Part shown: piece by piece, positions 1 through 64,000 of the stretch
Numbering within the stretch: position 1 is the stretch's first letter
Layout of the letters: the number at the start of each line of letters is the position of its first letter
Assembly: GCA_000165345.1 (NCBI GenBank)
Contig: CM000436.1
Coordinates: 896,001 to 960,000, forward strand
Length of the DNA: 64,000 nt
Reading direction: 5' to 3'
Notes under the pieces: generated by a model
Seen by the model: the letters and a program-made list of their open reading frames with translations, nothing else
Told to the model about the DNA's origin: nothing
Database searches by the model: none
Made by a program: the position numbers and the translations under genes

Positions 1-334
1 AAATGAGAGGATAATAGAAAAGAGCGTCCTTAGTAAATGCTTGAGCTCCAGATGTTTGAATAGAAAAGGATCCTGGAGCATCCTCTTTGAGAACAAGATG
101 AATAACTGAAGAAGGATCGCGTGTTGAATCTTCTGTACCGAAAATTTTATTCTTCAATTCCAAATCAGATGGTTTCAAATTCGGGGTAAGATATACGCCG
201 GGAGCGTCAGGCTCAATACTAGGAGCTGGTTGAATTTTAGATAGTCTGACTTGTCTAGGTGAAACATAAGTGTTTGCACATACGCCAACCAAGATGGCCA
301 GGAGTGCAAGAATAATCAAAGTTTTCTTGAACAT
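1..334 (-). CDS. Partial gene, 5' part only, for a secreted protein. ATG at 334..332; the ORF runs off the window start.
   Basis: The minus-strand ATG is followed by a signal-peptide-like MFKKTLIILALLAILVGVCA. The frame stays open to position 1 and its GC content is codon-like compared with the flanking >80% AT DNA. It is absent from the ORF track only because there is no in-window stop. Confidence 0.4.
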   Translation of the reverse strand, partial: MFKKTLIILALLAILVGVCANTYVSPRQVRLSKIQPAPSIEPDAPGVYLTPNLKPSDLELKNKIFGTEDSTRDPSSVIHLVLKEDAPGSFSIQTSGAQAFTKDALFYYPLI

Positions 335-1954
335 GTTGCAGAAAACTTTCCGGTAATTGTCTTAAAATATCCAATTACAACTTTTACAGTTGAGTTAACC
401 TTTATAAAAATATAAAAATAAATTAACTCGTCCTTAAATATTAAGTGAAGAAAATAGTTCGTCTGTGATATGCAGTGTTAATAAATATTCTATCCCTTCT
501 TTTTTTTTATTAATAGATATATACGTATCCTCTAATTAGAACTATTAGTATCGTGCTACCCGAACTTTTACCCTTTGATACATAGGTATAAGTCTACCTT
601 CATTTTGTTAATTGTATAATTATTTGTAAATAGTTATATTAATATTATGTTTTTTATACGTATAATTAACTAAGATCGGTACTCTACCACTAACTTATAT
701 TATTATATTTTATACTCAGTTTACGCTGTTCTGTCTATAATTGTATTTAGATAGACACGCCTACCCAACCATTAATTGTGCCGCTAGTATCGAAAAATAA
801 TTTATGCAAACGATTATTAATATGAAAAATTGCAAAGGCCCGCCAGCTTTGCAATTAAACTAAATTGTGTATTTTGACCACTAGCATTGTATCATAATTG
901 TTCGATGACTGCTGTATAATTATATTACGATTAGACGCTATAATTTTAATTCTGGCCCTTGTAAATTGTCGAATTATGAAAAGCAGGTCTCTCCCAACTT
1001 CTTTTAAACTTAAGGTAGCTGGCTATTAGCATTTTCTTGCAAGATTTTACTTGAAAATTACTTTTACTTTAGATTACTTGAGTTTATACCTTTCATTACT
1101 AAATCTATAGCAATTAGTTTTACAATTTAGTATGATGAACTAATTAACATTTTTTTTCCTCAAACATAATTGGAGCTTCAGCATAGATAATAGTATAAAC
1201 ATTGTGTAACTAAAGAATCATTAGTTGTGAGCGTGCAGGACCTAATTCATTATCAATTATATGAATCGCCGCATATAGTCAAAAAATGCCAAAAATAAAG
1301 ATTTAAATAATAACATGCTATTTAATTTTCATGAAAAAAAAAATAAACTTGTATCATAATTACTTATTCACAAGTCAAATAGTTGCATTCAGAACCCTTT
1401 TGAATTTTCAAATAACACAAGATTGCGACGAAACAAGTGATAATGCGTTGTTTCAATATAATTGAATATTCTAACCATTGCTAAGTAGCAAAATTTACCT
1501 TTCTTACGAAAATCGCAGAAAATGTCGAAGGCAATATCAAGTAAAAATACATTACGGTGAAATTGAGAAAAAAATGTTATAATAGATAAATAGATTACTT
1601 ACATTCTTTGCAGGATTTCAGATCCTCTAGGAATCGCAAATTCAAGATTAAACAGTGCCACAGTAAATGTGTCTTATAAGTTTATTGAAAACATAAATTT
1701 GAATTGTTCCTGCTAAAACTGGCAAACTCGAAAAAATAAGCTATTTGATTCATATTTTAGATTAATTTTTCACAATTTTAAATTTAAACGAAATTATAAT
1801 TTGAGGTTCGTTCTAGTTTCACTTAATTTATGAATTCCTAAAATAGCTGACGGTAAATTTTCTTACTATAATGAACTGATTTCTATAAAAAAAAAAAAAA
1901 AAAACTGTATATTATTTTCAATTAAAAAAATAAAAAAAATTTTTTCCTACTATG

Positions 1955-3523
1955 TCATTCTCTGACTTTATTCATTATTTCAAAGTAGTTTCTAGTCTTC
2001 TTTGAGAAAAAAACCTTCGTTAACTGGCTTCTAAATTTTTGTCTTAATGTACGATTATTGTTTTTTCCAAATGGTCCAATATCTTGTCCATGGGTGGCTT
2101 TTCTTCTAGTCTTTTTGTATTTTCTAGAATAATATATTTTTGAAAAACCTTCATTGGGCTTTTCCATTATAGAAGGTACTTTAAATGCATCGGTAACAGA
2201 TACAGCCCAAGAATTATCATACTCTGTGTAAAGTTTTCTTTCAGAAATATTTGGAATAAAATGAGGATAATGAGTGTGCAATACTCTTTGAGGATAAAGT
2301 GAATCCGTCCTTTCCAATTTAATGTAAGGTTTATCGTTATTTTCATAAATAAATCCAGATGAAATCACCTCTTGACAAAAGTATGTAAGTAATTCATACG
2401 ATTTTATATTTGTTTTTGAAAACGCAGCAATCTGCTGTACGCACCTTTTCTTATATCTCGATATTTTCATTGAAAGCCACATTGGTATCATAACCGAAAA
2501 AAATTTTGCAACAGAAATCTCAGATACGAATTGCAGTTTGGCAGTACTAGAAAGAGCATAATACCCCAAAGATGAAAGCATCGATCTAATTACAAGGAAA
2601 TTTCTTTCTGCAGAAATACTTGATAGAAACTTGTTATTTTGAATATTCGAAATGGTTGTTAATATTGCAAACCTTGCAAAAGCTTTAGGGTCTAAAAAAC
2701 TATTTAATGGCTTAATTAATTTGTATGATCTATCTATTCTTTCTTGAAGTTCAGTTCTTAACTTTGAAAAAGGCCCATTACTGAATGGCCTTGAAATGAT
2801 ACAAGCTTCAACTTTCTCACATATTTCATCATAATATAGAGATATTTGGTTATCTGCAACAATAGATACTGAATTCTTGCAGTTATAAATGGAAAATTTT
2901 TCATTCTTGTATCCCAATGACATTATTGATGCGCCTATAATATCTTGTAAACTATAGCTCATGAGCATACCTGTAAAGAATGGAGCCATGCCCATATGCA
3001 TACAGTGAATGATTTCTAAATACCAAATAGATGGAATCATACATATTTCTATCGCAAAGCTCATTAATCGCTGGTAGGGCTCAAATACAAGCTCGGGTAA
3101 TGTATACTTGAAATGTTTGACTCTTGGGTACTGAATATTCGAGTTGTAATCTGAATTACTCATATTTATTGAAATTCCTCTTCTAATAAAGCTTGAAACA
3201 GATTTTCTTTCTAATGGAATGTGCGTTGGAAAGTTGCCTGAGGGCTTTGAGGAACTAATTATATCCGGATTTTCGTCACAAACATCCCTATTTAAAGATA
3301 TTGTAGCTTCCTTAAAATTTGTGTAATCATTCACGAAAGAGATTCTAGAATCTAAAAGTAAATCTCCGGAAGAACTATCATGAGCAGAATTTACGCCCAA
3401 AATTAATTTTTGCCATCCATTGTCTGCCTCTATCCCAGGCTCTAATTTATAGCCGGTCAACTTGGATCCTTTGACCAAATTAATAGTTATAAGGGTTAAA
3501 ATAAAAATATTAAGGTAAAGCAT
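1955..3523 (-). CDS. Secreted WYLE-motif family protein, paralog 1 (522 aa), single exon.
   Basis: Genuine ATG start. The N-terminal signal peptide is MLYLNIFILTLITINLVKG. The conserved core is LPELVFEPYQRLMSFAIEICMIPSIWYLEIIHCMHMGMAPFF...SYSLQDIIGA, shared with the ORFs at 4268, 9790, 12384 and 15756. The C-terminal tail is K/R-rich. Confidence 0.8.
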   Translation of the reverse strand: MLYLNIFILTLITINLVKGSKLTGYKLEPGIEADNGWQKLILGVNSAHDSSSGDLLLDSRISFVNDYTNFKEATISLNRDVCDENPDIISSSKPSGNFPTHIPLERKSVSSFIRRGISINMSNSDYNSNIQYPRVKHFKYTLPELVFEPYQRLMSFAIEICMIPSIWYLEIIHCMHMGMAPFFTGMLMSYSLQDIIGASIMSLGYKNEKFSIYNCKNSVSIVADNQISLYYDEICEKVEACIISRPFSNGPFSKLRTELQERIDRSYKLIKPLNSFLDPKAFARFAILTTISNIQNNKFLSSISAERNFLVIRSMLSSLGYYALSSTAKLQFVSEISVAKFFSVMIPMWLSMKISRYKKRCVQQIAAFSKTNIKSYELLTYFCQEVISSGFIYENNDKPYIKLERTDSLYPQRVLHTHYPHFIPNISERKLYTEYDNSWAVSVTDAFKVPSIMEKPNEGFSKIYYSRKYKKTRRKATHGQDIGPFGKNNNRTLRQKFRSQLTKVFFSKKTRNYFEIMNKVRE

Positions 3524-4267
3524 ATTATATTAGGCTTCATTATTGGTACATCGACGCAATAATTAGCAAAACTCAAAGTAGATAAAATGAAAGGTCTCTT
3601 TAAAGAAAAAAATCTGAACTAGCGCCAAAATAGGTATTTTAAAATGCAATAAATCAAAGTTTACCCAAAAAGAAAACAAACAAATAAATTAACTATATTA
3701 CTTTATTGAAGTGATAAATTACATTGGGTACTTCATTGTCCCTACTACAAGTGCCCCTCAGCATTCTGATTAGCAAACCATTCGCTAAATGTACGAATAG
3801 TTTTTCAAACAGGAAACAAATGTATTTCGCTCTGATCGCTAACTTTTAATTTCGAACGTCCATTGTCTGTACTTAATATATACATAATTTTTTAATGAAT
3901 TCTTACCATCGGCGCATACAAATTTAACACACTATGCAGCAAAAATGCCTGAAATAACTCTTTTCCTGCATTAACTCGTAACAGTTCAAGAGAAAAAATC
4001 AGTAATTAAAGCAACATGCAGACAAAACTTGTTATATCTCCGAGAATAATACATATTATTGAATATAATTATACTACGATTCAATAAATATTCTGGAAGC
4101 TGTTATAGTTACAAAGTATTATTTAATAATTATTAATATTGAATCAGGAAATTAGCTGGAATTTAATTTCAGGAGATAATTAAGCCAAAAATACATTATT
4201 TAGTAATATAATTTTCTAATTGCTGAGAAGTTCAAAGTTCGAAAAGATAAATAATACTGCAAATATT

Positions 4268-5968
4268 CTACTTACTTCTTCTCTTTGTCAATTTATTTGT
4301 AAAACTCTTAAAGCTAATCCTCGTAACTTTTCCTGTTTTTATCTTACGTGAGGAAGCATCCATTGATTTAGGTCCGATCCCACTATTGTAGTGGTCTCTT
4401 CGGAATGTTCTTATTAGTGTTTTTGATTTAAATACCTTTTGTACTCGTCCCGGTCTTACAACTTCAGGTTTACTTACTTCAATTTGTGCATTTATCCAAG
4501 ATTCGTCTTCAGAATATTTCACGTCATTTGTCAAGTCTGGAACGAAAGAACTATATGAAGGATGCAGTACCCTCTGAGGCATAACAGCCATAGAATGTAA
4601 ATTAGGATCAGCATAGGATTCGATTGTAGCATCAACAATAAACCCTGCAGAAAAAATTTCCTTGCAAAATAACTCAAAAATAATTTCCTTGTCAGCTTTG
4701 GCTTCATGAGAAAATTTAGCTAGTTTTTTGACACAGCCAGGGATTGAAAGCAATGATACTTCAAAAAGCATATTCAGAATTGTCTTTGTGAAAAATAATA
4801 AGACCTTCTTTTCTGTATCAAATACCCAACTTTGATTAGTAGATATCGCATAGTATGCCAAACTTGCTAGTGCTATTCTTATTGGGAGGAAATTTCTTTC
4901 AGGATAAATTTTTATATCAACGTTTTTATCTTTTATAAGTGACATTGAAAGTAAGACTGCATACCTATAAAATTCCATCGGCTTTAAAAACCCCAGTTTT
5001 TCTGGAATGTGGCTATACGTATTTGCTATTCGAGTTTCGAATTCTCTCTTTTGTTTAGAAAAATATCGTTCAAAATGCTTTGATTCAAGGCATGCATGCA
5101 CAGCAATACAAATTTCCCTATAATGCGGAGAAATATAATCATCAACTACTAGTGATACTGCATAAAAACAGTTTTCCATTATAAAACGTTCGTCTTTATA
5201 GCCGACACTCATCAATGCTGCGCCAATAATATCTTTTAATGAATAGCTAAAAACCATTCCAAGAAACTTTGGTGCCATGCCAAGGTACATACAATGAATT
5301 AATTCTAAATACCAAGTTGAAGGAACCATGCATTGTTCAATAGCAAAAGTCATTACTCTTTGGTATGGCTCTGAAGGTAATAAAACCAAGCTTCTTCTGA
5401 AGTGCTTTACTCTAGGGAAGTTAGACAACTTAATAGTGTCGGATAAATTCAAATCAAAGGTTCTCTTAATGTAATCCGTAATTCGATTGGGCTTAGCCTC
5501 TGTTGGAAGGTGAACAGGAACAACTGATGTAGGGATAAAAAATTTATCAGAAAGAATTTCATGTTCATAATGGTCACTACAGAAAATACGTTGAGGGCTA
5601 TCACATCCAAAGTATTCATTCGACTTAGTAGACAATGCACTCTCCCAATTTTCTCCTGGTTTTACATTATCAATAATCAGAGTAATAAATCTATTCCAAG
5701 TCGATTTCCGGCCATTTAACAATTTATCATCGTCAATATAACTCTTATCTTTATCTATTTTTGGAGTAGAATCTGCGCTAATTGGTTTGGAGTCCGTTAC
5801 CTTTGAAGTTTTACCTTGTTCATCAATTTTAACCGCAAATTGTCGTGTTGAATCGGCTATTGAAGCGGACTCAATATAATTACAACAACTTATTGTGACA
5901 ATTACTAAAGGCAATATTAAGAATAATATATCTCTCATTTTTTTCTCTTTTCCAATATCTTGTGTCAT
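4268..5968 (-). CDS. Secreted WYLE-motif family protein, paralog 2 (about 566 aa; an alternative ATG at 5938 gives MRDILFLILPLVIV...).
   Basis: The track ORF begins at a TTG (5980). The first ATG is at 5968 (MTQDIG...). The hydrophobic signal peptide is LFLILPLVIVTISCC. The core is EPYQRVMTFAIEQCMVPSTWYLELIHCMYLGMAPKF..SYSLKDIIGA. The C-terminal tail is basic. Confidence 0.75.
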   Translation of the reverse strand: MTQDIGKEKKMRDILFLILPLVIVTISCCNYIESASIADSTRQFAVKIDEQGKTSKVTDSKPISADSTPKIDKDKSYIDDDKLLNGRKSTWNRFITLIIDNVKPGENWESALSTKSNEYFGCDSPQRIFCSDHYEHEILSDKFFIPTSVVPVHLPTEAKPNRITDYIKRTFDLNLSDTIKLSNFPRVKHFRRSLVLLPSEPYQRVMTFAIEQCMVPSTWYLELIHCMYLGMAPKFLGMVFSYSLKDIIGAALMSVGYKDERFIMENCFYAVSLVVDDYISPHYREICIAVHACLESKHFERYFSKQKREFETRIANTYSHIPEKLGFLKPMEFYRYAVLLSMSLIKDKNVDIKIYPERNFLPIRIALASLAYYAISTNQSWVFDTEKKVLLFFTKTILNMLFEVSLLSIPGCVKKLAKFSHEAKADKEIIFELFCKEIFSAGFIVDATIESYADPNLHSMAVMPQRVLHPSYSSFVPDLTNDVKYSEDESWINAQIEVSKPEVVRPGRVQKVFKSKTLIRTFRRDHYNSGIGPKSMDASSRKIKTGKVTRISFKSFTNKLTKRRSK

Positions 5969-7650
5969 AGTTAATATCAAGGGCGGGAATTAATTTAATT
6001 TGATAAAATTATTAAAAGTTTCGATAAAAACCTTTTTAAGCAAATAAATTGCATTGTTAGACATGGCCAATTATTAGAACTAATTTCTTTTACTTTTGTT
6101 AAAAGCCAACGTGATTCTTCCGGTAGGCTTCTTAAGACTTTCCCATGGGTATAAAATACTTCGAATATATTTTCAATTCAATAATGATTCATTTTTTAGT
6201 CTGTTTTAAAGTTATTTAAAACATTTTCCTTTTCGCTTTGTCTATTTCTCCCCTAGATTCTATGTTACTGGAAAGTTTACCAGTCAGTTTTATATATATT
6301 AACTCCACAGAGCTGAGTTCTAAAAATTATAATAGGAAAGTACAGAACTCTTGGTGGAATTGTTACTCTTTTAAAACCACCCAGTTGATTGTTAGCTTGG
6401 AAATTATCTATAAAACCAATGAAGAAATTCATTTGCAAAAAAAAACTTGTGCGCAAGAATGTTAAATTTTGCTCAACTTTATGGAACGGTAGAATTTAAA
6501 TGAGCAATTAATATCAAATAGATATAACTATTGCATAATGCTTTCAAAAAATAACTTCAGTATTTCAATAATTTGCAAGCATGTTTCTAGGTCATTAATC
6601 TACCAATATGGTATATTCCTAAAGAAGATAATATAATTCCAATTCTGAGGAATTTTTTGATACAAATATCGGAAATATTAATATTTAACTGGATACGGAG
6701 TGCACTAACAAGTGTCGTGCAAATTGAACTGGGCTGAAATCATCGTTCTTGTATTTTAACAGTGAATAATACCTTTTTATTATTCAAACTATTTCCGAAT
6801 GTGAATGTAGAAAATGTACTTTCTGAAAGTGACTTAAACTTTAAGTATGTTCCCATTGCTTTTTCGAATTAGAATTTGGTTTTATAAATTGTATTATTTA
6901 CAAAGAATGAAATAAAATGAAAACTTCGTATTGGAAAAACGCCATTCTTATATACACAGTGTATTGATTTCATCGACAAATAATATATCATATTTACCTA
7001 ATTAGAAAAGCTCATAATTCGTTTGTATTACCCTGCAGAAATACTGATATTTCCCAAATATTTATACTGAAAAGGCTAAATAAACGTCTTCTCCAACTTC
7101 AAAATTCTCATTTTTTCAGTTTATGAGATTATTGTATAATTATATTTTCTTTTGAAATATGTACTAAGTCCATTTAATAAGAAGAAGCTAAACAAATAGT
7201 ATTTGTTTTTACTCTGATATTTAATTAATCCCTCTAAGTCCTTATCTTAAAGCGTTAAACTCGATAAATATTTGATTATTTTTTTGTGTTAGACTTTAAG
7301 TTGAATTGCTGAAATTTGTGGCTTATTTCTATATTGAACGAGCTTGAATAGGCCAGACGTAAAATTGAAGAAAATAGTATTAATGCTTTTTTCAAACTCG
7401 TCGGCGCTATTTAAAAATTCGGAATAAAAATAGAAATAATAATCGAATAAATAAATGTATACCCCAAAATTTTAATAAAGTATATATAACTCCAAATAAT
7501 ATCTATAAATTTTAATAATAAATTTATCCAAGCTAGAATATTGTTTTAGTTATTTCTTACCAAAAAAAAAAAATAAATCATAAAGAAATCAAAAAAATAT
7601 GATAAAGCTTTAACATATTCAGCTGTTAGCTATGATTTTATTTAACCTTA

Positions 7651-8900
7651 TTATATAAAGTTATGATTAGATATAACTATTTTTTTGTTATCATTTACTA
7701 TTGACCTTTTTTTCAAACTTCTAAAACATAACTTTGTTCTCTTTTTTTTGGAAAGATTTTTAATTAATTCGACTGTATCAGAACTGTCTACTGAGATCTG
7801 AGTTTGATTAAAGCTATTTGTTATCGTGGAATTCGCACTATTAAATGCATCATCTTTGTCATATTTTTGACCAGATTCTAAGTAATCTTTAGAAACGTTT
7901 TTGAAATTCATCCATGAATGATTGTATGTCAAAAGTGGAAGTTCTTAGGAAACTTCAGAAATTGTAGATACATGTGAACTTAACAAAATTCTTTTTGAAT
8001 GGATTGATTCTATTAATATTGAATTAATTTCCCCATTATTTTGAAATGACTCATAAATAAAACCAACAAAAAATTTCATTATCTCCCTTGAACATTGCCG
8101 AATAACTTCATCTATCTTCTCAAATAAAAGATTTGAGATTAGTATTGTAAAGAAACTTACTAAAACACTCTCAGAAAAGAAACTCATTTCAATTTTAACA
8201 AGCTCATAATATCCAACTGCTGCTGCCATAACTCTAATAAGAAGTTTCTTTCAGGAAAATTTTTGTTTAATGTCATCTTTTTAAAAAAAAATTGAATATA
8301 AAGTTGAACACCTTGCAAATACTTTAAAGTTGAGAGCACCTTCAAGAGGAGGAATAGCATGATATACTTTTTGAATCCTACGATTGAATTCGCTTTTAAA
8401 CCTGATAAAATTAATTTCATAGAATGATCTGGATTTGAGACAAAACCCTGCTTCTCCATAAATTTCAATAAAGTGAACCAAAATTTTATCATCTAGAAAA
8501 AGAGGTAAATAATTGACAATTTTCAAGGGAAAATTGTTTATTTTTATATTCCATCGAGAAAATTGCAGAATTAGCCAAATCTTGTAGACTGTAATTCATA
8601 AGCATACCATTAAAATAAGGGTCATTGCAAAATACATAAAATTAACCAGTTCTATGTGCCAAATTGAGGGAAGCATGCAAACCTCGATAGCAAATCCCAC
8701 AATTCTTTGATAGGGTTCATGAGTTAATTTAGTTAAACCTCTTTAATAATATTTTATTCTGGGGAAGAAATAATTTTGAATTTAGTCATATGCTATTAGG
8801 CTCTCTGAGTAAATGTTTGCTAAATAATGCCAAGCTTTCTGTTTCAATTGTGATGTGGCAAACCTTTTCAAAATCTTTATGGCTCTCCTTCATGACTTTT
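7651..8900 (-). pseudogene. Decayed WYLE-family paralog with frameshifts and stop codons; the 5' boundary is approximate and may extend to about 9300.
   Basis: Four overlapping minus-strand ORF fragments lie in different frames (7651-7932, 7945-8229, 8184-8492, 8281-8526). Placed in paralog order they align to the C-terminal two thirds of the family: EFNRRIQKVYHAIPPLEGALNFKVFARCSTL; ERNFLLELWQQ; IMKFFVGFIYESFQNNGE; HSWMNFKNVSKDYLE plus a basic tail. Upstream at 8530-8720 the reverse strand still reads ...YQRIVGFAIEVCMLPSIWHIELVNFMYF... but is interrupted by stops. Confidence 0.6.
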
Positions 8901-9789
8901 TTTTGCTGAAAAGATCCCATTAAAAAAATCGAAATGATTTCCTGATTCTAAATATGAAGAAAGAACATCCTTTTTGTAATATTCGCCTCAAGATAATTTG
9001 TTGTAAGAATGTTTAGTCAGTGTTGACTATTACATGTTACTTCTGATTCTTTGGAAACTAATCCAATTAACACCAATAATATTCGTCACTTTTGAAATTA
9101 TCAATATCAATGTTATGGTATTTACTGTTAATTTAGGTCATTTTGAATCATTCATTTTCAAATAGAGCATTGGCGTTAGAAATATTGTCAAGTTTATCAA
9201 GAATATATATAATGAGTATTGTTATAAGCCACACTTTCATAAAATTGTTAGCTTTAAATAAATTACGCCATTAAAATTTCAATTCTTAAAAATCTGTAAT
9301 CTCTAATAAAAATAAAATTTGGGCGTCATGGTTTTTTTTGTTCATCCTATTTTGAGAATAAAGATACCACTCAATATAAATAAGCAAACGATTTAATTAT
9401 GCAGTATCAATTATAGATAGAATTCAGTTTAATAGAAAAAGTGATTATTATAACTCATGCTATCCGCCTTTTGACTGAATCGAAGTCTTAATATTCAGAA
9501 TTGATTAACGCAGTACCGAGTAAAAATAATTATAACATAAGCAGCTTGAGGTATTAAGTTAGAATCATCTAACAAAGAATTCCCCAATTAAACTTAATAA
9601 CACATAGATATTTTAACTTAGCTCAAATAGAGTTTGCGCATAACTTGTTTTGACTCTAATTAAATTCAATAACTTATTATTGAAAAATACATAGGCTAAA
9701 CTGTTCTGTATGAAACTGAAATAATCAGAAACTCAAGAAATAAAATGTAAAATATTGGTCACAGTACAATTCATATTATATGCCAGCAA

Positions 9790-11301
9790 TTACTGATCAG
9801 CTGAACCTAAATGTGAAGTGATTAATCCAGAAATCCTCGTCTTGCGATTAGTAAATATTTTTGTAATTTTCGTAAAGCCGCTTTTCTTTTTGGTATTTGT
9901 TTCGGTAGATCTCGTTTTACTGATACTATTTTTACTTGCTGTTTTGAAATATTTAGTTGTCTTGGGCCTTTTCTTTTTACCAGTTTCGACTCCAATATAT
10001 TCAATGGTTCCTACTGAACTAAAACTTAGCCATGATAAATCTTCTTGAGAGCTTGCTCCATTAATTAAGGAAGGAATTACAGAAGCATAAGCCGGATCTA
10101 AAACTCTAGACGGCAGAATTGCTTTTTTAAATGCTTCAAGAGAATCCCCTTCTTTTTTAACCGTTTCATCAATAAACCCAAAAGATAAAAACTCCTTGCA
10201 GTAAAGCCCAACGATTTCTTGAAAATCTTTGCTTTTTGAACCTAATATCGCAGGAAAGCTAATTAAGCACATCTTCATATAATACTTAAATTGAGAAAAA
10301 AGCATGCTATTTATAAATTTTGTGATTTTGGACATCCTTTCGGAAATAGTACTCTCTTCAACTGGAATGAACTTATTAACTAAGTAAGTCATACTTAATA
10401 CCATAGCTCTAATAATTAAAAAATTTTTTTCTGTAGCGGGATCTGCTAATGAAAAATTTATTGTTTTAGATGATAGTGATAATAACAAAGAGTGTCTTGC
10501 ATAATTTTTATGTTGTTCCACCTTTTCTTGGCCTTCAATATTAGAATAAGCATTATCAATCCTTTGCTGAAATTCTTCTTTTAAACGAAGATATGGGTCG
10601 GAAGAAAATTGATTAGATAACAGGCATTGACTCATACTTTCACAAATCTCTTGAAAGTTTGCATTAATTTGTTCGTCTGTTACAGATGAAACAGATCTAT
10701 AACAATTTTCAATTGTAAAGCTTTCATCTAGGTAACCCATTGTTTTAATAGCTGAACCGACAACATCTTGAAGGCTATAACTCATTAGCATGCCTGAAAA
10801 AAATGGCGCCATCCCAAAATGCATACAATGTATTAATTCCAAATACCAAATAGATGGAATCATACAGATTTCAATAGCAAAAGTCATTATTCGTTGGTAT
10901 GGCTCAAATGGCAATTTTGGAAGATTCTTATTAAAATGTTTACGCCTTGGAAAGTGTGTTTGAGACATATTAATTCGTGATCTAAAAAGACTATCTTCAG
11001 TATAAAACAAAAAATGTGCCGGACTCTTACTCTCTCGCGGAACATGAGTAATAAACTCTGAAGAAGGTGGAGTTTGATCTAAGTATTGACTCGATGAATA
11101 AAAAACTCTGTCACAAGATACTGACTGTTGAGGGTTTTCAAACGAGAAGTAATTTTCTGCACTTGAAGAAACAAAGTCATCCAATGACCCATTCAAAGAA
11201 TGTTGAGAAGACTCTATTACTAGCCGTAATAAACCATTTTCAAATGATTTAACATTTCTTATAAACATAAAGAGTAAAAAAATTAGTTGTCGGCAACGCA
11301 T
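9790..11301 (-). CDS. Secreted WYLE-motif family protein, paralog 3 (503 aa), single exon.
   Basis: ATG at 11301..11299. Signal peptide MRCRQLIFLLFMFIRNVKS. The core is LPFEPYQRIMTFAIEICMIPSIWYLELIHCMHFGMAPFFSGMLMSYSLQDVVGSA. The C-terminal tail is basic K/T-rich. Confidence 0.8.
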   Translation of the reverse strand: MRCRQLIFLLFMFIRNVKSFENGLLRLVIESSQHSLNGSLDDFVSSSAENYFSFENPQQSVSCDRVFYSSSQYLDQTPPSSEFITHVPRESKSPAHFLFYTEDSLFRSRINMSQTHFPRRKHFNKNLPKLPFEPYQRIMTFAIEICMIPSIWYLELIHCMHFGMAPFFSGMLMSYSLQDVVGSAIKTMGYLDESFTIENCYRSVSSVTDEQINANFQEICESMSQCLLSNQFSSDPYLRLKEEFQQRIDNAYSNIEGQEKVEQHKNYARHSLLLSLSSKTINFSLADPATEKNFLIIRAMVLSMTYLVNKFIPVEESTISERMSKITKFINSMLFSQFKYYMKMCLISFPAILGSKSKDFQEIVGLYCKEFLSFGFIDETVKKEGDSLEAFKKAILPSRVLDPAYASVIPSLINGASSQEDLSWLSFSSVGTIEYIGVETGKKKRPKTTKYFKTASKNSISKTRSTETNTKKKSGFTKITKIFTNRKTRISGLITSHLGSADQ

Positions 11302-12274
11302 ATTTATGATTTTGAAATATTTTAGGCGTTTGACCTGGATTTCAGAATTTTTTTGCGCGCGTATTAATACCGTTTTCTTTTTTGAAAATCTAACAGATCT
11401 GTTTTCCTGATATTAAAATTGCCAGAAAAAAAAATCTGATTTTCTACTAAAAGCAATTTTGTTTAAACTATTTAATAATAAATTATTATTTTTGGTTACC
11501 CTATTTTAGAATTTGATTATTATTTTTAATCTATACCCAAATTGGATACAACCAAATAATAAAATTATAAATCTTAATTTATAATGTAATATTTGTTCGT
11601 TATTTTGTTCTGAAATCCTCTTTGAAAATTTTTTTCAAAATAATTGCCAAACACAAAAAATGAATTCCTTGGGAATATGATAGCAATTATTTGTTATTAT
11701 GGTATAGTGATATAGCTATTTCTCAACAAAAATCTTGTTTATACAGATTATTGCACGGGAAAACTTGTAGAGGTTTATTTCTTATGCTGTTCTATGCAAG
11801 CTTACCTAAAACATTAATTATTATTAAAGCCAAATCTATTAATATCACTTTCTGTACAATTATCAGTTTTATGTATAATTTTTGTTAATTTCTGGAACTT
11901 TGCAACTTCATATATGGAACTAATTTAATTTTTTTTTTCCAGTTACTGAAATAAATAAAAACTTTGACAAATACGTTTCAAAGCAAATATAGAAGTTTTA
12001 GTAAATACGGAGTTATGGTTCAAAATTTTACTTCGTGCAATGAAGAATGAGTTTATAATTTTTAGTTAAAAGGAATTTATCTAAAATTAATCTGACTATA
12101 CGTTTAAAAAAAAAGATTAGATATATTGAAAATTTCAAACTAAAATATTTCAACCCGTATAATATTCTTTATTTAAAACTTGTGTAATAATTACAGATAC
12201 AGTTTGCTTTAGTAGAGTTTCCAAAATTTGCTACAAGTATCAGCGAAACATATTATTTCCATTGTGCATGCATA

Positions 12275-12284
12275 GGGCGCCAAT
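12275..12284. promoter_or_regulatory. GGGCGCCAAT box about 100 bp upstream of WYLE paralog 4.
   Basis: A GGCGCC core in AT-rich upstream DNA. Similar boxes sit upstream of paralog 1 (3622..3630, TTTTGGCGC on the minus strand), paralog 3 (11352..11361, TTTGCGCGCG) and paralog 5 (17686..17718, CCGCCAAT and CGGCGGGC). Confidence 0.35.
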
Positions 12285-12383
12285 TTAGGAATTGATTTAT
12301 TTATCAATTATTGCAATGAAATTAATAAGAGATGAAATTATGTCATCATTGCTAACTTTTAAACTGATCCTATACTTACTACT

Positions 12384-14352
12384 ATGATGAGCAGTATTAT
12401 TCTAAATATCTTAAAAATACTCATTATATTTGTATTGATTAATATTATTGGATCAGACTCAGGTGCAGTATCGAACCCATCCAAACAACAAAATAAATTT
12501 ACTAAATTAAATCAAGTATTTAAAAGAAAAAATAAACAATATTATGCTATTTCAAAAGATGGCTCTCTCATATTTCCTGCACTAAAGGCAATTTCTTCCA
12601 AGAATATTCCGCTTTTGAAAAATGTTAATAGCTTTAATAATGAATATGACGAAGGTAAGTTATTTATTAGTAGTTTTAGCTGATTTCTTACATTTCATAG
12701 ATATAATTAATAGAAGCCATGTATATATTATTAAAAATGGAGAAGTTCCTGGGTGGGATGGAATGAAAATACCAATACATTATTCCAGTGAGCATTCAAA
12801 ACTAAGATTGAAACCACCTGAAAAAAGCAGGTCAATTTCTATTTTCCCACCTGTTGTAGCCGAGAGGTAAGTAAAAATATTAATAAATAAATTCAAAATT
12901 GTTTATGTTTTTAGATTTATGTTATTTGCTTTAGAAGAATGCCTTCTTCCATCAAAGTTTTTTATTCAGGTTGCTTTTTGTACATTTGATGCAATTTATC
13001 CATTTTTAGAAGGTGTTCCTTCTGGAGAAGTAATGCAAGATATTGTAGGGGCAGCTATGTATTCGGTAAATAAAATAGGAGACGATTTTTCCTTTGATAC
13101 CAAATATTGCCGTAAAGCAATAGCAATGATTCCAGATTCACGTATAAACTTAGAAGTTGATTCAAAATGCAATGATATCTCTCTATGTATGCACCAAGAC
13201 CATTTTCCTCAATTATCACGTTCCCTAAGTGTATTTAATTTGGAACAATTAATAGAGAAATCGTTTATACTTCATGGTCTTGAGTATCAGCTCAGAGTGA
13301 GAAAACTTATTCAATCAATTCTTTGGAAAATAATTAAATCTGCCCATAAATCAAATATAAAAAGAGAGCATATGAATCCCAATAGACTTTTTTCAATAAT
13401 CAGAGCATATGTACTTACATTGTATATTAGACATTCGAGCCTAATTATTCCAGGATGGTATTTAAATAAATTTCCATCGGCAAAAAATTCATTATCATTT
13501 GTATATGTGAAAAATGAAGATTATACTGAACAATCTGCTTATATAAACTACTGTGCAAGAAAATTAAAATGGTGGTTAGATGCATTCCAACCAATTGTAT
13601 CACCGATTTTCCCGAATATGGATACCAAGGATGAGGTTTCAAGATCCGCATGCTTTCAAGCAGGAAGAGCAGGATTTGTAAGTAACGAAGAGTTTGACTT
13701 CTCAAATATGATCGAGGAAGGTACTGAAAGTGTTGATTTGCTGAACCTTCAACTTCCCATTATATTGAAAAAGTCAGAAGAGGAAATAAAGTATATAAGA
13801 AATAATAACTTAAGAAAAGCTCAAGAAAATAGAAAGTGGACTAGTCACTATGAGTCGTATCCATATTCATTAAATGGAAGAATGTTCCAGGATATTATTC
13901 ATGAAAAAGATAAACTTAACTTACAAAATTTAGCTCAAGAAGCCGAATTAAGCCAAGATAAGGACACTTTATTAGATGAAGTTAAAGATCTATTAGGAAG
14001 AAAAAAAAATGGTGATGAGCCATCTATTAAATATGAAAATATTTTTGATACAAATGGCAGAGAAAGTGACAAAAAAACGTCTTTCTCCCCAGTTGAATTT
14101 ATAGCTCAATTAAAGCAAGATAATATTGACTTAGAATCTCACGATGCAAACACGAGCAATATTTCCTATAAACCCAGAAGCATAATTAGAGATCAATTAA
14201 TTCAACCGCAAAGCACTCATTCTTTGAAACAGGGTATTTATGGAAATGCCATGGATGACACAAATTCTGGATTTGAGGAGGATGAAATCGAGGAATTTGA
14301 AGATGAAGATGAGTTTGAGAGTGAAAACGATAACAATTATTCTACAAAGTAA
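12384..14352 (+). CDS. Divergent WYLE-family paralog 4 with three exons: join(12384..12654,12701..12866,12915..14352), about 624 aa.
   Basis: ATG at 12384 with signal peptide MMSSIILNILKILIIFVLINIIG. Donor GTAAGT at 12655 and acceptor catag at 12700 give a 46-nt intron in phase 1. Donor GTAAGT at 12867 and acceptor ttttag at 12914 give a 48-nt intron in phase 2. The splices join three track ORFs into one frame. Exon 3 carries the family core in divergent form (FMLFALEECLLPSKFFIQ...GEVMQDIVGAAMYS). The C-terminus is acidic (EEDEIEEFEDEDEFESEND), unlike the basic tails of its paralogs. Confidence 0.6.
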
Positions 14353-14447
14353 TTAAATATATATAATACCTAAAGCAATTCAATTTTCAATTTCAGTCTT
14401 TGTTTATTCTATTTGTTTGAGATTTCGAATTATTATGAAATATACAG

Positions 14448-15524
14448 TTATGCATTTCCATTTCTCTGCAATTGCCCCATTCTACTGAATAAATTATTTC
14501 CAATTATACTTCCACTAATACCTAGTGTATTTCCTAAAGTACCTTTTATTCCGTTATTACAGTTGCAATTTCCATTGCAGCTAAGGTGACTTCCGTTTAT
14601 ATTTCCATTATTTAGAGGAAACCCATTATAAACACCATTACTTTGTTGAAAGCCTCCGTAGAAACCGTAGTCTTCGAATCCTCTTATTTGTTGCCCATTC
14701 ATAGGTTGTATTCTCGATCCAAACGGAATAGGGGAAATAAATGGAAGTACAACTGCCTGTACTAGAGCAAAACAACAACTACAAACGGCCAATGATATCT
14801 CTATGCATGCCATCCATTTCATAGTAGATCTCAATTTATCTAGAGGCGATCTATATTTTTTTCTTTTTTCTCTGAGTTCTTTCTCTCTCTTTTTAAGCAT
14901 TTTTTTTCTTTTCTTTCTTTTTTTCTTTTCTTTTTTTGAAAGTTTGCTATCGTCCATATCATCGTCAAGATATCTTCTTTTTAGTTTATTTCGTCTGTAG
15001 TTGATTTCGTTGTGATTAAGTTCATGAAAGCTCGCTAATGAACGGAAGTTTGGCTGGCTTTGAATGCCAAAGTTAACTCTTGAATTAGTATTCTCGAGTT
15101 CCAACTTATCTGTAATTTTTGATATGTTTTTAATATTGTATAGATCTTTTAGGTATATTTCGTCAGTTGAATTTCTATCTTGATTTATTATAAATGAAAG
15201 CTCATCAAATAGCTTGTTATTTTTATCTCCAAGAATGTAACATGTATGTGTTTTATTTACAAATTTAAGTGTATTTATTTGGTAATCACACTTTTCGTGT
15301 TCGTATGCCGAAGTTTCATTAAAATAAATATAATATAAGTTCATTTGCTCATCTTTCAAAATCTTTTCGTTTGTCAGGTTCATCTGAGCCAATATATCCT
15401 CAAATATACTATCTCTTATGGACTCTACATGCTTGACTTGGGCATGATCGATCGAGCTTGAATCTACAAAATTAAAAAAAATCAAAAAAGTAAGTATAGG
15501 AACTAATATTAAATTTGATTTCAT
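14448..15524 (-). CDS. Hypothetical secreted/membrane protein with a lysine-rich stretch and a C-terminal-proximal TM segment (358 aa from the ATG at 15524; an upstream ATG at 15593 gives 381 aa).
   Basis: From 15524 the N-terminus MKSNLILVPILTFLIFFNFV looks like a signal peptide. There is an extreme basic run KKEKKKRKKRKKMLKKREKELREKRKK, then a hydrophobic segment WMACIEISLAVCSCCFALVQAVVLPFI. The C-terminus is N/G-rich and low-complexity, with many NxS/T sequons. Confidence 0.5.
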   Translation of the reverse strand: MKSNLILVPILTFLIFFNFVDSSSIDHAQVKHVESIRDSIFEDILAQMNLTNEKILKDEQMNLYYIYFNETSAYEHEKCDYQINTLKFVNKTHTCYILGDKNNKLFDELSFIINQDRNSTDEIYLKDLYNIKNISKITDKLELENTNSRVNFGIQSQPNFRSLASFHELNHNEINYRRNKLKRRYLDDDMDDSKLSKKEKKKRKKRKKMLKKREKELREKRKKYRSPLDKLRSTMKWMACIEISLAVCSCCFALVQAVVLPFISPIPFGSRIQPMNGQQIRGFEDYGFYGGFQQSNGVYNGFPLNNGNINGSHLSCNGNCNCNNGIKGTLGNTLGISGSIIGNNLFSRMGQLQRNGNA

Positions 15525-15755
15525 TCTAACAGTGATGAAAGCTAGTTTGGCAAATTGCTCTCTACATACAATAGTTTTTCCTGATATTTTCATCTTAAAA
15601 AAATTTGTATGTCAAGTAATTCAAATAAATGCATAATATTTAACGGAACAGTCTGATTATTGCCTTGGGATCATAGAAAAAATTATATTTATTATGAGTT
15701 TTAATAATCTATAATTTAATAAGATTATAGAGTGTTTATGGATTATCTATTTTTC

Positions 15756-17372
15756 TCAGTCAATATCTATAGTTGAAAGAATATCTTCGAGCTGTTTTTT
15801 CAATCCAGAATTTGACGTCGAATTTGAACTAGCATAGCTTTCTATCTCTGTACTGTTGCTTTCATTTGATGTTTTGTTTGCAAAATTTTTTGGAACATCT
15901 AAACGGGTAACAACTGAACGGTTATTCAATATTGCTCCTTTATCACTAAACTGAACTTGCACTTTTTTCTTAGGAGATTGATTTTCTAAGGCTTTTTTTT
16001 GTTTAATATTTTGTTTAAAAGCCCCTCTACTCTTCGAACTTAAGTCAGCACTTTTTACTTGACTCGATGTTTTATCTTTTATTTTTTTGGTCGGCTGTTC
16101 CTTGACAATTTCTCTTGAATGAGCAAGGTGAGGGTATGCTAAATATTCAAGCTCGTTTATTGAAATATTCTTTGGAATTTCAATTTCACTATTTATAAAT
16201 CCCATAGAAACTAATTCAGTGCATGCGTGCTGTATTATTACATTTGAGAATGGGCAAAAGCCTGTCTTATCAAAATAAGATAAATAATCCACTGAATTGT
16301 TTGATAAGTGAGCATTAATAATCAGGCGTGCGCATTTTGCAATCATTTTAATAGGAGTTGGCTGAAGTAGGCTTTTATCTCCAATTTTCATATAGGCCTT
16401 TGGAGAAATCTCAAATGCATCAATATCTTTAAGTCCCTGTCTAATTAAGTATTCAGTTAGAATCATTATAAAGTTGAAGTATCGTATCACATAGAATAGT
16501 TTATCAGGAAATTTTATCTTTTTTCCATCATTTTTACTAGCGGCAGGCCCATAACCTTTTTCCCTTCTTGCCATTAATATTCCAACAATGATTTTCTGGG
16601 CATAAGATCTGGGTTGCTGGCCTCTAAAGAACGGTGGCTTATCTTTGTAGACGTCAGTAATTTCTTTTTCTAATTTCCTAACTTGATTTTTATTATTTCT
16701 CAGAAATTCTTTAGAAGTAAGGCATGTCAGCATCATACTGCAGACTTCCGAATTTTTTTTGTTTATTGCTATGTCACTAAAAAGAGATATTGAGGCCTTA
16801 CATTTAGCTAAACTAAAACTTTCACTTGGAAGATCCATAGATGCTAGTGATGCACCAATAATATCTTGAAGAGTATAGCTTGTAAGAATACCCGTTGTAA
16901 AGTGTGTAACTCCTCTATGCATACAGTATATGAGCTCGAGATACCACAAAGAAGGTATTTTGCAGATACCTATTGCATACGAGAATAACCTTTCGCTTGC
17001 CTCTAAAGGAAGTCTTTGGGAACTTTGAGAAATTACTGGCATTCTTCTAATTTTTACAGAATTATCGATTGGAATAATTGGAACATGAAGCCTAATTGGA
17101 AGTTTTGAATATATGTTCTCAGAAAGAGGGCTTGTTCCATCAGCATTAATATCATTAGGAAAATTGGGTTCAATCCCTTTAATTACAACTGTTCTTAAGA
17201 ACGGGTCCATTTTTCTGACTCTTATTCTATATTGGGAGTTGTATATATGATTGTTTTTTTGATTATCTACCCCTACCAGTATATTGTCAGGATTGTAACT
17301 AGTTTTAGAGGACTTTTTTGAAAGAATTGGAATAAATGTACTAATAAATATTATAATAAGCGTTAGTCTCAT
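15756..17372 (-). CDS. Secreted WYLE-motif family protein, divergent paralog 5 (about 538 aa), single exon.
   Basis: The track start at 17387 is a GTG. The first ATG at 17372 gives signal peptide MRLTLIIIFISTFIPILS. The core is LEASERLFSYAIGICKIPSLWYLELIYCMHRGVTHFTTGILTSYTLQDIIGASLA. The C-terminal part is K/S-rich. Confidence 0.7.
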   Translation of the reverse strand: MRLTLIIIFISTFIPILSKKSSKTSYNPDNILVGVDNQKNNHIYNSQYRIRVRKMDPFLRTVVIKGIEPNFPNDINADGTSPLSENIYSKLPIRLHVPIIPIDNSVKIRRMPVISQSSQRLPLEASERLFSYAIGICKIPSLWYLELIYCMHRGVTHFTTGILTSYTLQDIIGASLASMDLPSESFSLAKCKASISLFSDIAINKKNSEVCSMMLTCLTSKEFLRNNKNQVRKLEKEITDVYKDKPPFFRGQQPRSYAQKIIVGILMARREKGYGPAASKNDGKKIKFPDKLFYVIRYFNFIMILTEYLIRQGLKDIDAFEISPKAYMKIGDKSLLQPTPIKMIAKCARLIINAHLSNNSVDYLSYFDKTGFCPFSNVIIQHACTELVSMGFINSEIEIPKNISINELEYLAYPHLAHSREIVKEQPTKKIKDKTSSQVKSADLSSKSRGAFKQNIKQKKALENQSPKKKVQVQFSDKGAILNNRSVVTRLDVPKNFANKTSNESNSTEIESYASSNSTSNSGLKKQLEDILSTIDID

Positions 17373-18378
17373 CTCTTCAAGATTCACATAAATAAATTAA
17401 CAATTTCAAATAGGAGATCTTTATCAGAAGCTTAAGATTATTTTTCTTTTGTTGTCAGCAACTTAAATACTCCTCGGATTGCATTCTTTTATTATTACTC
17501 CTTGTTAGACGGGAAAAACTAACAATTGAATCTCTTCTGGCCAATGATTAGTTAACAAAATAGTCTTCACGTAATAGTGCAGTCCCAGGCGTTGGATTCC
17601 TAAAGTAGTACTAGTATTCACAAAAAAAATCTATATTCGTTATCGACGTTACCTGCAATAACTGCAAAAAAAATCATGTCTTTACCGCCAATTTGTGCGT
17701 ACTAATTTGTCGGCGGGCTGTGCAGCCGGAATAAAGTCGAAATTTAAACATAAAATTAAAGTACTAAAGTATAAAAATAAAATACTCAGATATAAATATT
17801 GATTCCGGAATCGCAACCTTCCTCAAAAAATAAGTCAGTAGAGGGAGCGAAATCATCATTGTATTTTATCGCTTAAGTTAAAAGCTATGCAAAAAGAGCT
17901 AAAATCCAAATATTGTCGGCTCATTATTACACAACCTGAAAACTCAAATATAACTCCATATTTCTCTCGAAATAATATTTATAAAGCTAATACTTCAAGA
18001 CTCATGACTATTGAAATCTTGTAATTCCACAATATAAGCGATATCCATGCTCCGAACTTCAATTAAAATCATATAAACTAGGCTTAAGGTTATCTCAGCG
18101 ATTGAATATGACAATATCACAAACTCCTCTGGATTCCGGGTAGGTTCAAACCCAAAACAGCAGAAAGGAGATTCAATCAATACATGCAAGCATCATTGAA
18201 TAACCAAAGCCCAGATATTCTCCAAGATTTGATGATTTCTCTAAAGCAAATTTATTCTTGTCTCCGATATTCTTAAAAGGGATAGACAAATACATGGCGC
18301 CGATATTGTTGAGTTATATAGCAGGATTTCAAAACCACGGAAATATGATAAAGCGAAATCGTGAAAATATATTGCCTT

Positions 18379-20031
18379 TCAATCTTGTTTAGTATTTTGA
18401 CTGGTTTCCCCTTTTGAATTCGAGTTGCTGTCCATTGTTGGAGTATTGCGTTTACTGCTCTCTTTTTGCTTATTTTCTAAGACCTTCTCTTCGAAGTTAT
18501 TTTTGATTTTCTCGGCAACTTTTTTGAAATGTTCTTCGTCTGAAATATACAATTTTCTAAGGTTTTTGATGGCAGACGCCCCTCTTTCGCCTCTGGTTTC
18601 GGCGCTTGCTGATGTTTTGGGATTGTTTTCTTGTAGCCATACCAACATCTTTGCGATTTGTCGGATCTCTTTGATTTCTGAATCTTGAAGTTCTTCCTTG
18701 GGTTTTATGCCTTCATTGGATTCTACACCCTTTTTATCTACATTGCTTCCTTCGGAATTTATATTATTTTGACTAAATTGTGCAGTTTCTTTATTTTTCT
18801 CAGCTAATTTTCTTCTCTTAGCCTCTTCCAATATGGCAGCAATAATAACTTTTCTTCGTTCTTTTTTCTTTAGGGACGCCTCACTGTCTTGAAGTTCTTC
18901 AGGTTTGGCTTCCAACTGATTACTATCTTCTATTTTGTTCTCTATTTTATCTTCCATTCTATCTTCTACAGAAAGTTGTTGAATTCTTTTTTCAATTTTT
19001 AGCAGCTCAATATTTTGATTGTGTAAACTTTCTTTATTTCTTTCTATATTTTCCAGAATATTTCTATACTCTTTTGTTTTTCTCTCTTTATTCCTAAGTT
19101 TCTGCGCACGCATGCTTAGATTTGCATTTTCTAACTTTAATTTACCTATTTTTTGTATCAAATTCTTTTTAATTTCAACGCACTCAGGGAAGTTCTTTTC
19201 TTCATATTCAAGGCCTACACTAGATTCTATTAAATTTTTGGATTCAGTTACAGTTTCATCAATTTCAATATTTAATTGTATAGCATTAATCAACTTCCTT
19301 CCTGCAAGAATCTCTAATGCTGCAATCTGTTGGTTTGGAGTAATTAGAATAACGGTGTCATCTTCGTCTTCCAAATCATCAGGAGCATTAACGTTATCAA
19401 TTACTTTTTTTAAGGTCGCGGAGCTGGGCTGGCTATCTGATTTCTGATAAACAATCTTGATTCCAGATGCAAGTATCTTTTTTCTTGTAACTTCATCAAA
19501 GGGAGATATATCTCCAGAGTCAGTAGCTTCTATATCATGCTGCCTTAGTAAATTCAATTTATCTAACAATCTATTTTCTTCTATTATTTTGTTTATTTCA
19601 AATTCTTCTTGTTCTTGATCTTCAAGACCTTTTTGTCCTTTAACTGTGGCAATATCCCCACCAAAAGCAAATAATCCACTATATTTTAATTCAATATCGG
19701 ATAGCCACAATTTGACAAATGTATTGTTTTTAATATTGTATTCCTTTATAATCTCTGGATGATTGTAAAAGTTACCTTTATTTTCAACGGAAATCTCTAC
19801 TTCTCTTTGAATATTTCCAATAACTTTATTATCAAATTTAGTAAACTTTTTTTTCTTTGAATTATATTCTAAAATAAAGTTAATTTAATTTGTTAAATTG
19901 CCTTATTTCTTACCTCTCGTTGCTTGTACTGCTTGATAAAAACTTTTTATATCAACTTTACTGCACTCACTTTCTTGAAAAAGCAATAAAATTAATATAA
20001 TACATATTGAAAAAAACCTCGTTCTAGACAT
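18379..20031 (-). CDS. Secreted acidic coiled-coil protein with two exons: complement(join(18379..19868,19914..20031)), about 535 aa.
   Basis: Exon 1 reads ATG...MSRTRFFSICIILILLLFQESEC (signal peptide) and ends in phase 1. Donor GTAAGA at 19913, a TTAAC branch point and acceptor ttttag ending at 19869 give a 45-nt intron. Exon 2 continues in frame into the 443-aa track ORF (..KLWLSDIELKYSG..), which has long E/K-rich heptad regions. Confidence 0.55.
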
Positions 20032-20259
20032 TCGAAACCTATATTTGCTTCTATTCCTCACTAATATGTTCATTTCAAAATTTTTTATTACAAGTCTGAT
20101 CTAATAATTTTGATTCCGAAGGCGGGTAATTTTGGCTTATTTCTTCACCTGAAAAAAAACTAGTGAATTTAAACAAACTCGTTATTTTGTGCGATTAGAG
20201 AAAATTTATGGTTAAATGCAATCTTATAACAAAATATTATAATTTTTATCTATCAAATT

Positions 20260-22155
20260 CTATCTGTTCTTTCTTTTTGGTAGACTTGATTTTGGCACAC
20301 GAATTTTTTTTACATTATTTTGAGGAGCGCATATTAAGTCCCCAATTTTGACACATGCAGTTTGCTCACAATTTTTTTTGCCACTGCTCTCAAATATCTC
20401 AGAATAACATTCATCGGAGCCTTTATTTCTGTCTAATACGAGAGTTTCGCTAGACGCTTCACTGCGTAGCATGTCCTTGGTATTAAGTAATTTAGGTTTT
20501 ATAGGACTTCCAAGTGTTTTATTACTCCTTTTTGGCATTTTGTGCTGAATAATTTGCAAAAATTGAGTATCCCTAGTTATTGGAATATTGCCATCTTCAG
20601 AGTTTTCGCTGGGAATGTCAAATAGCTCACTATAACCTTCAGAGTCTCTTTTTTTTAGTGTTTTTTTCAATTTAAGAGTTAAGCTAGAATTATAACTTGC
20701 GCCTTCCTTCAAAAGATTGTTTTGCATGCTAGAAGTAATTGAGGGAAGAGTGGGATTCAATGAAATACTTTCATCAATCTCAAATTGAAGGTCATCATAT
20801 CCATACTTAAGATATTCTTTACTGTATTTTTTTGGCAAAGTTTTATTTTTATCTTTACAACCTATAGGAATAGTGAGGGAATTTTGAAATCTATCAAGCC
20901 TATTTTTGGGTTCAGGACTCAATTTTGGACTTGAGAAGTCTTCTTTTTCAAGTATCTTTTTATGCTTTGTTTTTCCCTTGACATTTTTATTATCTTTCTT
21001 TTTCGTATTAAGTTTCATATTTTTCTCATCAGAAAATTTTTTAGTTTCATCCTTTTTCAGATCCTCAAAATTGAAGTATTCTATTTGCTCAGGAGTAGAT
21101 AATAATTCATTTTCTTTTCTTTTATTATTTGAATGCTGCTCTCCTTCATAAGAAAAATTTTCTGCATACATTATTTCTCCTGATGGGATTTCGTTTACTA
21201 GTATAAGTTTAGAATTTAATTGTTTTTCTTGGATTGACAAATCTTCGGGATCTTTTACAGAATCTATATTTTCATCTGGATAGTGAAGCTCATGCATTTC
21301 TGGTTTTTTATAGGTGTTTTCAAACTCAGCTACAACCGATCTTCCTTCTTCATCCAGTTTATTATATAATTCTTCTTTTATTGGACTGGATTTAATTAGA
21401 TGCCTTGCAGAGCCCTTCCAGTTTGGTTGATTTATTTGTTCGGTTTCTAAAACTCTAAGCAGAAAAAAAAAATCAACGTCAAGAAAATCAGCATATCAAT
21501 AGAAACTTACTTTTTCTGGTCACTTGTAGTAGCTTTATTAAATGAACTTTCTACATTATACTCGTCAAACAAATCTAGATCTTTCATCAAATTTTCGGCT
21601 TTTAAATCAGTATTCAATAACTGAGAGATATTTTTCTCTGCAGTTAGGCTCTTATGATCAAATTTAGTTGGGTACCCTAATACTGGAGTTGATTCCTGAC
21701 TACTTTCGGTATTATTGTAATCGAATACAATATCTTTTATTTCTTTTATTTTTTCTTTAATTTCTTCAAGTTTAAGTTCAATATTATCCCCCCCTATTTC
21801 AACCTTTGGAAGATTAAATTCTTCCAGATTCTTAGCCGTTTTAGGCCTATTATAAAGTGGATAAACTTTTAGAAAATAGTCTTACTTACCTAGTAGGCGT
21901 TCTAATTCCACTTATTTGTTTAGGGGTATTTTGAAAGAGCCCTATCCTACCTTGTTTCTCGTTAACCTTCTCTATATCGCCTTCACTCATTTCAATATTA
22001 TTCTTCGAGACTATTTCAATAAAACCTGGGATCTTATTTTTGATGATCTCAGCATCATCTAAGTAACTTGATTCACTGATTACAAATCTAAAGAGATAAA
22101 GTGAAACCAACAAGAAATATAAACAATTTATTATTTTTAAACTGCCTCCAGCCAT
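20260..22155 (-). CDS. Hypothetical secreted K/E/S-rich protein with three exons: complement(join(20260..21454,21511..21846,21890..22155)), about 598 aa (an upstream in-frame ATG at 22185 is the alternative start).
   Basis: The signal peptide is MAGGSLKIINCLYFLLVSLYLF. Exon 1 ends ..ACT AG with donor GTAAGT; a 43-nt intron (21889..21847) ends at ..ataatag, in phase 2. Exon 2 is an open 111-codon frame ending ..CAGAAAAA with donor GTAAGT; a 56-nt intron (21510..21455) ends at ..ctgcttag, in phase 2. Exon 3 runs in frame into the 345-aa track ORF. All phases close with canonical GT-AG introns. Confidence 0.55.
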
Positions 22156-22388
22156 CTCTATACAAAACAAATGATAAAGCCCCAAATATCTTTTTATACT
22201 ATATTTTAGATTGTTTTTAAGTCCATTAAGAAATATAAACTAATATTAAGGATAAAAACAGATAATCGACCATAATAGCACTTGTAGCAACAAAAGAGCT
22301 ATTTTTTATAGCGCTAGCCTATGCAGTTTTCCAAATATTTGCTTCAAGTTATTGCAAAGCAAGGAAAATCTATAATTTCTACATTTTT

Positions 22389-22412
22389 TCCCACATTAAG
22401 CGCGCCACAGAC
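22389..22412. promoter_or_regulatory. AGCGCGCC plus TTTTGGCGG boxes in the divergent promoter between the 22155 minus-strand gene and the 22640 gene.
   Basis: A GC island in an AT-rich intergenic spacer, with the same core as the other boxes. Confidence 0.4.
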
Positions 22413-22639
22413 TTTTGGCGGTTTTGTGGTTATTTTTTTTAGATTTATTGCTCTTCTATATGGGGTTGTTAATAATATTAACCGGCCAAATTTTTATTTT
22501 TTTTTGGACGGGGGCACAAAGCTAATTCTTTGACAAATAATAATATTCTGACCAATTTCATGCAGGTGGGCATGCAATGCATTGTTATTATTATTGCAGT
22601 AGATAAATTAATAATTCTGAATAAATATATTCGAAAATA

Positions 22640-23392
22640 ATGATGGAGATCATCACCGTAGATAGTTTACAAGAGAATAAGTATATTTATAGCGGCTCTG
22701 AATCTACGAAAAATAATAGTTTTGAGTCATTTTGCTCGAGATTTTTTAAACTTAACTATGGGATTATAATACTTTCTGTGTTTTCGATGCTGGTTACTAT
22801 ATTCGGATCATTATTTGAGTCAATAATAAAAATGTATTGCTTCATGATGGTAAATAGACTAGTTTGCACAGCAATGATCTTTTCTTTTCTGCGGCACATT
22901 TGGAACTTTGACAAATCAAGTATCAAAATTATATTTTCTCTTCACTTAATAAATCAGTTTAACTATCTTGGAGTATCAATCGTAGCCATTTCTACAAAAG
23001 TCCCATCGATTTCTACTGCATCTATACTGAACTCTTTTAATATTATGAATGTATTTTCAACGATTTGTTTTGCATCAATTTTCATAATGGAAATAGTAAA
23101 CTTGATTTATGTTTATAATCTATTTTTTCAGGCACAAAAAAATTTAATTATTTTAAAACAAGAAATGAATAATAATAATATAAAGCTAAATCTATGCACC
23201 TACATTATATTTGGTTATAACCTTATTACAGATTGCATTTATATAATGACTTCGATTATAGCATACGCCAAATTTACATTATTTCATGGACATTATATAG
23301 AGATTTCATTAAGCTCAATTTCTGGTATTTGCATTCTTATTTTTGCAACTGGATTAATTTTAAGCATTTCTATCTTTAATTATTTGAGATAA
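22640..23392 (+). CDS. Hypothetical polytopic membrane protein (250 aa).
   Basis: ATG ATG start. It has at least six hydrophobic helices (IIILSVFSMLVTIFGSLF, VCTAMIFSFL, LGVSIVAIS, VFSTICFASIFIMEIVNLIYVY, IYIMTSIIAYA, ISGICILIFATGLILSISIF). I do not recognise a conserved family. Confidence 0.5.
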   Translation: MMEIITVDSLQENKYIYSGSESTKNNSFESFCSRFFKLNYGIIILSVFSMLVTIFGSLFESIIKMYCFMMVNRLVCTAMIFSFLRHIWNFDKSSIKIIFSLHLINQFNYLGVSIVAISTKVPSISTASILNSFNIMNVFSTICFASIFIMEIVNLIYVYNLFFQAQKNLIILKQEMNNNNIKLNLCTYIIFGYNLITDCIYIMTSIIAYAKFTLFHGHYIEISLSSISGICILIFATGLILSISIFNYLR

Positions 23393-23423
23393 ATGCGCGT
23401 GCCGAAATAATTCAACTTAAAAA

Positions 23424-23998
23424 ATGAATAATTATTCAACTTTAGAGAAATTACCTCAAATCACTATTAATGCAGGCCCATTAGATAATTTATGGCCAGA
23501 GAGACTAAAAGAGGAGCTGAAGGTATTAATAGGATATGTGGCATTATTAAAAGATTCAGGAGAAGAGTGGTTCAATATTAAGCCACTTCAAGATGGAACA
23601 AAGTAAGGTTAACACATTTTTCATATTGTCTAATTTATTAGTTATAGATGGGAAGGAGTTTGTTGGTACACTCACAACTTAAAAAGATACGAATTTGCAT
23701 TTCGCTTTAATGTAAGTTGAAAAAACATAAATATATCTGAGTTCAAATTTTTGGAAATTTTAACGGGTTTTAGATACCTGAGAAGTATCCTATTACTCCA
23801 TTCGAAGTTGAAATTCCAGAGTTGGATGGGAAAACTTTGAAAATGTATAGAGGCGGAAAGATTTGTATGGATACTCATTTCATTCCTCTCTGGCTAAGAA
23901 ATTGCCCAAAATTTGGTATTGTTCATATTCTAGCTTTCGGCCTGGCGCCATGGCTTGCTGCAGAAGTTCCATTTTTGGTATCATCATGTAAAATTTAA
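23424..23998 (+). CDS. UFC1: Ubiquitin-fold modifier-conjugating enzyme 1 (UFC1), three exons: join(23424..23602,23648..23711,23774..23998), 155 aa.
   Basis: The spliced product aligns end to end with human UFC1: [27 protein letters not shown] vs [29 protein letters not shown]; [22 protein letters not shown] vs [22 protein letters not shown]; [52 protein letters not shown] vs [52 protein letters not shown] (catalytic Cys in GGKIC). The introns are 45 nt (GTAAGG..ttatag, CTAAT branch) and 62 nt (GTAAGT..ttttag, TTAAC branch), and the phases close. Confidence 0.75.
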
Positions 23999-24166
23999 TC
24001 TCTTTTGAAAGAAAAAACTGTGAATAATCAAATAAACTTATAATCATTTTGGCGTTAGGCCTTATGAAAATATTTAACTATTATAACTTGTATATGCATA
24101 GTGTGTTTATAGTAAACTTGTACAGTTGCTTTCGGCTCGATTTTCTAGTTTGTTCAGTTATTCAGC

Positions 24167-24175
24167 TTTTGGCGC
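24167..24175. promoter_or_regulatory. TTTTGGCGC box about 240 bp upstream of the Patched-like gene.
   Basis: It matches the E2F-like TTTSGCGC pattern. Confidence 0.35.
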
Positions 24176-24407
24176 TTGAAAATGATCTATGCTTCCAGTA
24201 TTAAGGGGGATGTCGCCGTAATCGAACAAAGTATAGCTCAAGAGTTGAATTAGCTTGCTATAAAGGAGAATATACTTCAACAAAAACTCATTAATAGACC
24301 AGAGGTCTGCGAAGAACTTCTAAGTTGCGAATATCAATTCTTCCTCAGGCAAGATCACGCATTTTCTTTCGGTTTTGCATTTTTAATCTTCTAAATGGAG
24401 TAGAGAA

Positions 24408-27400
24408 ATGACGGAGAAGACGCATCAAATGGAGGAGAGTTTTCTCAATGATGAGGATTTAAAATCAGATATCGAAATACCACAGGAAGAAACATGCAAC
24501 TGCCCAAAATCTACCCCAGAACAATTGGAATATAAAAATAGTGTATTTATTAGTGACGACTTATTTTATTCTTTTGAGTTAGATAAAAATATGATAGATG
24601 AAAAAAAGAAAATTGATGAACAGCCCAAAGATGGAGGTCTTTTTCAGAAACGTGAAAATAGTTCAAGTTGTATTTTTGGAAGAGCTATTAATTATATTCG
24701 AAGGAAAAGGCCTCAATCTAAAATTGCAAGTGACGCAAATCAGGTCCCTTCAAATAATGACAAGAATAACGGATCAATTTTATTTTCCATATTAAAGTGC
24801 CTTCATGGCACCCACTTATTTGATAAGTACACAAAGAAAATTGGCAAACACATTTCTCTTGTTGCAGCCGTGTACCCTAGATCTCTGCTGATTATAGGGA
24901 ATGTAATGGGGTTAATGTTTGGTTTAATAGTTGCTTTGGGTTTGATGAAGTTATACCCATTTCATCTTGATGTAAATGGATCTCTTGATTTATTTCTTCC
25001 TACAAAGTCGATTCACAACGTTCATAAAGAAGAGCTACGAAAGTTGTTTGGCCCAGAAAGTGTAACCGTCCCAATTTTATATAGTAATAAGGGGCCACCA
25101 GGATCATCTCTTTTAGATTACGTAACTTTAAAACAAATTTGGAGAAATGAAATGTCAATTCAAGCAATAAAAGTAGTAGACAAAAAAGGAAAAGAATGGG
25201 GCTGGGAGGATATTTGTTATCATCAACCAACAGGATCTGTAGTTACGGGGATACCTTGTGTTGCTTTGTCCTTATTTGGTCTTTTTATGATAAATGAATC
25301 ATCTGGGATTTTTTCTGAGAAGGACTTTGATGAAGCGTTTACAGGTGATTGTTGTAGCGGAATTAGTATTGCCAAATTTGCAGCAGGAAACTTATTAAAA
25401 CAGTCTTATTTTCCTTATCAATACAAATATGATGAGAATCTCCCTGAGTGGCCATTCGAGATTCATAATACACAGGAAATGCTTTCTATATATAGATTAA
25501 ATACGACTGTTCCTGAAGAGGTAAGAATTGCATGGGAAAACAAAGTCACAGACCATATTAAAAGTGTGCAGAGACGTAATAAACTTGTGAGTATCATTAA
25601 TACTGAAGAGAAGTCTAAAGGTAACCCAATTAAATTAAAAAACAGAAAGCTTCAAGAAAACGAGAATTCAGATAACTCTACAGAGACTCTAAGCAATGGA
25701 TTAAAACAAGAAACTTTTGGCTATTCTACAAGTTCAGAAACTTTGAAGGATGTAAGTATTTACCCAAACAATTGGGGGATTGTTCATTATTCCTTGGAGT
25801 TTGTTTCGTCTGAAACTACAGAATTGGCAAATAAAGAAACCCCACTATTGCTTGCAACATTCGCCTTGATGATTATTTTTATGGCAGTTTGCATATCCGG
25901 AAAATTTCCAAAAAGATCCAGGGTATTATTATCTTCAACTGTTGTTATGATAACTGTATATGCTACTGTGGGGAGTTTTGCAACTGGAATGATATTTGGA
26001 GTGCCAATCTCTCCTCTTACGCCATTATTTATTCACATGTTGTTGGGAGTTGTTGTAAGCTACATGATAATTTCTGTAAGAACTTATATGAAGACTCGGA
26101 TATATATTAGAGTACCATTTCATTATTTACCTTTATTAAATCCTAAGTATGTTCGAGTTTCCGGTAATGAAGTCTTTCTTGAAATTACACAATATATTTA
26201 CAAACCATGGATGGGATTCTTGTATTTAGAAACGGATAATAATAATTCTAGCAAAATAATTCACGGAAATAGCCATAGTTATGGTAGCACAAGCGTTGGG
26301 TTAATTTACGGTCAAAATCAATCAAGTAATGAAATTTCATCTTTTAAGTCAAGCTCTGTGTCGAATTCATATTCAAACGAGAGAAGTCAATCTGAACAGA
26401 CTGAAAAAACTTATGTTACTACAGATTTTGTGGCTTCAAAAGAAAATAAAATTCCATCAAATAAGGTATCTTCAGACCAAGATCTATACCATGATTATGG
26501 GCAGAATGATTTTGAGCGCATAAATGAAGTGGAAGATAATGCTGATGAAATTCGCGTTACCAATACTGGTAAAATTATTGATTCAAGCAATGAATGGCAC
26601 ATATATCCTGAATATATTGAGAAAAAAATGTGGGATAACGATACGCTTCTCAAAATCAGGCTTTCCGTATCAGGTTCCGTTGTATTTAGTTCAATTACCC
26701 TTACTTGTCTTACATCTTGTGCAGCGCTATTTTTGGGGACGGTAGTAGACTTCCCAATAGTGCGTTATTATTGCATTCATGCTGGCTTTGGAATACTCTA
26801 TTTATTTATTTTCCATTGGCTGATTTTCCTTCCTTCTTTTGTATTAGATGAAAAGAGAATATATCGTAGAAAATACGATGTTTTCCCATTTTTGAAATTT
26901 AAACTTAATAATAAAAGGTCAAAGTATTTATTCATTCCTGAAGAACCTAAGTTTGTTGGAAGTAACAATGACCAGCAAAAATTGGAAATTTCATCCAGTA
27001 TAAATCCATTTACGCGTGTTGCTTCGCCATCTAATGTTTCTCTTTCAGCATCAAACGACTCTAGAAAAGGTACAATTCTTTCCATATTTACTAGGCATGT
27101 GTACAAAGTAAGGAGCGAAGTTGTAAAAAATTATCAAAGATATAAAACATGGTGGGGGGATAAATCTGCAAATCAACGCAAGCAAGAACAATTTCATCAA
27201 AGGAAAAGCAATATTGAACTTAATGAGATAAACAATATAGTGTTTAACGAAGTATATTCTAAAGATGCTTCAAATAAAATGGATCAACCCCACTTACCTT
27301 ATAAAAATAATAGGAACATTGCGATTCAGAATGCAATTGATAGTATTGATATGCATGATATTTGGATTGGAAGATTAATGGTGGAATCTTCTAAGGCCGA

Positions 27401-28805
27401 TGTAATTATGAGACTAATGTGCAACTTTACATTTAGGCTGTTTGCATGCCTGTTCTTCATTGTGGTAGTTATACTGGGAATAATGTTTGGGAAAAATGTT
27501 AATACAGAGTTTAGTGCAGTTAGATACCTCCCCCCAAACTCTACTTTACATTATTTTGTAGAAACATTAGCAAAATCATGGGGTTCTGAACCGCGTCAGA
27601 TGTATCTTGTGTTCCCAGGAAGTGACAAAGTATCATGGAACAATAAACATGTCCGTGAGGAATTCATTAATTTAGTTGATAACGTCTTATTAAAAGATCC
27701 AGCAATAATGACACCGATTGTAAGTTGGATTCATGATTTTGAAATTTTCCATTTTGGAACAAATACTCCAGAAGACCCAGATCACATTCAATCTTTTGTT
27801 AGAGAATGCTCTCCAGATCTAGACAATCCACGGCCACCTCCTAATGATGCTCCCGAAGAAGAGTTTTACAAATTTCTGAATGAATGGAGGAATAGGAAGG
27901 TTTTTAAAGGAGATGAATCTCAAGAAGATACTATTTGTGTCGTATCAAAACTTAGTTCAAAACTTACAGCTTCTACCTTGTCTGAAAGTGCGCCTTTCAT
28001 CAGAAATATTATTCCAGAAATGCACGATGAAACCATGCTTGTATTCAAAAATGGAAACCCTTCAGAAGGAATTCAATCATTTAGAATAATGACTATGATA
28101 AAGCATAGTCCTTTGAATTCGCAATATAACTTTGAAACAATGAATCGGCTCTCAAATTTAATCGAAACAGTTTTTGAGAAAGATTTTCCTGGTACATATA
28201 TTTACAGCGACTGGTTTTTGGAAGCTGAGAGAGATCTTAATATCTTGTATATTGTTTGGAAACTTCTTCTTTACATAACACTTGGTGTATCAATTATGCT
28301 TTGCATTATTCAAAACCCTTTAACTGGTATTTTTATAGGGCTTGTTGTGGGAGGGATTAATATTACAGTAATATTGATTATGTACATTACTGGACTTATC
28401 TTTGATATTGTAGCTTTCATGGTTCTAGCAACAGCAGTATCATTTTCAATTGAATATATTGTACACATTACTCATTTGTTCCTGCTAACAAAAAGAAACT
28501 CCGGAGTCGAAAGGATTCGAGATTCACTTTTAGATATGGGGCCTAATGTTATATATGCTGTAATATCGACCTTCCTTGGTGTTATACTTCTAGCATTTTC
28601 TACTTCAGAATCGTTCAAAGTTTTTCTTTGGATAACTACAATTGTTCTTTGTGTCTCTGCAACAGCAGGAATTATGATAGCACCGGCAATCCTTTCTATT
28701 GCACTTGATTTTGGAAACTTCATTAGAGATTACTACAACAATAGAAAGAGGCAGCAAGAACTAGATGACACAATACTTGAGATAAAGTCAAACAATATAA
28801 TTTAG
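24408..28805 (+). CDS. Patched/NPC1/Dispatched-like RND-superfamily membrane protein (1465 aa), single exon.
   Basis: There are two clusters of about 5-6 TM helices separated by large hydrophilic loops. The second cluster contains GLIFDIVAFMVLATAVSFSIEYIVHITHLF, which resembles the conserved GIAVEFCSHITRAF motif of NPC1/Patched-type proteins. The N-terminal region is cytosolic and low-complexity. The ATG at 24408 is genuine. Confidence 0.6.
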   Translation: MTEKTHQMEESFLNDEDLKSDIEIPQEETCNCPKSTPEQLEYKNSVFISDDLFYSFELDKNMIDEKKKIDEQPKDGGLFQKRENSSSCIFGRAINYIRRKRPQSKIASDANQVPSNNDKNNGSILFSILKCLHGTHLFDKYTKKIGKHISLVAAVYPRSLLIIGNVMGLMFGLIVALGLMKLYPFHLDVNGSLDLFLPTKSIHNVHKEELRKLFGPESVTVPILYSNKGPPGSSLLDYVTLKQIWRNEMSIQAIKVVDKKGKEWGWEDICYHQPTGSVVTGIPCVALSLFGLFMINESSGIFSEKDFDEAFTGDCCSGISIAKFAAGNLLKQSYFPYQYKYDENLPEWPFEIHNTQEMLSIYRLNTTVPEEVRIAWENKVTDHIKSVQRRNKLVSIINTEEKSKGNPIKLKNRKLQENENSDNSTETLSNGLKQETFGYSTSSETLKDVSIYPNNWGIVHYSLEFVSSETTELANKETPLLLATFALMIIFMAVCISGKFPKRSRVLLSSTVVMITVYATVGSFATGMIFGVPISPLTPLFIHMLLGVVVSYMIISVRTYMKTRIYIRVPFHYLPLLNPKYVRVSGNEVFLEITQYIYKPWMGFLYLETDNNNSSKIIHGNSHSYGSTSVGLIYGQNQSSNEISSFKSSSVSNSYSNERSQSEQTEKTYVTTDFVASKENKIPSNKVSSDQDLYHDYGQNDFERINEVEDNADEIRVTNTGKIIDSSNEWHIYPEYIEKKMWDNDTLLKIRLSVSGSVVFSSITLTCLTSCAALFLGTVVDFPIVRYYCIHAGFGILYLFIFHWLIFLPSFVLDEKRIYRRKYDVFPFLKFKLNNKRSKYLFIPEEPKFVGSNNDQQKLEISSSINPFTRVASPSNVSLSASNDSRKGTILSIFTRHVYKVRSEVVKNYQRYKTWWGDKSANQRKQEQFHQRKSNIELNEINNIVFNEVYSKDASNKMDQPHLPYKNNRNIAIQNAIDSIDMHDIWIGRLMVESSKADVIMRLMCNFTFRLFACLFFIVVVILGIMFGKNVNTEFSAVRYLPPNSTLHYFVETLAKSWGSEPRQMYLVFPGSDKVSWNNKHVREEFINLVDNVLLKDPAIMTPIVSWIHDFEIFHFGTNTPEDPDHIQSFVRECSPDLDNPRPPPNDAPEEEFYKFLNEWRNRKVFKGDESQEDTICVVSKLSSKLTASTLSESAPFIRNIIPEMHDETMLVFKNGNPSEGIQSFRIMTMIKHSPLNSQYNFETMNRLSNLIETVFEKDFPGTYIYSDWFLEAERDLNILYIVWKLLLYITLGVSIMLCIIQNPLTGIFIGLVVGGINITVILIMYITGLIFDIVAFMVLATAVSFSIEYIVHITHLFLLTKRNSGVERIRDSLLDMGPNVIYAVISTFLGVILLAFSTSESFKVFLWITTIVLCVSATAGIMIAPAILSIALDFGNFIRDYYNNRKRQQELDDTILEIKSNNII

Positions 28806-29020
28806 TTAATTAGTTGAAAACAAGAATTCATAGGATAATTAAAGCTAGATGGTTATTTTGTAATCGAGTTTGAAATAATTCACAATTTTTGGTGAAGAAT
28901 TTCGTTAGTATTAGGGAAAATATAGTACTATTACTTCATCTGAACTTCAAACGATTAAAATCTCATTAATACCTTCTAGTTGGCAAATCTATCTACAGTT
29001 ATAAAGAGCTAATAATAATT

Positions 29021-30343
29021 TTATACACTTACCTTTTTATCTTCTAACTCGTCAAAAACGTAAATTCCATTTAGGTTATAAACTCCCGATACTAGTGCCT
29101 GGCAATCCAGCTCTAATGTAACTGTTTCCCCCGCTTTTAGCTCTTCTAAATATAAACGGTCATTTCCTAATATTATTATTGGTAGAAGCTGGTCAAAATC
29201 CAATCTAATGCTCATGCCTTTTTGATCAATGCTTAAGTTATTCGTAACATATAAAAAAACTTTAAATTCTTCCTGCCTATTATTTACTGATGGTAATTCA
29301 GCTTTGAGAATAATTGCGTTTTTCTCTTTATTCAATTTGTTTTGATCGCATAGAATTGGTAGACCAATTTTATAAGAGTCAAGCCATCCATCTCCATATG
29401 ATACTGAAACCCATCCAATTCTAAGCTTAAGTTCTAGAACCTCTCTACTACTCTTTCCTAAATTATTGTATTCTCTACTGCAAGACGTAAATTTAAATAT
29501 TTTGTTGTATTTACATCTTGGTTGAATATATAAAGGCTCGTTATGCTTATTTTTTAAATTCACATCTTCCAGTTCAAATATTAGTTCAGGTAGTTTTTTT
29601 ATATTTATAGGTTCAAGCTTCATACTACTAAGGGTAATACTTTGGTGAGAAACATTTTCTAGTGAAACTTCAACAAAAATGGTCTTCTTATCCATAGTAT
29701 CTTCATCTAAATTGTATAATCGGTGAGAAATATTGAAAGGAGAAAGCACTGCAAATTTGTATGACTTCTTTTGTGTTAATCTAGCCTCATTTGATGTGAA
29801 AAATAATTGGCAAGTTAAACTATATAGCCCAACCTCGTCTACCCTTTCTTTAACTACAATATCCAATGAATCTCCAATATCTATATCGGAATAGTTATCC
29901 TCATTATTGTATAGTATGTGGCGTTTCTTTGTACCTACAAGTTCTACCTAAAAGAAATAAATTATAATCTTTCAATACAATGTAACCTACTTTTAGAACT
30001 ACCCCATTTGCCTTAATAATACTCGAGTTGGTGATACTAATAAACGCATGAAAAGACTCACCGCAATATAAACGGCTTAAGAAGTGAAATAAATAGTTTA
30101 TTTGTAAAATTATTCATTAAATTGATAAATTAGACGCTCTTTCATACTTACCACTGAGTTGTTGGCAATAAAAGAGGAAACATATTATCAACACACAAAA
30201 CTTCTTCTTCTCCATTTTCCAAATTACACTATTGTTGTTAGAAGTTAAATTAACAAATTAAACTCAAGTATTTTTAAAAAACTCACCGGAAGTAAACTTA
30301 ATGTAGATACCTGTGAATCAATTGGAGAATGTGAAAGTGACAT
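29021..30343 (-). CDS. Hypothetical conserved-looking protein with four exons: complement(join(29021..29947,29991..30036,30152..30228,30287..30343)), about 368 aa. The 5' exons are provisional.
   Basis: The 281-aa track ORF begins at a TTG, and its frame continues 27 codons upstream to acceptor cttttag (intron 29990..29948, 43 nt, donor GTAGGT). Further upstream, exons are bounded by GTAAGT (30151) ..115 nt.. tttattag, and by GTGAGT (30286) ..58 nt with a CTAAC branch.. caatag. All phases close from the ATG at 30343 (MSLSHSPIDSQVSTLSLLP|CNLENGEEEVLCVDNMFPLLLPTTQ|C ITNSSIIKANGVVLK|VELVGTKKRHILYNNE...). The function is unknown; the protein has beta-rich alternating hydrophobicity. Confidence 0.45.
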
Positions 30344-30685
30344 AACTTTTAAGCTTAAAACTTCATTCGTTCCCGAAGTCATAACTCAAACTACTTATCT
30401 CAATAGCTGTGTTTTTAATGGTTGGCAAATGAAATTAAATACATTAATGAAAGGGTCCTTAATAAATATTTACTTTGTACTCACTTTGTTCACACTAATT
30501 ATTCAAGATACAACCATTATTACTGATGGCGCCAATACTAAGAATTCTTATAATAAGTTAACTTATAATTGGCCAAACAAGTAACCAGGAAATACAGCAA
30601 AAATCACTAGCATTATGAAGTGCATTTATTATGTGTTTTCATCGTGCGTTCAAACTACCTAGCCATTTTTTTCCACCATAATTTA

Positions 30686-30719
30686 ATGATGGCGGTAATT
30701 AACTACGTATTAATTACCG
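30686..30719. promoter_or_regulatory. GATGGCGG box joined to a 27-bp near-perfect palindrome CGGTAATTAA-CTACGTA-TTAATTACCG, about 170-200 bp upstream of Rcl1.
   Basis: The 10-bp arms are perfect inverted repeats and the centre contains the palindrome TACGTA. A GGCGG motif immediately precedes it. Confidence 0.4.
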
Positions 30720-30884
30720 ACATTATGCTAATGTCAAAATTTGCATTTAAAACTGAACAATCTAAATAATCCGACTCCAATACATAAAATAAAATTTAAG
30801 CATTAAATAAAGCTAAGCGTAGAGGTTTGTATATCCCTTATTGAATTCTTGCAAGTAAAACAATTTTTCTCGATATTTTTTGAT

Positions 30885-32201
30885 ATGTTAATTTTTAAAG
30901 GAGGAAATTTCTTGAGACAAAGACTAGCTCTTTCGACGATAACAGGTAAACCAATAATAATTAAAGAAATTAGAGCAGATGATACTTTGAATCCTGGCCT
31001 AAATGATTCCGAAACATCTTTACTACATCTTTTGGATTACGTTACGGATGGTTCCAAAATCAAGATTAATGATACAGGTACTACTCTAAATTATACACCA
31101 GGAATAATTACTGGTGGAGGCACATCAGATAAACCGCTAATTCACGAATGTCATCCTAGCAGGTCACTATCTTACTATATAGAATTTTTATTAATGTTTG
31201 CCCAATTTGGGAGAGATCCTTTATGTATTAAACTCATTGGAATTACTGATAACAGTAGTACAGATCACTCATCCGATTTAATTAGAATGGTTACTATTCC
31301 TTTAATAAAAAAGATGATTCCCCAGGTTGGAGAGATATCTTTGAGCATCATTAAGAGAAGTGTGTCACAGAATTCTCCAGGTCAAGTACAATTGAATATA
31401 CCTACTATCAAAAAGATTGAACCTATATTAATGGATGGGCCAATTGGCAGAATAAAGAGAATTAGAGGAATTTCATGGTACACAGGTTCAGCATCTGCTC
31501 AAATAGCAATTAAAATGATTTCTAAGGCCAGAGGTATTTTGAATAAGTTTATTCCCGATGTATGGATTTACTTTGACAAACCAAAAAAAGACTCTCTTCA
31601 AAATGATGAGGAAATTACAGGTTTTGGGATGACTTTGGTGGCAGAAAGTATTAAAGGTATTACAATAGGTTCAAATTGCTCCTTTATCTCAAGTTCGATT
31701 GATGTACAAAAAATGTTGAATATCCCTATGGAGTCTTTTGAAGAAGAGCAAGTATTTAATTCAGACAATATTAATGAATATCAAATTCCAGATTTGAGTA
31801 GTGACTTATCAGCTAATGGCGAATACTCCAATGAATCTCGCAATGAAACATCAAGTTCAATTCAAGAAATTCAAAATAATGAAGAATTCAAGAGTTTAAC
31901 GGAATGGGAAAAAATCGGATGGCTAACTGCCAGTAGGCTACTTTTAGAAATTGATTCGCAAAGTAATGTTGACACAAGCCACCAGATATACCCACTTTTA
32001 TTTATGTCACTTTCACAGGATACTGCTACTTCTAAACTCAAACTATCTAAGCTAGCGCCTATGACTATTCAATTTATGAGAGACTTGAAGACCTTTACAA
32101 ATATTGAGTTTACAATTAAAGAAGATACCGAAAATGGTCTATTCATTATACTTTCTTGTACAGGAATAGGCTTCTCTAATTTCGCAAGAAAGGCAGCTTG
32201 A
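30885..32201 (+). CDS. RCL1: RNA 3'-terminal phosphate cyclase-like protein Rcl1, for 18S rRNA processing (438 aa from the ATG at 30885).
   Basis: The track start at 30849 is a TTG. From ATG 30885 the sequence MLIFKGGNFLRQRLALSTITGKPIIIKEIRADDTLNPGL...TGTTLNYTPGIITGG...IRGISWYTGSASAQIAIKMISKARGILNKFIPDVWIY...GFGMTLVAE...CTGIGFSNFARK matches Rcl1/RtcA-family landmarks (FEGSNFFRQRLVLATL, NQTGTTL.Y.PG, IKRIRG, ILNKFIPDIYIY, GIGFSN). There is one S/N/E-rich insertion at 31700-31950. Confidence 0.75.
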   Translation: MLIFKGGNFLRQRLALSTITGKPIIIKEIRADDTLNPGLNDSETSLLHLLDYVTDGSKIKINDTGTTLNYTPGIITGGGTSDKPLIHECHPSRSLSYYIEFLLMFAQFGRDPLCIKLIGITDNSSTDHSSDLIRMVTIPLIKKMIPQVGEISLSIIKRSVSQNSPGQVQLNIPTIKKIEPILMDGPIGRIKRIRGISWYTGSASAQIAIKMISKARGILNKFIPDVWIYFDKPKKDSLQNDEEITGFGMTLVAESIKGITIGSNCSFISSSIDVQKMLNIPMESFEEEQVFNSDNINEYQIPDLSSDLSANGEYSNESRNETSSSIQEIQNNEEFKSLTEWEKIGWLTASRLLLEIDSQSNVDTSHQIYPLLFMSLSQDTATSKLKLSKLAPMTIQFMRDLKTFTNIEFTIKEDTENGLFIILSCTGIGFSNFARKAA

Positions 32202-32442
32202 AATTCTAATTAAACGATATGAAACTTCTCTCTGTCAAAAATATATTTGATTTTATAAATGTTAATTCGATTTAATTATTAAAAATTTTTACTAGGTTTG
32301 AAAATCTTATCTCTTTATATTTTTGATTAATAGCTTCTTTCTTAATACATGCATGCACGCAATCATTATTTCCTGTGTTAGGCAGTTCGCATATGGTAAA
32401 ATAATCGAATTATATAAATATTTAAATTCTTTTAGATTATTT

Positions 32443-33027
32443 ATGAAAATGCCGAGTTTTATTTCAACAATTTACATTCTAATCGGATTGTTAATGAAAA
32501 TAGAAATTTCCTACTCTAAGTTTGAATTTTTAAGGAGAGACCATGCATACAAAAATGAAATATTTGAAAAAAATAATCAATCCATTTCTCAAAATAAAGA
32601 AAATTTGCATCACTATTTACCTATTTTCAATTTTAGCGAAGAGTTTGTTGCTCCAAATAGAACTTATCAATTTCTTGAATTATACAAAGAAATTTCTACA
32701 ATAAAAAGTGCTAATAGCGTTTCATTAAAAAAGGCCTATGTAGACCAAGTTTTGATCCCAAAGACAGATGCAAAGGTGGCGAAACTTAAAGCAGAAACTG
32801 CATATATTGAGACAAAAAATGCAGCAAAGAAAAAAAAAATGAGCCAAGTTAAGGGCGACTTTGAAAAAAATATAACATTTTCGTCATTAATTGGAAATCT
32901 TCTAAACTCATCTTCCCAGATTAATGGTACTCAGATATTGAATAATATTTATAATGAAACATTTTACTATCTGAATAATAAAAATATGAGTAATTCCACA
33001 GAAGGAATTGTATATGAGCTCGCTTAG
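32443..33027 (+). CDS. Hypothetical small secreted protein (194 aa from the ATG at 32443).
   Basis: The track ORF starts at a TTG (32323). The first ATG gives MKMPSFISTIYILIGLLMKIEIS, a signal-peptide-like N-terminus. The rest is K/N-rich with several NxS/T sequons and no recognisable domain. Confidence 0.4.
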   Translation: MKMPSFISTIYILIGLLMKIEISYSKFEFLRRDHAYKNEIFEKNNQSISQNKENLHHYLPIFNFSEEFVAPNRTYQFLELYKEISTIKSANSVSLKKAYVDQVLIPKTDAKVAKLKAETAYIETKNAAKKKKMSQVKGDFEKNITFSSLIGNLLNSSSQINGTQILNNIYNETFYYLNNKNMSNSTEGIVYELA

Positions 33028-33125
33028 ATTTCGTCATTTTTGATAGCAGAACATTGAGACAACTTTTCGAGTTATCAACGGATTTGTGCATTGTTTAATA
33101 AATTCGTTGCAATGTGCGTATTTTG

Positions 33126-33145
33126 TGCGCCAATTACAGTAATTG
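33126..33145. promoter_or_regulatory. GTGCGCCAAT box followed by the palindrome CAATTACAGTAATTG, about 200 bp upstream of ACC.
   Basis: A GCGCC core next to a 7-bp-arm inverted repeat; the TAATTAC element recurs 25 bp downstream. Confidence 0.35.
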
Positions 33146-33345
33146 TCAAGCTAAAGTTAATTACTATTAAGGTTTGCATTCTCACAAGCTTTTGTAATGA
33201 AATTTTATTTAAAGTGAGTTTCGGAAGAGAATAGGAGGGTTGCTCATATAATAGGTTAGTATTTTAGTATTGTATACCTTACGTCCAAAACTTACGGGTT
33301 TTGGCCGGGGAAAATCCATAACTAGGCTTGCTCGAATTGCTCAAA

Positions 33346-36300
33346 ATGAAGAAGGAAGAGGAAAACCTTCCAATTTATTCCTCACTAGAGGAATTTATAG
33401 AAATTAATGGAGGCGTTAACCTTATTAAAAAAATTCTAGTGGCCACAAGCGGACAAGCAGCAATAAAGTGTATAAGATCTATGAGGCATTGGGCATATGT
33501 TACATTTGGGAATGAAAAAGCTTTTGAATTTGTAGTAATGGCGACGCCTGAAGATATCCAAAGCAACTCAGAATCTGTGAGCGAAGCTGATTATTATGTT
33601 GATATACCGATGGGCCCAAACTATCATAACTATGCAAATATTGAAGTAATCGTTTCAATAGCAGAAGAACATGAGTGCGATGCTGTCTGGCCAGGATGGG
33701 GTCATGCCTCTGAAAACCCAGAGCTTCCAAAAGCTCTTTTAAGAGCTAGAAGAAAGATTATTTGGATTGGTCCTTCAGCAGAATCAATGGAAACTGTAGG
33801 GCAAAAAATCCAATCAAATATTATTGCTCAATCCGTACAGGTTCCGTGTGTTCCTTGGTCAGGAGATGGAATTTCTGTTAGTGTAGATAGGGATGGGCGC
33901 TTCACAGGTATTGTTTCTGATGAGCAACTTCAAGCAGCGTGCGTCAATAGCACTCAAGAATGTATTGACGTTTGTAAGCGAATTGGATTTCCTGTTATGA
34001 TCAAGGCTAGCTCAGGAGGTGGAGGGAAAGGTATCCGACTTTGCAGTTCCATGGAAGACCTAGAATCAAATTACAGACAAGTTATAAATGAAGTTAAAGG
34101 TAGCCAAGTATTTGTTATGCGAGCAGTTAATAAGTGTAGGCACCTAGAGGTTCAAGTACTAGGAGACAAATATGGTGACGTGTTCGCATTGAGCACAAGA
34201 GATTGCACAATACAGAGGCGTCACCAAAAGGTTATAGAGGAAGGGCCAGTTACAATTGTGAGTCAAGAGATTGTTAAGGAATTGGAGTTATCTGCAGAGA
34301 GGATGTGCAAAGCTGTGGGTTATTCATCTGCAGGAACTGTTGAATTTCTATATGATATTGAACGTTCATGTATAGCTTTTCTAGAAGTTAATGCCAGATT
34401 ACAAGTTGAACATGTTGTTTCTGAGGGAGTAGCTAACTGCAATATACCCGCAGCACAGTTACAAATTGCTATGGGAATTCCATTGAAGAAAATTCGTGAT
34501 ATTGAAGAATATAGAAAGCTAAGAAAGCAGGGGAATGCGCCTCCAAGGCATATTATCGCAGCAAGAATAACATCTGAACATGCTGAGAAAGGATTTACTC
34601 CAACATGTGGAGACGTGTTTGAAATTTCTTTTAGATCTTCGCAAACAGTATGGGGATACTTTTCAGTTGCTTCTCCAGGTCATATCCATCAATACTCCGA
34701 TTCTCAATTCGGACACATTTTTGCTTTTGGAATGAATAGAGAAGAAGCAAGAAAACATTTAATCATGGGTTTGAAGGGCTTAACCATCAGAGGTGAGATT
34801 AGAACAAATGTTGAAGCAGTTTGTAGAATATTAGAAAATCAAGATTTCATTACAGGCAACACATATACACAATGGCTAGAACACAGTGTCTATTTCTCTT
34901 CACCGTTAACTAAAAAAGTTACAATGCAGTATTTGAATGCAGTATTTGCAGCTGCATGTTTCACTGGGCTCAGATACTTCAAAGAAAGTGAGGATACATT
35001 TGTGAGGATGCTTGAGCAAGGACAAGCTCCAACCAGTATCAATATTCAGTATGAAATGACTCTAGTTCACAAGGGGATGAAGTTTATATGTGAGAGCCAC
35101 TTTATTGGTCCTGAACACGTCAGAATTATGTTGAATGGTAGTTCTGTTACAGCGAAGGTGCGTAATATTTATCCACCCAGTATGCAAAATGGGCGTGACT
35201 CGTGCTATTTAATATCAGGAGGTTTTGATGGTAGAAACAGGAAGGTTTTCTTTAAAAAAGATGCTGAAGATAACTTATTGGTTACATTTGATGGAACTAC
35301 TTACACATTCCTAAAAGAGCAAGACCCTCGTCAAGTTAGAGCTCCAGTTAGTGGTAAGTTAGTAAGGTGGTTAATACAAAACGGAGGTCAAGGTGAAAAG
35401 GGCCAGGCATACGTTGAAATAGAAATTATGAAAACATATATGCAGCTAACTCTTTCTCATAGTGGAGTTCTAGAGCATGCTAAACCTCAAGGCGCTTCAT
35501 TCAATGTGGGCGATATCCTAGCAATGTTAGAGCTCCCTAGTGAGTTTATCCCTCCTGCTTTGGAGCTATACCCGCTACCATTTCCAAAAATAGGAGGGGT
35601 AAAATCTCCAAAGCTTGCTCTTGAGACTTTTTGCTCTGGAGGATTTAGAGGAGGCCCGAGAATGGTAGCTTTAGCAAACTTTAGAGAAGGAAAGCAACAG
35701 CTTCTAAATGCACTTAATGGGTTTTTCCCAGCCTTTGAGGATGTTAGAAGCGCTCTTGGGATGTTCTACCATGTTTTAGACCCAATAATGCCATTTATTG
35801 AACTTCAAGAAGCTTGCGAAGTTGCCACACCGCTTATCAAAGTTACAGTTCGAAGAAAAATATCTGATTTGATAGAAGATGTATTTCAAACATTTGAGCA
35901 ATTAAGTAAAAATAGCTGGTATGAACAGTTTGATAGACAATTGAGCGCATTTATTTCTAATAATTCTTGCTTTGAATCTGATGTAATGTCAGACCAATGC
36001 TTGAATTCATTCGAAGATAATGATGATATCGAAGATGAAGGACAGCCACCAAAAGTTCTTCAAGATAAACGCCTAAGTTCTGATGGTTCTGAAATGCCAT
36101 CAATGCTGCTTTCAAACAAAGCTGATGAGCTTGACCCAAAAAATGCGAGCTTCGCACAGAATAAGAAGGAATTAGCCAAAGAAATATTTGTAAATGAGGC
36201 CGAACAAAAAAAAAGTTTTGAAAATTTTCTTGGTACTAATATATATTTGAAGAACCATTCAAAAAATATTAGATCGGCATCTGATTTAGAAATATATATA

Positions 36301-39300
36301 TTGGACTGCTTAAAGATAGTTAGCGATATTATAGAAGAGTCTATACAAGATTCAGATAATGAGAATATTTCCGTCGACGAATTCGTCGCTATAAGAAATC
36401 AGTATGATCCATTAATTCATATAATAAGAAGAAATGAAAAGGGGAGATGGATGAGACTAATGTACGAGCTGCATGAAATTATTCTAAAGTATATTGAAAT
36501 AGAAAAGTTATTTGAAGAACGCTCCTCACTTGTCCCAGCACGCATTATCCCAAGCCTTAGAACGGAGTATGAGCTCCCTGAACTAATGCAAATGGGCCGT
36601 TCTCACCAACAGTTGAGAGTGAAGAATGAAATTATGGAGGAAATCGCAAAAGAAATGGCTAACAATCCATCTTTACTTCAGTGTACTGCTCCATTCAGAG
36701 ATACAATCCATCAAATAGCTGAATTGACATCAACAGAGTACACAAAGGTGGCAGGAGCCTTTAGATACGTATTACTTATGAAAGAGAATGTTACAACAAC
36801 AACTCAAATACAGTCTGTTACAAAAAAAATATTTGAGTATAGTCAGTTAATTTCACTAGCTCAGACACATGGTCAACATCTTATTTCGATTGCTAATACT
36901 CCTTCTTCACCTCTTCAATACCCAATAAATGCAACTCCATCATTATCTACTTGGAGTGGTATTCCAAATTTAGGAAATAGCCAACAGACCTCCTTGTCAA
37001 ATATTATTGCAGACTTCACTAATTTCCCTGATTTCACACTTTTGGCATGCATTGGCCACCCAAATCCAATTATTGGTAAGTTAGCCTTTGAAATATATAT
37101 ACGTCGTCATTATGAAAGATGTGGCTTATCATTTTATGCTATAAAGAGCAGAGGGGAGGCATGGGATAGCTCTGTGGATATTAGCACCGTTGGGAATAGC
37201 AGTATGCTAATGACAAGTTGCCCAGACCTTAAGGGAGCGGTTCCATTAAGAGGAGAAATCCAGAACTTTAACAATATTTTGGGGGTGTGGACACATAATG
37301 CCTTAACAACATCATCGTTTTTCCAAAATCAATGTGATCCTTTAAGGTCAAATACTTTAAATATCCCTGCAATACAAAATAATGTGGATCAATATAATCA
37401 AAATGAAAACAATTCTAAAGGTAGAACACTAAGCATATTAGAATCAAATAATACATCAAAAAATATGAGCTCAAAGTGCCATGTAAAAGGGGCAATACAT
37501 ATTGAAAATAGCCGTTGGAAAAGCATGCTAAATGCATTTAGTGGGCAAAGCTTAAGCAGCATTGCAGATGACTTGTTGGAGGAGTCTCTTCCCATTCAAA
37601 CCAGTATTGGGCTTTATTTTGAATCTATATCTGATTTCCAAGACAGATTTGAACAGTGTGTTGATGAATTGAAAATCTTACATGGGTTTTTCCCCCAAAT
37701 TTCTTCATCTGTTGATTCTATCGTCATGTTAGTTATTTTGTCTAGTTTTTCCAATGGCGAGATCACTACTGAGTCGGAAGTGGCTTCGATTAATGATGAA
37801 AATGATTCCTCTTCCATTGAAACTCAATCAAACTCAAGGGACATAATAGAGATTCTTAAAGGAACTATTAACAAACACCAAGAAAAACTCTCTAACAATA
37901 ACATACACATGATTTCATTTACAATAGCTCCTTATTCAGATCAAAACAAACCTGAGTCACTTTCTGCAAGCTTAGTTTATCTAAAAACTCCTGTTCATTA
38001 CCATTTCAGGTCTAAAAAGGGAATTCCAATTTATAAATACAATTCTCAAGATCTGGAATCTAACTTATCTTTACAAGATAGCCTAATGAATCAAGCTGAA
38101 AGTGTTGAAATGGAAGATTTGGAGAACAACTATTTTATTGAAGAACCATTTATTAGAAATATTCCTAGTACTTTACTTTCTACACTTGAACTGAAGAGGT
38201 TGCGTTACTTTACAATAAAGTCAATTCCTACATCAATTTCAGGGATAAATTTATATGTTGGTACACCAAGAGAACTTTGTTCCGGTTATTCTGTTATTGG
38301 TAAACGCAAAGAAGCCGAAAACAAGGAAAACAACTCTTCATTGAAAAATGGAAACTCAAATATTAGTAAATCTCACGAATCTGATTCAGGAAAAAATGTC
38401 AAACTTTCTGAATCAAATACTTCGGAAAAGCCTAATTATTCTGGCCCCCAAACCAAAAGAATCTCAACAAAGGAAATGGAAGGTGAAAATCTGACAAATA
38501 AATCTAACAAGACTTTAAGTGCAAAACCAGTTACAAGCAAAATTTCTGGATATAATAAACAGAGAAGATATTTCATAAGAGTATTAGTTCAACATGAATG
38601 CAGTGAGTTATACTTTGAGGAACAGGAAAGATACTTTATAGCAGCCTTAAGTACTTTAGAGTCTTGGTTATCTTTTGACCAAAACTATTCGAATACAAGT
38701 TCAAGCACAGTTTCAAGAGGTCATACAGGTCTTAACCATCTTCTTTTTACTTCTGTTGGGGTTTTAAATGATAAAAACTCAGGCTATATTACAACCAGCA
38801 TGGCAGAAGAAGCAGCAAGAACATTAGTTCAGCGATATTCGCAACGAATACAGCAGAGTTCACTACAAACCATGGAGTTCCGCTATATTCAAAGGTCAGT
38901 ATATCAAAAAGATAGTAATAACGTTGTTGTGCCCGTTCGTTTTGTGGTAGATAACCCAACAGGGCAAGCAATTAGATTACGCAGTTTTGTTGAAATAAAG
39001 AATCCCACAACTAGTGGAGGAAAAGTGTTTGCAGCTATAGACTCTAAACAGTCATTCTTAAACTTTGTATCCACAAGCAGATCTGACAAAACTTTCAGCT
39101 TACCTGGGCTTCAACAGTCTAAAAGCCTAAAAGAAATCTCTAATCTTAATAAAGGGTCTAAAATTCTGACAATTAATGAAAATATGGTTCCAAATTTGGC
39201 TTTATATCAACATGAACACATTTATGACGGGAAACCTCTGGATATTCCTCATCCTTTAATTGGAAAAATTGATCAGAAAAGGTATCAGGCTGCAGAGTTG

Positions 39301-41523
39301 AATACGGTTTATATATATGATTTCTTGGATCTATTTGAAGAAGCAATTAAGAGTTTGTGGAATAAATGCCCAAAATACTTTGTTACAACGCCTTCTAGTG
39401 TTTCGCTTTCTAAATCAAACATAAAATCAGCAAGAGCAAATGGTTCTACTACAGCAGGAATCTCAACTAATTGTGAATCGGGCTTTGAACAATCTAGTGG
39501 AAAGACAGCATTTTTGCCCAATAAACTCTTAGAGTATGTTGAATTGGATATCAATAAGGATTCAGGAGAACTAGAATGCGTTAGTAGAGAGCCTGGGAAT
39601 AACACCTGTGGAATGGTTGCATGGTGTATTACTATGCATACTCCAGAGTACCCAAAGGGTAGAAGAGTGATTCTTATTGGAAATGATATTACTTATCAAA
39701 TGGGGACCTTTGGCATTCAAGAGGATCTTTTGTTTCAAAGAGCATCGGAATACGCAAGAAGCTTAGGAATCCCTAGAATATTTATTGCAGCAAATAGTGG
39801 TGCTAGAATGGGGCTAGCGACGGAGGTTCAGAAATGCATGAAAGTTGAATTTGTTGATCCTGAAAACCCAGTTAAGGGATACAAGTATCTATATGTTACG
39901 GAAGAAGACTATAACAAATTTGATCTGCAGAATAGTATTAATTACGAAGTAATAGATCATCCTAAAGATGGGAAAATATACAAAATTACTGATGTTATTG
40001 GATCTCAGCTAGGACTTGGAGTTGAGAATCTCTCAGGAAGCGGAGGAATTGCAGGTGAAACATCAAAGGCATCTAAGTCGATTATGACAATTACATATGC
40101 AACTACTAGAACAGTTGGAATTGGTGCCTATTTAGCAAGGCTTGGTCATAGAGTTATTCAAAAAGCTCATGGAGCTCCAATAGTACTTACAGGATATCAG
40201 GCACTTAATAAGGTAGCGTCAAAAGAAATTTATAGCAGCAATGATGAATTGGGAGGTACAGAGATTATGGCAAAAAATGGTGTAACACACCTCGTTGTTA
40301 AAGATGACTTAGAGGGTTGCGTAGAAATACTTAAATGGCTGAGCTATGTACCTGAATGCGTCGGAGGAAGGCTACCAATAATGGTGGATCCAACAGATCC
40401 TATATATAGGAATATTACATACTCTTGTAATAGTAATACTGAAGACCCAAGATTAATGCTTACTGGATGCGTAGACTCAAGAGGACGTTGGCTATCTGGT
40501 CTCTGTGATAAAGATTCTTTCAAAGAAGTTATGAGTGATTGGGCGAAAAGCGTAATAGTAGGTAGAGGAAGAATTGGGGGAATACCTGTTGGGTTCATTT
40601 TAGTTGAAACTAGAGTTACTGAATACATTCAGCCAGCAGATCCAGTAATGCCACACACAAGTGAACTTAGAGTTACTAGGGCAGGACAAATATGGTTCCC
40701 TGATTCTGCATATAAGACTGCACAAGCAATTCGTGATTTCAATATGGAAGAACTCCCATTGATAATTCTTGCAAATTGGAGAGGATTTAGTGGAGGCCAG
40801 AAAGATATGTTTGACCAAGTCCTAAAGTTTGGGTCTTACGTAGTTGATGAACTTGTCAATTATAAACAACCTTGCTTTGTTTACATACCTCCAAAGGGAG
40901 AACTGCGCGGAGGAGCTTGGGTAGTAGTAGACTCAAATATTAATCCAGAATTCATTGAAATGTATGCCGACCCTACAGCAAGAGGAAGCGTCTTGGAAGC
41001 TGCTGGAATAGTTGAAATTAAGTTTAGAAGCAAGGCGCTTAAAGAATGGATGATGAGATTAGATCCAGAATTACTCTCCCTACAAGAGAAAGATCAACTA
41101 CTTCATCTTAAAGGCTATCCAATAGACTCTTCTGAAAGAAGCTCAATAAAAGAAAAGATTAATAAAAGATGCAGCTTACTTCATTCAGTTTATCACGCCG
41201 CTGCAATTCATTTTGCAGATTTGCACGATACTTCAAATAGAATGAAAGCTAAGCAAGCAATCCATGATATTGTTCAGTGGAAGAATGCAAGAGTTTTTTT
41301 CATTCATCGAATCAAAAGACAATTACTGCTTTTTTCTTTAAGGTCTGAAATTTCCCAAAAGCTTGGAATTTCTCTCACAGATTCTCAAAATGTGGTCTTT
41401 CAATGGGCAATACAAGACGGAATAGATCCAAATAATAACACTCAATTCATTCAATGGATTTGCCACAGTGCTAACATTATTGAACAGAGAATCTCTCAAC
41501 TATCTAGCTCTGATATAAGGTAG
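33346..41523 (+). CDS. ACC: Acetyl-CoA carboxylase, multidomain eukaryotic type (biotin carboxylase, BCCP, central region, carboxyltransferase), about 2725 aa, single exon.
   Basis: The track start at 33328 is a TTG; the first ATG is at 33346 (MKKEEENL..). Biotin carboxylase is supported by IKKILVATSGQAAIKCIRS, GWGHASENPELP, MIKASSGGGGKGIRL and EVNARLQVEHVVSE. The biotinyl domain reads VEIEIMKTYMQL, with the Lys codon at 35431..35433. The carboxyltransferase region has GGRLPIMVDPTDPI, IILANWRGFSGGQKDMFDQVLKFGSYVVDEL and GELRGGAWVVVDSNINPEFIEMYADPTARGSVLE. A long S/N-rich low-complexity insertion lies at about 38280-38580. Confidence 0.9.
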   Translation: MKKEEENLPIYSSLEEFIEINGGVNLIKKILVATSGQAAIKCIRSMRHWAYVTFGNEKAFEFVVMATPEDIQSNSESVSEADYYVDIPMGPNYHNYANIEVIVSIAEEHECDAVWPGWGHASENPELPKALLRARRKIIWIGPSAESMETVGQKIQSNIIAQSVQVPCVPWSGDGISVSVDRDGRFTGIVSDEQLQAACVNSTQECIDVCKRIGFPVMIKASSGGGGKGIRLCSSMEDLESNYRQVINEVKGSQVFVMRAVNKCRHLEVQVLGDKYGDVFALSTRDCTIQRRHQKVIEEGPVTIVSQEIVKELELSAERMCKAVGYSSAGTVEFLYDIERSCIAFLEVNARLQVEHVVSEGVANCNIPAAQLQIAMGIPLKKIRDIEEYRKLRKQGNAPPRHIIAARITSEHAEKGFTPTCGDVFEISFRSSQTVWGYFSVASPGHIHQYSDSQFGHIFAFGMNREEARKHLIMGLKGLTIRGEIRTNVEAVCRILENQDFITGNTYTQWLEHSVYFSSPLTKKVTMQYLNAVFAAACFTGLRYFKESEDTFVRMLEQGQAPTSINIQYEMTLVHKGMKFICESHFIGPEHVRIMLNGSSVTAKVRNIYPPSMQNGRDSCYLISGGFDGRNRKVFFKKDAEDNLLVTFDGTTYTFLKEQDPRQVRAPVSGKLVRWLIQNGGQGEKGQAYVEIEIMKTYMQLTLSHSGVLEHAKPQGASFNVGDILAMLELPSEFIPPALELYPLPFPKIGGVKSPKLALETFCSGGFRGGPRMVALANFREGKQQLLNALNGFFPAFEDVRSALGMFYHVLDPIMPFIELQEACEVATPLIKVTVRRKISDLIEDVFQTFEQLSKNSWYEQFDRQLSAFISNNSCFESDVMSDQCLNSFEDNDDIEDEGQPPKVLQDKRLSSDGSEMPSMLLSNKADELDPKNASFAQNKKELAKEIFVNEAEQKKSFENFLGTNIYLKNHSKNIRSASDLEIYILDCLKIVSDIIEESIQDSDNENISVDEFVAIRNQYDPLIHIIRRNEKGRWMRLMYELHEIILKYIEIEKLFEERSSLVPARIIPSLRTEYELPELMQMGRSHQQLRVKNEIMEEIAKEMANNPSLLQCTAPFRDTIHQIAELTSTEYTKVAGAFRYVLLMKENVTTTTQIQSVTKKIFEYSQLISLAQTHGQHLISIANTPSSPLQYPINATPSLSTWSGIPNLGNSQQTSLSNIIADFTNFPDFTLLACIGHPNPIIGKLAFEIYIRRHYERCGLSFYAIKSRGEAWDSSVDISTVGNSSMLMTSCPDLKGAVPLRGEIQNFNNILGVWTHNALTTSSFFQNQCDPLRSNTLNIPAIQNNVDQYNQNENNSKGRTLSILESNNTSKNMSSKCHVKGAIHIENSRWKSMLNAFSGQSLSSIADDLLEESLPIQTSIGLYFESISDFQDRFEQCVDELKILHGFFPQISSSVDSIVMLVILSSFSNGEITTESEVASINDENDSSSIETQSNSRDIIEILKGTINKHQEKLSNNNIHMISFTIAPYSDQNKPESLSASLVYLKTPVHYHFRSKKGIPIYKYNSQDLESNLSLQDSLMNQAESVEMEDLENNYFIEEPFIRNIPSTLLSTLELKRLRYFTIKSIPTSISGINLYVGTPRELCSGYSVIGKRKEAENKENNSSLKNGNSNISKSHESDSGKNVKLSESNTSEKPNYSGPQTKRISTKEMEGENLTNKSNKTLSAKPVTSKISGYNKQRRYFIRVLVQHECSELYFEEQERYFIAALSTLESWLSFDQNYSNTSSSTVSRGHTGLNHLLFTSVGVLNDKNSGYITTSMAEEAARTLVQRYSQRIQQSSLQTMEFRYIQRSVYQKDSNNVVVPVRFVVDNPTGQAIRLRSFVEIKNPTTSGGKVFAAIDSKQSFLNFVSTSRSDKTFSLPGLQQSKSLKEISNLNKGSKILTINENMVPNLALYQHEHIYDGKPLDIPHPLIGKIDQKRYQAAELNTVYIYDFLDLFEEAIKSLWNKCPKYFVTTPSSVSLSKSNIKSARANGSTTAGISTNCESGFEQSSGKTAFLPNKLLEYVELDINKDSGELECVSREPGNNTCGMVAWCITMHTPEYPKGRRVILIGNDITYQMGTFGIQEDLLFQRASEYARSLGIPRIFIAANSGARMGLATEVQKCMKVEFVDPENPVKGYKYLYVTEEDYNKFDLQNSINYEVIDHPKDGKIYKITDVIGSQLGLGVENLSGSGGIAGETSKASKSIMTITYATTRTVGIGAYLARLGHRVIQKAHGAPIVLTGYQALNKVASKEIYSSNDELGGTEIMAKNGVTHLVVKDDLEGCVEILKWLSYVPECVGGRLPIMVDPTDPIYRNITYSCNSNTEDPRLMLTGCVDSRGRWLSGLCDKDSFKEVMSDWAKSVIVGRGRIGGIPVGFILVETRVTEYIQPADPVMPHTSELRVTRAGQIWFPDSAYKTAQAIRDFNMEELPLIILANWRGFSGGQKDMFDQVLKFGSYVVDELVNYKQPCFVYIPPKGELRGGAWVVVDSNINPEFIEMYADPTARGSVLEAAGIVEIKFRSKALKEWMMRLDPELLSLQEKDQLLHLKGYPIDSSERSSIKEKINKRCSLLHSVYHAAAIHFADLHDTSNRMKAKQAIHDIVQWKNARVFFIHRIKRQLLLFSLRSEISQKLGISLTDSQNVVFQWAIQDGIDPNNNTQFIQWICHSANIIEQRISQLSSSDIR

Positions 41524-41689
41524 AAAATGGAGTATTATTAATATTTATTGGAAAGAAAACACAAAATTTAATGTTAACAAAATAATCAATAATTTTAATA
41601 TAATAATCACTTAGATAGAAAGAAAACATGGATTATAAGTTAATGCGAATATAAAATTTAATAATAAGTTGTTGTTGTTCTTCGAGAAT

Positions 41690-42118
41690 TCAGTATTTAT
41701 ATTTAGTGGAGTAGTCTTTAGGCGAAACTACGAGCCCTTTGCCTTTTTGCACTCCACGGTATATTGTTTCAACTATATCAATAAACTCCTGCTTATTATT
41801 GAGCGGCCAATTGATTTTATTATTGTTTCCAGTACCAAGATCCACCATAATATGTTTATTTCTAAAAAAAAACATGACGGATACCGGGTCATATAGCTCG
41901 TACATTGTATTGAAATCAGGAACTTCGGTAATATCAACTAAGTAAATTACACAAAAATTCTTTACATCCTCCGCTACTTTATATAATACTTCATCCATTA
42001 ACATACAATCTGCATCATAGTCATGCCCAAATCGTATGCATACGATTCTTTCTTCTTCCGAAAGTATTGCCTGATCTACCGACCAACCATTGTGGAGATG
42101 TTGCAACATGTAGGACAT
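41690..42118 (-). CDS. DIM1: U5 snRNP thioredoxin-like protein Dim1/Dib1/TXNL4A (142 aa), single exon.
   Basis: It is near-identical over its full length to human TXNL4A: MSYMLQHLHNGWSVDQAILSEEERIVCIRFGHDYDADCMLMDEVLYKVAEDVKNFCVIYLVDITEVPDFNTMYELYDPVSVMFFFRNKHIMVDLGTGNNNKINW...GLVVSPKDYSTKYKY. The ATG at 42118 is genuine and is preceded on the coding strand by a 13-nt poly(A) tract. Confidence 0.9.
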   Translation of the reverse strand: MSYMLQHLHNGWSVDQAILSEEERIVCIRFGHDYDADCMLMDEVLYKVAEDVKNFCVIYLVDITEVPDFNTMYELYDPVSVMFFFRNKHIMVDLGTGNNNKINWPLNNKQEFIDIVETIYRGVQKGKGLVVSPKDYSTKYKY

Positions 42119-42256
42119 CTTTTTTTTTTTTTATAAAGCTAGCCTTAAACTATCCAGATTTATTAATTACTAGATTGAGGAGGTTTTATTTTGTCAAGTA
42201 ATATTTATTAGTTAATAAATTACCTTTAAAATGCATCAAAACCGATTTTTACTCCA

Positions 42257-42266
42257 TTTTGGCGGG
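42257..42266. promoter_or_regulatory. TTTTGGCGGG box in the 270-bp bidirectional promoter shared by Dim1 (minus strand) and the 42389 gene.
   Basis: The same TTTGGCGG core recurs at 22404, 48268, 63053 and 43951 (reverse strand). Confidence 0.4.
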
Positions 42267-42388
42267 AATATAGAAATTGCATCGTTAATTTTTTTTTTCT
42301 ACAATTTTTTTTTTAAAGAATATTTCGTACACTCTCGCTTGAACAAGAATTAAAAGTATTCACATTGACTTGAAGTATACAACTCATT

Positions 42389-43228
42389 ATGGATGAGGAG
42401 AAATCAAAAACTGAAGAGCAAAATGGCTCTGTATCTCAGAATATAAAAACAATATCTTTGAATGATAAGGCTATTTTAAATAATCAAAGCCCAATTATTG
42501 TCAGAAGGGGAGATCTTTCAGAAACTGCACTTGAATCTTCATTTTCAGAGCCTTTATCTGCTATCGATGACTTGAAGTCAGGATGTAATTTGTTTGAGAA
42601 GAAAAGTCCAAGAGATGAACAATTACGTGAAAAGGAAACAAAGCAGGCACTAAAATCAGTTATGAAGCTTCAGAATGAAATCTTTCACATTAATAATTCA
42701 ATAGTTTCTCAGGAAAATGCATATAAAAGTTCTTTATTTTCGAACAAATACATGGGTAATATTTTTAGTAGTTTCTCTCCTTTTATTAAAGGAATTAATA
42801 AATTCACTTTAAGACCAAAAGAAAAAAGCCCTGAAGAGGTATTGAAAAATATTAAGAAAAAATCTGAAGAATTTCAAGGAAGATGCAATTATATTAAGTA
42901 TTCTACTCAGTGGTATCTTTGGGCAAAAAGAAGAAACGCTGAGACTTACTCTCAAAACCATTTAGAAAATACAGATCAATCATCATCTAATATATCTAAT
43001 GGAGTAGGAAATCCACCTTTAGGAGGAACTTCTTCTACAAATATATCAAATAATGCTAACTTATCTTGCCAAAATAATATTGGGCAAGTTTTTCAATCAA
43101 ACCAACTTTTATTACAAAAAGAAATCCAGAACGTTGAGCAATCCGTTAAATTTAGGCTTGCAATACAGTCTGATAAGCCTTCATTTACCTTCAATAGTAA
43201 TATTTGTTCTAGTCAACTTTCGGTTTAA
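42389..43228 (+). CDS. Hypothetical S/N-rich protein (279 aa).
   Basis: ATG start. The sequence is hydrophilic and low-complexity with a short predicted coiled-coil (ALKSVMKLQNEIFHINN). No recognisable domain. It shares a 270-bp divergent promoter region with Dim1. Confidence 0.5.
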   Translation: MDEEKSKTEEQNGSVSQNIKTISLNDKAILNNQSPIIVRRGDLSETALESSFSEPLSAIDDLKSGCNLFEKKSPRDEQLREKETKQALKSVMKLQNEIFHINNSIVSQENAYKSSLFSNKYMGNIFSSFSPFIKGINKFTLRPKEKSPEEVLKNIKKKSEEFQGRCNYIKYSTQWYLWAKRRNAETYSQNHLENTDQSSSNISNGVGNPPLGGTSSTNISNNANLSCQNNIGQVFQSNQLLLQKEIQNVEQSVKFRLAIQSDKPSFTFNSNICSSQLSV

Positions 43229-43293
43229 AAAATAAACTTTCCATAAAATTATCTAGTTAAAAATATATTCCAAACTGTTAGGGTAGAATTATA

Positions 43294-43822
43294 TTATATT
43301 GAGTCTGTTATTTTTACAGAGCAAGGCATACTCCAAGGGTGATACTCATTATTGTCCGATATTTTTCCATTATATTTAATAATCTATTATGATAGATTAT
43401 GCGATAAATTAATTTATACGAATTAATGATAATTTACGCAACTTACCTTTGGAACGTTCTCAAAAATTTCAAAGTTTTCAAAACTTTCTTCTTTATCGTC
43501 ATTATTAGAATCTTTTTCTATATTCCGCATGAAGTTAATTTTGATGTTATAATATTGCAATTTTTACTAACTTACGACTTGAGTTATAAATTTTCTCAAC
43601 AGTTTTAATATGTTTTTTCATTACATCCTTTGCATCTTTTTTTACACCATCTCTAAATTGTCTATCCTTCAACTTCTTTTTCTCTATACTTTTGTCTCTT
43701 CTCTCCTTCTTTCTCTTTTGGAATCCATTAACAAATGATTCTTTTTTTTTCATGTTAAAAGTGATCAAAGTTCCCTTTCGGCCGTGTTTGGTCAAAATAG
43801 ACTTGGAATATTTATCCAACAT
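43294..43822 (-). CDS. Hypothetical small basic protein with four exons: complement(join(43294..43383,43447..43517,43576..43822)), about 135 aa.
   Basis: The 91-aa track ORF runs through a GTAAGT donor at 43575. Splicing uses introns of 58 nt (..aatatag) and 63 nt (GTAAGT at 43446 .. ataatag) with closed phases. The product is MLDKYSKSILTKHGRKGTLITFNMKKKESFVNGFQKRKKERRDKSIEKKKLKDRQFRDGVKK...|QKDSNNDDKEESFENFEIFENVPK|IIKYNGKISDNNEYHPWSMPCSVKITDSI. The basic N-terminus suggests a nucleolar or RNA-binding role, but that is a guess. Confidence 0.4.
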
Positions 43823-43950
43823 TTTTACAATTCAAAATAGGCTGAATGAAATATTCTGTTAAACTTAATAATGAAGATATATTCAGATTATCGACATGTC
43901 ACTATTTACATTATTTTGCTTCAATTGAATTTTTTCTTGATGTAAAGTAG

Positions 43951-43963
43951 TTTCCCGCCAAAA
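43951..43963. promoter_or_regulatory. Canonical E2F-type site TTTCCCGCCAAAA (reverse strand TTTTGGCGGGAAA) in the divergent promoter between the 43822 minus-strand gene and the 44179 gene.
   Basis: It matches the textbook E2F consensus TTTSSCGC exactly and is flanked by A/T runs. Confidence 0.45.
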
Positions 43964-44178
43964 AAAGTACCGTTAATGCTGATGCATGGACGTGAAAAAA
44001 ATCATGAAATAAAAAGTTAGGCAAGATAGCACTTTAGTAGAATGACTAGTGAACAATAACAAATAACTAATAATTTATGTTTTATTGTGATTTTCTTTGC
44101 TGCGAAGCAATCGATTTATTTTACCCATAAAGAGAAAGATCTATATGAATTAATCTAAACGTGGAACTGAGTTGAAAA

Positions 44179-45384
44179 ATGAATCGATTAACTGAAAACG
44201 ATCAGGAACTTAAAACTATTCTTGATGGAGTTATGATTAATGACTGTATTAAACCATTTAGGAAGGTTTCAGAAAAATTAGAAGAGTTTGATCAATTTGC
44301 AACAGAATATGGAAATTCTTTAGATTCTAAAATTAATCAGATGCTAATTTCACTACGGAAAGATGAAATTAATTGCTTAAAATTAGAAATGAGGCTAGAA
44401 AAAATTCTTGAGTTAGTTACTGAGCAAATGCGTAAAGGCAACCATGAAGGTAAGGAAGACAAAGCACCAACTAAAAATATGGTAAAAACAGAAGAAATAA
44501 ACAAAAAAATCAAGAAAAGTGATGAAAAACAAAAAGAAAGTGGTGAAGAAAGAACTCTTAGCAGTTCAATGAATAGTATGGAATCTGTTCCTGTCGATCC
44601 TTTGATAAAAAGAACTCTTGAATTCGAAAACACTCAGAGGAAGATATATGAAAATCCTAACAATACCAAAGGATGTAGTATGCATGTTGAAGAAGAAACC
44701 TGTGATGAAATCAGTGTGAAAATAAGTACTGATGGTTCTGCAAGAAGCTTACTTTCGAAGTATATTAATGGCGAAAATAAGCATGGGAATGAAGTCAGAG
44801 AAAAAGATCCAAATGCAATTAGAAGAGAAAAGGTTGATAATATAAAAAGAACAGTCAAGCCTATAGCTCGTGATAACGGTAATAAAGGCAAGTGTTGTGC
44901 TTTTTGGAAGAAATGGTGCTGTTGTTGTCTATCAGATAAGGGCCCAACAAAATCGGGCAACTATTATAAGATGTCTATACAAGAATGGAAAGATTTTCTG
45001 GCATCAATTGAACCTAAAGATAAGAGATATAAGGACTACTGTAACATGTTAGAGAAAAGAAACGATTCTTATAATGTTGATATTGAAGGGTTACCCCCTT
45101 TGATTGTTGAATATTCATCTTTAAATGCAAAGGCTGGGGGAAATTATTATGGAAATCAAATGTACAACATGGGCCAAAATTATCAATATTATTATCCTGT
45201 AAATAATCAAGGTTATTATAATTATGGGCAATATTATTATGACGCTAGAAGTCAGGTCTCTAATATGTCTTATGTTAACAACAACCCAAATTATTTGAAT
45301 TTTAATAAGAAAGGTAAAAACATGCAAGAAGATGTTAAATGTAGACAAATGGTACATACAAAGATGGGAATAAGAAATGGTTAA
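44179..45384 (+). CDS. Hypothetical protein with an N-terminal coiled-coil, a Cys cluster and a Y/N/Q-rich prion-like C-terminus (401 aa).
   Basis: ATG start. A heptad region runs about residues 40-90. A block of seven cysteines reads KGKCCAFWKKWCCCCLSDKG. The C-terminus is GGNYYGNQMYNMGQNYQYYYPVNNQGYYNYGQYYYD. Confidence 0.55.
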   Translation: MNRLTENDQELKTILDGVMINDCIKPFRKVSEKLEEFDQFATEYGNSLDSKINQMLISLRKDEINCLKLEMRLEKILELVTEQMRKGNHEGKEDKAPTKNMVKTEEINKKIKKSDEKQKESGEERTLSSSMNSMESVPVDPLIKRTLEFENTQRKIYENPNNTKGCSMHVEEETCDEISVKISTDGSARSLLSKYINGENKHGNEVREKDPNAIRREKVDNIKRTVKPIARDNGNKGKCCAFWKKWCCCCLSDKGPTKSGNYYKMSIQEWKDFLASIEPKDKRYKDYCNMLEKRNDSYNVDIEGLPPLIVEYSSLNAKAGGNYYGNQMYNMGQNYQYYYPVNNQGYYNYGQYYYDARSQVSNMSYVNNNPNYLNFNKKGKNMQEDVKCRQMVHTKMGIRNG

Positions 45385-45504
45385 TTTGTAAATATAAATA
45401 TTTCATAATTTTATATATTAAGGATTATATAGATTATAAATTTCATTATTTCTTCATTTGAACTTGTACGAAAACTAAGTAATATTTAAATAGAATTGAT
45501 GATA

Positions 45505-46932
45505 TTAAATAGGCTGCAGCCCAAGAGCAACATTTACACTTTTACGAATTGGATTATTGGGCTCAAGATCAGCAATAGAAATCACAGTTGAGCAATGAGG
45601 GCAATATCCCTTGATTGTGTTTGGCGAAATCCCTGATGCAGCATCCATATGATTTCTAATAAAGTTAATAATGCATTCCTGACAGTATGTTTCACCACAG
45701 CATGGAGTCAAAACTGCGTATCTGAAGAGCCTCGCACATATAGGACAAGTTAATGAATCTCGGACAAGACTTGTGTCTTCCTTTGATTTACCCATATGTT
45801 TTCCAATAGTGTCTTCAACCGTTCTAGTCAGGAAAGCCGTACTTGAAAGTTGTTTTGCATCCTTTAGCACAGCAAACGTACCATCGGGGAGGCAATAAAC
45901 TTCTGAGTAGAGTCTACCTTCTTCGTCAAAATTAATAGCTCTTAGAAAACTTCTAGGGATTCCTGTAGCAGGTCTAATTTTTTTTTGAGATACTCCTTCG
46001 TTAACTTTGGGACAGACACGAATATGGTGCCCCCTTTCACCGCACATATGACAAATATAATCTGCAGGAACGTCTGTTGATGTATTGGCCATTGCATTCT
46101 TGTAATTATAATTAGCCGACACAGACGAAGGTCCAAAGTTTGCATTGTAACTTTGCCCACCAAAATAGTTATTTGATGATCCAGTATTAAGAGGGCCTGT
46201 TCCAATAGCCCCCAGTTTTTTGTATGGTTCACTTCTAAATTGGCTGGACGCAGAAAAATTTGTACCTGTTGTATTTCCAGCTCCATATCTGCTTCCTGTT
46301 GCAGTTACAGACTTTGGATATCCTCTTTGGTTAAACTGTTCTAACATTTCGCTTCTTTGAGCTGCTGTCTGTTTGAATTTCTCACCATGCTGTTGCATTA
46401 CTAACAAAATAGCTGCATCTTCCGACGAACTATTTTTTGAATTATTCGATGGATTTGTACTATTCAAAACTGAGTTATGATCATCATCCTTACTTTCTCC
46501 TACTTTTGTAAAATTACCGCTATTAGGGGCTAAATCAGTGGTGGATGGAGGAGATAATATGGTTTGTTCTCGCATGGATATGTTTGATGGAGCAGTGCTT
46601 GAAGAAGCGGAATTTGTTGCTTGAGATACAGTTGAAGGCTTGCTCTTTATTTTTGAATTTGCTGCTTCTAAAAGAGGTTTTGCTAAGTCCTTAGGGAGCC
46701 TGACCACATTTAAATATATTCCCTCTTTTAGAATTTCATAATCTGAAAGGTATACATTCGAAACACGGCCATTCTTATCGCTTTGTGTAGCTAAGATATC
46801 CATATCCTCTCCAATATCTAAAATTTCCCTGAGCTTTGACCTAACATGTGAAACTAAGGCAGGAAATTCATGTGTAAGATCCTTAAATTTCTTTTCACTT
46901 TTAAACTTATAATAAATTTTGTTGTTGGCCAT
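45505..46932 (-). CDS. MPE1: Mpe1/RBBP6-like pre-mRNA 3'-end processing E3 ligase, with DWNN domain, CCHC zinc knuckle and RING/U-box-like finger (475 aa).
   Basis: The N-terminal IYYKFKSEKKFKDLTHEFPALVSHVRSKLREIL fits the ubiquitin-like DWNN domain. The CCHC knuckle is CHMCGERGHHIRVCP. The C-terminal finger is CPICARLFRYAVLTPCCGETYCQECI...CPHC. The sequence line around 46921 prints only 59 bases, so my coordinates there may be off by 1; the track coordinates are used. Confidence 0.8.
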   Translation of the reverse strand: MANNKIYYKFKSEKKFKDLTHEFPALVSHVRSKLREILDIGEDMDILATQSDKNGRVSNVYLSDYEILKEGIYLNVVRLPKDLAKPLLEAANSKIKSKPSTVSQATNSASSSTAPSNISMREQTILSPPSTTDLAPNSGNFTKVGESKDDDHNSVLNSTNPSNNSKNSSSEDAAILLVMQQHGEKFKQTAAQRSEMLEQFNQRGYPKSVTATGSRYGAGNTTGTNFSASSQFRSEPYKKLGAIGTGPLNTGSSNNYFGGQSYNANFGPSSVSANYNYKNAMANTSTDVPADYICHMCGERGHHIRVCPKVNEGVSQKKIRPATGIPRSFLRAINFDEEGRLYSEVYCLPDGTFAVLKDAKQLSSTAFLTRTVEDTIGKHMGKSKEDTSLVRDSLTCPICARLFRYAVLTPCCGETYCQECIINFIRNHMDAASGISPNTIKGYCPHCSTVISIADLEPNNPIRKSVNVALGLQPI

Positions 46933-47093
46933 TTTTGAGTCTCCAATAGCTCAAGGTTTTCTCACAAAAATTTAAGGCGATGCTTTGTTGTCTCGTATCT
47001 TTATTGTTTCTTCTATTTACTTACATTAAAGCATCTTAAATGGAGACTTTTTGAATTCTAACACATACCACAGGTATCTTTCTCCCCAAACCA

Positions 47094-47109
47094 GCGCCAT
47101 TAATGGCGC
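47094..47109. promoter_or_regulatory. Perfect 16-bp palindrome GCGCCATTAATGGCGC, made of two inverted E2F-like GGCGCC half-sites, about 165 bp upstream of the Mpe1/RBBP6 start.
   Basis: Read directly: the reverse complement equals the forward sequence. It is an isolated GC island in >80% AT intergenic DNA. Confidence 0.5.
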
Positions 47110-47294
47110 CCAGTTATCATTCATAGCTTTCAAGCATGCAAATGCTACATAAAAGAAAAGAATATTTTAGATGAAGTTGAAATAATATTAATAATACTAT
47201 TAAATTAATAAGTTAAGTATCTGATTATAACAACGTACAATTGAACTCCCCGATTATGAAACAGTTAACTTTATATGCTAAGGAAAAATTTGAG

Positions 47295-48107
47295 TTAAAG
47301 CCCAAGCAAATATCCCCCATATTTTGTTAGGAATACTTTATTATTCTCGTTATTCATACCCTTGTTGCCAAGCTTAATAGGTTCAGGACATCTAGATGCA
47401 GTTTTATATTGTTTAATTGTTGGCATAGAGGGGGTCTTTTGAATTTGATTCTCATTTACTTTTGAAAGGAGTGGGTTGCTCTGAACTTGCAGTCTATTCA
47501 CAGTAGGAATTTCTAAATAATTTTTTTTAGAGATCTGGCATTCTTTTATGCTTTTTTTTTCTGCTTCATTTGTTTTTAGTCTAGTGATCGAAGTATTTGG
47601 TTCATATGGAATTTTAATTTTATTCGAGTTTTGCACGTTAAAATCCTTATTAATTGGAGGATTTGAACTATGAGAAACGAACTTTGATCTTGGAATAATA
47701 ACACTTCTTTCCATTTCACTAGCCTTGTAATAGTTAATTGGCTCATTGAAATGGCAGCCAGTTTTAATTGGATTATCATTTTTAGAAATTTCAAGATGCT
47801 CAAAAATATGCTGCTTTATTTGATTTTTTGACTTTTGAACGTAGCTTTTAAGCGATACCGGCGAGCCAAATAGTTTATTATTTCTTGAAAGTTCAAGATA
47901 TTCATTTCCATGGCCTATTGATGTAAACAAACTTCTCTCAAAAATGTCATTATTAATTAAATTGTGTTTTGTATTGAAAAAAGAATAGTAGTCATTAACA
48001 TCTTGGTATACTTCATTAGATTTATGTTCCTCATCTTTCAAAAAATAATTATTAAGACAGCAGATTTTATCTGAAATGTTATTAATTGTATTCACTATAC
48101 TTTCCAT
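47295..48107 (-). CDS. Hypothetical protein (270 aa).
   Basis: ATG at 48107. The sequence is hydrophilic and N/K-rich with no recognisable domain. An E2F-like TTTGGCGG box lies about 165 bp upstream. Confidence 0.5.
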   Translation of the reverse strand: MESIVNTINNISDKICCLNNYFLKDEEHKSNEVYQDVNDYYSFFNTKHNLINNDIFERSLFTSIGHGNEYLELSRNNKLFGSPVSLKSYVQKSKNQIKQHIFEHLEISKNDNPIKTGCHFNEPINYYKASEMERSVIIPRSKFVSHSSNPPINKDFNVQNSNKIKIPYEPNTSITRLKTNEAEKKSIKECQISKKNYLEIPTVNRLQVQSNPLLSKVNENQIQKTPSMPTIKQYKTASRCPEPIKLGNKGMNNENNKVFLTKYGGYLLGL

Positions 48108-48587
48108 TTTGTTTGGTTAAAAAAGAATATGAAAATATATTAGAAAAATAACAACATGAAAATTATGTTAAGAACTATTAAATATTTAGGTGTTCCACCG
48201 GTTTCTTAATAAAATTAAGTTTTTTTTTATGCAGTTTTTCTGGAGACATTGCAAAAAATCATGTGCAGTTTGGCGGTTGCAGGGTTATCGGCCCAATTTG
48301 CATGCACTGTGATCAAACAAAAAAAAAAAAAAATCAACGCATTGTAAGAAAAAAAAGTAAATTAACTAATTACGGGTACTATAGTATTTTAGAGTGACAT
48401 TGTTGGCAATGCAGCCATAATTCTATCCACACAGTTGCAGAAAGAAATTTAAAATTAAACTTTAATTAACTGACGCAATTCTTGCATATTTATAATAGTA
48501 GCGTAATAGATGAAATTTATAAGTTTTCCTCAAAAAGGGTTTAGAAGAGTCAAAGAAGAACGGAATCATATCGTTCTGATGCTAAGC

Positions 48588-49961
48588 TCAATGATCTGAG
48601 AAAAAATGAGTATATATGATTGCAGAGAAGCAGAGTGGGTAAACCAATATAGAGAAAATGAGCAGGATCACAGCCATGATCTTTGAAGTGTTCCAAGGGG
48701 AATCTGAAAATAACTTGAGATGTAGAACAGCCGGAAGGAAGTAACATACAGTATTTGAGCAAAATAGTCCAACAAATTCGTATGTGAGGCCAAGGTCAGA
48801 AACGAAATATGTAACAGTTGTACAGATAAAAAGGAAAATAAAGGTGAGAGTTCTAAGTAAGTGACGATCTTTTGTTGATGATCCTTCTGCATCTTCTCCA
48901 CTTTTAATAATAACGGCAAGGGACTTTCTGAATGAATGACAAGATACCGGGAATGAAAATACAAGCGATGATACTAATACAATTTTAGCAATAACAACAG
49001 TTAGTGATTGAGTACCAAACATACTGAGGATATCAGAGGACTTGAGAGTGTTTCCAAACAGCATATATCCTGAAGAACCCATAAGGATGTAAATTAAAGT
49101 ACAAAATCCAAGTGAAACAACTGAAGAGAAAACCAATTTGTATAACGTCTTGTCTGCAAGCTCATTTGCAACGTTGAGGAAGTTGTGGTGGCATGTGAAA
49201 GAAAACACAAATATTGGGAATGTCTGGAGCATAAAAATTGGTCTCCTAGTTGAGATAAGTTCAACCTTCTCAAGCATTGTTGTAAGTTCTGGAAGGCCAA
49301 CAAGGAAGCTGAATATTACAACTGCTGCAACATAGAGGGATGAAAATACAGCAATCCAATTAATGATAGTAAGCTCGGCAAGAGATGTAGGATAACTGGC
49401 TGGACCGATAATAAAAATCACAACAAATAACAAAATTGCAGTTCTCGTATTAGATTCTGATAGATATGGAGCAAGAAAACCCCCGAACAAGGTTTGTATT
49501 ACAGCTACAACGACCATAAGATAAGTAATACAGGACCCAAGTGACATAATTAGTATGGATGTATCGATCAGTGACTTTAGCTTTGGGAAAGTTTTTTCAG
49601 CAATCGAATAGTATGTTACAGGCATCATTGTACCTGTTGGATCTTCATTAAGTGATATTTCGGAAAGAAGAATGCATGCAAGCGTTGAAAACATGCCTGA
49701 TATTATTGTCATAAAGATTCCTTGTAAAAGTCCATTTTTACTGTATGCCCAAGGTAATCCAAGAATTCCGACTCCCATTGTTGTGTTTACCAAAGCAAAA
49801 AATGAAGAAGTCATCGACCCCTTTTTATACCTTTTTTCAATAAAATTTTCCATCCCAATTAAGACCTGCTCTGATAATCGGGATATAAAGCTCTCCTTTG
49901 AGCTTTTCCTAATTGTAGATCTGGAAGGAAGTAAGCTTTTTTCTTCATTTAGAGTTCTCAT
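48588..49961 (-). CDS. Amino acid transporter of the Aa_trans/SLC32-36-38 (AAAP) family (457 aa).
   Basis: ATG start. About 10-11 TM helices. The N-terminal signature SSFFALVNTTMGVGILGLPWAYSKNG matches the family motif (..FNL.N...G.GIL.LP.A....G). Confidence 0.8.
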   Translation of the reverse strand: MRTLNEEKSLLPSRSTIRKSSKESFISRLSEQVLIGMENFIEKRYKKGSMTSSFFALVNTTMGVGILGLPWAYSKNGLLQGIFMTIISGMFSTLACILLSEISLNEDPTGTMMPVTYYSIAEKTFPKLKSLIDTSILIMSLGSCITYLMVVVAVIQTLFGGFLAPYLSESNTRTAILLFVVIFIIGPASYPTSLAELTIINWIAVFSSLYVAAVVIFSFLVGLPELTTMLEKVELISTRRPIFMLQTFPIFVFSFTCHHNFLNVANELADKTLYKLVFSSVVSLGFCTLIYILMGSSGYMLFGNTLKSSDILSMFGTQSLTVVIAKIVLVSSLVFSFPVSCHSFRKSLAVIIKSGEDAEGSSTKDRHLLRTLTFIFLFICTTVTYFVSDLGLTYEFVGLFCSNTVCYFLPAVLHLKLFSDSPWNTSKIMAVILLIFSILVYPLCFSAIIYTHFFSDH

Positions 49962-50328
49962 AAGATTAAGTTAACTTTTCCATATAAAGATTTATTCCTA
50001 TTAATTTAGTACAAATTATCAACGAGAGTTTATTTCGTTAGTTATTATTTTTTCTTTTACTTTATTATTTTTTTTAGAGACGTTGTTAACTATTAGCTCA
50101 TCTATCTTAGACCCCGCTCACAATCTGTCTATTAAGTACCGACAAATTACTTGCCGCTTCATCATTTCCAGATCCAGAGTCAATCAGGGAATAAATTAAA
50201 AATAAGTAAGTTGATACAGGAGGAGTTACAAATGCAGTGAGATATAAAATTTCATTAAACGATTGAACTTAGAAAAGTACGGATTTACAAACCACATGTA
50301 AAAATGATAATCTATTTCTACCTAAATA

Positions 50329-51636
50329 TTATATTTCCAAGACTCCTCTGGACCTAAAGGCAATTCTAAGTTGTTCACGGACATGTTCTACAGCTTCTGA
50401 TTTTCTTGGTCTTATACGGCCTCTTTCAGAGTTATTCGCACGCCTACCGTATCCTCCGTTGCTTTTAGGCTGCTGGGTTAGGTTTCTGAGTTCAGGATTT
50501 GATAACGCTATGGCATTATTACTGCTATCAGTAGCCTTTTCAGAGATAGGGTTTGGATGCAGCCCCAAACTCTTTCTATTCCTATGAAAATTTCTCTTGG
50601 TGTGTTTAAGGTTTATTTTAGAAGGCTCAGGAAAATCATTAAGCGCCGAGGTAACCTGCGTATTTTGCGTAGGATTATGCTTGTTGGACGACGAACCAAC
50701 ATTATTGTTCCTTTGATAAAACCTCTTCTTTCTTCTAACCTTGATATTATAATTTCTATCATTATTATTAAACGGGTTATCGCTATGAGCAGCTACTACT
50801 GCATCCAAGCCAGAACAATGAGTCGTTAATCTATCTACTTGATTTGTTCCGGAGTTCACCACTCCCATAGTTGTGTCTACACTACTGTTGTTATCATCAC
50901 TAAGTATCATCTTCAAATTCGAGTCCTTTTCCACAATTGTTTTAAGGAGGTGAGTATTAATAGACTGGCTTGAAATCGAATTTGATGCATTATCACTATT
51001 GCAGGTGGTGCTTAGAATGTTCCTTTGAGAGAACTTCTTTCTCCTTTTATACTTCTTCTTCTTTCTCTTAGACTCGTCAAAGTTTATATGAGCAATAGTT
51101 GTGTTAATAACCTGGTCGAGCAAGCCATCAAACTTAGTCGTAATCGTCTCTTGAGTTGAAGAAGTCTGAGAAGAAGAGTTTTTGAGAGCAACACTAGGCT
51201 TCTGCTGCTGTTCTGCTTGAAATCCCAAGTTCAAGTGGTTTTCTTCGTAGATATAACCTTCAGAGCACGATCCATGATCAGACCCTGGGGGAGAATTAGC
51301 TTTGGAGTTTTGCTTATTATGCTCATCGTCTTCTGCTCCAATAACGGTGATAGGTAATTGCAGAGGGTTATTAGAATGTGAGAGAGACTTTTCAGAAGCC
51401 AGATTAATACCCTTACTTTGTGTATCTACTACCAAACTGCCCCCAGATTTGTTCAGATTAAGTGCTCTTCTTTTAGTAGCAATTAGAATTGCAGTCTCTC
51501 TGGAAACACCAAGGTATTCAGCTTCAGCTATCCAACGAAGCAGCTCCTCATCAAAAACAGGGCCAGTTATAGGGACTGAGCCAAAGGCAAGATTCGGGGA
51601 GACGTCCTCCTGACGGTTCAAGAGACCAACCATCAT
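50329..51636 (-). CDS. Hypothetical low-complexity protein (435 aa).
   Basis: ATGATG start. It is S/N/Q-rich with a basic block KRKKKKYKRRKK. Its coding GC content is noticeably higher than the neighbours. No domain recognised. Confidence 0.5.
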   Translation of the reverse strand: MMVGLLNRQEDVSPNLAFGSVPITGPVFDEELLRWIAEAEYLGVSRETAILIATKRRALNLNKSGGSLVVDTQSKGINLASEKSLSHSNNPLQLPITVIGAEDDEHNKQNSKANSPPGSDHGSCSEGYIYEENHLNLGFQAEQQQKPSVALKNSSSQTSSTQETITTKFDGLLDQVINTTIAHINFDESKRKKKKYKRRKKFSQRNILSTTCNSDNASNSISSQSINTHLLKTIVEKDSNLKMILSDDNNSSVDTTMGVVNSGTNQVDRLTTHCSGLDAVVAAHSDNPFNNNDRNYNIKVRRKKRFYQRNNNVGSSSNKHNPTQNTQVTSALNDFPEPSKINLKHTKRNFHRNRKSLGLHPNPISEKATDSSNNAIALSNPELRNLTQQPKSNGGYGRRANNSERGRIRPRKSEAVEHVREQLRIAFRSRGVLEI

Positions 51637-52169
51637 ATTAAGCAGTCGTTTTGGAGCAGCACCAATGTTTATCTCAATCGAGAGTGAAGTCCAGAGGCAG
51701 CAAGCAACTGGAGGCCATTAAGTATATGAATCTATATCTAATAGATTATTTGATCAAAATGTAAGTTATTAAATGTGGATAAAACAGAAGGGAAGAGAGA
51801 AAGGAAGTGCTATATAAGAACTTTGGTTGAATCTTTAGCCAAATAAGCGTGCTTGTTAACAGCGATTATCACAAATTTGACAGTATTTACGTAGTTGGAA
51901 ACCTGATTTCTGAAATTCTAAATTGAGGGATTTTTTTTTTCTTACTAGAGTTCAGATCTTTTAAAGTAAATAAAATTCTGATACTTCAGATAGAATATGT
52001 GATTATTAATAAATACACTACAACTTGGTCAAATTACATGTATATTAGCCGTTCCTCGCTTCAAACGACTCAATTTAAACAAGACACACTCTCGTCAACT
52101 CCCCGTGCAGACCTCTTGAAATAATAATAAAAATAATAAAGGAATGAAGAAGTTAAATATAACTGATAT

Positions 52170-52496
52170 CTATGTTAATATGTTGCATAGATATATAGTT
52201 TGTTCAGTCGCTTCTTCTAAACTATTGGGGCCGATGCTGAAATTTGAAATGAGAAAGAGCTTCTTGTTAGTTGTCTCCCAGGATAAATCCAAGCCTGAAA
52301 AGGTGACAAACTGCTCAAATGGACCTCCTTTGATTGATTGTATTACCAATTCAAAAAGTATTAAACATTCAAAGATATTAATAGGAAACCGCTCTTCTAA
52401 CGGCTTAATATCAAAGGTATGTCCACTCTCCTTGTAACTTCCACTCAGAGAGGAAGTAAGCAAAGTAGCTCTATGTCTGTACTTAAACGTCTCCAA
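52170..52496 (-). CDS. Possible small protein gene (108 aa); the strand assignment is tentative.
   Basis: Overlapping ORFs occupy both strands. The minus-strand ORF (METFKYRHRATLL...IKGGPFEQFVTFSGLD...) is favoured because two E2F-like GGCGCC boxes lie 120-145 bp upstream of its ATG and the region is GC-enriched like coding DNA. No homology recognised. Confidence 0.3.
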   Translation of the reverse strand: METFKYRHRATLLTSSLSGSYKESGHTFDIKPLEERFPINIFECLILFELVIQSIKGGPFEQFVTFSGLDLSWETTNKKLFLISNFSIGPNSLEEATEQTIYLCNILT

Positions 52497-52617
52497 ACGC
52501 TAACCGATCAATTCAGCTGTCAGAAATTAGAGCGACTTCGCTAACAAGCTCTTTTGTGCCTGTCAAGTGCTTTCTATTAAATCCAGAAGCCTCTAATTCA
52601 AGGATACATATACGTAC

Positions 52618-52640
52618 AAATGGCGCCTGTATTATGGCGC
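52618..52640. promoter_or_regulatory. Two E2F-like boxes (AAATGGCGCC and TATGGCGC) upstream of the small ORF at 52496.
   Basis: The motif is the same as at 47094 and 61189. Confidence 0.4.
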
Positions 52641-52805
52641 TTCTGGCAAATAACTCATAGAAAAATACAAAATATACAATGCAGCTTAATATTGCATTAA
52701 AAGCGCAATCACTTAAATCTATATAGCTATTATTATAAAGATGAATATACCAAATATAAAAATCTAGGGCAAGTATACATTAAGCTAATGAGCCATAGCT
52801 TTGTA

Positions 52806-55800
52806 TTAATTTGATTTTTTTGGATTTACAGGAGATGATTGTGAAATGTGTATTACTTTTTGATCGCTAATAGGGCTGGAAAAACAGCCGTGTTTAACAT
52901 TACGCTTATTATTTGCATTATTATCAAATTCTCCAAAATCTTGTTCCTCATCATCGCTTATAGCATTATTCAGAAAGTCAAAGTCGTTCCTTTCTCCTAA
53001 TAAATTATACTCCCTCTTATTTCTGTAACTAGAAGTGAATTTAGAAACCAAATAACCAATCAAATTCTTCAGGAGCGTATAGATAGGAGAATGTAAAATT
53101 GCTATTGAGCACGCAATTACAATGATTAGGAATAGCAACATTTTTCTTGTAGATCTTTTTGAATCAAGGATTTTTTGTAGTGACTCTTTTTCAGAAATTT
53201 CAAACTCGGAGTTGCCAACGTTAGTTGGATCAATTTGGTGATATGTCACTTTTCTATCTAACTTATTAGTATCTGATTCGTGAGCAGAGCTGTGAAAATA
53301 CTCTCGATTAGAAGACACACTGAATGGATTGTCGAGTAGTTTTACTGTTTGAAGAGAATCTTTTTCAATAAAGTTTTGACCTCTAATATTTGATGATTGG
53401 GATTGTCTATTATTTTGCTTAAAAACATTCCAATCTCCATCCCAAACTACATTACCCCATCCTACCGAGTTCGCCTTATAACCCGATACTTCAATCAAGA
53501 ATTTGTTTTTGGTCTCTAAATATACGGGTATCCATGGCGCAACCTTATAAAATGAAGCAGAATTCTTGGGAGACATGCTATTAGTATCAATTACAAGAAA
53601 TCCACGTTTAGAGAATTGCTCCTGACTTTCTGAAAAGATTTTCGAAAATTCATGATAACTATATGATAGTGAAACTGTATACCCAGCATCAAAAATATGT
53701 AAATTATAAGGATATACACGTTCTTCTGGACCACTTTCCGACTTTCCAATGATGTAAATCGATTTGGAAATTCTTTTGGGAGCTTTCCTATCCATTAGAG
53801 GTGTAGACAATCGAATTGTCAGATGAAGGTTTTGCCCTGCTATGATTGGTACTGAAGGATCTGGCGTGATAGAAACAATGAGTGGGTAGTTCTTTGAAAT
53901 ATTATGACTAATTGGAATTAGTGAAATTCCTAACATAATTGGTACGCTTTTAAGGTTAAAAGGAGGGAGGCTTCTAATAGAGCATTCCAAAAGATGCTTT
54001 TGAGCCGTGAGAATAACCGTAATTCTTTCCATTGCGTATAAAGGTGTAGAAATGTTTCCATTAAAATGCAGTAGACTGGACTTAATTAATTCAACTTCTG
54101 AAGATGTTTCTTTATCATTTTCATCATTCTGAGAGTAATCTGGTTCGGAATAAAGTGTTAATTTAGATGATACAAGAAGAGGATTGTAATATAAGTCTGC
54201 AATTAGCAAGGCCTGACCAGGAGAGATCTTTTTTAAGTCGAATAGAAGGTCAGTTTCAAACTCATTCGAATTTAAAGAAAGTACAACATTTGATGGGGGA
54301 AGATGTATATATTGAGGTAGAGTGTTTGTTGAAAGAGCACTACTCAATTTGCTTTGCACTGAGCTAAACCATGCATCTGCATATGTGCTAAATGGAGGAG
54401 GATTTAGAAACTTAATATCTTTATTTTGTGGAGAAACTGTATGCATAATAATGTCAAATGCCATACATGGAATCCTGTTATTTATTGAATCAAGTTTGTG
54501 AGTGAAGGTCATCCAAAAAGGAATGTTTAAGGCTCCTGCATGCTCGCTTCCAATAATATCAATATCGATCTTAAAAACCTTCTCAACGGAATTCAGGAGT
54601 GAATCCACATTAGTGTATATAGGATTTATTGGTGTAGAGTTTATTTTAGTGAACAAAACTTCGAGCATATTCGGAGACTCAGAAATATCAAAGTTTACAG
54701 GACTCAATGAGAGTCTTAAGAATGTAGGAAATAATTTTTTGTTAAGTTCAAGGAACACTTTCTTCCTACCATTGTGAATATCTGTAAGTGTGATTCTTGA
54801 TCTAAAAATAAACATTGGCTTATTTGTATCCAATGGGCCACCAAATACTGTGCTTCCACCCTGTATACTCGTTAAATCGAGTGGCAATGGCACTCCATTA
54901 GGTATGTGACACTTAGAATTGATATTTGACTGAGATAAGGCTTTATTTTTGCTTTTATCTAAGTCTAATGAATTATCAATTACCATAGAAGATTCTATAG
55001 CTGTCTCTGAGCCATCAATTGGTGATACTTCAACGAAAATTGAAAATAATAATATTTCATGCTCTTCATAGCTTGAAAATGAATTTAGCGACTCTATTCG
55101 AAGTATATATTGGCCTTTCGTGAGTTCCACTTCCAAATAGCTCTGAGTTCCTCTTTGTTCTGCTACCCAAAATCCTTCAGGGACAATTATTCCAATCCTA
55201 TAAAATGAATAAAGAAAATCAGAGTGAGTCTGTAGGTAAACTATTGAAGATGATGCCACATTTAATTTCAAATCATGAATACTACTTGAAAAGGTTGAAA
55301 GTTTACTTCTAGTCATAATTTGTCCTTGGCAGATATTAATTATTCCAGAGTTAAAGTAAGGACTATTCTCTTCATTTAGACTGATCTTAAAATCCTCCAG
55401 ATAATAATGGCATTTCTGTTTTGGTCCAAACATTTCCTTTTCAGTCATTTTTGATATTCCTTTTTCTACAGATTCTGTAATACCTCTAATCCTTCCGGTA
55501 CCAACCACTCCAACACTTTCATATCTTTCTAGTTCAATGTTAAAACCTTTCGAGAGAGATAGATTTTTTCTGAAGAAATTTTCATAATCTACAGGATTGA
55601 ACTTAATCAACCCAAAAGTAATTAAATAAGGCATATTATTTGGAGCAGGTGAAAATTGAATCTCATATTCACCGGATGAAAGTAGTGCTAAAGTATCTCC
55701 ATACTTTCCAGACATAAAAATTGGATGGCTCTTTATTTCTTTATTATCTTCTTTAGTTTTAAATATTGTCACATAAAATTCATATCCTGAAATAAGTGTT

Positions 55801-58800
55801 GGTTCGGAAAGGATTCTAAGCAAGTGAGTTTCGTTTTCAGGAACTTTCAGTTTAGTCATTTTTGTTTCTTTTAAGTTAAACATTATAGTACTCACAAACC
55901 CTCTGTGAGACTCTGATAAGAATCTAATTCGATTAAGTGAATCTGGTAATTCTTGGAAAGGAAGTATATCAGGAATACTAATAAGCTCCTGCCTCAAAGA
56001 AAATAGTCTATTCTTCAAAGTAGGCTTGATAGACCCACTTATTTTAAGTAATGCAGATCTTCCCATTGTTAATCTTGTGAACTGATTTTTAGATTGAATT
56101 AATAGCTTATACTTTCCTTCCTTAATGCTTGGGAAAGAATACTCAATTTTGTTTCCAGTATGTATAATATTATTATATTTAACAAAATTATGTCTTGATT
56201 TCTTTTCAGGGTTTGTTTCGCTTCCCTCAAAAAGTCGAACTGTAATAGGTATCCATGCAGGATAAACTTCAAGAATCAGATTTAAACTAATTTCCTCCAA
56301 ATCTGAACTTAAAGGCATTGAAATTTGCATGAAAGGAGAGAACCAAAAGACCATTTCTCGTATCTCAAATAAATCTCTTCTATGAACCAAATTCCTATCA
56401 TGTTTATTCAAATCTTGATTCGGAATAGAAATCATGTTCTTTGAAAGGTCAAAAATTAGTGAGCTTTCTGGAAGCATCTTTCTTAAATAGTCTTGGGAGA
56501 TTGAAAATAGTTCAGTATGACTCCATTCTGATGCTTGTTTTGATTGAGAACCTTTTTTTTCCGTAACATACTTGTAAAGCTCAGGTAGTACCAATGGAGG
56601 GAATATAGGAAGATCCTCAATTGAAATAATTGACAAATGTAGGCGAAATGTGGGGCATCCACCTTCTTCAAGTTTCTCATCTACTCCTTCTTCAAGAATG
56701 TCAAACTCAAATATAAGATCATGAGTACCTTTATTAAATTCAGCAAAAAATGAGGTTGGATCATTTGGGCCAATTTTTGTTAGATTTTTTTTTTTAGCTG
56801 AAATTATTACTAGTCCAGGATAATTTGTAATGGAAGCTTTTAAAACACTTGAATGAGAGAGATTAAGAGTAATAGAATATGACGCAGATGTTCCCTTAAG
56901 AAAGTGTTCAGATTCATGAATGTTAGTGCCTTCTAATTCGTATTCCTCAAGAGGAACTAAGTACGTTCCATCTAGTATGAATTCTTCTCCTTTTAAGTAA
57001 TGAGTTAGGTCTATCTCTTGTGGAAGCGTCATTTGAAATACTTGGCACTTAATGAACTGGTTTTCTTCAGAATTAATTTCTTCGTAAATATCATTGGAAG
57101 ATTTGTAGTTATTACTACTAGATCCTGTCTCTAATCCACTAAAATTTAACAGTTGAACTAGAGAAATTTTACTATCAAATTTGATGCATTCCAATTCATA
57201 AATGTCAAAGTTATCTGGGATAGCTGAAAAAATTTGTAATTTATAAGTTCCAGCGACTAATGGCCCAACTGATGAAAAGAAGTTGTGAATATTATGTGGA
57301 GTTAGTGTCATCCATATTTTCTCATTGAATAAGACATTAATGAATACCAGTGAAAGAGGATGCTCAGGAATTTGTATTTGAATTGACAAATAAGTTGGAG
57401 ACATATCCTTTACACGAAATTCTTGTGTATGTATTTTTGAGATACCTAAAACTGTGGAACTAATTGACAAAGTAGAGATATCAGGAGTAATATAGTTCCT
57501 TTTTAATTTATTATTTGGGTTCGGGGATATCTGCAACTTAAAGTCGTGCGCATTAATTGGATGTGAGCAACCACTGGTATTAGATGAAACAGGGAATATT
57601 TCAAGAAGAAAATGAAATGGAGTGCAAAGAGAAACAGAATTCTGGGTTTCACTGATCTTGTAGCTGTGAATGTGCAGATAGTAATCTCCTGGCTCGTTAA
57701 TTTTGCAATATATAAGATTCATTTCCTTTGAGGTTACCCCAATATGGTTCAGGTTTTTTGAAGTGCAGAGAGTAGGTTTAGTGGTATAGCCAGTGGAATC
57801 GTTTGAATCAAAGATATCGTCGGAGAAAAATTCAAGATCTTCATCTTCTTCTGAGATCTCAGGTGACCTTGATAGGACTATGGCTATATCAGAGTGATCA
57901 TGATAGGATAATAAATAAAGTATGCTAGGCCTAGAAATTTTGATATTAATAGCATGGTTGGTATGAAATGTTAAGGACGCGAATGGTCCCTGTAAATTAA
58001 TTTTTGGGCCAAACAATAGGTAGCTTGACGAAATAGCATTGGGCTTTCTCAAATCTTGAAACTTTTCAGCATATAGCCCATCTTGTACAATTGTTGTTGG
58101 TAATTTTGGTAGATTACAGACATTTTGGCTGGAAAGAATCTCGTCAGAAAGCTTTTCTGAATGTGTTTGGAAAGAAACTGCTATCTTAAGATCAAATCTT
58201 GCAAAGCGAGGAATGTGTTCCATCCAAGGCGCAATAACTACAATTCGAAATGACTTCTGAGATATGTTTTCCTTAAACAGCTGGCCATTGTAAATTGGAG
58301 TTCCAAAAAATACCCTGCTACGAAGACTTTCGCTAACTTGATGACTCTCTAATTCGCGATGAGCCTGCTCAACTCTTAAAGGTTCAATAACTAATTGTAA
58401 TGGCATTCTAGAAAATTTAAAACCAAGCTCAATGTACAAATTAAGCAGCTTTTCTTCTTTTGACCTTGAGGATGGAATAACAAAAAGTTTTGACCATAAA
58501 ATAGTAGCTTTGTAAAGCTTACTTGAATAGTTTATTCCTAATGGGGTTGTTCTTACCACAAAAGAATCATCAATTTGATTTATGAATTCGTATTTCTCAT
58601 CTGAGCTCAAATTAATAAGAGGCTTTTTAAAAGGATCATTGAGAGATAATGAGCTAATTGAATTTATAATATCAGGAGTAGTTAGACCAAATTCAAAATT
58701 GATTGGTGAGCAATACGAATTATCAATTTTCTCTAAATCATCTTCATTTTTGACAAAATTAGAACCGATCACTATTAAATATTGAGATGGAATTAACTTG

Positions 58801-59177
58801 GTCCTTAAAAAAAGCCTCGTATTATTTCCTGCTACTCCCCATGTTAAGTTTGCCTCAGCAACTAATTTCTCATTATTTGCTTGAGTAATTTGCAAATAGG
58901 AAAAGTCTAAATCACTGTCAAAAGACCTCTCTAAAGATACAGAAATCACACTTTCATATCTAATATTTAAAATAATCTTATTTTCTGGTTCATGACGAAT
59001 TCCTCTAGTTTCAGAATAATACAATTCATGATTTCCATATCCAAGGCCATCAATAAATTCCGGAATTAATTGATATTTACAATTGAGAGTAGATCTTGAG
59101 ACTGTTGCTTTAGACGGCTCGGTAGCAAGCAGAATACATAGAATAGTGTAAATCTGTAATATTTTAAGAATTCTCAT
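52806..59177 (-). CDS. Giant type I membrane glycoprotein (2123 aa): signal peptide, about 2000-aa ectodomain, one TM helix, acidic cytoplasmic tail. Single exon.
   Basis: ATG at 59177. The signal peptide is MRILKILQIYTILCILLATEPSKA. The ectodomain has more than 60 NxS/T sequons and no internal repeats that I can see. The C-terminal TM helix is MLLFLIIVIACSIAILHSPIYTLL, followed by a tail ...DDEEQDFGEFDNN.... Confidence 0.8.
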   Translation of the reverse strand: MRILKILQIYTILCILLATEPSKATVSRSTLNCKYQLIPEFIDGLGYGNHELYYSETRGIRHEPENKIILNIRYESVISVSLERSFDSDLDFSYLQITQANNEKLVAEANLTWGVAGNNTRLFLRTKLIPSQYLIVIGSNFVKNEDDLEKIDNSYCSPINFEFGLTTPDIINSISSLSLNDPFKKPLINLSSDEKYEFINQIDDSFVVRTTPLGINYSSKLYKATILWSKLFVIPSSRSKEEKLLNLYIELGFKFSRMPLQLVIEPLRVEQAHRELESHQVSESLRSRVFFGTPIYNGQLFKENISQKSFRIVVIAPWMEHIPRFARFDLKIAVSFQTHSEKLSDEILSSQNVCNLPKLPTTIVQDGLYAEKFQDLRKPNAISSSYLLFGPKINLQGPFASLTFHTNHAINIKISRPSILYLLSYHDHSDIAIVLSRSPEISEEDEDLEFFSDDIFDSNDSTGYTTKPTLCTSKNLNHIGVTSKEMNLIYCKINEPGDYYLHIHSYKISETQNSVSLCTPFHFLLEIFPVSSNTSGCSHPINAHDFKLQISPNPNNKLKRNYITPDISTLSISSTVLGISKIHTQEFRVKDMSPTYLSIQIQIPEHPLSLVFINVLFNEKIWMTLTPHNIHNFFSSVGPLVAGTYKLQIFSAIPDNFDIYELECIKFDSKISLVQLLNFSGLETGSSSNNYKSSNDIYEEINSEENQFIKCQVFQMTLPQEIDLTHYLKGEEFILDGTYLVPLEEYELEGTNIHESEHFLKGTSASYSITLNLSHSSVLKASITNYPGLVIISAKKKNLTKIGPNDPTSFFAEFNKGTHDLIFEFDILEEGVDEKLEEGGCPTFRLHLSIISIEDLPIFPPLVLPELYKYVTEKKGSQSKQASEWSHTELFSISQDYLRKMLPESSLIFDLSKNMISIPNQDLNKHDRNLVHRRDLFEIREMVFWFSPFMQISMPLSSDLEEISLNLILEVYPAWIPITVRLFEGSETNPEKKSRHNFVKYNNIIHTGNKIEYSFPSIKEGKYKLLIQSKNQFTRLTMGRSALLKISGSIKPTLKNRLFSLRQELISIPDILPFQELPDSLNRIRFLSESHRGFVSTIMFNLKETKMTKLKVPENETHLLRILSEPTLISGYEFYVTIFKTKEDNKEIKSHPIFMSGKYGDTLALLSSGEYEIQFSPAPNNMPYLITFGLIKFNPVDYENFFRKNLSLSKGFNIELERYESVGVVGTGRIRGITESVEKGISKMTEKEMFGPKQKCHYYLEDFKISLNEENSPYFNSGIINICQGQIMTRSKLSTFSSSIHDLKLNVASSSIVYLQTHSDFLYSFYRIGIIVPEGFWVAEQRGTQSYLEVELTKGQYILRIESLNSFSSYEEHEILLFSIFVEVSPIDGSETAIESSMVIDNSLDLDKSKNKALSQSNINSKCHIPNGVPLPLDLTSIQGGSTVFGGPLDTNKPMFIFRSRITLTDIHNGRKKVFLELNKKLFPTFLRLSLSPVNFDISESPNMLEVLFTKINSTPINPIYTNVDSLLNSVEKVFKIDIDIIGSEHAGALNIPFWMTFTHKLDSINNRIPCMAFDIIMHTVSPQNKDIKFLNPPPFSTYADAWFSSVQSKLSSALSTNTLPQYIHLPPSNVVLSLNSNEFETDLLFDLKKISPGQALLIADLYYNPLLVSSKLTLYSEPDYSQNDENDKETSSEVELIKSSLLHFNGNISTPLYAMERITVILTAQKHLLECSIRSLPPFNLKSVPIMLGISLIPISHNISKNYPLIVSITPDPSVPIIAGQNLHLTIRLSTPLMDRKAPKRISKSIYIIGKSESGPEERVYPYNLHIFDAGYTVSLSYSYHEFSKIFSESQEQFSKRGFLVIDTNSMSPKNSASFYKVAPWIPVYLETKNKFLIEVSGYKANSVGWGNVVWDGDWNVFKQNNRQSQSSNIRGQNFIEKDSLQTVKLLDNPFSVSSNREYFHSSAHESDTNKLDRKVTYHQIDPTNVGNSEFEISEKESLQKILDSKRSTRKMLLFLIIVIACSIAILHSPIYTLLKNLIGYLVSKFTSSYRNKREYNLLGERNDFDFLNNAISDDEEQDFGEFDNNANNKRNVKHGCFSSPISDQKVIHISQSSPVNPKKSN

Positions 59178-59698
59178 TCACACATAATATTATTGCGTAA
59201 TTGAGAATAATCTTAATGCTAGCTAGTTTCGATTTAAGGTGACTTTTCATATAATAAAAATATTACAAATATTATGGCTCCCGCCTTATGCCATTTAATT
59301 GTTTCACTGAAAAATTTTTAACCGGTATAGGAAATGTAGGCGGCAAAAGTCTAGTAGACTGTATTTTATAGTAAATAATAGCTTAAGTTACAAAAATACT
59401 ATAAATTACGTATTTTGGGTTATTGAACTATAAAAATAATTAGGTTATGTACTACTGATAATTATGGTAGATTGTAAATGGGGGGAGGGGAAAAGGAGGG
59501 TTAAATAAAATTAAATTTGTGACGTTTACAAGAGCAGTAAATTTTACAAGAACTGGGAAAATAAATTAGCTCTAAATTCTGAGAAGAAATAATCCAACTA
59601 TTTAGAGAGTATTCAAGAGTGTCTATATAGTAAAAATGTTTTTCTCTTCGATGCCATTTGATATGGGTGGAGGATTTGATGGAAGAATGGGTGGAAGG

Positions 59699-60910
59699 AT
59701 GTCTCGCGAGGTTGATAACAAGAAATTATATGAGATCCTAGAAGTCAGCCAAGAGGCAACTTTAAGCGAGATTAAAAAGGCTTATCGTCGCCTTGCAATT
59801 AAACATCATCCTGATAAGGGTGGAGACCAGGAAAAATTTAAGGAGGTTAGCAGAGCATACGAAGTACTTAGCGATCCAGAAAAGAGAAAGATATACGATG
59901 AATACGGTGAGGAAGGATTAGAGGGAGGAGGAGGAGGAGCAGATCCAGTTGACTTATTTGATGTAATTTTCGGAGGTGGAAGACGCGCAGGCAGTAGAGG
60001 AGGTGGAAAGAGACGTGGCGAAGATTTGGTAACTCACCTCAAGGTCACTTTGGAACAGATTTACAACGGAGCAGTAAGAAAGATGGCAATAAATAAAGAT
60101 ACTATCTGTGCAGATTGTGAAGGTGTTGGTGGGCCGAAAGATGCCATCCAGTATTGTGAGCTTTGCCAAGGTCAAGGTGTCAGAGTGCAAATTAGACAAA
60201 TTGGACCAATGGTTCAACAAACTCAGTCTCCTTGTAATCCTTGTAAAGGAACTGGTAAGACCATTCCAGTTACCAAGCAATGCAAGAAATGCAGCGGTAG
60301 CGGATCTGTGAAAGAACGAAAAGTTTTAGAGGTCAACATCGACAAGGGTATTCCAAATCATCATAAGGTTACTTTTCATGGAGAAGCAGACGAAAAGCAG
60401 GGCGAAATCCCAGGAGATGTAGTTTTTGTTCTAGATGAACAAGAACATTCTGTATTCAAAAGGAAAGGCGGTGATTTATTTATTGAAAAGGATATCACTC
60501 TTGTCGAGGCTTTGACCGGTTTCAAATTTATCATTACTCATTTGGATGGTAGGAAACTCCTTGTTAAGTCAAATCCTGGAGATATTACTAAGCCAAGTGA
60601 CATAAAGTGCGTAAACAATGAGGGAATGCCAACTTACAAGAATCCATTTGTTAAGGGCCATTTGTTTGTTATTATTAACATTATTTTCCCAGATAAGCTT
60701 GACAGCAAAACTCAAGATCTTGTCAAGACATTGCTTCCTGCTCCAAAAGCATTAAATGTTGATGAAGATGACCCATCAATTGAAATTCATTATACAAGTA
60801 ATACCAAGCCATCTGAGGTCAAAGACCGCATCCAAAAAGAGGCGTATCAAGAAGATGATGAGGATGGGCATCACGGAGGTGCTGAAAGAGTATCTTGCCG
60901 TCAACAATAA
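59699..60910 (+). CDS. YDJ1: Type I DnaJ/Hsp40 (DNAJA/Ydj1-like): J domain, G/F region, four CxxCxGxG zinc-finger repeats, C-terminal CaaX (403 aa from ATG 59699; an upstream in-frame ATG at 59636 would add 21 aa).
   Basis: The J domain reads [62 protein letters not shown], including the HPD motif. The zinc-finger repeats are [25 protein letters not shown] and CKKCSGSG. The sequence is collinear with human DNAJA1 and ends ..SCRQQ, a farnesylation CaaX box. Confidence 0.9.
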
Positions 60911-61188
60911 ACTGATACACTCAAGTAAGATATGCTAGTTCTTTACTTGAATCTTGGTCATTGGTACTTGTTATTTGAGCATTGATATATACTTCTAGTT
61001 GGAAAGATTGAATATTGTTGATCTTTACTTTTACTAAGAGATCTTCTGATTTTTTCCTTTATTTTTTAGAAACTATTTTTCTTCAAAGCTATTATCTTGT
61101 TTCTTTTACCTTTCTTTTTCTCGGCGTCCTCATATTTTATTTGTTTAGGAGTCTTTAGAATGAGTGCATGCAGCATAAATAAACGGTA

Positions 61189-61229
61189 CTGGCGCCCATA
61201 GAAAAGTATATATAGCAATGGCGCCAATA
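61189..61229. promoter_or_regulatory. Two E2F-like boxes (CTGGCGCCCA and AATGGCGCCAAT) 180-215 bp upstream of the Bet1-like gene.
   Basis: Two GGCGCC cores 30 bp apart in AT-rich intergenic DNA. Confidence 0.45.
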
Positions 61230-61405
61230 TATTTATAGATAATTTTTAATGAATGAAGATCAGTTCTAAATATAAACAAGAATAATCAAAGGTAAGAGTT
61301 GTGGGAAATAAATTGCAAAACAATTGACAGGGCACATATACAACAGCACATTTATAACTCGTATTTTGTGGCAAATTTGTGGTCTTCGTGTTTAAAGAGT
61401 AATTT

Positions 61406-61849
61406 ATGGAAAGGTATGCGCCGATAAAAGAGTGGGAGAAAGAATCGTTTAGTGCCTCTGGTTCTAACAAAAACAATGTAGCAAAACAGACAAGAATTAA
61501 GGAAAATAAAAGATACAGCAGGGTGGAAAGTGACTATGACTTTGAGTCAGGATTAAACAACTGGACGCAGGACGACAACTTTACGAGACCAGCAAATACA
61601 GACAGTAGCATAAATATTCTAGAAAATGCGGTTTCACAGTTGAAGTCAGTGGGCTACGGAATCCAGTCAGAAATAAATTTACATTTGGATATGTTGAATG
61701 AGATGAACTTGAACATGGATTCTACAAATAGAAGAATCCGAATTTCTCAAAAGATCCTTAATAGATTATTAGAAATGGCAAGTACAATGACATTAACCAT
61801 TATTGCATTCTTACTGTTCATATTATTAATCTTGCAGTGGGTTTTATAG
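61406..61849 (+). CDS. BET1: Tail-anchored Bet1-like Qc-SNARE (147 aa).
   Basis: The SNARE heptad region is ILENAVSQLKSVGYGIQSEINLHLDMLNEMNLNMDSTNRRIRISQKILNRLLE, with layer spacing like Bet1 (IG.EV..QN.LL..MD..FD.T). It is followed directly by a C-terminal TM anchor TMTLTIIAFLLFILLILQWVL. Confidence 0.6.
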   Translation: MERYAPIKEWEKESFSASGSNKNNVAKQTRIKENKRYSRVESDYDFESGLNNWTQDDNFTRPANTDSSINILENAVSQLKSVGYGIQSEINLHLDMLNEMNLNMDSTNRRIRISQKILNRLLEMASTMTLTIIAFLLFILLILQWVL

Positions 61850-61897
61850 CGATACTTTAAAATATTTTCTGTGTGAAATATAAATGACAATGCTATA

Positions 61898-62854
61898 TTA
61901 ATGCAAAGGAGGCAATACAGGCTCTCTGAATGAATTTACATCAGAAGCAGTTCCATGATACTTTTTTTCAAGTTGGTTCGGGTTTATCCACTTCAGAAGC
62001 TCGGATTTATAATCTGAGGTACATAATGTTATTTTATCTCTAGTAGACTGGGGTAAAACCAAACTAATTGCTTGCCATAATCCCCAAAATATGATTGGAG
62101 CGTTGATAAACGACATCTGGGCGAGATAACCTCTGTAGTTCCTTTGGAGATTTGTTGCAATATCCTTGAGAAGTGAAATAGGCGCATTGTAAAAAGTTAC
62201 ATCTTGGAGATCCATGATAACTCTCCACTGCTCAACTCTGTTCCATGCTAGCATATTTGTTATTACAAACTCGAACCAATAATAAACTACATGAATTATA
62301 TTGTCAGGTTCTTCCCCATCTAAAAAAGCTTTAGCTCTAAAAACTATGATTGGTCTTAACAATTTGTCTCTTCCATGAATATAACAGTACCCATTCCTTA
62401 GTAGCTTCTCTAATTTATTCCTATCTTCAATCATTCTAAAGTTTTGTCTCCACCTAACGTGACGCTTAATATCATCCCATGCTTTTACGAAATCGTACTC
62501 ATTACCTTGTAAGTACCTTAATAAAAGATGATTATCACAAAAAGCGGTATTTTTTAATGAAACATGCCTAGACTTGAGATATGTATGCATTTCTCTAATC
62601 TTTCCTTCCTCAAATTCATCCAAAGGAAGATCTCCGAAAATATATCTCATCCCATTCTCTCCAAATCCATGTCTAATGGCATCTATTGGAGGATTAAAGT
62701 TTACCACTTCTAATGGTCTATATTTCGTCACTGTTAAATCTTTCTCTCTTCCATTTCTATATTTTGCCAAACGGTCTTCTTTAATAGTATGCCCATGGTG
62801 AGTCGGGCTATTAGAATGTGGGGTTTGATGCTTTGGAGATGGAGAGTTCGTCAT
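61898..62854 (-). CDS. Sec14/CRAL-TRIO domain lipid-transfer protein (about 318 aa from the ATG at 62854).
   Basis: The track start at 62905 is a GTG. The CRAL-TRIO core is KLLRPIIVFRAKAFL...WRVIMDLQDVTFYNAPISLLKDIATNLQRNYRGYLAQMSFINAPIIFWGLWQAISLVLPQSTRDKITL, which parallels Sec14 (LDLKGIS..., ...[40 protein letters not shown]). Confidence 0.75.
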   Translation of the reverse strand: MTNSPSPKHQTPHSNSPTHHGHTIKEDRLAKYRNGREKDLTVTKYRPLEVVNFNPPIDAIRHGFGENGMRYIFGDLPLDEFEEGKIREMHTYLKSRHVSLKNTAFCDNHLLLRYLQGNEYDFVKAWDDIKRHVRWRQNFRMIEDRNKLEKLLRNGYCYIHGRDKLLRPIIVFRAKAFLDGEEPDNIIHVVYYWFEFVITNMLAWNRVEQWRVIMDLQDVTFYNAPISLLKDIATNLQRNYRGYLAQMSFINAPIIFWGLWQAISLVLPQSTRDKITLCTSDYKSELLKWINPNQLEKKYHGTASDVNSFREPVLPPLH

Positions 62855-63052
62855 TATATATAATTTCCCTACTCTAATTACCTTTGTCTTGCTGGTTCCT
62901 GACACTTAATATCGTCTCTTTTCCACACCTTCTTTTATCTTTAATTAATTTAAATTATCACTGATTTAATTTCCATCCAGTTTGAATTTTATTTAAAGTT
63001 CAAATATAATTTATATTTTGTCTAAAAATAATTAGGCCAAAATTTGTGAGCA

Positions 63053-63066
63053 TTTGGCGGTAAAAA
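63053..63066. promoter_or_regulatory. ATTTGGCGGTAAAA box about 200 bp upstream of the Sec14-like gene.
   Basis: Same TTTGGCGG core. The similar box GTTTGGCGGTTGC at 48268..48280 lies upstream of the 48107 gene, AAGGCGGGTAATTTT at 20119..20133 upstream of the 20031 gene, and GTAGGCGGCAAAAG at 59337..59350 upstream of DnaJ. Confidence 0.35.
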
Positions 63067-63102
63067 CATGCGACTCAAGCTGGTATGGAACTTTGGAACA
63101 TG

Positions 63103-63133
<31 letters not shown>

Positions 63134-63235
63134 CTGAATTTTAAGAGTAGATTAAATATATAAATTAAATATAAACTACTGTAAAATATAATATGAAGCT
63201 ACCTTTTATAATTATTTAAGGAATTAGGCAATAAT

Positions 63236-63709
63236 CTATGCTAGTAATAATGACTTCATTATGCAGTCGACAAATTCTTCATTATCTGCGCCTGGAAGGT
63301 AGGAGTTCGAATATAGAGATGGAGATGAAGCCATGAAATTTTCCAATTTAGGAATAGGAACATATCTTATCTTTCTTCCCTTTGAAGCTCTTCTATCTAC
63401 GTTGTTAACTGTCTTTTTCCCCTTGCTGAGTAGTGACGAGGAAACAGAGTTTAAATTAGGATCAGTGATTGACTTTGAAGAAATAATTTCCTTGAGTAAT
63501 GAAACAAATGAGTCTGAATCATCGTAAATATCCTTGCTCAGTTCATACATTAACATTGGATCTACTTTATCTCTCAAGAAATCGATTCCTATAAAGTTTA
63601 GAGAATTAGCATTAGGGCGTGACTTATTTAGCGCATGTTCTTTATTCAATAATGTTTGCTCTAACTGAACCCTTAGAGACTGGTTGAGTACTTTGAAGTT
63701 TTTTTGAAC
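63236..63709 (-). CDS. 3' exon of a hypothetical gene. The 5' part is unresolved: either the ATG at 63649 is the start, or coding continues through an intron towards the window end.
   Basis: A 137-aa ORF begins MNKEHALNKS, but its frame stays open upstream to an acceptor aaaattttag at 63710. That acceptor is preceded by a roughly 120-nt candidate intron with a CTAAC branch and a GTAATG donor near 63830. Confidence 0.35.
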   Translation of the reverse strand, partial: VQKNFKVLNQSLRVQLEQTLLNKEHALNKSRPNANSLNFIGIDFLRDKVDPMLMYELSKDIYDDSDSFVSLLKEIISSKSITDPNLNSVSSSLLSKGKKTVNNVDRRASKGRKIRYVPIPKLENFMASSPSLYSNSYLPGADNEEFVDCIMKSLLLA

Positions 63710-64000
63710 CTAAAATTTTAAAAAGTTAGTCGAAGTTTACAGGCAAGTAAAAAAGTATTACTTTATTCATTTGGATATAGTAGTGGTGTAACACCATCAA
63801 GAAACAGGAAATTCTATCGGCTGACATTACCTCTACTTGAGTAATTCGTGAAAACCACGAACAATTGTTGAGAGATTCAACAAAAAGCGTTCAGTATATC
63901 CAAAATTGCAAGGCCAAATAATTTGACAGTTATATATTAAATCTCTTTATTTCAAAACATGTTATAATTAAACTTCTTTAATTATTCATGACTTTGAACC

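What the first reader, a model, noticed from the sequence alone, without database searches (positions are those of the whole stretch)
1955..17372. Tandem array of five intact and one dead paralog of a secreted 'WYLE'-motif protein family of unknown function
Six copies of one gene family occupy 15 kb on the same side of the window, interrupted only by one unrelated membrane-protein gene (14448-15524). Every intact copy has a cleavable signal peptide, and copies 1-3 and 5 end in a K/R/T-rich basic tail. Their most conserved block is about 55 aa, PxEPYQRxMxFAIExCMxPSxWYLExIHCMxxGMAPxFxGMxxSYSLxDIIGA, which carries invariant Cys/His/Glu positions and could form a metal- or ligand-binding or enzymatic core. 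I recognise no characterised domain in it. From memory it matches the lineage-specific 'WYLE' family listed among Cryptosporidium secreted gene families, whose function has never been established. Signal peptides together with NLS-like basic tails suggest exported effectors that may enter the host nucleus. Divergence among copies (about 35-70% identity in the core), one decayed copy and one copy with a different C-terminus indicate ongoing birth-and-death evolution.
Basis: partly seen in the sequence, partly recalled or inferred. Interest (0 to 1): 0.7.

Follow-up and report, generated by a model that had tools for sequence, protein, structure and literature searches.

The report
Known Cryptosporidium WYLE secreted-protein gene cluster
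This is the already-described chromosome-8 cluster of 'WYLE' secreted-protein genes of the gut parasite Cryptosporidium parvum: five working genes plus two (not one) decayed copies, whose function is still unknown, and the one member tested so far stays with the parasite instead of entering the host cell.

Summary
The window is Cryptosporidium parvum chromosome 8. Four of the five products match deposited C. parvum proteins exactly, and one of them is annotated 'Secreted Protein (WYLE gene family)'. The cluster of five WYLE genes is already in the literature, so the finding is already known.

- One copy (12384-14352) lies on the opposite strand and has two short introns.
- There are two dead copies, not one. 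A second, very decayed remnant lies at about 6079-7230.
- Both dead copies are orthologues of genes still intact in C. ubiquitum and C. canis.
- The paralogues are ancient (at most 39% identical). This is old duplication with lineage-specific loss, not ongoing birth.
- Only three copies have a truly basic C-terminus.

New here:
- AlphaFold models of two paralogues agree on an all-helical domain of about 300 residues with six or seven conserved cysteines.
- The domain has no Pfam match, no PDB sequence match and no PDB fold match.
- The family occurs only in Cryptosporidium-like organisms.
- The domain is under purifying selection, while some N-terminal regions and tails evolve nearly neutrally.

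The host-nucleus idea is unsupported, because tagged WYLE4 was 'not in host cell'. Function remains unknown. The best guess is a non-enzymatic component of the vacuole or host-parasite interface.

The parts
1955..3523 (-). WYLE copy A, intact, 522 aa. It has a signal-peptide-like N-terminus and a basic tail (+13 net charge in the last 90 aa).
   Evidence: ORF. Exact match to EAK89515.1 / CPATCC_004200. dN/dS against C. hominis is 0.13.
4268..5938 (-). WYLE copy B, intact, 556 aa from the ATG at 5938. The mechanical ORF extends to a TTG at 5980. Basic tail (+13).
   Evidence: The C. hominis orthologue has the same length, 556 aa. dN/dS is 0.47.
The remnant of the core reads YKRIMSFSN*VNM---IYYLSMKSIHCVY. 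The N-terminal part may extend to about 7480.
   Evidence: Collinear tblastn HSPs to the intact C. ubiquitum 524-aa gene, the chipmunk-genotype 526-aa gene and the C. canis 526-aa gene, with sum E 2e-21. 36 shuffled, reversed or other-intergenic controls gave a best E of 0.02-1.3. Its position between psiX1 and B is syntenic.
It retains EPYQRIVGFAIEVCMLPSIWHIEL. It carries at least 3 frameshifts and at least 6 premature stops.
   Evidence: Three-frame translation. Best match is the intact C. ubiquitum 545-aa gene next to D (48% identity over 408 aa, E 2e-99) and the C. canis 541-aa gene. It is also dead in C. hominis and C. meleagridis, with some shared stops. Fragments are annotated as small hypothetical proteins.
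9790..11301 (-). WYLE copy D, intact, 503 aa, basic tail (+12).
   Evidence: Exact match to EAK89518.1 / CPATCC_004204. AF2 model has pTM 0.85. dN/dS is 0.43.
12384..14352 (+). WYLE copy E, intact, on the opposite strand. Three exons: 12384-12654, 12701-12866 and 12915-14352. The product is 624 aa. The motif is KFFIQ rather than WYLE, and the C-terminus is acidic (-16).
   Evidence: GT..AG introns of 46 and 48 nt. The spliced product matches QOY40122.1 / CPATCC_004205 'Secreted Protein (WYLE gene family)' exactly. The introns are conserved in C. hominis and C. meleagridis.
14448..15593 (-). An unrelated gene for a protein with a signal peptide and a C-terminal hydrophobic segment (381 aa; alternative start at 15524). 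It is embedded in the cluster and is syntenically conserved between E and F.
   Evidence: Exact match to EAK89520.1 / CPATCC_006 series (CPATCC_004206). It occupies the same position in C. hominis, C. meleagridis, C. ubiquitum, C. canis and C. felis. No Pfam domain.
15756..17372 (-). WYLE copy F, intact, 538 aa. It has an internal basic stretch but a Ser/Asn-rich acidic C-terminus. It belongs to the most conserved orthogroup.
   Evidence: Exact match to EAK89521.1 / CPATCC_004207. Domain dN/dS is 0.05. The AF2 model has the same helix order as D.

Best explanation
Shown: this is the chromosome-8 WYLE gene cluster of Cryptosporidium parvum. It holds five intact genes (A, B, D, E, F) and two pseudogenes (psiX1, psiX2), with a conserved unrelated membrane-protein gene embedded between E and F.

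Each intact gene encodes a protein with three parts:
- an N-terminal ER signal sequence;
- a variable N-terminal region;
- a conserved, confidently modelled all-alpha domain of about 300 residues, carrying six or seven conserved cysteines, followed by a fast-evolving charged tail. The tail is basic in A, B and D, mixed in F and acidic in E.

The domain has no detectable relative outside Cryptosporidium-like organisms and no similar fold in the PDB. The paralogues are ancient orthogroups. E, F and one 'core' gene predate the gastric/intestinal species split. A, B, D, X1 and X2 arose before the C. felis / C. canis / C. ubiquitum / C. parvum radiation. X1 and X2 were lost by decay in the parvum-hominis-meleagridis lineage.

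Inferred mechanism: the proteins enter the secretory pathway and fold into a disulfide-stabilised helical domain. They are then released by intracellular stages into the parasitophorous vacuole or host-parasite interface. There they act as non-enzymatic structural or binding components. The paralogues are subfunctionalised through their divergent N-terminal regions and tails. They do not act as host-cytosol or host-nucleus effectors.

My confidence in the identity and anatomy is about 0.97. My confidence in the inferred mode of action is about 0.35-0.4.
For: Identity:
- Exact protein matches to C. parvum records, and 'WYLE family' names in several annotations.
- Literature: six WYLE genes, five of them clustered on chromosome 8 (PMC7371110).

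Anatomy:
- ORFs and paralogue similarity.
- Introns of E.
- Pseudogenes.

Secretion:
- N-terminal hydrophobic segments and no later TM-like stretch.

Domain:
- AF2 model of D: pTM 0.85, pLDDT above 85 over most of residues 120-420.
- AF2 model of F: the same order of helices, pLDDT above 90 over most of residues 120-270 and mostly 70-93 beyond that to 420.
- Invariant cysteines.
- Domain dN/dS against C. hominis is 0.05-0.45. Several N-terminal regions and tails are near 1.

No enzyme or domain signature.

Localisation:
- WYLE4-HA coincides with the parasite and/or parasitophorous vacuole at 24 h in HCT-8 cells and is listed 'Not in host cell' (PMC8687662).

Ancient orthogroups and losses:
- NJ tree and synteny.
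Against: - Only one member has been localised, with a C-terminal tag and at light-microscope resolution. I could not establish which copy is cgd8_3560 (E or D). The basic-tailed copies may therefore be untested.
- The disulfide pattern is inferred from conservation only. I could not read model coordinates.
- AF2 models rest on shallow alignments of 38-50 sequences from one genus.
- AFDB fold libraries were unavailable, so relatives among predicted structures are not excluded.
- No expression, knockout or interaction data were found for any copy.
- A population study reports positive selection on WYLE genes (PMC8744675). That would also fit direct host or immune contact.
Confidence: 0.55

Rival explanations
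1. One reading: WYLE proteins are effectors exported into the host cell. Their K/R-rich C-terminal tails act as nuclear localisation signals that carry them into the host nucleus.
For: - A, B and D have strongly basic tails (+12 to +13 in the last 90 aa) with KKKR / KKTRRK-type stretches.
- Another C. parvum secreted family, MEDLE, is exported to the host cytosol (PMC8687662).
- N-terminal regions and tails evolve fast.
- WYLE genes are reported as positively selected.
- The member that was tagged may be E, which has an acidic tail. In that case the basic-tailed copies would be untested.
Against: - WYLE4 (cgd8_3560) tagged at the C-terminus was 'Not in host cell'.
- Lys-rich stretches are common in proteins from this 30% GC genome.
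- The tail is not conserved in charge across the family: E is acidic and F is mixed.
- No MEDLE-like host-targeting motif was identified.
Confidence: 0.12
2. The conserved WYLE block is the active or metal-binding site of a novel secreted enzyme, or of a small-ligand-binding protein.
For: - The block is highly conserved, with Cys, His and Glu positions.
- The domain is under purifying selection.
Against: - His and Glu in the block are replaced in E-type, F-type and some other members.
- Across 50 sequences the block's only invariant residues are one Cys, one Pro and one Gly.
- The block is strongly hydrophobic and is modelled as three packed helices, which is typical of a structural core.
- No similarity to any enzyme family or fold.
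Confidence: 0.08
3. WYLE proteins are integral or membrane-inserting proteins. The hydrophobic core block embeds in the parasitophorous vacuole or feeder-organelle membrane. Some records name them 'integral membrane protein'.
For: - C. meleagridis records call some members 'Integral membrane protein'.
- The top (non-significant) Foldseek hits are helical membrane transporters.
- The core block is very hydrophobic.
Against: - No 19-residue window after the signal peptide reaches a Kyte-Doolittle mean above 1.6 in A, D, E or F. B has only one marginal window.
- The core helices are 12-17 residues long and contain charged residues.
- The Foldseek matches have TM-scores of about 0.1 and E above 1.
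- The basic tail is not amphipathic beyond chance.
Confidence: 0.07

Closest known systems
Cryptosporidium WYLE secreted protein family. It was named in the original C. parvum genome analysis (own knowledge: Abrahamsen et al. 2004). It is described in PMC7371110, and WYLE4 was tagged in PMC8687662.
   Same: This locus is that family's chromosome-8 cluster. It has a signal peptide, the WYLE motif mid-protein, five clustered genes, and exact matches to proteins annotated as WYLE family.
   Different: Nothing differs in kind. Details added here:
- the three-exon structure of E was re-derived independently;
- there are two pseudogenes, each with an intact orthologue in other species;
- the orthogroup structure was worked out;
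- a fold model was obtained that has no PDB relative.
[quoted passage not shown]
   Same: It is a Cryptosporidium-specific, clustered, polymorphic family with signal peptides and no known domain.
   Different: - There is no sequence similarity.
- MEDLE genes are subtelomeric and vary in copy number. The WYLE cluster is internal, about 430 kb from the nearest chromosome end in C. hominis, and is made of ancient 1:1 orthogroups.
- MEDLE2 reaches the host cytosol, whereas WYLE4 did not.
SKSR family of C. parvum (SKSR1 is a small-granule protein secreted to the parasite-host interface and a virulence factor; PMC12092579).
   Same: It is a genus-specific secreted multigene family. The tested members stay at the parasite or interface rather than entering the host cell (for SKSR7 and WYLE4; for SKSR1). 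It is the best available analogy for how WYLE proteins may act.
   Different: - The sequences are unrelated.
- SKSR genes are subtelomeric.
- No organelle assignment or phenotype exists for any WYLE protein.
Lineage-specific helical secreted or exported families of other apicomplexans, for example Plasmodium PHIST (own knowledge).
   Same: They have a signal sequence, an all-helical conserved domain, and are expanded into paralogous clusters restricted to one genus.
   Different: - No sequence or fold similarity was detected.
- The WYLE domain is much larger (about 300 aa) and is rich in cysteines.

Membership tests
Cryptosporidium WYLE family | Significant sequence homology to proteins annotated as WYLE family. 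| tested here: met
   Copy D hits C. felis and C. hominis 'Secreted Protein (WYLE family)' at E 1e-67 to 0. A, D and F share 90% clusters with C. hominis proteins of that name. Spliced E is identical to a C. parvum record named 'WYLE gene family'.
Cryptosporidium WYLE family | [quoted passage not shown] | tested here: met
   Met for A, B, D and F (SIWYLE / STWYLE / SLWYLE). It is not met literally for E (KFFIQ), which is nevertheless homologous and annotated as a family member. psiX1 retains WHIE.
Cryptosporidium WYLE family | N-terminal signal peptide (secreted protein). | tested here: inconclusive
   All five have an N-terminal hydrophobic core (Kyte-Doolittle 2.4-3.4 over 10 aa) with small residues at -3/-1. 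Public names say 'predicted secreted protein'. No dedicated signal-peptide predictor or cleavage data were available.
Cryptosporidium WYLE family | [quoted passage not shown] | tested here: met
   Five intact copies lie within 15.4 kb. The orthologous loci are on C. hominis chromosome 8 (LN877954.1, 875-897 kb) and on the C. meleagridis chromosome, in the same gene order.
Host-exported effectors (MEDLE2-like) | The protein is detected in the host-cell cytosol or nucleus after infection. | not testable with these tools
   Literature only: WYLE4-HA is 'Not in host cell' (PMC8687662). The other copies are untested.
Any Pfam or PDB-represented domain family | A significant profile or fold match. 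| tested here: not met
   - Pfam: nothing above noise for 38 members.
- PDB sequence profile: best E 0.12.
- Foldseek against the PDB: best E 2.

The most novel reading that the evidence does not exclude
The WYLE domain may be a genuinely new, disulfide-rich all-alpha fold invented in the Cryptosporidium lineage to build the parasite's unusual epicellular host interface. The loss of two of the seven clustered paralogues (X1, X2) occurred specifically in the C. parvum / C. hominis / C. meleagridis lineage, while they remain intact in C. canis and C. ubiquitum. This loss may reflect a change in how that lineage engages host cells, that is, a host-range or virulence correlate.
Probability: 0.12. 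Interest if true: 0.5.

Novelty: already known. Interest (0 to 1): 0.2.

Why it matters
Cryptosporidium is a major cause of childhood diarrhoea, and its genus-specific secreted families are the main candidates for host-interaction factors. WYLE is one of the least studied of them. The cluster itself is not new.

What this check adds that is practically useful:
- Clean gene models, including the spliced opposite-strand member.
- Two pseudogenes whose annotated 'hypothetical protein' fragments should not be treated as genes.
- An orthogroup map (E, F, and the core group A/B/D/X1/X2) that tells experimenters which copies are ancient and constrained and which are fast-evolving. F has a domain dN/dS of 0.05. 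B, D and E evolve faster.
- A confident domain model with no known fold relative, which defines the unit to express, crystallise or delete.

Tried and rejected
1. Amphipathic membrane-binding helix in the basic tail. The hydrophobic moment of the best 18-mer in 12 tails was not above shuffles (fraction of shuffles at or above the observed value 0.10-0.93). Rejected.

3. Transmembrane reading of the WYLE block. No TM-length hydrophobic window was found.

4. Mapping cgd8_35xx gene IDs to individual copies, to learn which copy is WYLE4 (cgd8_3560) and whether the very highly expressed cgd8_3520 is copy A.
   - No supplement or paper gave sequence or length information.
   - The thioredoxin anchor (cgd8_3510) could not be placed.
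   - WYLE4 is either E or D. This is unresolved.

5. The AFDB fold libraries were unavailable.

6. Papers on the Cryptosporidium spatial proteome, dense granules and rhoptries were searched for WYLE or cgd8_35xx and gave no hits. The Sanderson 2008 sporozoite proteome is not held.

7. A shared promoter motif specific to WYLE genes was not found. E2F-like TTGGCGS sites occur upstream of A, E/D and F, but equally upstream of housekeeping genes in the window.

8. The two Streptococcus peptides in the database cluster of E share no visible similarity with it. This is a clustering artefact.
Full report
**What organism and locus this is**

The window is AT-rich (26-39% GC). Three ORFs of the array translate to proteins identical to deposited Cryptosporidium parvum Iowa II / ATCC records:
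- 1955-3523(-) = EAK89515.1 / CPATCC_004200
- 9790-11301(-) = EAK89518.1 / CPATCC_004204
- 15756-17372(-) = EAK89521.1 / CPATCC_004207

Their 90%-identity clusters contain C. hominis entries named 'putative Secreted Protein (WYLE family)'. A search with copy D returns only Cryptosporidium proteins, several with that name.

The orthologous locus lies at 875-897 kb of the 1.32-Mb C. hominis chromosome 8, so it is internal and not subtelomeric.

**Checking the observation**

tblastn of each copy against the window finds similarity only inside 1955-17372. E-values are 1e-69 to 1e-82 among A, B and D, 1e-24 to 1e-30 against F, and 1e-11 to 1e-14 against E.

Four intact copies are single ORFs on the minus strand:
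- A: 1955-3523
- B: 4268-5938
- D: 9790-11301
- F: 15756-17372

The fifth copy, E, is on the plus strand. The mechanical ORF list splits it into three pieces. Reading the DNA shows two short GTAAGT...AG introns, at 12655-12700 and 12867-12914. Splicing them out gives a 624-aa protein with a signal-peptide-like start. That product is identical to QOY40122.1 / CPATCC_004205, 'putative Secreted Protein (WYLE gene family)'. The original 2004 model (EAK89519.1) is the truncated 477-aa ORF. Both introns, with the same splice sites, are conserved in C. hominis and C. meleagridis.

All five proteins begin with a hydrophobic segment and have no later TM-length hydrophobic window, apart from one marginal window in B.

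Net charge differs among the tails:

| Copy | Net charge, last 90 aa | Note |
|---|---|---|
| A | +13 | basic |
| B | +13 | basic |
| D | +12 | basic |
| F | +5 | last 40 aa are -4 and Ser/Asn-rich |
| E | -16 | acidic |

The 51-residue core block is 73-84% identical among A, B and D, 49-65% between these and F, and 27-33% against E.

**The dead copies**

The region 7651 to about 9160 (-) carries a recognisable WYLE gene (EPYQRIVGFAIEVCMLPSIWHIEL...). It is broken by at least three frameshifts and at least six in-frame stops.

Its best match is not a C. parvum paralogue. It is the intact 545-aa gene that sits immediately beside the D orthologue in C. ubiquitum (48% identity over 408 aa, E 2e-99) and the 541-aa gene at the same position in C. 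canis. I call this copy psiX1.

Collinear fragments at 7230-7114, 7063-6950, 6780-6694, 6658-6596, 6596-6495, 6495-6280 and 6133-6086 (-) match residues 85-515 of the next gene along in C. ubiquitum (524 aa), the chipmunk genotype (526 aa) and C. canis (526 aa). The combined E-value is 2e-21. Thirty-six controls gave best E-values of only 0.02-1.3. They comprised shuffles, a reversal, block shuffles and five other non-WYLE stretches of the window.

Gene order is therefore:
- D - X1 - X2 - B - A in C. canis and C. ubiquitum
- D - psiX1 - psiX2 - B - A in C. parvum

The D-to-B interval aligns end to end with C. hominis at 93.9% identity. psiX1 is also dead in C. hominis and C. meleagridis, with some shared stop positions. 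The loss therefore predates at least the parvum/hominis split.

Pieces of psiX1 are annotated as small hypothetical proteins in several genomes.

**Evolution of the family**

A neighbour-joining tree of 58 family members resolves three orthogroups:
- an E orthogroup, including C. andersoni;
- an F orthogroup, including C. muris;
- a 'core' group. C. muris and C. andersoni have one gene here. The intestinal species have separate A, B, D, X1 and X2 clades, plus extra copies in C. bovis, C. ryanae, C. xiaoi and C. felis.

Paralogues within C. parvum are at most 39% identical. The duplications are therefore old. What is 'ongoing' in this lineage is loss, not birth.

Pairwise dN/dS against C. hominis (Nei-Gojobori) is shown below:

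| Gene | dN/dS |
|---|---|
| A | 0.13 |
| B | 0.47 |
| D | 0.43 |
| E | 0.62 |
| F | 0.24 |
| embedded membrane-protein gene | 0.15 |

Splitting each gene into parts shows the conserved domain under purifying selection (0.05-0.45). Several flanking parts are near 1: the B tail (1.12), the D N-terminus (1.07), the E N-terminus (1.25) and the E tail (0.93). These estimates rest on few substitutions.

**What the protein is**

No known domain or fold was detected:
- Pfam gives no hit for any copy, and no recurrent weak hit across 38 members.
- A family profile finds nothing in PDB sequences (best E 0.12).
- An exhaustive profile search of 1.84 billion representative proteins returns only 26 proteins. 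The ten clusters I looked up are all Cryptosporidium, except one unnamed protein from a 49%-GC Logan contig. The neighbouring 1948-aa gene on that contig is 46% identical to a C. hominis protein. It is therefore a divergent Cryptosporidium-like organism.

Structure prediction gave two concordant models:
- AlphaFold2 of copy D with the family alignment gives pTM 0.85. pLDDT is above 85 over most of residues 120-420, and the architecture is all-helical.
- An independent model of F gives the same order of helices. pLDDT is above 90 over most of residues 120-270 and mostly 70-93 beyond that to 420. Its N-terminal region and tail are disordered.
- Foldseek against the PDB has a best E of 2 and TM-scores of about 0.1.
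- I conclude there is no PDB relative. The AFDB libraries were not available.

Conservation within the domain:
- Six cysteines are invariant and a seventh is nearly so across 50 sequences. In copy D numbering they are C159, C200, C220, C226, C345 and C368, plus C146.
- In a secreted protein this pattern most simply indicates disulfide bonds in a structural core. It does not point to a catalytic or metal site. This is an inference, because I could not read model coordinates.

**How it most likely works**

Direct evidence is thin. In PMC8687662 the authors C-terminally HA-tagged one representative of each polymorphic secreted family. [quoted passage not shown] MEDLE2 was exported.

A population study lists WYLE genes among positively selected families. 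One WYLE gene carries SNPs in all human isolates examined in another study.

Combining this with the anatomy, my best explanation is as follows. WYLE proteins are secreted, disulfide-stabilised helical proteins that act at the vacuole or host-parasite interface as structural or binding components. Their paralogues are differentiated mainly by the N-terminal regions and tails. I rate this at about 0.35-0.4.

The rivals are:
- the host-nucleus effector reading, about 0.12. It is contradicted by the one test, but I could not determine whether the tagged copy was E (acidic tail) or D;
- an enzymatic or metal-binding role, about 0.08;
- a membrane-inserted role, about 0.07.

An amphipathic-helix role for the basic tail was tested and not supported.

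**Verdict**

- there are seven copies, two of them dead;
- one copy is on the opposite strand and has introns;
- F's tail is only partly basic.

The family identification is right, and so is 'no known domain'. The effector-to-nucleus and catalytic-core ideas have no support. The cluster is already known, so the novelty class is 'already known' and the interest is low.

The modest additions are the second pseudogene, the orthology of both pseudogenes to intact genes elsewhere in the genus, the orthogroup map, and two concordant structure models with no PDB relative.

Noticed in passing
window 14448-15593 (-): The 'unrelated membrane-protein gene' inside the cluster is not a random interruption. 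It lies between the E and F orthologues in C. hominis, C. meleagridis, C. ubiquitum, C. canis and C. felis. Amino-acid identity to C. parvum falls from 98% to 52% across these species, and dN/dS against C. hominis is 0.15. The protein has a signal peptide, a Lys-rich coiled region, a C-terminal hydrophobic segment and an Asn/Gly-rich tail. It has no Pfam domain.
   Followed up: partly
L008 10001-11533 (Logan SRR31860986 contig, 49% GC): An F-type WYLE homologue (P0064, 28% identical to copy F) sits on a 52-kb contig with 49% GC, far above any Cryptosporidium genome I know of. A neighbouring 1948-aa gene is 46% identical to a C. hominis protein. The contig therefore seems to come from an unsampled, GC-rich Cryptosporidium-like organism.
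   Followed up: partly
L005 15634-19740 (C. ubiquitum): The public gene call of 1089 aa merges the B orthologue (15634-17292) and the A orthologue (18187-19737) into one gene. A straight translation of the span contains 21 stops.
   Followed up: yes
L007 7791-9380 and 13027-13866 (C. felis): C. felis has an extra 529-aa WYLE gene between E and D. At the X1 position it has only a 279-aa call, which may be a truncated or decaying copy. Copy number in this cluster therefore varies among species by both gain and loss.
   Followed up: no
window 7948-8229 (-): A 94-aa ORF inside pseudogene psiX1 is annotated as a hypothetical protein (CPHLJ_8g3045 / CPCDC_8g3045). Similar fragments are annotated in C. 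hominis (92-237 aa) and C. tyzzeri (87 aa). These are almost certainly pseudogene fragments, not genes.
   Followed up: yes
window 3622, 12277, 17685, 22415, 24169, 30529, 33127, 42259, 43955 and others: The E2F-like heptamer TTGGCGS occurs 13 times against 3.7 expected. Most sites lie just upstream of start codons, both of WYLE genes (A, E/D, F) and of housekeeping genes. It looks like a general promoter element, not one specific to the cluster.
   Followed up: partly
window 24408-62905: The rest of the window holds ordinary genes:
- a protein with a sterol-sensing domain, Patched/NPC1-like (24408-28805);
- a TRAPPC13-like protein (29021-29866);
- RNA 3'-phosphate cyclase (30849-32201);
- a 2731-aa acetyl-CoA carboxylase (33328-41523);
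- an amino-acid transporter (48588-49961);
- DnaJ (59636-60910);
- a CRAL/TRIO protein (61898-62905).

No tRNA genes were found. A 2123-aa ORF (52806-59177, -) has no Pfam match.
   Followed up: partly
database cluster of copy E: Two Streptococcus peptides of 36-40 aa are listed as members of the 90% cluster of the C. parvum E protein, but share no visible similarity with it. This is a clustering artefact of the protein collection.
   Followed up: yes
literature, cgd8_3520: cgd8_3520, 'uncharacterized secreted protein', was the fourth most abundant C. parvum transcript in infected mouse ileum (PMC8852703). If the gene numbering runs as I suspect, this is WYLE copy A. I could not confirm the mapping.
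   Followed up: partly

What the first reader, a model, noticed from the sequence alone, without database searches (positions are those of the whole stretch)
12384..14352. One paralog carries two 46-48-nt introns and an acidic tail while its siblings are intronless with basic tails
Paralog 4 can only be assembled by splicing three track ORFs with canonical GTAAGT...YAG introns, and the phases close exactly. It is also the most divergent copy and swaps the K/R-rich tail for a D/E-rich one. This looks like neo-functionalisation, which is my inference. The sibling copies may be intron-less retro-copies or products of gene conversion with cDNA, or this copy may have gained introns. Either possibility is unusual in a lineage with few introns.
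Basis: seen in the sequence. Interest (0 to 1): 0.5.

Follow-up and report, generated by a model that had tools for sequence, protein, structure and literature searches.

The report
Known three-exon Cryptosporidium WYLE-like gene

Summary
The window is Cryptosporidium parvum chromosome 8, at the WYLE secreted-protein cluster. The proposed model (exons 12384-12654, 12701-12866, 12915-14352; introns of 46 and 48 nt) is exactly right. Its 624-aa product is identical to GenBank QOY40122.1 (CPATCC_004205, 'WYLE gene family') and three other C. parvum entries. Only the 2004 Iowa II model (477 aa) lacked exons 1-2. By neighbour order and matching divergence statistics the gene is cgd8_3570.

Both introns occupy the same codon positions and phases (1 and 2) in eight species, including gastric C. 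serpentis. Intron lengths and sequences drift while exon lengths stay nearly fixed.

The gene and its orthologues form a 100%-bootstrap clade. This clade lacks the WYLE motif (it has PSKFFIQVAFC) and keeps an acidic tail. Nearly all other family members have basic tails, except window sibling 15756-17372.

This is an ancient subfamily split, not recent neo-functionalisation. The siblings are tandem duplicates of an already intronless ancestor.

Intron loss versus gain cannot be polarised, because an exhaustive profile search found no homologue outside Cryptosporidium. About 11% of C. parvum genes carry introns, so a three-exon gene is ordinary.

The biochemical function is unknown and the core fold matches no solved structure. 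Two decayed WYLE pseudogenes were found nearby.

The parts
12384..12654 (+). Exon 1 (271 nt; codons 1-90 plus 1 nt). Encodes a signal-peptide-like N-terminus, MMSSIILNILKILIIFVLINIIGS, and a poorly conserved, low-confidence region.
   Evidence: The exact product is in GenBank. The AF2 model has a helix at residues 2-23 followed by disorder.
12655..12700 (+). Intron 1: 46 nt, phase 1, GTAAGT...CATAG, 24% GC.
   Evidence: Same position and phase in seven annotated species, length 45-112 nt. Also present in C. ryanae.
12701..12866 (+). Exon 2 (166 nt). Encodes the conserved block DI(I/L)NR..YIIKNGEVPGWDGMKIPIH..LRLKPPE..FPPVVAE.
   Evidence: Residues D91, H117 and P130 are nearly invariant across the whole family.
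12867..12914 (+). Intron 2: 48 nt, phase 2, GTAAGT...TTTAG, 12% GC. It splits the codon of the family-invariant Arg146, which aligns with the R of EPYQR in the siblings.
   Evidence: Length is 46-198 nt in other species. Identity to C. serpentis is 22%, against 58-64% for the exons.
12915..14352 (+). Exon 3 (1438 nt including the stop). This equals the old 477-aa Iowa II model XP_627250.1, which started at the internal ATG at 12919.
12856..13686 (+). Conserved helical core domain shared with WYLE proteins (residues 143-403, spanning intron 2). It carries PSKFFIQVAFC where the siblings have PS(I)WYLELIHC, plus conserved cysteines.
   Evidence: hhalign of independent profiles gives 98.7% probability and E = 1.6e-16 over 237 columns. 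pLDDT is 80-96.
14170..14349 (+). Acidic disordered tail (last 60 aa; 17 D/E against 5 K/R, net -12).
   Evidence: Acidic in 10 of 11 orthologues examined. pLDDT below 50.
11302..12383 (.). Head-to-head intergenic region, 1082 bp, shared with sibling cgd8_3560. The intron-bearing gene is the only family member on the + strand.
   Evidence: The arrangement is conserved in every orthologous locus that extends far enough upstream (L001, L003, L004, L006, L007).
9790..11301 (-). Sibling cgd8_3560, the 'WYLE4' of Dumaine et al. 2021. Intronless, 503 aa, basic tail (+14).
   Evidence: The published guide maps to 9809-9828 and the repair template encodes its C-terminus.
1955..3523 (-). Sibling WYLE gene. 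Intronless, 522 aa, basic tail (+15).
   Evidence: (P0017 is 100% identical)
4268..5938 (-). Sibling WYLE gene. Intronless, 556 aa counted from Met, basic tail (+17).
15756..17372 (-). Divergent sibling, probably cgd8_3590. It keeps the WYLE motif, is intronless and has 538 aa. Its tail is NOT basic (net -2).
7681..9067 (-). Decayed WYLE pseudogene 1. It retains PSIWHIEL, with at least 6 in-frame stops and a frameshift. Probably the region once annotated as cgd8_3550.
6079..7230 (-). Decayed WYLE pseudogene 2. Fragments lie in all three minus-strand frames with many stops. It is related to the clade containing ELE39_000106.

Best explanation
Region 12384-14352 is the C. parvum gene cgd8_3570 (CPATCC_004205), a three-exon gene for a secreted protein.

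Shown here:
- Two short spliceosomal introns of 46 and 48 nt are removed to give a 624-aa product.
- Exon 1 supplies a hydrophobic, signal-peptide-like N-terminus that the old exon-3-only model lacked.
- Residues 143-403 form a helical, cysteine-containing core that is homologous to the WYLE family core.
- The C-terminal ~220 residues have low model confidence (pLDDT mostly below 50, which I read as disorder) and end in a D/E-rich tail.
- The gene belongs to an ancient sister lineage of the WYLE-motif genes, with one orthologue per species across the genus.
- That lineage always shows both introns at the same codon and phase, no WYLE motif, an acidic tail, and a head-to-head position next to a basic-tailed WYLE gene.

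Inferred:
- The family already had three lineages in the genus ancestor: this one, a cgd8_3590-like one, and core WYLE.
- The core lineage was already intronless and later expanded by tandem duplication in intestinal species. That explains the intronless siblings without any retro-copying.
- My preferred direction is a single loss of both neighbouring introns on the stem of the motif-bearing genes, because Cryptosporidium evolution is dominated by intron loss. Gain on the other stem branch is not excluded (roughly 60:40).
- The protein probably enters the ER through its signal peptide, forms disulfides, and is delivered to the parasite or parasitophorous-vacuole interface, as shown by tagging for sibling cgd8_3560.
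- Its oppositely charged disordered tail probably gives it different electrostatic partners.

The biochemical activity is unknown.
For: - Gene model: in-frame splice; exact identity to QOY40122.1, KAL5367099.1, WKS79618.1 and WRK34120.1. That annotation states its introns are 100% supported by RNA-seq (PMC8744675).
- Intron position and phase are conserved in C. hominis, C. meleagridis, C. ubiquitum, C. canis, C. felis and C. serpentis and in C. ryanae.
- Introns diverge faster than exons, and intron lengths are not constrained to multiples of 3.
- Gene ID: the dN, dS and identity values of cgd8_3560, 3570 and 3580 in Isaza et al. match my values for three consecutive genes. The cgd8_3560 guide maps to the neighbouring gene.
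- Homology to WYLE: BLASTP E of about 1e-13; hhalign 98.7%, E = 1.6e-16.
- Clade structure: NJ tree and bootstrap, with the intron-bearing clade at 100% and the core-versus-rest split at 100%.
- Tail charges across 55 proteins.
- Synteny and orientation.
- Purifying selection: dN/dS 0.25-0.62.
- Sibling localisation 'parasite and/or parasitophorous vacuole, not in host cell' (PMC8687662).
- Family restricted to Cryptosporidium.
Against: - I examined no transcript reads. RNA support rests on a general statement in the reannotation paper.
- The signal peptide is judged from sequence and a modelled helix, not from a dedicated predictor.
- The root of the family tree is a midpoint root with no outgroup, so 'sister lineage' and the direction of intron change are assumptions.
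- The cgd8_3590-like group is weakly supported as a clade (28% bootstrap).
- The gastric orthologue tail is only mildly acidic (C. serpentis -2 over 60 aa, -8 over 30 aa).
- The localisation of cgd8_3570 itself has not been reported in any paper I could read.
- The core fold has no solved relative, so there is no handle on function.
Confidence: 0.9

Rival explanations
1. Both introns were gained on the stem of the cgd8_3570 lineage, before the Cryptosporidium crown group. Under this reading the ancestral WYLE gene was intronless.
For: Intron presence maps to one branch of the unrooted tree. A change on either side of that branch is equally parsimonious in branch count. No outgroup exists. Both donors are the identical strong consensus GTAAGT.
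Against: It needs two separate insertions, against one event removing two introns 166 nt apart. Cryptosporidium genome evolution is described as dominated by intron loss (PMC8744675). The introns were already present in the common ancestor of gastric and intestinal species, so nothing marks them as young.
Confidence: 0.3
2. The intronless siblings are individual retro-copies, or were each converted by cDNA.
For: None of them has an intron, even at the unambiguous homologous site inside the EPYQR block.
Against: They lie head-to-tail on one strand, 0.7-3.8 kb apart, in conserved synteny, which is the signature of tandem duplication. The tree shows intestinal-species expansion from a core-WYLE lineage that has no called intron in the one gastric locus examined, C. 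serpentis L003. I did not look for poly-A remnants, and no copy lies outside the cluster in this window. From my own knowledge, C. parvum is reported to lack retroelements.
Confidence: 0.04
3. Recent neo-functionalisation of one C. parvum paralog: motif loss, tail swap and a change in intron state in this lineage only.
For: Within this single window it is the most divergent copy.
Against: Orthologues with the same motif replacement, acidic tail and introns exist in at least 10 other species. dN/dS is below 1 and similar to a sibling.
Confidence: 0.02
4. The three ORFs are not one gene. Under this reading, exons 1-2 are a separate small gene or non-coding, as in the 2004 annotation.
For: The old Iowa II, C. 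tyzzeri, C. hominis UdeA01, chipmunk-genotype and C. ryanae models contain exon 3 only.
Against: The exon-3-only protein lacks a signal peptide and starts inside the conserved core. Homology to the siblings runs across junction 2. Exon 1 and 2 lengths and sequences are conserved in eight species while the introns drift. Four current C. parvum annotations join the exons.
Confidence: 0.02

Closest known systems
C. parvum cgd8_3570 / CPATCC_004205 (GenBank QOY40122.1, 'putative Secreted Protein (WYLE gene family)')
   Same: The protein is identical over all 624 residues.
   Different: Nothing differs. It is the same gene. Only the 2004 model XP_627250.1 (477 aa, exon 3 only) differs.
Cryptosporidium WYLE secreted-protein family, e.g. 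cgd8_3560 ('WYLE4') (PMC7371110, PMC8687662)
   Same: They share the chromosome-8 cluster, an N-terminal signal-peptide-like sequence, a homologous helical core with conserved cysteines (hhalign E = 1.6e-16), a low-confidence (probably disordered) C-terminal half, and restriction to the genus.
   Different: The intron-bearing gene has no WYLE motif (KFFIQ in its place), two introns where the others have none, an acidic rather than basic tail, and the opposite strand. It is present as one orthologue per species rather than as an expanding set.
Other Cryptosporidium-specific secreted multigene families (MEDLE, SKSR, FLGN, NFDQ)
   Same: They are clustered, fast-evolving, signal-peptide-bearing proteins of unknown biochemistry, discussed in the literature as secreted pathogenesis determinants (PMC7371110).
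   Different: No sequence relationship was detected. Those families are mostly subtelomeric and lost in several species. The WYLE cluster, and this gene in particular, is retained genus-wide.

Membership tests
WYLE secreted-protein family (Cryptosporidium) | [quoted passage not shown] | tested here: not met
   The aligned position reads PSKFFIQVAFC in C. parvum and K/Q-F-F/Y-I/L/V-Q/R in all 9 orthologues whose sequence covers the site. Of the 37 non-orthologue family members in the alignment, 34 have WYLE and 3 a one-residue variant (WYIE or WFIE).
WYLE secreted-protein family (Cryptosporidium) | Sequence homology of the core domain to bona fide WYLE proteins | tested here: met
   BLASTP E = 1e-13 to 1e-14 against four window siblings. 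Independent profile-profile comparison gives 98.7% probability and E = 1.6e-16 over 237 columns.
WYLE secreted-protein family (Cryptosporidium) | Secreted: an N-terminal signal peptide | tested here: inconclusive
   There is a hydrophobic N-terminus, MMSSIILNILKILIIFVLINIIGS, modelled as a helix at residues 2-23. No signal-peptide predictor was available. Secretion of this protein has not been tested experimentally in any paper I could read.
WYLE secreted-protein family (Cryptosporidium) | Location in the chromosome 8 WYLE cluster | tested here: met
   The gene lies between cgd8_3560 and cgd8_3590-type WYLE genes in C. parvum. Conserved synteny is seen in seven other species.
WYLE secreted-protein family (Cryptosporidium) | Named as a family member by curators | tested here: met
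   GenBank names include 'putative Secreted Protein (WYLE gene family)' for C. parvum and 'Secreted Protein (WYLE family)' for C. hominis and C. felis. A name is not a test. My filing: a homologous, motif-less sister subfamily ('WYLE-like'), not a motif-defined WYLE protein.
Spliceosomal (GT-AG) introns | GT...AG boundaries, frame restored only on removal, and position and phase conserved among orthologues while the sequence drifts | tested here: met
Spliceosomal (GT-AG) introns | Removal from the mature mRNA | not testable with these tools
   Support is indirect only. The IOWA-ATCC annotation, which contains this model, states that its introns are 100% supported by RNA-seq (PMC8744675).

The most novel reading that the evidence does not exclude
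The single acidic-tailed member (cgd8_3570) may be a dedicated electrostatic partner of the basic-tailed WYLE proteins. It would act as a neutralising escort or packaging factor in the secretory pathway, or as a co-assembling component at the host-parasite interface. Three observations prompt the idea: it occurs as one copy per species across the genus; its tail charge (-12 to -21) is opposite to the siblings' (+10 to +17); and its head-to-head position with a basic-tailed WYLE gene across about 0.7-1.1 kb of shared upstream DNA is conserved, which could allow co-regulation. None of this is tested. Opposite charges and divergent orientation can arise without any interaction.
Probability: 0.08. 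Interest if true: 0.45.

Novelty: already known. Interest (0 to 1): 0.15.

Why it matters
It matters little beyond annotation hygiene. The three-exon model is already the current annotation, though truncated exon-3-only models persist for C. parvum Iowa II, C. tyzzeri, C. hominis UdeA01, the chipmunk genotype and C. ryanae. Anyone using those would miss the signal peptide. Two points may be of modest use to Cryptosporidium biologists. First, the WYLE family consists of three ancient lineages, one of which is motif-less, intron-bearing and acidic-tailed in every species. Second, the experimentally tagged 'WYLE4' is the neighbouring gene cgd8_3560, not this one. The opposite-charge tails suggest a cheap hypothesis, interaction or distinct targeting, that epitope tagging of cgd8_3570 could test.

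Tried and rejected
- Pfam scan of the paralogs and neighbouring genes: no family.
- PDB sequence profile search: best E = 0.016 to sand-fly salivary proteins, not significant.
- The AFDB50 fold library was unavailable.
- Exhaustive profile search for an outgroup to polarise intron gain versus loss: 25 representatives. All 20 whose source I checked are Cryptosporidium. I did not look up the other five (P0034, P0031, P0057, P0058, P0059).
- Literature search for localisation or expression of cgd8_3570 or CPATCC_004205: nothing. The hyperLOPIT paper (Guerin et al. 2023) has no PMC ID in the reference list I checked and I did not try to open it by DOI or PubMed ID.
- I first suspected that this gene was the tagged 'WYLE4'. 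I rejected that after mapping the published guide and repair template to 9790-11301.
- GTAAGT frequency as evidence for splicing: rejected as weak, since the motif is common in this AT-rich DNA.

Full report
**What the window is.** The window has about 30% GC. The 477-aa ORF at 12919-14352 is 100% identical to a Cryptosporidium parvum Iowa II protein, XP_627250.1. The surrounding contigs are chromosome-sized at about 1.33-1.38 Mb. Five intact paralogous ORFs lie at 1955-3523(-), 4268-5938(-), 9790-11301(-), 12384-14352(+, spliced) and 15756-17372(-). The four minus-strand copies carry the block EPYQR-M-FAIE-C-IPS-WYLE-IHCM. This is the WYLE family of secreted proteins, described as six genes in C. 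parvum, five of them clustered on chromosome 8 (PMC7371110).

**The observation.**
- Exons 12384-12654, 12701-12866 and 12915-14352 join into a 1875-nt open frame.
- Both introns, 12655-12700 (46 nt) and 12867-12914 (48 nt), run GTAAGT...TAG.
- Read-through of intron 1 stops at codon 100. Read-through of intron 2 meets a TAA starting at the second base of the intron.
- The hexamer GTAAGT is common here, 38 observed against 25.7 +/- 5.2 expected, so the splice signals alone prove little.

What makes the model secure:
- The 624-aa product is identical, residue for residue, to four GenBank C. parvum proteins. One is QOY40122.1 (CPATCC_004205), named 'putative Secreted Protein (WYLE gene family)'. 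The paper behind that annotation states that its introns are 100% supported by RNA-seq (PMC8744675).
- Mapping the annotated orthologues back onto their DNA gives the same two introns, in phases 1 and 2, in C. hominis, C. meleagridis, C. ubiquitum, C. canis, C. felis and the gastric C. serpentis. Exon 1 is 271-274 nt and exon 2 is 160-166 nt, while intron lengths range from 45 to 198 nt.
- C. ryanae, whose database model is truncated, also has both upstream exons and both introns at these positions.
- Against C. serpentis the introns are 37% and 22% identical, while the exons are 58-64% identical.
- Homology to the siblings runs across junction 2. Intron 2 splits the codon of Arg146, an invariant column of the whole-family alignment, which aligns with the R of EPYQR.

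**Which gene it is.** Isaza et al. (PMC4637869, supplementary table) list three consecutive genes:
- cgd8_3560: identity 0.944, dS 0.0565, dN 0.0248.
- cgd8_3570: identity 0.95, dS 0.0344, dN 0.0231.
- cgd8_3580: identity 0.982, dS 0.0416, dN 0.0081.

My own C. parvum-C. hominis estimates for the three consecutive genes at 9790-11301, 12384-14352 and 14448-15593 are, as dN/dS pairs, 0.0237/0.0574, 0.0209/0.0335 and 0.0087/0.0468. The CRISPR guide and repair template published for cgd8_3560 ('WYLE4') map to 9809-9828 and to the C-terminus of the 9790-11301 ORF. The intron-bearing gene is therefore cgd8_3570. The tagged WYLE4, which stayed with the parasite and/or parasitophorous vacuole and was not exported (PMC8687662), is its neighbour.

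**The tails.** Over the last 60 residues the intron-bearing protein has net charge -12. Its orthologues range from -12 to -21, with C. serpentis at -2 (and -8 over the last 30). Other family members are +10 to +17, with two exceptions: the window copy at 15756-17372 (-2) and one C. ryanae gene (+3). The acidic-versus-basic contrast is real and conserved. However, 'siblings with basic tails' holds for three of the four intact siblings in the window.

**Family history.**
- An NJ tree of 55 family members puts cgd8_3570 and its orthologues in one clade with 100% bootstrap support. The clade includes C. muris CMU_006070 and C. andersoni cand_004630.
- The split between core WYLE genes and everything else also has 100% support.
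- A cgd8_3590-like group is weakly supported at 28%.
- Each of the three groups contains gastric and intestinal species. The split therefore predates the genus crown, which agrees with the four family genes reported for C. muris and C. andersoni.
- The core group then expanded in intestinal species as a same-strand tandem array.
- Gene calls for core members in the fetched loci equal three times the protein length plus a stop, so they are intronless, also in C. serpentis and C. ryanae.
- dN/dS for cgd8_3570 is 0.62, 0.35 and 0.25 against C. hominis, C. meleagridis and C. ubiquitum. That resembles cgd8_3560 at 0.41 and 0.27.

This is an old, stably maintained subfamily and not a recently neo-functionalised copy. 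The siblings inherited their lack of introns, so no retro-copying of individual genes is needed.

**Gain or loss.** Intron presence maps to a single branch of the unrooted tree, and an outgroup is needed to orient it. Two word-indexed searches and one exhaustive profile search of 1.84 billion representatives returned only 25 representatives. All 20 whose source I checked are Cryptosporidium, so I found no outgroup and the direction stays undecided. I lean towards one loss of both neighbouring introns on the stem of the motif-bearing genes. Intron loss dominates Cryptosporidium genome evolution (PMC8744675), and one event can remove two introns 166 nt apart, whereas gain needs two insertions. 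This is inference, at roughly 60:40.

**How unusual it is.** It is not very unusual. The RNA-seq-based reannotation found introns in 10.8% of C. parvum genes, 688 introns of mean length 99 bp and 22% GC, and a mean of 2.6 exons in intron-bearing genes (PMC4637869). The two introns here have 24% and 12% GC, against 31% for the CDS.

**What the protein might do.**
- An AlphaFold2 model of the C. hominis orthologue (95% identical), built on a 31-sequence family alignment, has a confident helical core at about residues 140-400 with pLDDT 80-96.
- The model has an N-terminal helix at residues 2-23 that is consistent with a signal peptide. Residues 25-113 and 405-625 are modelled with low confidence.
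- Independent profiles of the two groups align over residues 143-403 with 98.7% probability and E = 1.6e-16.
- The most likely mechanism is entry into the secretory pathway, disulfide-stabilised folding of the core, and release at the parasite-host interface as for cgd8_3560. The tail charge would then determine different partners. This is inference.

**Family membership.** Homology, cluster position and curators' names all place the gene with the WYLE family, but it lacks the motif that gives the family its name. I therefore file it as a motif-less sister subfamily of WYLE and not as a motif-defined WYLE protein.

**Verdict.** Novelty: already known. Interest: low.

Noticed in passing
It keeps 'EPYQRIVGFAIEVCMLPSIWHIEL' but has at least 6 in-frame stops and a frameshift. 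Its best match is 44.7% over 407 aa to a Logan-assembly WYLE protein (P0035), in the clade with C. ryanae FG386_002107. It is probably what was annotated as cgd8_3550 (C. parvum-C. hominis identity 0.76, dN/dS 1.38 in Isaza et al.).
   Followed up: partly
window 6079-7230 (-): A second, more eroded WYLE remnant. Fragments lie in all three minus-strand frames with many stops. It is related to the clade containing chipmunk-genotype ELE39_000106, which has no intact C. parvum member.
   Followed up: partly
window 11302-12383, plus loci L001, L003, L004, L006, L007: cgd8_3570 is the only family member on the + strand. It sits head-to-head with basic-tailed cgd8_3560 across about 1.1 kb. This divergent arrangement is conserved in every orthologous locus that extends far enough upstream (L001, L003, L004, L006, L007), which raises the possibility of a shared bidirectional promoter.
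   Followed up: no
window 9790-11301 (-): In Dumaine et al. 2021 (eLife) the WYLE4-HA line is listed once as 'cgd8_3570 modified' and elsewhere as cgd8_3560. The published guide (9809-9828) and repair template map to this ORF, so the tagged gene is cgd8_3560 and not the intron-bearing gene.
   Followed up: yes
database models: XP_627250.1, TRY50157.1, CUV07909.1, P0006, P0009 (L007 about 5295-6000): Exon-3-only or otherwise truncated models of this gene persist for C. parvum Iowa II, C. tyzzeri, C. hominis UdeA01, the chipmunk genotype I and C. ryanae. In C. ryanae the missing exons 1-2 and both introns (donors GTGAGT and GTTAGT) are present upstream of the annotated start.
   Followed up: partly
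L006 3272-3323 (C. meleagridis intron 1): The C. meleagridis model uses an acceptor 6 nt downstream of the conserved one (tandem CATAG|ACATAG). Both choices are in frame, so this is either a NAGNAG-like alternative acceptor or an annotation choice.
   Followed up: no
window 15756-17372 (-): The cgd8_3590-type sibling keeps the WYLE motif, but its tail is serine/asparagine-rich and slightly acidic rather than basic. It groups loosely with C. muris CMU_006050 as a third old lineage.
   Followed up: partly
window 14448-15593 (-): An unrelated 381-aa gene (probably cgd8_3580) is embedded in the WYLE cluster in all species. It has a signal-peptide-like start at the internal Met, a KKRKKRKK-type basic stretch, a hydrophobic segment and a Gly/Asn-rich C-terminus. 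It has no Pfam match and a dN/dS of 0.19.
   Followed up: no
window 13678-13683 (+): A third GTAAGT lies inside exon 3, within the conserved 'AGFVSNEEF' coding block. It is evidently not used as a donor, which shows that the hexamer alone is not diagnostic here.
   Followed up: yes

Follow-up and report, generated by a model that had tools for sequence, protein, structure and literature searches.

UFMylation has been lost from fungi and from Plasmodium, Gregarina, Perkinsus, Entamoeba and Trichomonas, UFM1 persists in other apicomplexans, Toxoplasma among them, and some eukaryotes retain only parts of the UFM1 machinery (PMC10183829). Where UFM1 has been lost, the C-terminal tail of RPL26 (uL24) is truncated and the target lysines are missing (PMC10183829). 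In apicomplexans, including Toxoplasma, C53 is devoid of the UFM1/ATG8-binding sAIM motifs (PMC10183829), so the downstream biology in these parasites may not follow the model drawn from animals and plants. Among unicellular parasites, the pathway is active in Leishmania (PMC7600729). The active site of the dedicated E2, UFC1, has been described around T106, K108 and W145 of the human enzyme, which together form the 'TAK' oxyanion-stabilising element, a substitute for the HPN motif that other E2s carry (PMC12032130). For Cryptosporidium, a literature search returned no paper on UFMylation or the UFM1 pathway, and Picchianti et al. 2023 do not name the genus in their supplements. The initial annotation of the present sequence had stated that the system is missing from fungi and many reduced parasites, in agreement with this published phylogenomics.

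The gene studied here lies in a window of 64,000 nucleotides of C. parvum DNA, which is the whole stretch that was analysed and to which all positions refer. Three exons on the + strand join to a spliced coding sequence of 468 nt with an intact reading frame, TAA stop included, and a product of 155 aa containing the sequence YRGGKIC(112)MD. Both introns are short and AT-rich, starting with GTAAG and finishing with TAG. The features of the gene are as follows:

23424..23602, + strand: UFC1 exon 1, 179 nt, from the ATG to codon 60 and ending in phase 2, encoding the N-terminal helix and a long helix bearing the invariant motif RLKEE; identical to the deposited EAZ51478.1/QOY40128.1
23603..23647, + strand: UFC1 intron 1, 45 nt, GTAAGG...TATAG, 22% GC, with TAA stops in frame
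23648..23711, + strand: UFC1 exon 2, 64 nt, encoding a stretch of 21 residues
23712..23773, + strand: UFC1 intron 2, 62 nt, GTAAGT...TTTAG, 24% GC, causing a frameshift if retained
23774..23998, + strand: UFC1 exon 3, encoding the active-site loop and the C-terminal helix, with the stop codon at 23996-23998
23834..23842, + strand: codons of T102-L103-K104, corresponding to the human TAK element (T106-A107-K108)
23864..23866, + strand: TGT codon of the catalytic Cys112 (human Cys116), in a GGKIC context

The initial annotation had proposed this three-exon model with introns of 45 and 62 nt, and it proved exact to the base. Its remark that no open reading frame in the region exceeds 60 aa holds for the + strand (60 and 58 aa) and fails for the - strand, which carries a 68-aa ORF (23672-23878) of no significance. 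Its description of the gene as hidden was mistaken, since the identical 155-aa protein, with both introns, had already been deposited for C. parvum (EAZ51478.1 from Iowa II, QOY40128.1, WKS79624.1 and KAL5367105.1) and bears the name 'Ubiquitin-fold modifier-conjugating enzyme 1' in UniRef. The 90%-identity cluster of this protein also contains UFC1 entries of 155 aa from C. hominis, C. tyzzeri and C. meleagridis. GenBank, UniRef and several Cryptosporidium annotations thus already record the gene, both introns and the name. The spliced UFC1 protein was not among the Logan (read-assembly) sources of the exact sequence.

We consider it highly probable (about 96%) that in C. parvum the 155-aa product is orthologous to UFC1, the E2 dedicated to UFM1 conjugation, and is encoded in three exons separated by two ancestral introns. 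The identity is supported by the sequence, the catalytic residues and the predicted fold. The product scored 240.1 bits (E=1e-71) with the Pfam family UFC1 (PF08694), whose cut-off is 25; the alignment spans profile positions 3-154 of 155 and begins at residue 5 of the protein. Human UFC1 (PDB structures) matched over residues 7-151 with E=1.3e-53. These two scores exclude a chance origin and bear out the earlier claim that the spliced product is collinear with human UFC1. The claimed catalytic GGKIC context was likewise recovered, with Cys112 aligned to human C116. Orthologues in the genus share 83% (C. ubiquitum), 79% (C. canis) and 59% (C. muris) identity with the C. parvum protein, and relatives outside Cryptosporidium, among the matches listed, about 53-60% each. 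Between C. parvum and C. ubiquitum the dN/dS of the gene was 0.10 (dS 0.99, dN 0.10), which indicates strong purifying selection. An AlphaFold2 model built with 40 homologues as input had a mean pLDDT of 91.2 and superposed on human UFC1 (3EVX) with a TM-score of 0.95 and an rmsd of 1.2 A; the TM-score with Leishmania major UFC1 (3KPA) was likewise 0.95. Foldseek ranks 1-29 were occupied by UFC1 structures only (TM 0.88-0.96), and the best non-UFC1 ubiquitin E2 reached a TM-score of 0.50 (E=5e-4). A scan of the protein with the ubiquitin E2 family PF00179 (UQ_con) gave no matches at E<=0.001; because this match and the HPN motif are missing and the architecture is of the UFC1 type, the protein is not a ubiquitin E2.

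Support for the splicing comes from comparison among species and from existing annotations. Introns are uncommon in the genome of C. parvum. The UFC1 genes of C. ubiquitum and C. muris have introns at the same codon positions as both C. parvum introns, with lengths of 45/62 nt in C. parvum and C. ubiquitum and 54/63 nt in C. muris and in-frame stops throughout, and the annotated UFC1 proteins of C. ubiquitum and C. muris can be reproduced from their DNA only when both introns are removed. We also mapped the UFC1 proteins of Besnoitia besnoiti, Cyclospora cayetanensis and Ichthyophthirius multifiliis, which share 53-57% identity with C. parvum UFC1, onto their own genomic DNA. Intron 1 falls at alignment column 63 in phase 2 in the three Cryptosporidium species, Besnoitia, Cyclospora and Ichthyophthirius, intron 2 falls at column 85 in phase 0 in the same three Cryptosporidium species, two coccidians and ciliate, and the exon between them is exactly 64 nt long in all six species examined. 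Since columns and phases are common to Cryptosporidium, coccidia and a ciliate, both C. parvum introns are ancestral alveolate introns kept in an intron-poor genome. Besnoitia, Cyclospora and Ichthyophthirius differ from Cryptosporidium in carrying two extra downstream introns (column 110, phase 2; column 141, phase 0), which have been lost in Cryptosporidium, and the ciliate has one additional upstream intron relative to C. parvum. The Cryptosporidium introns (45-63 nt) are also much shorter than those of the coccidia (141-539 nt).

One deposited C. canis protein (OJ253_556, 138 aa) is without 15 exon-2 residues that show strict conservation across the UFC1 family. These residues are present in another C. 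canis UFC1 record (155 aa), and we set the 138-aa form aside as a mis-spliced model in one assembly.

Conservation of the active site was assessed against 27 UFC1s from outside Cryptosporidium. Of the 48 columns invariant across this set, the C. parvum protein retains 45, and it deviates conservatively in the other three (L117M, A135V and G157C in human numbering). Kept residues include human T106, K108, Y110, C116, F121, W145 and E149, which correspond to T102, K104, Y106, C112, F117, W141 and E145 in C. parvum, and the catalytic Cys is invariant in all 27. In the TAK-type motif the Thr, the Lys and the supporting Trp are invariant and the middle residue is variable (A/P/S and others), being Leu in C. 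parvum. Judged from the alignment, every mutationally tested active-site residue is present in C. parvum UFC1. Two positions of note in the human enzyme are changed. The human auto-ufmylation site K122 is I118 in C. parvum, and just 14 of the 27 other UFC1s have Lys at this position. Human R23 is L20 in C. parvum and S, S and N in the other three Cryptosporidium species, and it is Arg in 25 of the 27. We take R23Q to be a reported human UFC1 disease variant. The codons for L20-D21, at the human R23 equivalent, occupy positions 23478-23483 of the window.

A UFM1 homologue appears to have been present in published tables for some time. Under the name 'UPF0185' (PF03671), Table 1 of Ponts et al. 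2008 lists one protein each for T. gondii, C. parvum and C. hominis and none for five Plasmodium species and yeast, and Table S1 places cgd1_2790 (C. parvum) and Chro.10314 (C. hominis) beside NP_057701.1 (human), AT1G77710 (Arabidopsis) and ZK652.3 (PMC2408969). Table I of PMC7029713 gives PF03671 as the Ufm1 family, and C. elegans ZK652.3 (PDB 1L7Y) matched human UFM1 with E=7e-47. Because cgd1_2790 is listed under PF03671, and PF03671 is Ufm1, the C. parvum genome holds a UFM1 homologue: according to this literature listing, the UFM1-family gene cgd1_2790 is in the same genome as UFC1, on another chromosome. Conjugation of UFM1 depends on a C-terminal Val-Gly. The text of Ponts et al. 2008 states that UFM1 was not found in apicomplexans, although the tables of the same paper disagree (PMC2408969); the match went unrecognised because the family had not yet been renamed. 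Of the companion genes predicted by the initial annotation (UFM1, UBA5 and UFL1), UFM1 alone is therefore on record for C. parvum (Ponts et al. 2008, PMC2408969). Its wider statement that UFC1 implies a UFMylation pathway is a reasonable step, partly verified, the verified part being the listing of cgd1_2790. Within the 64-kb window itself, a Pfam scan of all 27 ORFs of at least 120 aa revealed no companion genes of the pathway (UBA5, UFL1, DDRGK1, C53 or UFSP) and tblastn with human UFM1 as query revealed no UFM1. The PDB holds no apicomplexan UFM1 structure.

We infer the enzymatic activity of C. parvum UFC1, its partners beyond UFM1 and its cellular role, and the mechanism proposed here is modelled on the human and Leishmania enzymes. 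As in the model of the human enzyme, UBA5 would adenylate UFM1 and then form a thioester with it. UFM1 would next move to Cys112 of C. parvum UFC1, again as a thioester, and an E3 scaffold would assist its transfer to a substrate lysine, with T102, K104 and W141 stabilising the oxyanion. A role in ER-ribosome quality control in Cryptosporidium would be an extrapolation from animals and plants, and the pathway may serve another purpose there, as in Leishmania (PMC7600729).

An intact UFC1 could also be the relic of a UFM1 pathway that is now incomplete, for example without an E3 complex, and could have a reduced or different role, a reading that we consider unlikely. It would be in keeping with the partial UFM1 machinery of some eukaryotes and the loss of sAIMs from apicomplexan C53 (PMC10183829), with UFM1 being the sole companion confirmed, and with the lack of conservation of human R23 and K122 in the C. 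parvum protein. However, the gene is under strong purifying selection (dN/dS 0.10) and present throughout the genus, its catalytic set is complete, and the genome has a UFM1-family gene. An E2 and its modifier are hard to maintain together without an E1.

The gene upstream of UFC1 raises two further readings of the locus. The features concerned are:

22640-23392, + strand: upstream membrane-protein gene, 250 aa, EAK89523.1, with several hydrophobic helices
23393..23423, + strand: spacer of 31 nt from the stop of the upstream gene to the UFC1 ATG, with a GC-rich element of putative function
24408-28805, + strand: NPC1/patched-like sterol-sensing-domain (SSD) protein, 1465 aa, EAK89524.1

The 250-aa protein had no Pfam domain, and a search of 1.84 billion representatives returned no relatives beyond its own cluster; by these results the multi-pass membrane protein is genus-restricted and specific to Cryptosporidium. 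The order membrane protein, UFC1, SSD protein is the same in C. parvum, C. ubiquitum and C. muris, and the spacer between the first two measures 31, 36 and 8 nt, respectively. What is observed is a conserved tight linkage alone, and a functional tie between the membrane protein and UFC1 is hypothetical. The C. parvum spacer contains GCGCG at 23395-23399, 25 nt 5' of the UFC1 ATG, and the C. ubiquitum spacer contains CGCGCG, which fits exactly the E2F-like core [C/G]GCGC[G/C] known from C. parvum promoters (PMC3734150). A total of 201 polycistronic transcripts have been reported in C. parvum, 160 of them with an E2F motif between the cistrons (bioRxiv 10.1101/2025.01.17.633476), and the membrane protein and UFC1 pair fits this description and may be a candidate dicistron. 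That UFC1 is the downstream cistron of a dicistron conserved in the genus, together with a Cryptosporidium-specific membrane protein, is a speculative proposal that we consider unlikely. If it were true, expression of the UFM1 E2 would be coupled to that of a lineage-specific membrane partner, and the two might also be linked in function; the partner might, for example, replace part of the ER-anchoring machinery.

Sites of the GCGCG type also occur elsewhere in the window, at 22400-22405, some 235 nt 5' of the membrane-protein start codon, and at 11355-11361, some 55 nt 5' of the start codon of a minus-strand ORF (9790-11301). Three of the five E2F-like sites in the window lie in short 5' intergenic spaces. 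GCGCG was not enriched across the window, with 8 matches against 7.7 expected.

The two genes have also been annotated as one. Two deposited C. hominis proteins (OLQ17375.1 and PPA64446.1, 376 aa, 'UFC1 family protein') join residues 1-228 of the upstream protein to residues 8-155 of UFC1, which would make UFC1 part of a membrane-anchored fusion spliced through a putative 120-nt intron (about 23324 to 23445). Both genes do lie on one strand, separated by 31 nt, and C. parvum has a donor-like G|GTATTT and an acceptor-like TTTAG|AG. The acceptor AG is, however, missing in C. ubiquitum (CCTGG|AG), so the 376-aa model is probably an annotation artefact. Such splicing would moreover cost the upstream protein its last hydrophobic helix and UFC1 the beginning of its N-terminal helix, the Pfam UFC1 match starts as early as residue 5 of the stand-alone protein, and all remaining annotations show separate proteins of 250 and 155 aa. 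We rejected the fusion on the unconserved acceptor and regard it as very improbable; the stand-alone 155-aa UFC1 is the form retained here. The suspicion that short ORFs (none above 60 aa on the + strand) are juxtaposed by chance in a genome where introns are uncommon, or belong to a dead pseudogene, is refuted by the Pfam score (E=1e-71), the dN/dS of 0.10 and the intron positions common across alveolates, and its probability is negligible.

UFC1 is surrounded by ordinary housekeeping genes. Beyond the SSD protein, the window contains the following:

29021-29866, - strand: TRAPPC13
30849-32201, + strand: RNA 3'-phosphate cyclase
33328-41523, + strand: acetyl-CoA carboxylase, 2731 aa
41690-42118, - strand: DIM1
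45505-46932, - strand: zf-CCHC/RING protein
48588-49961, - strand: amino-acid transporter
59636-60910, + strand: DnaJ
61898-62905, - strand: CRAL/TRIO protein
63236-63649, - strand: AATF/TRAUB C-terminus

Pfam gave no match for eight long ORFs in the interval 1955-21297 or for a 2123-aa ORF on the - strand (52806-59177).

Cryptosporidium retains a UFM1 E2 under strong selection, whereas the system is gone from Plasmodium and the gregarines. Should the pathway be complete in the parasite, it would be open to study as a system of ER and ribosome homeostasis.

Among the systems described elsewhere, the ubiquitin E2s (UBC core, PF00179) have a superfold (weak structural matches, TM about 0.5) and thioester chemistry in common with C. 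parvum UFC1; these carry HPN, and C. parvum UFC1 has TLK at that place. The mitochondrion of Cryptosporidium is a mere remnant. The UFM1 system of Leishmania has been reported to be mitochondrion-associated (PMC7600729), and the UFC1 of Leishmania major / L. donovani (3KPA) is a protozoan-parasite UFC1 of the same fold (TM 0.95). Human UFC1 (2Z6O, 3EVX, 7NW1 and 8C0D) shares about 51% identity with the C. parvum protein over the entire length, and the two have the same fold, the Cys in GGKIC, a T-x-K element replacing HPN and equivalents of Y110, F121, W145 and E149. The C. parvum protein is shorter (155 aa compared to 167 aa), being trimmed at both ends, and it differs from the human enzyme in having Leu in the middle of the TAK element, Leu for R23, Met for L117 and Ile for K122.

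Follow-up and report, generated by a model that had tools for sequence, protein, structure and literature searches.

Two E2F-like motifs have been described upstream of Cryptosporidium parvum genes: motif 3 (DTTGSCGCCH), with over-representation in 114 clusters, and motif 4 (TTTGGCGGGAAV), with over-representation in 47 (Oberstaller et al. 2013, PMC3734150). The motif is spread throughout upstream regions, the clusters that bear it peak at every time point, and an unusual reliance of C. parvum on E2F was suggested (PMC3734150). An E2F-like motif had been seen earlier on chromosome 6 (Bankier et al. 2003, as cited in PMC3734150 and PMC12246861), and among 200 expression clusters, whatever the time point of their peak, 161 were also reported to have the motif upstream (PMC4117751). 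It is the top motif upstream of lncRNAs (Li et al. 2021) and dominates the peaks of sporozoite ATAC-seq, of which bidirectional promoters make up more than half (Xiao et al. 2025, bioRxiv 10.1101/2025.01.17.633476). Over-represented upstream motifs are common to all Cryptosporidium genomes (Liu et al. 2016, PMC5146892).

Among apicomplexans, Cryptosporidium alone has kept E2F/DP (PMC3734150, PMC12246861). The E2F genes of C. parvum are cgd1_1560 and cgd6_1430 and its DP genes are cgd7_3650 and cgd8_1850 (PMC12246861, PMC3734150); the DNA analyzed here encodes no E2F or DP protein. A retinoblastoma orthologue was not found in apicomplexans (PMC3734150). On protein-binding microarrays the AP2 domains of C. 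parvum bound TGCAT, CACACA and G-box motifs, and the E2F motif was omitted from the figure of AP2-bound motifs as one recognised by non-AP2 proteins (PMC4117751). A 2025 review stated that validation is lacking for most regulatory components, and in the literature searched to mid-2026 we found no experiment on direct E2F/DP binding to these boxes in Cryptosporidium. Because E2F-like boxes are the apparent main promoter signal in the only apicomplexan genus with E2F/DP, they are central to understanding, and possibly to disrupting, gene expression in the parasite; this centrality is the field's stated view (PMC3734150, PMC4117751, PMC12246861, bioRxiv 10.1101/2025.01.17.633476).

We analyzed a stretch of DNA of 64,000 nucleotides, called the window here. 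Nine of the proteins that the window encodes match C. parvum entries exactly (Iowa II EAK895xx, ATCC CPATCC_0042xx, CPHLJ_8g3730), and the window is therefore part of C. parvum chromosome 8. A sequence-only reading of the same DNA had already named Cryptosporidium as the source and mentioned an E2F-like motif from this genus; both were right, the motif being the one published as motifs 3 and 4 (PMC3734150). The gene calls of that reading (WYLE, Bet1-like t-SNARE, CRAL-TRIO/Sec14, an Rcl1 resembling RNA 3'-phosphate cyclase, DIM1, ACC and RBBP6-like) also hold. The gene map, based on open reading frames, was refined using locus annotation tables and short exons found by translation, and the following genes were added or corrected.

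12384..14352: gene
18379..20031: gene
20260..22155: gene
23424..23998: UFC1
29021..30382: TRAPPC13-like gene
about 43300..43822: Nop25

A box was defined as TGGCG[C/G] or GGCG[C/G][C/G], with either strand counted. The sites found are listed below by window position; no strand is assigned to a site.

839..845: CCCGCCA box upstream of a signal-peptide gene that leaves the window at its left end, about 508 nt from the gene's ATG (near 334)
3622..3627: TTTTGGCGCT box (minus-strand reading) upstream of a WYLE-family gene, 101 nt from its ATG 3523
5982..5987: GGGCGGGAAT box upstream of a WYLE-like gene, 46 nt from its annotated ATG 5938
12276..12282: GGGCGCCAAT box, divergent intergenic region, 105 nt upstream of annotated ATG 12384
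17685..17717: box pair CCGCCA and GGCGGG, 315-342 nt 5' of ATG 17372 of a WYLE-family gene
18295..18301: TGGCGCC box, a positional outlier that lies 84 nt past the stop of gene 18379..20031, at 926 nt from ATG 17372
20121..20126: AAGGCGGGTAA box, 92 nt 5' of annotated ATG 20031
22401..22421: box pair CGCGCCA and TTTTGGCGGTTT in the middle of divergent promoter 22156-22639, with 222-263 nt to either ATG
24170..24175: TTTTGGCGCTTG box, 236 nt 5' of ATG 24408 of a sterol-sensing/Patched-like gene
30527..30534: ATGGCGCCAAT box in the divergent TRAPPC13-like / Rcl1-like promoter, 148 nt from inferred ATG 30382 and 355 nt from ATG 30885
30690..30695: ATGGCGGTAAT box, 193 nt 5' of the Rcl1-like ATG 30885
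33127..33132: AATTGGCGCAC box (minus-strand reading) upstream of acetyl-CoA carboxylase, 217 nt from ATG 33346
42260..42266: TTTTGGCGGGAAT box in the middle of the divergent promoter of DIM1 and a 279-aa gene, 145 and 126 nt from the ATGs
43951..43963: TTTCCCGCCAAAA box in the divergent promoter of Nop25 and a 401-aa gene, 135 and 222 nt from the ATGs
47094..47110: double box, GCGCCA at 47094-47099 and TGGCGCC at 47104-47110, 164-175 nt 5' of ATG 46932 of the minus-strand Mpe1/RBBP6-like gene 45505..46932
48271..48276: GTTTGGCGGTTG box, 166 nt 5' of ATG 48107 of a 270-aa gene
52621..52640: box pair TGGCGCC and TGGCGC, 171-185 nt 3' of the stop of a 2123-aa gene and about 1 kb 5' of ATG 51636
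59280..59285 and 59339..59344: CCCGCC and GGCGGC boxes in the divergent promoter of the 2123-aa gene and a DnaJ gene
61190..61226: box pair TGGCGCC and TGGCGCCA, 29 bp apart, 184-213 nt 5' of ATG 61406 of the t-SNARE (Bet1-like)
63055..63060: ATTTGGCGGTAAAA box, 203 nt 5' of ATG 62854 of a Sec14/CRAL-TRIO gene

The boxes are concentrated in intergenic DNA. There are 26 of them in 15.1 kb of intergenic DNA, where dinucleotide shuffles gave 3.4±1.7 (maximum 11 in 500 shuffles), and they are depleted from genes, with 4 in 48.9 kb against 10.8±3.0 expected. GGCGCC occurred 9 times in the whole window versus 1.26 expected, and none of 100 dinucleotide-preserving shuffles reached 9. An unbiased k-mer scan of the DNA outside long open reading frames returned GCGCCA as its top 6-mer, with 17 copies versus 2.3 expected and only 4 in the 44 kb of open reading frames. 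The same scan gave GGCGCC (8 versus 0.54 expected), CCCGCC (7 versus 0.76) and CCGCCA (8 versus 1.8), the last two with no copy in open reading frames. Chance, or a compositional artefact of GC-containing words in AT-rich DNA, might be invoked on the ground that the individual words are short (6-8 nt). However, 26 intergenic boxes were observed where 500 shuffles peaked at 11, the bias is the opposite one in genes, the boxes are placed non-randomly relative to ATGs, and the enrichment recurs independently in seven other species with GC contents of 22 to 50%. Refuted by the shuffles, the k-mer scan and the seven-species recurrence, this explanation has practically no probability left.

Half of the intergenic G/C runs of at least five (26 of 52) are boxes, compared with 4 of 122 genic runs. 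To call the boxes the dominant GC islands of the promoters, as had been done, is therefore fair, but they are not the only ones. The promoters themselves had been taken to be more than 80% AT, which is too high: up to 100 nt from the boxes the DNA is 65-76% AT, and intergenic DNA overall is 72% AT.

When the boxes were aligned and oriented, the consensus was wTTGGCG[C/G][C/G]AA. Across 33 oriented instances GGCG is invariant and is followed by C/G and then by C/G/T, and the flanks prefer T at -1 to -4 and A at +6 and +7. The cores are GGCGCC in 14 instances, GGCGGG in 7, GGCGGT in 5 and GGCGCT in 4. The classical E2F/DP consensus TTTSSCGC, which had been put forward as the consensus of these sites, is not itself enriched in the window (4 versus 2.6 expected) and is excluded as the enriched word by that count. 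Only about 3 of the 26 boxes match it, the T-run often being shortened to wT; because most boxes differ from TTTSSCGC in the T-run or the last base, we call them E2F-like and not canonical.

The boxes lie on the promoter sides of genes. The sequence-only reading had spotted at least 17 upstream regions with such sites, and we counted 18 intergenic regions with at least one box. All 6 divergent regions, 12 of the 17 tandem regions and none of the 6 convergent regions bear boxes; that is, 18 of 23 promoter-side regions have at least one and five have none. Nineteen of the 26 boxes lie 90-260 nt from an ATG, compared with 28% of promoter-side background positions (binomial p=2e-6), and the median distance from box to ATG is 188 nt versus 304 nt for the background. 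For four boxes the nearest annotated ATG is 500-1000 nt away, and one such set is explained by a conserved non-coding unit that is described below. No orientation bias relative to the nearest gene was found, the asymmetric boxes pointing both ways. The sequence shows that the boxes are promoter-side, orientation-independent DNA elements that are under selection and avoided in coding DNA.

The genes with boxes include those for WYLE secreted proteins, the t-SNARE (Bet1-like), a Sec14-like protein, the Rcl1-like protein, ACC, DIM1, DnaJ and the Mpe1/RBBP6-like protein. This distribution bears on whether the boxes mark only replication or S-phase genes, as a classical cell-cycle E2F regulon would. 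The motif is over-represented upstream of DNA replication and glycolysis genes (PMC12246861), which would suit such a regulon, but boxes at 18 of 23 promoter-side regions, those of the WYLE, SNARE, Sec14, ACC, DnaJ, DIM1 and Rcl1-like genes included, and motif-bearing clusters that peak at all time points (PMC3734150) are not what it predicts. Restriction to replication or cell-cycle targets is refuted for the window by the box distribution, and we regard a cell-cycle regulon as highly improbable. The sequence-only reading had anticipated both points, in noting targets beyond replication genes and in proposing a general or bidirectional promoter element, and the ATAC-seq literature agrees with it (bioRxiv 10.1101/2025.01.17.633476).

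The boxes have the core and flanks of the E2F-like family, are over-represented, come from a Cryptosporidium genome and lie on promoter sides, which are the four features by which membership of the family was judged. They are local copies of the published Cryptosporidium E2F-like motif (motifs 3 and 4). This identification is correct and already known: the reading of the boxes, including their general or bidirectional character, was already in print, and the phenomenon is therefore not new.

One site had been reported as a perfect palindrome, and we confirmed GCGCCATTAATGGCGC at 47094-47109. The other quoted sites are also exact, namely TTTCCCGCCAAAA at 43951-43963 and the boxes at 61190-61226 and 52621-52640. 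GCGCCATTAATGGCGC is a 16-bp palindrome in the promoter of the Mpe1/RBBP6-like gene, whose protein has a zinc knuckle plus RING, and it is composed of two boxes in inverted orientation, 12 bp apart centre to centre. Perfect palindromes of at least 16 bp are not enriched in the window (3 versus 2.5 expected; GC-rich ones, 1 versus 0.21). In four species both GC cores of the double box are unchanged while the spacer varies, from ttaa to ttta in C. meleagridis, ctaa in C. ubiquitum and caaa in C. canis; in C. meleagridis the perfect symmetry is lost in this way, with no compensating change. The orthologous promoter of C. felis has one TGGCGCC only, and C. ryanae and C. bovis have TGGCGCCyTAAGGCGG, that is, two non-complementary boxes 10 bp apart. 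The double box at 47094-47110 is thus kept double in six species, with a centre spacing of 12 bp in four of them and 10 bp in C. ryanae and C. bovis. Because the cores are kept while the spacer varies and the symmetry is broken, selection acts on the boxes and not on the palindrome. The palindrome was accordingly rejected as a feature in its own right: such palindromes are not enriched, C. meleagridis breaks the symmetry, and C. felis, C. ryanae and C. bovis lack it. The special meaning that had been given to the palindrome does not stand. A conserved TTTGCATGC lies at 47134-47142, about 30 nt from the double box.

The palindrome might instead work through structure, as a DNA cruciform or as an RNA hairpin in the 5' UTR, and not through protein-binding boxes. 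GCGCCATTAATGGCGC could form a hairpin with a 6-bp GC stem and a 4-nt loop (-7.4 kcal/mol, z=-3.5 versus shuffles), and the cores that would form the stem are those kept in four species. But the broken, uncompensated symmetry in C. meleagridis, the single box in C. felis and the non-complementary boxes in C. ryanae and C. bovis would not preserve such a structure, the majority of boxes are single, and perfect palindromes are not enriched in the window. A hairpin is also not a general feature because other box pairs, such as 52621/52635 and 61190/61219, are direct repeats. With just a 6-bp stem at -7.4 kcal/mol that is not general to the other boxes, the hairpin or cruciform reading was rejected, and a structural role for the palindrome is very unlikely.

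The boxes had been said to occur often as pairs or palindromes. Five close pairs (within 30 bp) do exist, which exceeds the 1.3 expected under a uniform null (P=0.006). However, when the sites were confined to their preferred zone of 90-350 nt, 3.2 pairs were expected and the excess was not significant (P=0.20), and palindromes, as described above, number 3 versus 2.5 expected. Fixed spacing or significant close pairing was therefore rejected, the spacing differing among species and sites and the position-aware P being 0.20.

The pair at 52621-52640 adjoins a block of DNA that we describe separately. The block extends from 51637 to about 52640 on the minus strand, between the box pair 52621/52635 and the next ATG, and is conserved to a degree typical of genes: its identity to C. 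canis is 62%, compared with 23-53% for other intergenic DNA and 63-81% for genes, and a four-species profile detects it in C. felis with E=2.7e-47. The conservation starts directly after the boxes, which form the upstream edge of the block. There is no conserved open reading frame and no codon periodicity of substitutions in it, and indels of 1-2 nt are many; a missed protein gene that would explain boxes about 1 kb from an ATG was excluded on account of the lack of a conserved frame and of periodicity and the frameshifting indels. Comparison with known RNAs gave no Rfam family, no tRNA and no permutation of CCTAAA resembling a telomerase template, and the block was excluded as a known RNA by these searches. 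In consensus folding the sense strand folded better, with z down to -5 versus column shuffles, and in one segment 8 of 41 predicted pairs had compensatory changes, the covariation term being only -0.36 kcal/mol; this folding and covariation signal is suggestive only. The simplest reading of the block is as the long and conserved leader of the 435-aa gene or as a lincRNA that starts at the box cluster. Clusters of at least two boxes (47094-47110; 52621-52640) might form a distinct composite class in which two E2F/DP dimers fix the start of a transcription unit, with a conserved non-coding RNA or leader of roughly 1 kb directly downstream at 52621-52640, but we hold this idea only tentatively and think it rather unlikely.

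Conservation was examined at the syntenic loci around the Mpe1/RBBP6-like orthologue in seven other species, C. meleagridis, C. ubiquitum, C. canis, C. felis, C. ryanae, C. bovis and C. serpentis. The order of genes along these loci is conserved. Although intergenic GC content ranges from 22% to 50%, boxes in promoter-side intergenic DNA exceed the expectation from each species' own shuffles in 7 of 7 species, as follows.

C. meleagridis: 8 boxes observed, 1.0 expected
C. ubiquitum: 7 observed, 0.6 expected
C. canis: 12 observed, 3.4 expected
C. felis: 16 observed, 9.1 expected
C. ryanae: 11 observed, 4.4 expected
C. bovis: 3 observed, 0.1 expected
C. serpentis: 3 observed, 0.2 expected

Box positions match in six orthologous promoters, across up to eight species. 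The divergent promoter of Nop25 and the 401-aa gene keeps TTTGGCGG[G/C]AA in 8 of 8 species. In the DIM1 / 279-aa promoter a box is found at the same position in seven species: four of them have TTCCCGCCAAA, C. ryanae and C. bovis have a GGCGCC-type box, and C. serpentis has TGGCGCT. Upstream of the 270-aa gene a box occurs at about the same distance in 7 of 7 species, with GGCGGG and GGCGCC forms interchanging, and the cluster at 52621-52640 that follows the 2123-aa gene has at least two boxes in 6 of 6 species, at spacings of 14, 16, 27 bp or more. The sites are under purifying selection, as seen from the invariant cores and varying flanks and spacer at the Mpe1/RBBP6-like promoter, from the boxes retained in the six promoters and from the enrichment in all species examined. 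These base-level cross-species footprints for six chromosome 8 promoters are the contribution of the present analysis, a modest addition to what was known.

E2F proteins have a dual specificity, for sites of the TTTGGCGC and GGCGGGAA types. That GGCGGG-type and GGCGCC-type boxes take each other's place at matching positions is an argument for a single factor family as the reader of both. It is possible that the boxes are real promoter elements with a different reader, either an ApiAP2 with GCC-box-like specificity or a zinc-finger or Myb protein that is still uncharacterised. GCCGCC is bound by the AP2/ERF domains of plants, and the GGCGG[C/G/T] variants, 13 of the 33 oriented instances, resemble the reverse complement of this GCC box. 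The searched literature contained no report of direct E2F binding, and the expression of the E2F genes is out of step with many motif-bearing clusters (PMC3734150), both of which would also suit another reader. On the other hand, the C. parvum AP2 domains that were assayed bind TGCAT, CACACA and G-box motifs, the E2F motif having been assigned to non-AP2 proteins (PMC4117751); the GGCGCC/GGCGGG swap at orthologous positions fits the dual specificity of E2F better than a GCC-box reader; and the motif is abundant in the sole apicomplexan genus that keeps E2F/DP (PMC3734150, PMC12246861). We therefore consider a different reader unlikely.

Taken together, the boxes are probably instances of an E2F-like cis-element, read in all likelihood by E2F/DP at promoters. 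Their enrichment, their exclusion from genes and from convergent spacers, their positional bias and their genus-wide conservation are observed. We infer E2F/DP as the binding factor, from the literature or by analogy, because the motif resembles E2F sites, because two E2F and two DP genes are retained, and because the tested AP2 domains bind other motifs (PMC4117751); activation is the putative effect, on the same kind of grounds. That E2F/DP would open promoters is suggested by the dominance of the E2F motif in ATAC-seq peaks (bioRxiv 10.1101/2025.01.17.633476). The element has GGCG[C/G][C/G] as its core, flanked by T-rich DNA on the 5' side and A-rich DNA on the 3' side, and comes in a palindromic form, TGGCGCCA, and an asymmetric form, TTTGGCGGGAA. 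Such sites are short and orientation-independent, and they are placed some 100-350 nt 5' of start codons, either alone or loosely clustered with others of their kind. They mark most promoters of the compact genome and, within the window, all of the divergent ones. In the mechanism that we propose, the most likely readers, the E2F/DP winged-helix heterodimers of the parasite, may bind there and establish or occupy an accessible promoter region, from which transcription would proceed in one or both directions. GCGCCATTAATGGCGC is two inverted E2F-like boxes in the Mpe1/RBBP6-like promoter and nothing more.

How do the boxes compare with other known sites? Among upstream motifs of the same parasite, the ApiAP2 motifs TGCATGCA (AP2_1) and the G-box G[T/C]GGGG are, like the boxes, short and over-represented upstream, but they differ from the boxes in sequence and in having demonstrated binding proteins (protein-binding microarray, PMC4117751). 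Unlike the boxes, TGCATGC is not excluded from coding DNA in the window. A comparison of the C. parvum motif with the E2F sites of metazoans and plants was drawn previously (PMC3734150). The metazoan and plant E2F/DP sites (TTTSSCGC, the palindromic TTTCGCGCCAAA type, and the plant TTTCCCGCC and TTTGGCGGG) have a CG-centred GC core with a T-rich flank, occur in palindromic and asymmetric variants and lie close to promoters, all of which is seen here as well, and the plant-type word TTTCCCGCC occurs verbatim at 43951. The differences are that strict TTTSSCGC is not enriched here, the T-run often being wT, and that most genes are targeted and not a cell-cycle set. Inverted E2F sites in pairs are known from the E2 early promoter of adenovirus and from the promoters of cellular genes such as DHFR and E2F1. 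A close inverted pair of E2F type is likewise present at 47094-47110, but neither a fixed spacing nor cooperativity is evident here, the spacing at the conserved pairs being variable (12 and 10 bp at one, 14, 16 and 27 bp at the other). The closest match is with motifs 3 (DTTGSCGCCH / TGGCGCCA) and 4 (TTTGGCGGGAAV) of C. parvum, with which the boxes share species, consensus, upstream location, breadth of targets and the link to bidirectional promoters. Nothing essential differs between the two, and what is added here to the published motifs is the exact sites on chromosome 8, their conservation box by box, and the interchange of the two forms.

Boxes, the E2F-like sites TGGCG[C/G] or GGCG[C/G][C/G] on either strand, were absent from 5 of the 23 promoter-side spacers (divergent plus tandem intergenic regions). 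Four of these five were short and tandem, 31-367 bp in length:

15594-15755, short tandem spacer, no box
23393-23423, short tandem spacer, no box
32202-32352, short tandem spacer, no box
49962-50328, short tandem spacer, no box; promoter of the amino-acid transporter gene

Xiao et al. 2025 (bioRxiv 10.1101/2025.01.17.633476) have proposed transcription that is shared or polycistronic, and the short tandem spacers would fit transcription of this kind driven by the box-bearing promoter upstream. We compared the transporter promoter with its orthologous regions and found that the box was missing in C. parvum, C. meleagridis and C. ubiquitum and present in C. canis, C. felis and C. ryanae, a distribution that suggests turnover of the site at this promoter within the genus Cryptosporidium.

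Boxes were also found inside genes, where two perfect copies of TGGCGCCA occurred:

10804-10811, TGGCGCCA box, within an annotated WYLE-family coding sequence, 497 nt in
23943-23950, TGGCGCCA box, within UFC1 near its 3' end, with the ATG of the next gene 465 nt downstream

These intragenic boxes may function as promoters, whether internal or shared, or they may simply be tolerated sites. A GCGCGCG word lies at 11355-11361, 54 nt 5' of the WYLE-family ATG at 11301; being a [C/G]GCGC[G/C]-type variant, it falls outside the box definition used and was therefore not counted.

The pair of E2F-like boxes at 52621-52640 is followed immediately downstream by a block of non-coding DNA of about 1 kb (51637-52640, sense on the minus strand), which is flanked by a 2123-aa gene and a 435-aa gene. 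The block is conserved at a gene-like level, with 62% identity to C. canis and a detectable counterpart in C. felis (E=2.7e-47). It contained no conserved ORF and no codon periodicity, and a search of it against Rfam returned no match. Consensus folding hints at structure in the sense strand, and the block probably represents either a lincRNA or a long, conserved 5' leader.

Across the window, splice-donor-like words (AGGTAAG, GTAAGAA and the complements CTTACC and ACTTAC) were enriched outside long ORFs. A map built from ORFs alone misses introns or upstream exons of several genes: UFC1, 12384..14352, 18379..20031, 20260..22155, Nop25 and the TRAPPC13-like gene. In the non-ORF DNA of the whole window, the known ApiAP2 motif TGCATGC(A) was likewise over-represented (GCATGCA, 9 vs 1.95 expected). 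The promoter of the Mpe1/RBBP6-like gene carries a double box, the two inverted boxes at 47094-47110; at a distance of about 30 nt from it, at 47134-47142, lies TTTGCATGC, which is invariant in 4 species. Long A/T tracts were in strong excess in the same non-ORF DNA (A8/T8, 93 vs 26 expected), in agreement with the poly-T motif of ATAC-seq peaks (bioRxiv 10.1101/2025.01.17.633476).

What the first reader, a model, noticed from the sequence alone, without database searches (positions are those of the whole stretch)
52806..59177. 2123-aa single-exon type I membrane glycoprotein with no recognisable domains
It has a clean signal peptide, a roughly 2000-aa ectodomain studded with more than 60 N-glycosylation sequons, a single C-terminal TM helix and a short acidic tail. 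It is the largest secreted-pathway protein in the window and sits directly beside the housekeeping DnaJ gene in divergent orientation (shared promoter 59178-59698 with GGCGG boxes). The secondary-structure feel is beta-rich, with alternating hydrophobic patterns throughout. It could be a giant adhesin or surface receptor, since large surface glycoproteins mediate attachment in apicomplexans, but I recognise no TSP1, EGF, vWA, Apple or LCCL signatures.
Basis: partly seen in the sequence, partly recalled or inferred. Interest (0 to 1): 0.5.

Follow-up and report, generated by a model that had tools for sequence, protein, structure and literature searches.

The report
Giant repeat-built secretory-pathway membrane protein
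This is a real 2123-residue membrane-protein gene of Cryptosporidium parvum, but it is an ancient, strongly conserved protein shared with algal relatives, built from repeated beta-sandwich modules and ending in an ER-retrieval signal, so it is more likely an internal secretory-pathway receptor or scaffold than a host-cell adhesin.

Summary
The ORF (52806-59177, minus strand, 2123 aa) is real, and so are its signal peptide, single C-terminal TM helix and mostly-beta ectodomain. The claim of more than 60 N-glycosylation sequons is wrong: there are 15, against 23±4 expected from composition. No Pfam or PDB sequence match exists.

The gene is not Cryptosporidium-specific. An exhaustive HMM search found colinear homologues of 1800-2500 aa in Vitrella, a gregarine, Besnoitia and Amoebophrya. 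dN/dS is 0.06-0.12 along the whole length.

The cytoplasmic tail carries a motif conserved across phyla (acidic, Phi-[G/D]-Phi-Phi, acidic cluster). In 10 of 12 Cryptosporidium species it ends in a canonical KKXX di-lysine signal. I infer an ER-Golgi cycling or resident luminal receptor or scaffold, not a surface adhesin. No localisation data could be retrieved.

The parts
52806..59177 (-). Complete CDS, 2123 codons plus stop, single exon
   Evidence: identical to C. parvum P0010; intact in orthologues
59106..59177 (-). Signal peptide, aa 1-24 (MRILKILQIYTILCILLATEPSKA|T)
   Evidence: hydropathy; the mature N-terminus 'TVSRSTLNCKYQLIPEF' is conserved in the genus, and the 'NCK[YF]xxIP' motif is also present in Vitrella and Besnoitia
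58662..59096 (-). Module D1 (aa 28-172), a copy of the repeated beta-sandwich module
   Evidence: hhalign D1 vs D3 92.9%, D1 vs D5 88.8%, D1 vs D10 87.7%
58143..58610 (-). Domain D2 (aa 190-345), beta-rich, not related to the repeat module
   Evidence: hhalign probability 8% or less against every other module; strands in the AF2 model
57573..58115 (-). Module D3 (aa 355-535), with an acidic insert at 440-470; motif PGDYYLHIHS...CTPFHFLLEIFP
   Evidence: hhalign D3 vs D5 96.0%, E 3.9e-9; alignment A5
57138..57455 (-). Module D4 (aa 575-680); motif AGTYKLQIFS...CIKFDSKISLVQ
   Evidence: hhalign D4 vs D8 95.7%; A5
56610..57035 (-). Module D5 (aa 715-856); part of the best-predicted stretch of the N-half model (aa ~764-1054, block pLDDT mostly 64-84)
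56010..56405 (-). Module D6 (aa 925-1056), a weaker copy; carries the only sub-threshold Pfam hit (Y_Y_Y, aa 1003-1031, E 0.017)
55578..55925 (-). Module D7 (aa 1085-1200), a weaker copy; best-predicted domain of the C-half model (pLDDT 63-72)
55002..55370 (-). Module D8 (aa 1270-1392); contains the family's most conserved strand, 'RIGxxVPEGxWVAEQRG...L.VEL..G.Y'
54423..54920 (-). Domain D9 (aa 1420-1585); near-invariant 'C..G.PLPLDL..GGS..GGP.D...R.R..LTD.HxGRKK' core, a candidate ligand-binding site
   Evidence: invariant columns in A1 and A4; best-matching stretch in nearly all distant homologues
53883..54260 (-). Module D10 (aa 1640-1765), a copy of the repeat
   Evidence: hhalign D8 vs D10 95.8%, E 6.5e-9
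53463..53882 (-). Domain D11 (aa 1766-1905), membrane-proximal beta domain unrelated to the repeat ('SITPDPSVPIIAGQNLHLTIRLSTP')
53142..53462 (-). Poorly conserved polar stalk (aa 1906-2012)
   Evidence: lowest conservation in the protein, 0.40-0.60; pLDDT below 50
53073..53141 (-). Transmembrane helix (aa ~2013-2035)
   Evidence: Kyte-Doolittle maximum 2.57
52944..53009 (-). Conserved cytosolic motif, aa 2057-2078: YNLL (YxxPhi-like), ERNDFDFLNN, acidic cluster SDDEE
   Evidence: invariant or near-invariant in the genus; the equivalent motif acidic, Phi-[G/D]-Phi-Phi, acidic cluster is present in Vitrella, Selenidium, Besnoitia and dinoflagellate-like members
52809..52820 (-). C-terminal KKSN, a canonical KKXX di-lysine signal
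   Evidence: K at -3 is invariant; -4 is K in 10 of 12 species and R in 2, although the preceding ~40 aa cannot be aligned between clades
59178..59635 (.). Divergent intergenic region shared with DnaJ (59636-60910, +); GGCGGG at 59280-59285 (minus strand) and GGCGG at about 59340

Best explanation
The gene encodes a member of an ancient, so far unnamed family found in apicomplexans, chromerids and dinoflagellate-lineage organisms (Myzozoa). Members are giant type I membrane proteins.

Shown: after signal-peptide cleavage, about 1990 residues face the lumen or exterior. They fold into a string of about 11 beta-sandwich domains. About nine of these are divergent duplicates of one ~100-140 aa module (S-h-h-x-h ... 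D-h-x-h ... P-G-x-Y-x-h-x-h ... C-x-x-F-x-h-x-h-x-P). Fourteen ectodomain cysteines are invariant in the genus. The most conserved surface lies in D8-D9 (PEGxWxxEQRG and PLPLDL..GGS..GGP.D..LTD.HxGRKK).

Fold-level only, from low-confidence models: the module resembles the GOLD and PPC/collagen-binding jelly-roll.

Inferred: the D8-D9 core binds a conserved luminal ligand. The 88-aa cytosolic tail engages coat or adaptor proteins through the conserved acidic, Phi-x-Phi-Phi, acidic motif. In Cryptosporidium the C-terminal KKXX signal binds COPI and returns the protein from the Golgi to the ER. The protein would therefore reside in, or cycle through, the early secretory pathway. It would act like a very large ERGIC-53- or p24-type cargo receptor, or as a luminal scaffold, rather than being displayed as a host adhesin.
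For: Gene reality and topology.

Deep conservation: the exhaustive hmmsearch gave 38 hits, 27 of them at E<=1e-10. They include colinear full-length proteins from Vitrella (P0018, E 6e-43), Selenidium (P0019), Besnoitia (P0026) and Amoebophrya (P0027). Signal peptide, N-terminal motif, core, TM helix and tail are shared.

Purifying selection: dN/dS is 0.058, 0.092 and 0.118 against C. hominis, chipmunk genotype I and C. ubiquitum. All 150-codon windows lie between 0.04 and 0.25, within the range of neighbouring genes.

Repeat architecture: hhalign probabilities are 88-96% (E 1e-9 to 1e-6) among D1, D3, D4, D5, D8 and D10, with weaker links to D6, D7 and D9. The pooled alignment A5 has a near-invariant Gly and Cys.

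Secretory-lumen environment: 14 ectodomain Cys are invariant in 10 orthologues, and 6-8 of them are conserved across the whole family.

Tail signals: KKXX-COOH is present in 10 of 12 Cryptosporidium species despite unalignable flanking sequence. The motif acidic, Phi-[G/D]-Phi-Phi, acidic cluster is conserved across phyla, and many non-Cryptosporidium members end in an acidic run followed by ML, IL, LL, FL, YL or V.

Established knowledge (recalled, not tested here): KKXX at the cytosolic C-terminus of type I proteins binds COPI and retrieves them to the ER. C-terminal dihydrophobic or valine signals promote COPII export, as in ERGIC-53 and the p24 proteins.
Against: No experimental localisation, expression or phenotype data could be retrieved; the Cryptosporidium hyperLOPIT paper is not held in the library.

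There is no sequence-level link to GOLD or PPC.

KKXX is limited to Cryptosporidium. Two species have RKXX. Lys is common in this proteome, and 2 of 30 window ORFs of at least 100 aa end in KKXX or KXKXX. Other lineages carry export-type rather than retrieval-type termini, so the steady-state compartment may differ between lineages. KKXX proteins can also escape retrieval, or a signal can be masked.

The ligand and the biological process are unknown.
Confidence: 0.45

Rival explanations
1. Surface or micronemal adhesin: the beta-sandwich array is displayed on invasive stages and binds host matrix or cells, as the collagen-binding domains of bacterial collagenases bind collagen.
For: Type I topology and large size. 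The fold resembles collagen-binding and CUB-type binding domains. The tail has an acidic cluster and a YxxPhi-like motif, features also seen in microneme-protein tails.
Against: Homologues occur in free-living Vitrella and in organisms with unrelated hosts. Purifying selection is uniform and strong. No TSR, vWA, EGF, Apple, MAR or mucin features were found. There is no sub-terminal Trp. The C-terminal KKXX is conserved. Sequons are depleted rather than enriched.
Confidence: 0.15
2. Static luminal spacer or structural protein of the ER or nuclear envelope. It would be an analogue of NOMO (an ER-sheet spacer made of about 12 Ig-like domains) or of the pore membrane protein gp210/NUP210 (about 1900 aa; signal peptide, Ig-like array, one C-terminal TM helix, short tail).
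For: Size and topology are almost identical to gp210. The architecture is a beads-on-a-string beta-sandwich array. KKXX implies ER residence in Cryptosporidium. Deep conservation and purifying selection fit a housekeeping structural role.
Against: No member matches the Big_2, NOMO or CarboxypepD_reg Pfam models, even at E<=1. The modules are 100-180 aa jelly-roll-like domains rather than ~100 aa Ig domains. Tails in other lineages carry export-type signals. The family was found only in myzozoans, whereas gp210 and NOMO are widespread in eukaryotes.
Confidence: 0.2
3. A factor for building an extracellular wall or matrix (oocyst or cyst wall, thecal material): a membrane-anchored polymer-binding protein acting in the secretory pathway or at the surface during wall formation.
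Against: The phyletic pattern is incomplete: only 10 clusters were named, and absence from Plasmodium was not tested with a broad profile. The carbohydrate-binding hits are weak and generic. There is no stage-specific expression information.
Confidence: 0.1

Closest known systems
p24/TMED family (EMP24/GP25L; GOLD-domain cargo receptors cycling between ER and Golgi)
   Different: p24 proteins are about 200 aa, with one GOLD domain, a coiled coil and a 12-20 aa tail. This protein has about 11 domains, a disordered stalk and an 88-aa tail.
Pre-peptidase C-terminal (PPC, PF04151) / collagen-binding domains of clostridial and Bacillus collagenases (ColG s3a/s3b, ColH s3)
   Different: PPC domains belong to bacterial secreted proteases and are Ca2+-dependent. 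The PPC Pfam model was not hit by any of the 33 modules or 18 full-length members, and hhalign probability was below 8%.
ERGIC-53/LMAN1 and other KKXX-bearing type I ER-Golgi proteins
   Same: Type I membrane protein with a luminal binding domain and a tail ending in a di-lysine signal preceded by a hydrophobic/aromatic export determinant (KKFF in ERGIC-53; FDFL...KKSN here).
   Different: ERGIC-53 has an L-type lectin domain and a 12-aa tail. No lectin-domain match was found here. The KKXX signal is present only in the Cryptosporidium branch of the family.
gp210/NUP210 and NOMO (giant type I ER/nuclear-envelope proteins with tandem Ig-like domains)
   Same: Signal peptide, a beta-sandwich array of about 1200-1900 aa, one C-terminal TM helix and a short tail. 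These are housekeeping proteins of the ER/nuclear-envelope lumen.
   Different: No Big_2, NOMO or CarboxypepD_reg signatures. The module size and motif differ. The family was detected only in myzozoans.
Apicomplexan type I micronemal adhesins (TRAP/MIC2 family, GP900, CpTSPs)
   Same: Signal peptide, large ectodomain, single TM helix and a tail containing an acidic cluster.
   Different: No TSR, vWA, EGF, Apple or mucin modules. No sub-terminal Trp. KKXX terminus. Strong purifying selection. Homologues in free-living relatives.

Membership tests
p24/TMED (EMP24_GP25L, GOLD domain) | Sequence match to the GOLD/EMP24 profile (PF01105) | tested here: not met
   Not among the Pfam hits of the window protein at E<=1, of 18 family members at E<=1, or of 33 isolated modules at E<=5.
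p24/TMED (EMP24_GP25L, GOLD domain) | GOLD-type eight-stranded beta-jelly-roll fold in the lumen | tested here: inconclusive
p24/TMED (EMP24_GP25L, GOLD domain) | Architecture: one GOLD domain, coiled coil, TM helix and a 12-20 aa tail (about 200 aa in total) | tested here: not met
   2123 aa, about 11 domains, a polar stalk and an 88-aa tail.
KKXX-retrieved type I ER/Golgi membrane proteins (a functional class) | Lys at -3 and -4 (or -3 and -5) from a cytosolic C-terminus of a type I protein | tested here: met
   KKSN, KKTE, KKKA, KKKV or KKKI in 10 of 12 Cryptosporidium species; RKFE and RKSK in the other two; K at -3 is invariant. Topology.
KKXX-retrieved type I ER/Golgi membrane proteins (a functional class) | COPI binding and steady-state ER/cis-Golgi localisation | not testable with these tools
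   Needs tail-peptide pull-down and microscopy. The hyperLOPIT data are not held in the library.
PPC / collagen-binding domain (PF04151) | Sequence match to the PPC profile | tested here: not met
   No PF04151 hit. The module profile A5 against PDB sequences gave nothing below E 0.45. hhalign against ColG s3a/s3b gave probability 7.4% or less.
PPC / collagen-binding domain (PF04151) | CBD-type beta-jelly-roll fold | tested here: inconclusive
TRAP/MIC2-type micronemal adhesins | Adhesive modules (TSR, vWA/I-domain, EGF, Apple/PAN, MAR) | tested here: not met
   None found in the window protein or in 17 homologues.
TRAP/MIC2-type micronemal adhesins | Acidic cytoplasmic tail with a sub-terminal Trp | tested here: not met
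   An acidic cluster is present, but there is no Trp in the last 60 residues of any Cryptosporidium orthologue shown; the terminus is KKXX.
gp210/NUP210 | Ig-like (Big_2) repeats in the luminal domain | tested here: not met
   No Big_2 or other Ig-family hit in 18 members at E<=1.
gp210/NUP210 | Signal peptide, a luminal domain of about 1800 aa, a single C-terminal TM helix and a short tail | tested here: met
gp210/NUP210 | Localisation at nuclear pores | not testable with these tools
   Needs microscopy or proteomics.
NOMO | NOMO or CarboxypepD_reg-type Ig-like domain signatures | tested here: not met
   No such Pfam hits.

The most novel reading that the evidence does not exclude
The protein founds an unrecognised, myzozoan-wide family of giant 'multi-GOLD-like' cargo receptors or luminal scaffolds of the early secretory pathway, built from a new repeat module. 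Its near-invariant D8-D9 site would capture a lineage-specific cargo needed to build secretory organelles or walls. It may have been lost in blood-stage parasites (Haemosporida and Piroplasmida).
Probability: 0.25. Interest if true: 0.65.

Novelty: new variant of a known kind. Interest (0 to 1): 0.45.

Why it matters
Apicomplexan invasion and transmission depend on sorting many lineage-specific cargoes into micronemes, rhoptries, dense granules and walls, yet few luminal receptors are known; sortilin (TgSORTLR) is the main one. A 2000-aa protein that is strongly conserved, lacks recognised domains and carries coat-binding tail signals is a concrete candidate for such machinery. It is shared by Cryptosporidium, coccidia, gregarines, chromerids and the dinoflagellate lineage.

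The analysis also removes this protein from lists of putative Cryptosporidium surface adhesins or vaccine antigens. It defines a new repeat module that could seed a Pfam family. If the function turns out to be ordinary, the finding remains one more conserved hypothetical protein, now with a mapped domain architecture.

Tried and rejected
- Pfam on the protein, on 4 and then 18 homologues, and on 33 isolated modules gave nothing. The only recurring sub-threshold hit was Y_Y_Y (4 of 18 members, best E 0.0034).
- PDB sequence searches with the single protein and with profiles A1, A4 and A5 gave nothing significant. The beta/gamma-crystallin hit (E 0.037) and the IL-3R alpha FnIII hit (E 0.45) are treated as noise.
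- The word-indexed homologue searches found only Cryptosporidium. The third, run with the broad alignment, was wasted because the candidate cap kept only Cryptosporidium sequences.
- AF2 on two halves with 9-sequence alignments gave poor models. I used both jobs before the distant homologues were known, so a deeper alignment could not be tried.
- The afdb50 Foldseek library was unavailable.
- Literature: none of the 10 searches found a paper on this gene or family. The type I protein paper that was found concerns cgd5_830, a different gene. The Guerin 2023 hyperLOPIT paper and the proteome supplements are not held. The CryptoDB cgd8 identifier and the Toxoplasma orthologue identifier could not be determined.
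- Rejected: heavy N-glycosylation.
- Rejected: a diversifying antigen.
- Rejected: a functional link to DnaJ; the whole neighbourhood is syntenic across the genus.
- Rejected: a chance ORF or a split gene.

Full report
**1. The observation**

The window is AT-rich (29-39% G+C) and comes from Cryptosporidium parvum. The protein is identical to EAK89533.1/QOY40143.1 and lies at about 939.5-945.9 kb of a 1.34-Mb chromosome (CM109968.1).

The ORF at 52806-59177 (minus strand) is uninterrupted and encodes 2123 aa. At this base composition a stop codon is expected in 7.6% of codons, so an open frame of 2123 codons has a chance probability of about 1e-73.

Hydropathy analysis gives exactly two hydrophobic segments: an N-terminal signal sequence (aa 1-24) and one TM helix at about 2013-2035, followed by an 88-aa tail.

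The '>60 N-glycosylation sequons' claim is wrong. There are 15 N-x-S/T sites against 23.4±4.5 expected from composition. Every orthologue is at or below its expectation, and only three sites are well conserved.

The DnaJ gene starts at 59636, so the divergent intergenic region is 59178-59635. It contains one GGCGGG and one GGCGG. GGCGGG is enriched throughout the window (7 sites against 2.2 expected) and always lies in upstream regions. It is therefore a general promoter element and not specific to this gene pair.

**2. Conservation**

Word-indexed searches recovered only Cryptosporidium orthologues, from 99% identity (C. hominis) to 37% (C. andersoni), all of them uncharacterised. All are colinear single ORFs. 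The neighbourhood (CRAL-TRIO, a 147-aa ORF, DnaJ, this gene, a 435-aa ORF, an amino-acid transporter) is syntenic from C. parvum to C. andersoni.

Nei-Gojobori dN/dS is 0.058, 0.092 and 0.118 against C. hominis, chipmunk genotype I and C. ubiquitum. Every 150-codon window lies between 0.04 and 0.25. For comparison, DnaJ gives 0.02-0.03 and the other neighbours 0.02-0.14. This is uniform purifying selection, unlike a diversifying surface antigen.

An exhaustive hmmsearch with the C-terminal half profile (A2) against 1.84 billion cluster representatives found 38 proteins at E<=1e-3, of which 27 are at E<=1e-10. The ones that could be named are from:
- Vitrella brassicaformis (1921 aa)
- the gregarine Selenidium pygospionis (1908 aa)
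- Besnoitia besnoiti (2332 aa, annotated 'transmembrane protein')
- the syndinian Amoebophrya (1932 aa)
- further unidentified sequences: one transcript from the MMETSP marine-eukaryote collection plus EukProt, JGI metagenome and Logan entries

The matches are colinear. The full sequences share the signal peptide, the N-terminal 'NCK[YF]xxIP' motif, the core, a single C-terminal TM helix and an acidic tail.

Core identity between Cryptosporidium and the other lineages is 26-36%, and at least 28 distinct 50%-identity clusters carry the core.

No hit could be attributed to Haemosporida, Piroplasmida or ciliates. This is suggestive only, because most hits are unnamed and the profile was built from Cryptosporidium alone.

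**3. Architecture**

No family member has a Pfam domain. No profile (A1, A4) matches any PDB sequence.

I cut the 18-member family alignment (A4) into 11 segments, guided by predicted strands and a recurring 'GxYxLxI' motif, and compared them with hhalign.
- D1, D3, D4, D5, D8 and D10 are mutually homologous (probability 88-96%, E 1e-9 to 1e-6).
- D6, D7 and D9 are linked more weakly.
- D2 and D11 are unrelated to the rest.

The pooled module alignment (A5; 33 sequences, five module positions, seven species) shows a common pattern with a near-invariant Gly (of P-G-x-Y) and a near-invariant Cys before the last strand. This module profile has no significant hit in the PDB or Pfam.

Fourteen ectodomain cysteines are invariant in the genus, and six to eight are conserved family-wide. 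This fits disulfide bonding in the secretory lumen.

The strongest conservation lies in D8-D9: 'RIGxxVPEGxWVAEQRG' and 'PLPLDL..GGS..GGP.D...LTD.HxGRKK'.

**4. Fold**

AF2 on the two halves, using 9-sequence alignments, gave poor models (mean pLDDT 49.5 and 42.7). Both are almost entirely beta, and a few domains reach pLDDT 63-84.

| Search | Main hits |
|---|---|
| Foldseek, N-half | tandem CUB arrays, ColG collagen-binding domains, C. perfringens enterotoxin C-domain, SIDT1 ectodomain |

The two independent models agree on a GOLD/PPC-like jelly-roll. Other jelly-rolls score only slightly lower, and the models are weak, so I treat this as a fold-level lead.

**5. The cytoplasmic tail**

Within Cryptosporidium the tail reads: TM helix, amphipathic stretch, 'RNK[RK]EYNL[LI]GERNDFDFLNN', acidic cluster, variable region, 'SSP', then K-K-X-X-COOH.

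Lys at -3 is invariant. Position -4 is Lys in 10 of 12 species and Arg in two. The preceding ~40 residues cannot be aligned between the intestinal, bovine and gastric clades. A conserved terminal motif inside a drifting region indicates selection on the motif.

By established knowledge, KKXX at the cytosolic C-terminus of a type I protein is the COPI-binding ER-retrieval signal.

Outside Cryptosporidium the KKXX is absent. A motif of acidic residues, Phi-[G/D]-Phi-Phi (FDFL, FGLV, LGLV, IGLV, FDFM) and an acidic cluster is shared across phyla. Many members end in an acidic run followed by ML, IL, LL, FL, YL or V. These endings resemble C-terminal COPII export signals; that comparison is recalled knowledge and was not tested here. 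No tail has the sub-terminal Trp of TRAP/MIC2 adhesins.

**6. Interpretation**

Shown:
- The gene is real.
- It belongs to an ancient myzozoan family.
- It is under strong constraint.
- Its ectodomain is a repeat array of an unclassified module.
- Its tail carries conserved linear motifs, including KKXX in Cryptosporidium.

Inferred: the protein resides in, or cycles through, the ER-Golgi system. It would act as a luminal receptor or scaffold, and D8-D9 would be the ligand site. In the way it works, the closest known proteins are the p24/TMED proteins and ERGIC-53. It is not a member of those families, because the sequence-defined criteria failed.

The last is the least compatible with the data. 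The biological process and the ligand remain unknown.

**7. Novelty and limits**

The gene is already annotated as hypothetical, and I found no publication on it or on the family. New from this analysis are:
- the myzozoan-wide distribution
- the internal repeat and its motif
- the GOLD/PPC-like fold lead
- the conserved tail signals

Limits:
- No localisation or expression data were available.
- The structure models are weak.
- The taxon naming of hits is incomplete.
- The CryptoDB and ToxoDB identifiers were not determined.

Note on numbering: the first row of alignment A1 lacks the initiator Met, so positions printed are the true residue number minus one.

Noticed in passing
window 839-844, 5982-5987, 17712-17717, 20121-20126, 42261-42266, 43954-43959, 59280-59285: GGCGGG (E2F-like box) occurs 7 times against 2.2±1.4 expected; none of 100 shuffles reached 7. 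Judged against the ORF maps, every site lies in an intergenic or upstream region. It looks like a general Cryptosporidium promoter element.
   Followed up: partly
window 33328-41523 (+) and 24408-28805 (+): Neighbouring large genes: a 2731-aa multidomain acetyl-CoA carboxylase (the listed ORF starts at TTG, so the true ATG is probably further downstream) and a 1465-aa protein with a sterol-sensing/Patched-like domain.
   Followed up: partly
P0018 aa 1824-1837, P0026 aa 2239-2252, P0021 aa 1853-1866, P0024, P0020, P0022: Six non-Cryptosporidium family members have a small juxtamembrane Cys-loop, C-x-x-G-x(3-4)-[ND]-x(2)-[TS]-x(1-2)-C, about 10-35 residues before the TM helix. It is absent from all Cryptosporidium orthologues, whose stalk is polar and poorly conserved.
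   Followed up: partly
window 50329-51636 (-) and 61406-61849 (+): Two conserved neighbouring ORFs (435 aa and 147 aa) have no Pfam domain. They are syntenic across four Cryptosporidium species and under purifying selection (dN/dS 0.11-0.14 and 0.05-0.08).
   Followed up: partly
window 61898-62905 (-): The CRAL-TRIO ORF is listed from a GTG start as 335 aa, whereas the gene is called as 317-318 aa in C. hominis, chipmunk genotype I, C. ubiquitum and C. andersoni. The real start is probably an internal ATG.
   Followed up: no
P0012 (XP_667909.1, C. hominis TU502): The old TU502 annotation holds only a 1025-aa C-terminal fragment of this protein (it starts at residue ~1099), which is an assembly or annotation artefact. 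Newer C. hominis assemblies have the full 2123 aa.
   Followed up: no
window aa 440-470 of the protein (nt ~57768-57860): Module D3 of the Cryptosporidium orthologues carries an acidic, low-complexity insert (SEEDEDLEFFSDDIFDSNDS...). It is expanded in C. xiaoi and C. ryanae and absent from Vitrella, Besnoitia and Selenidium.
   Followed up: no
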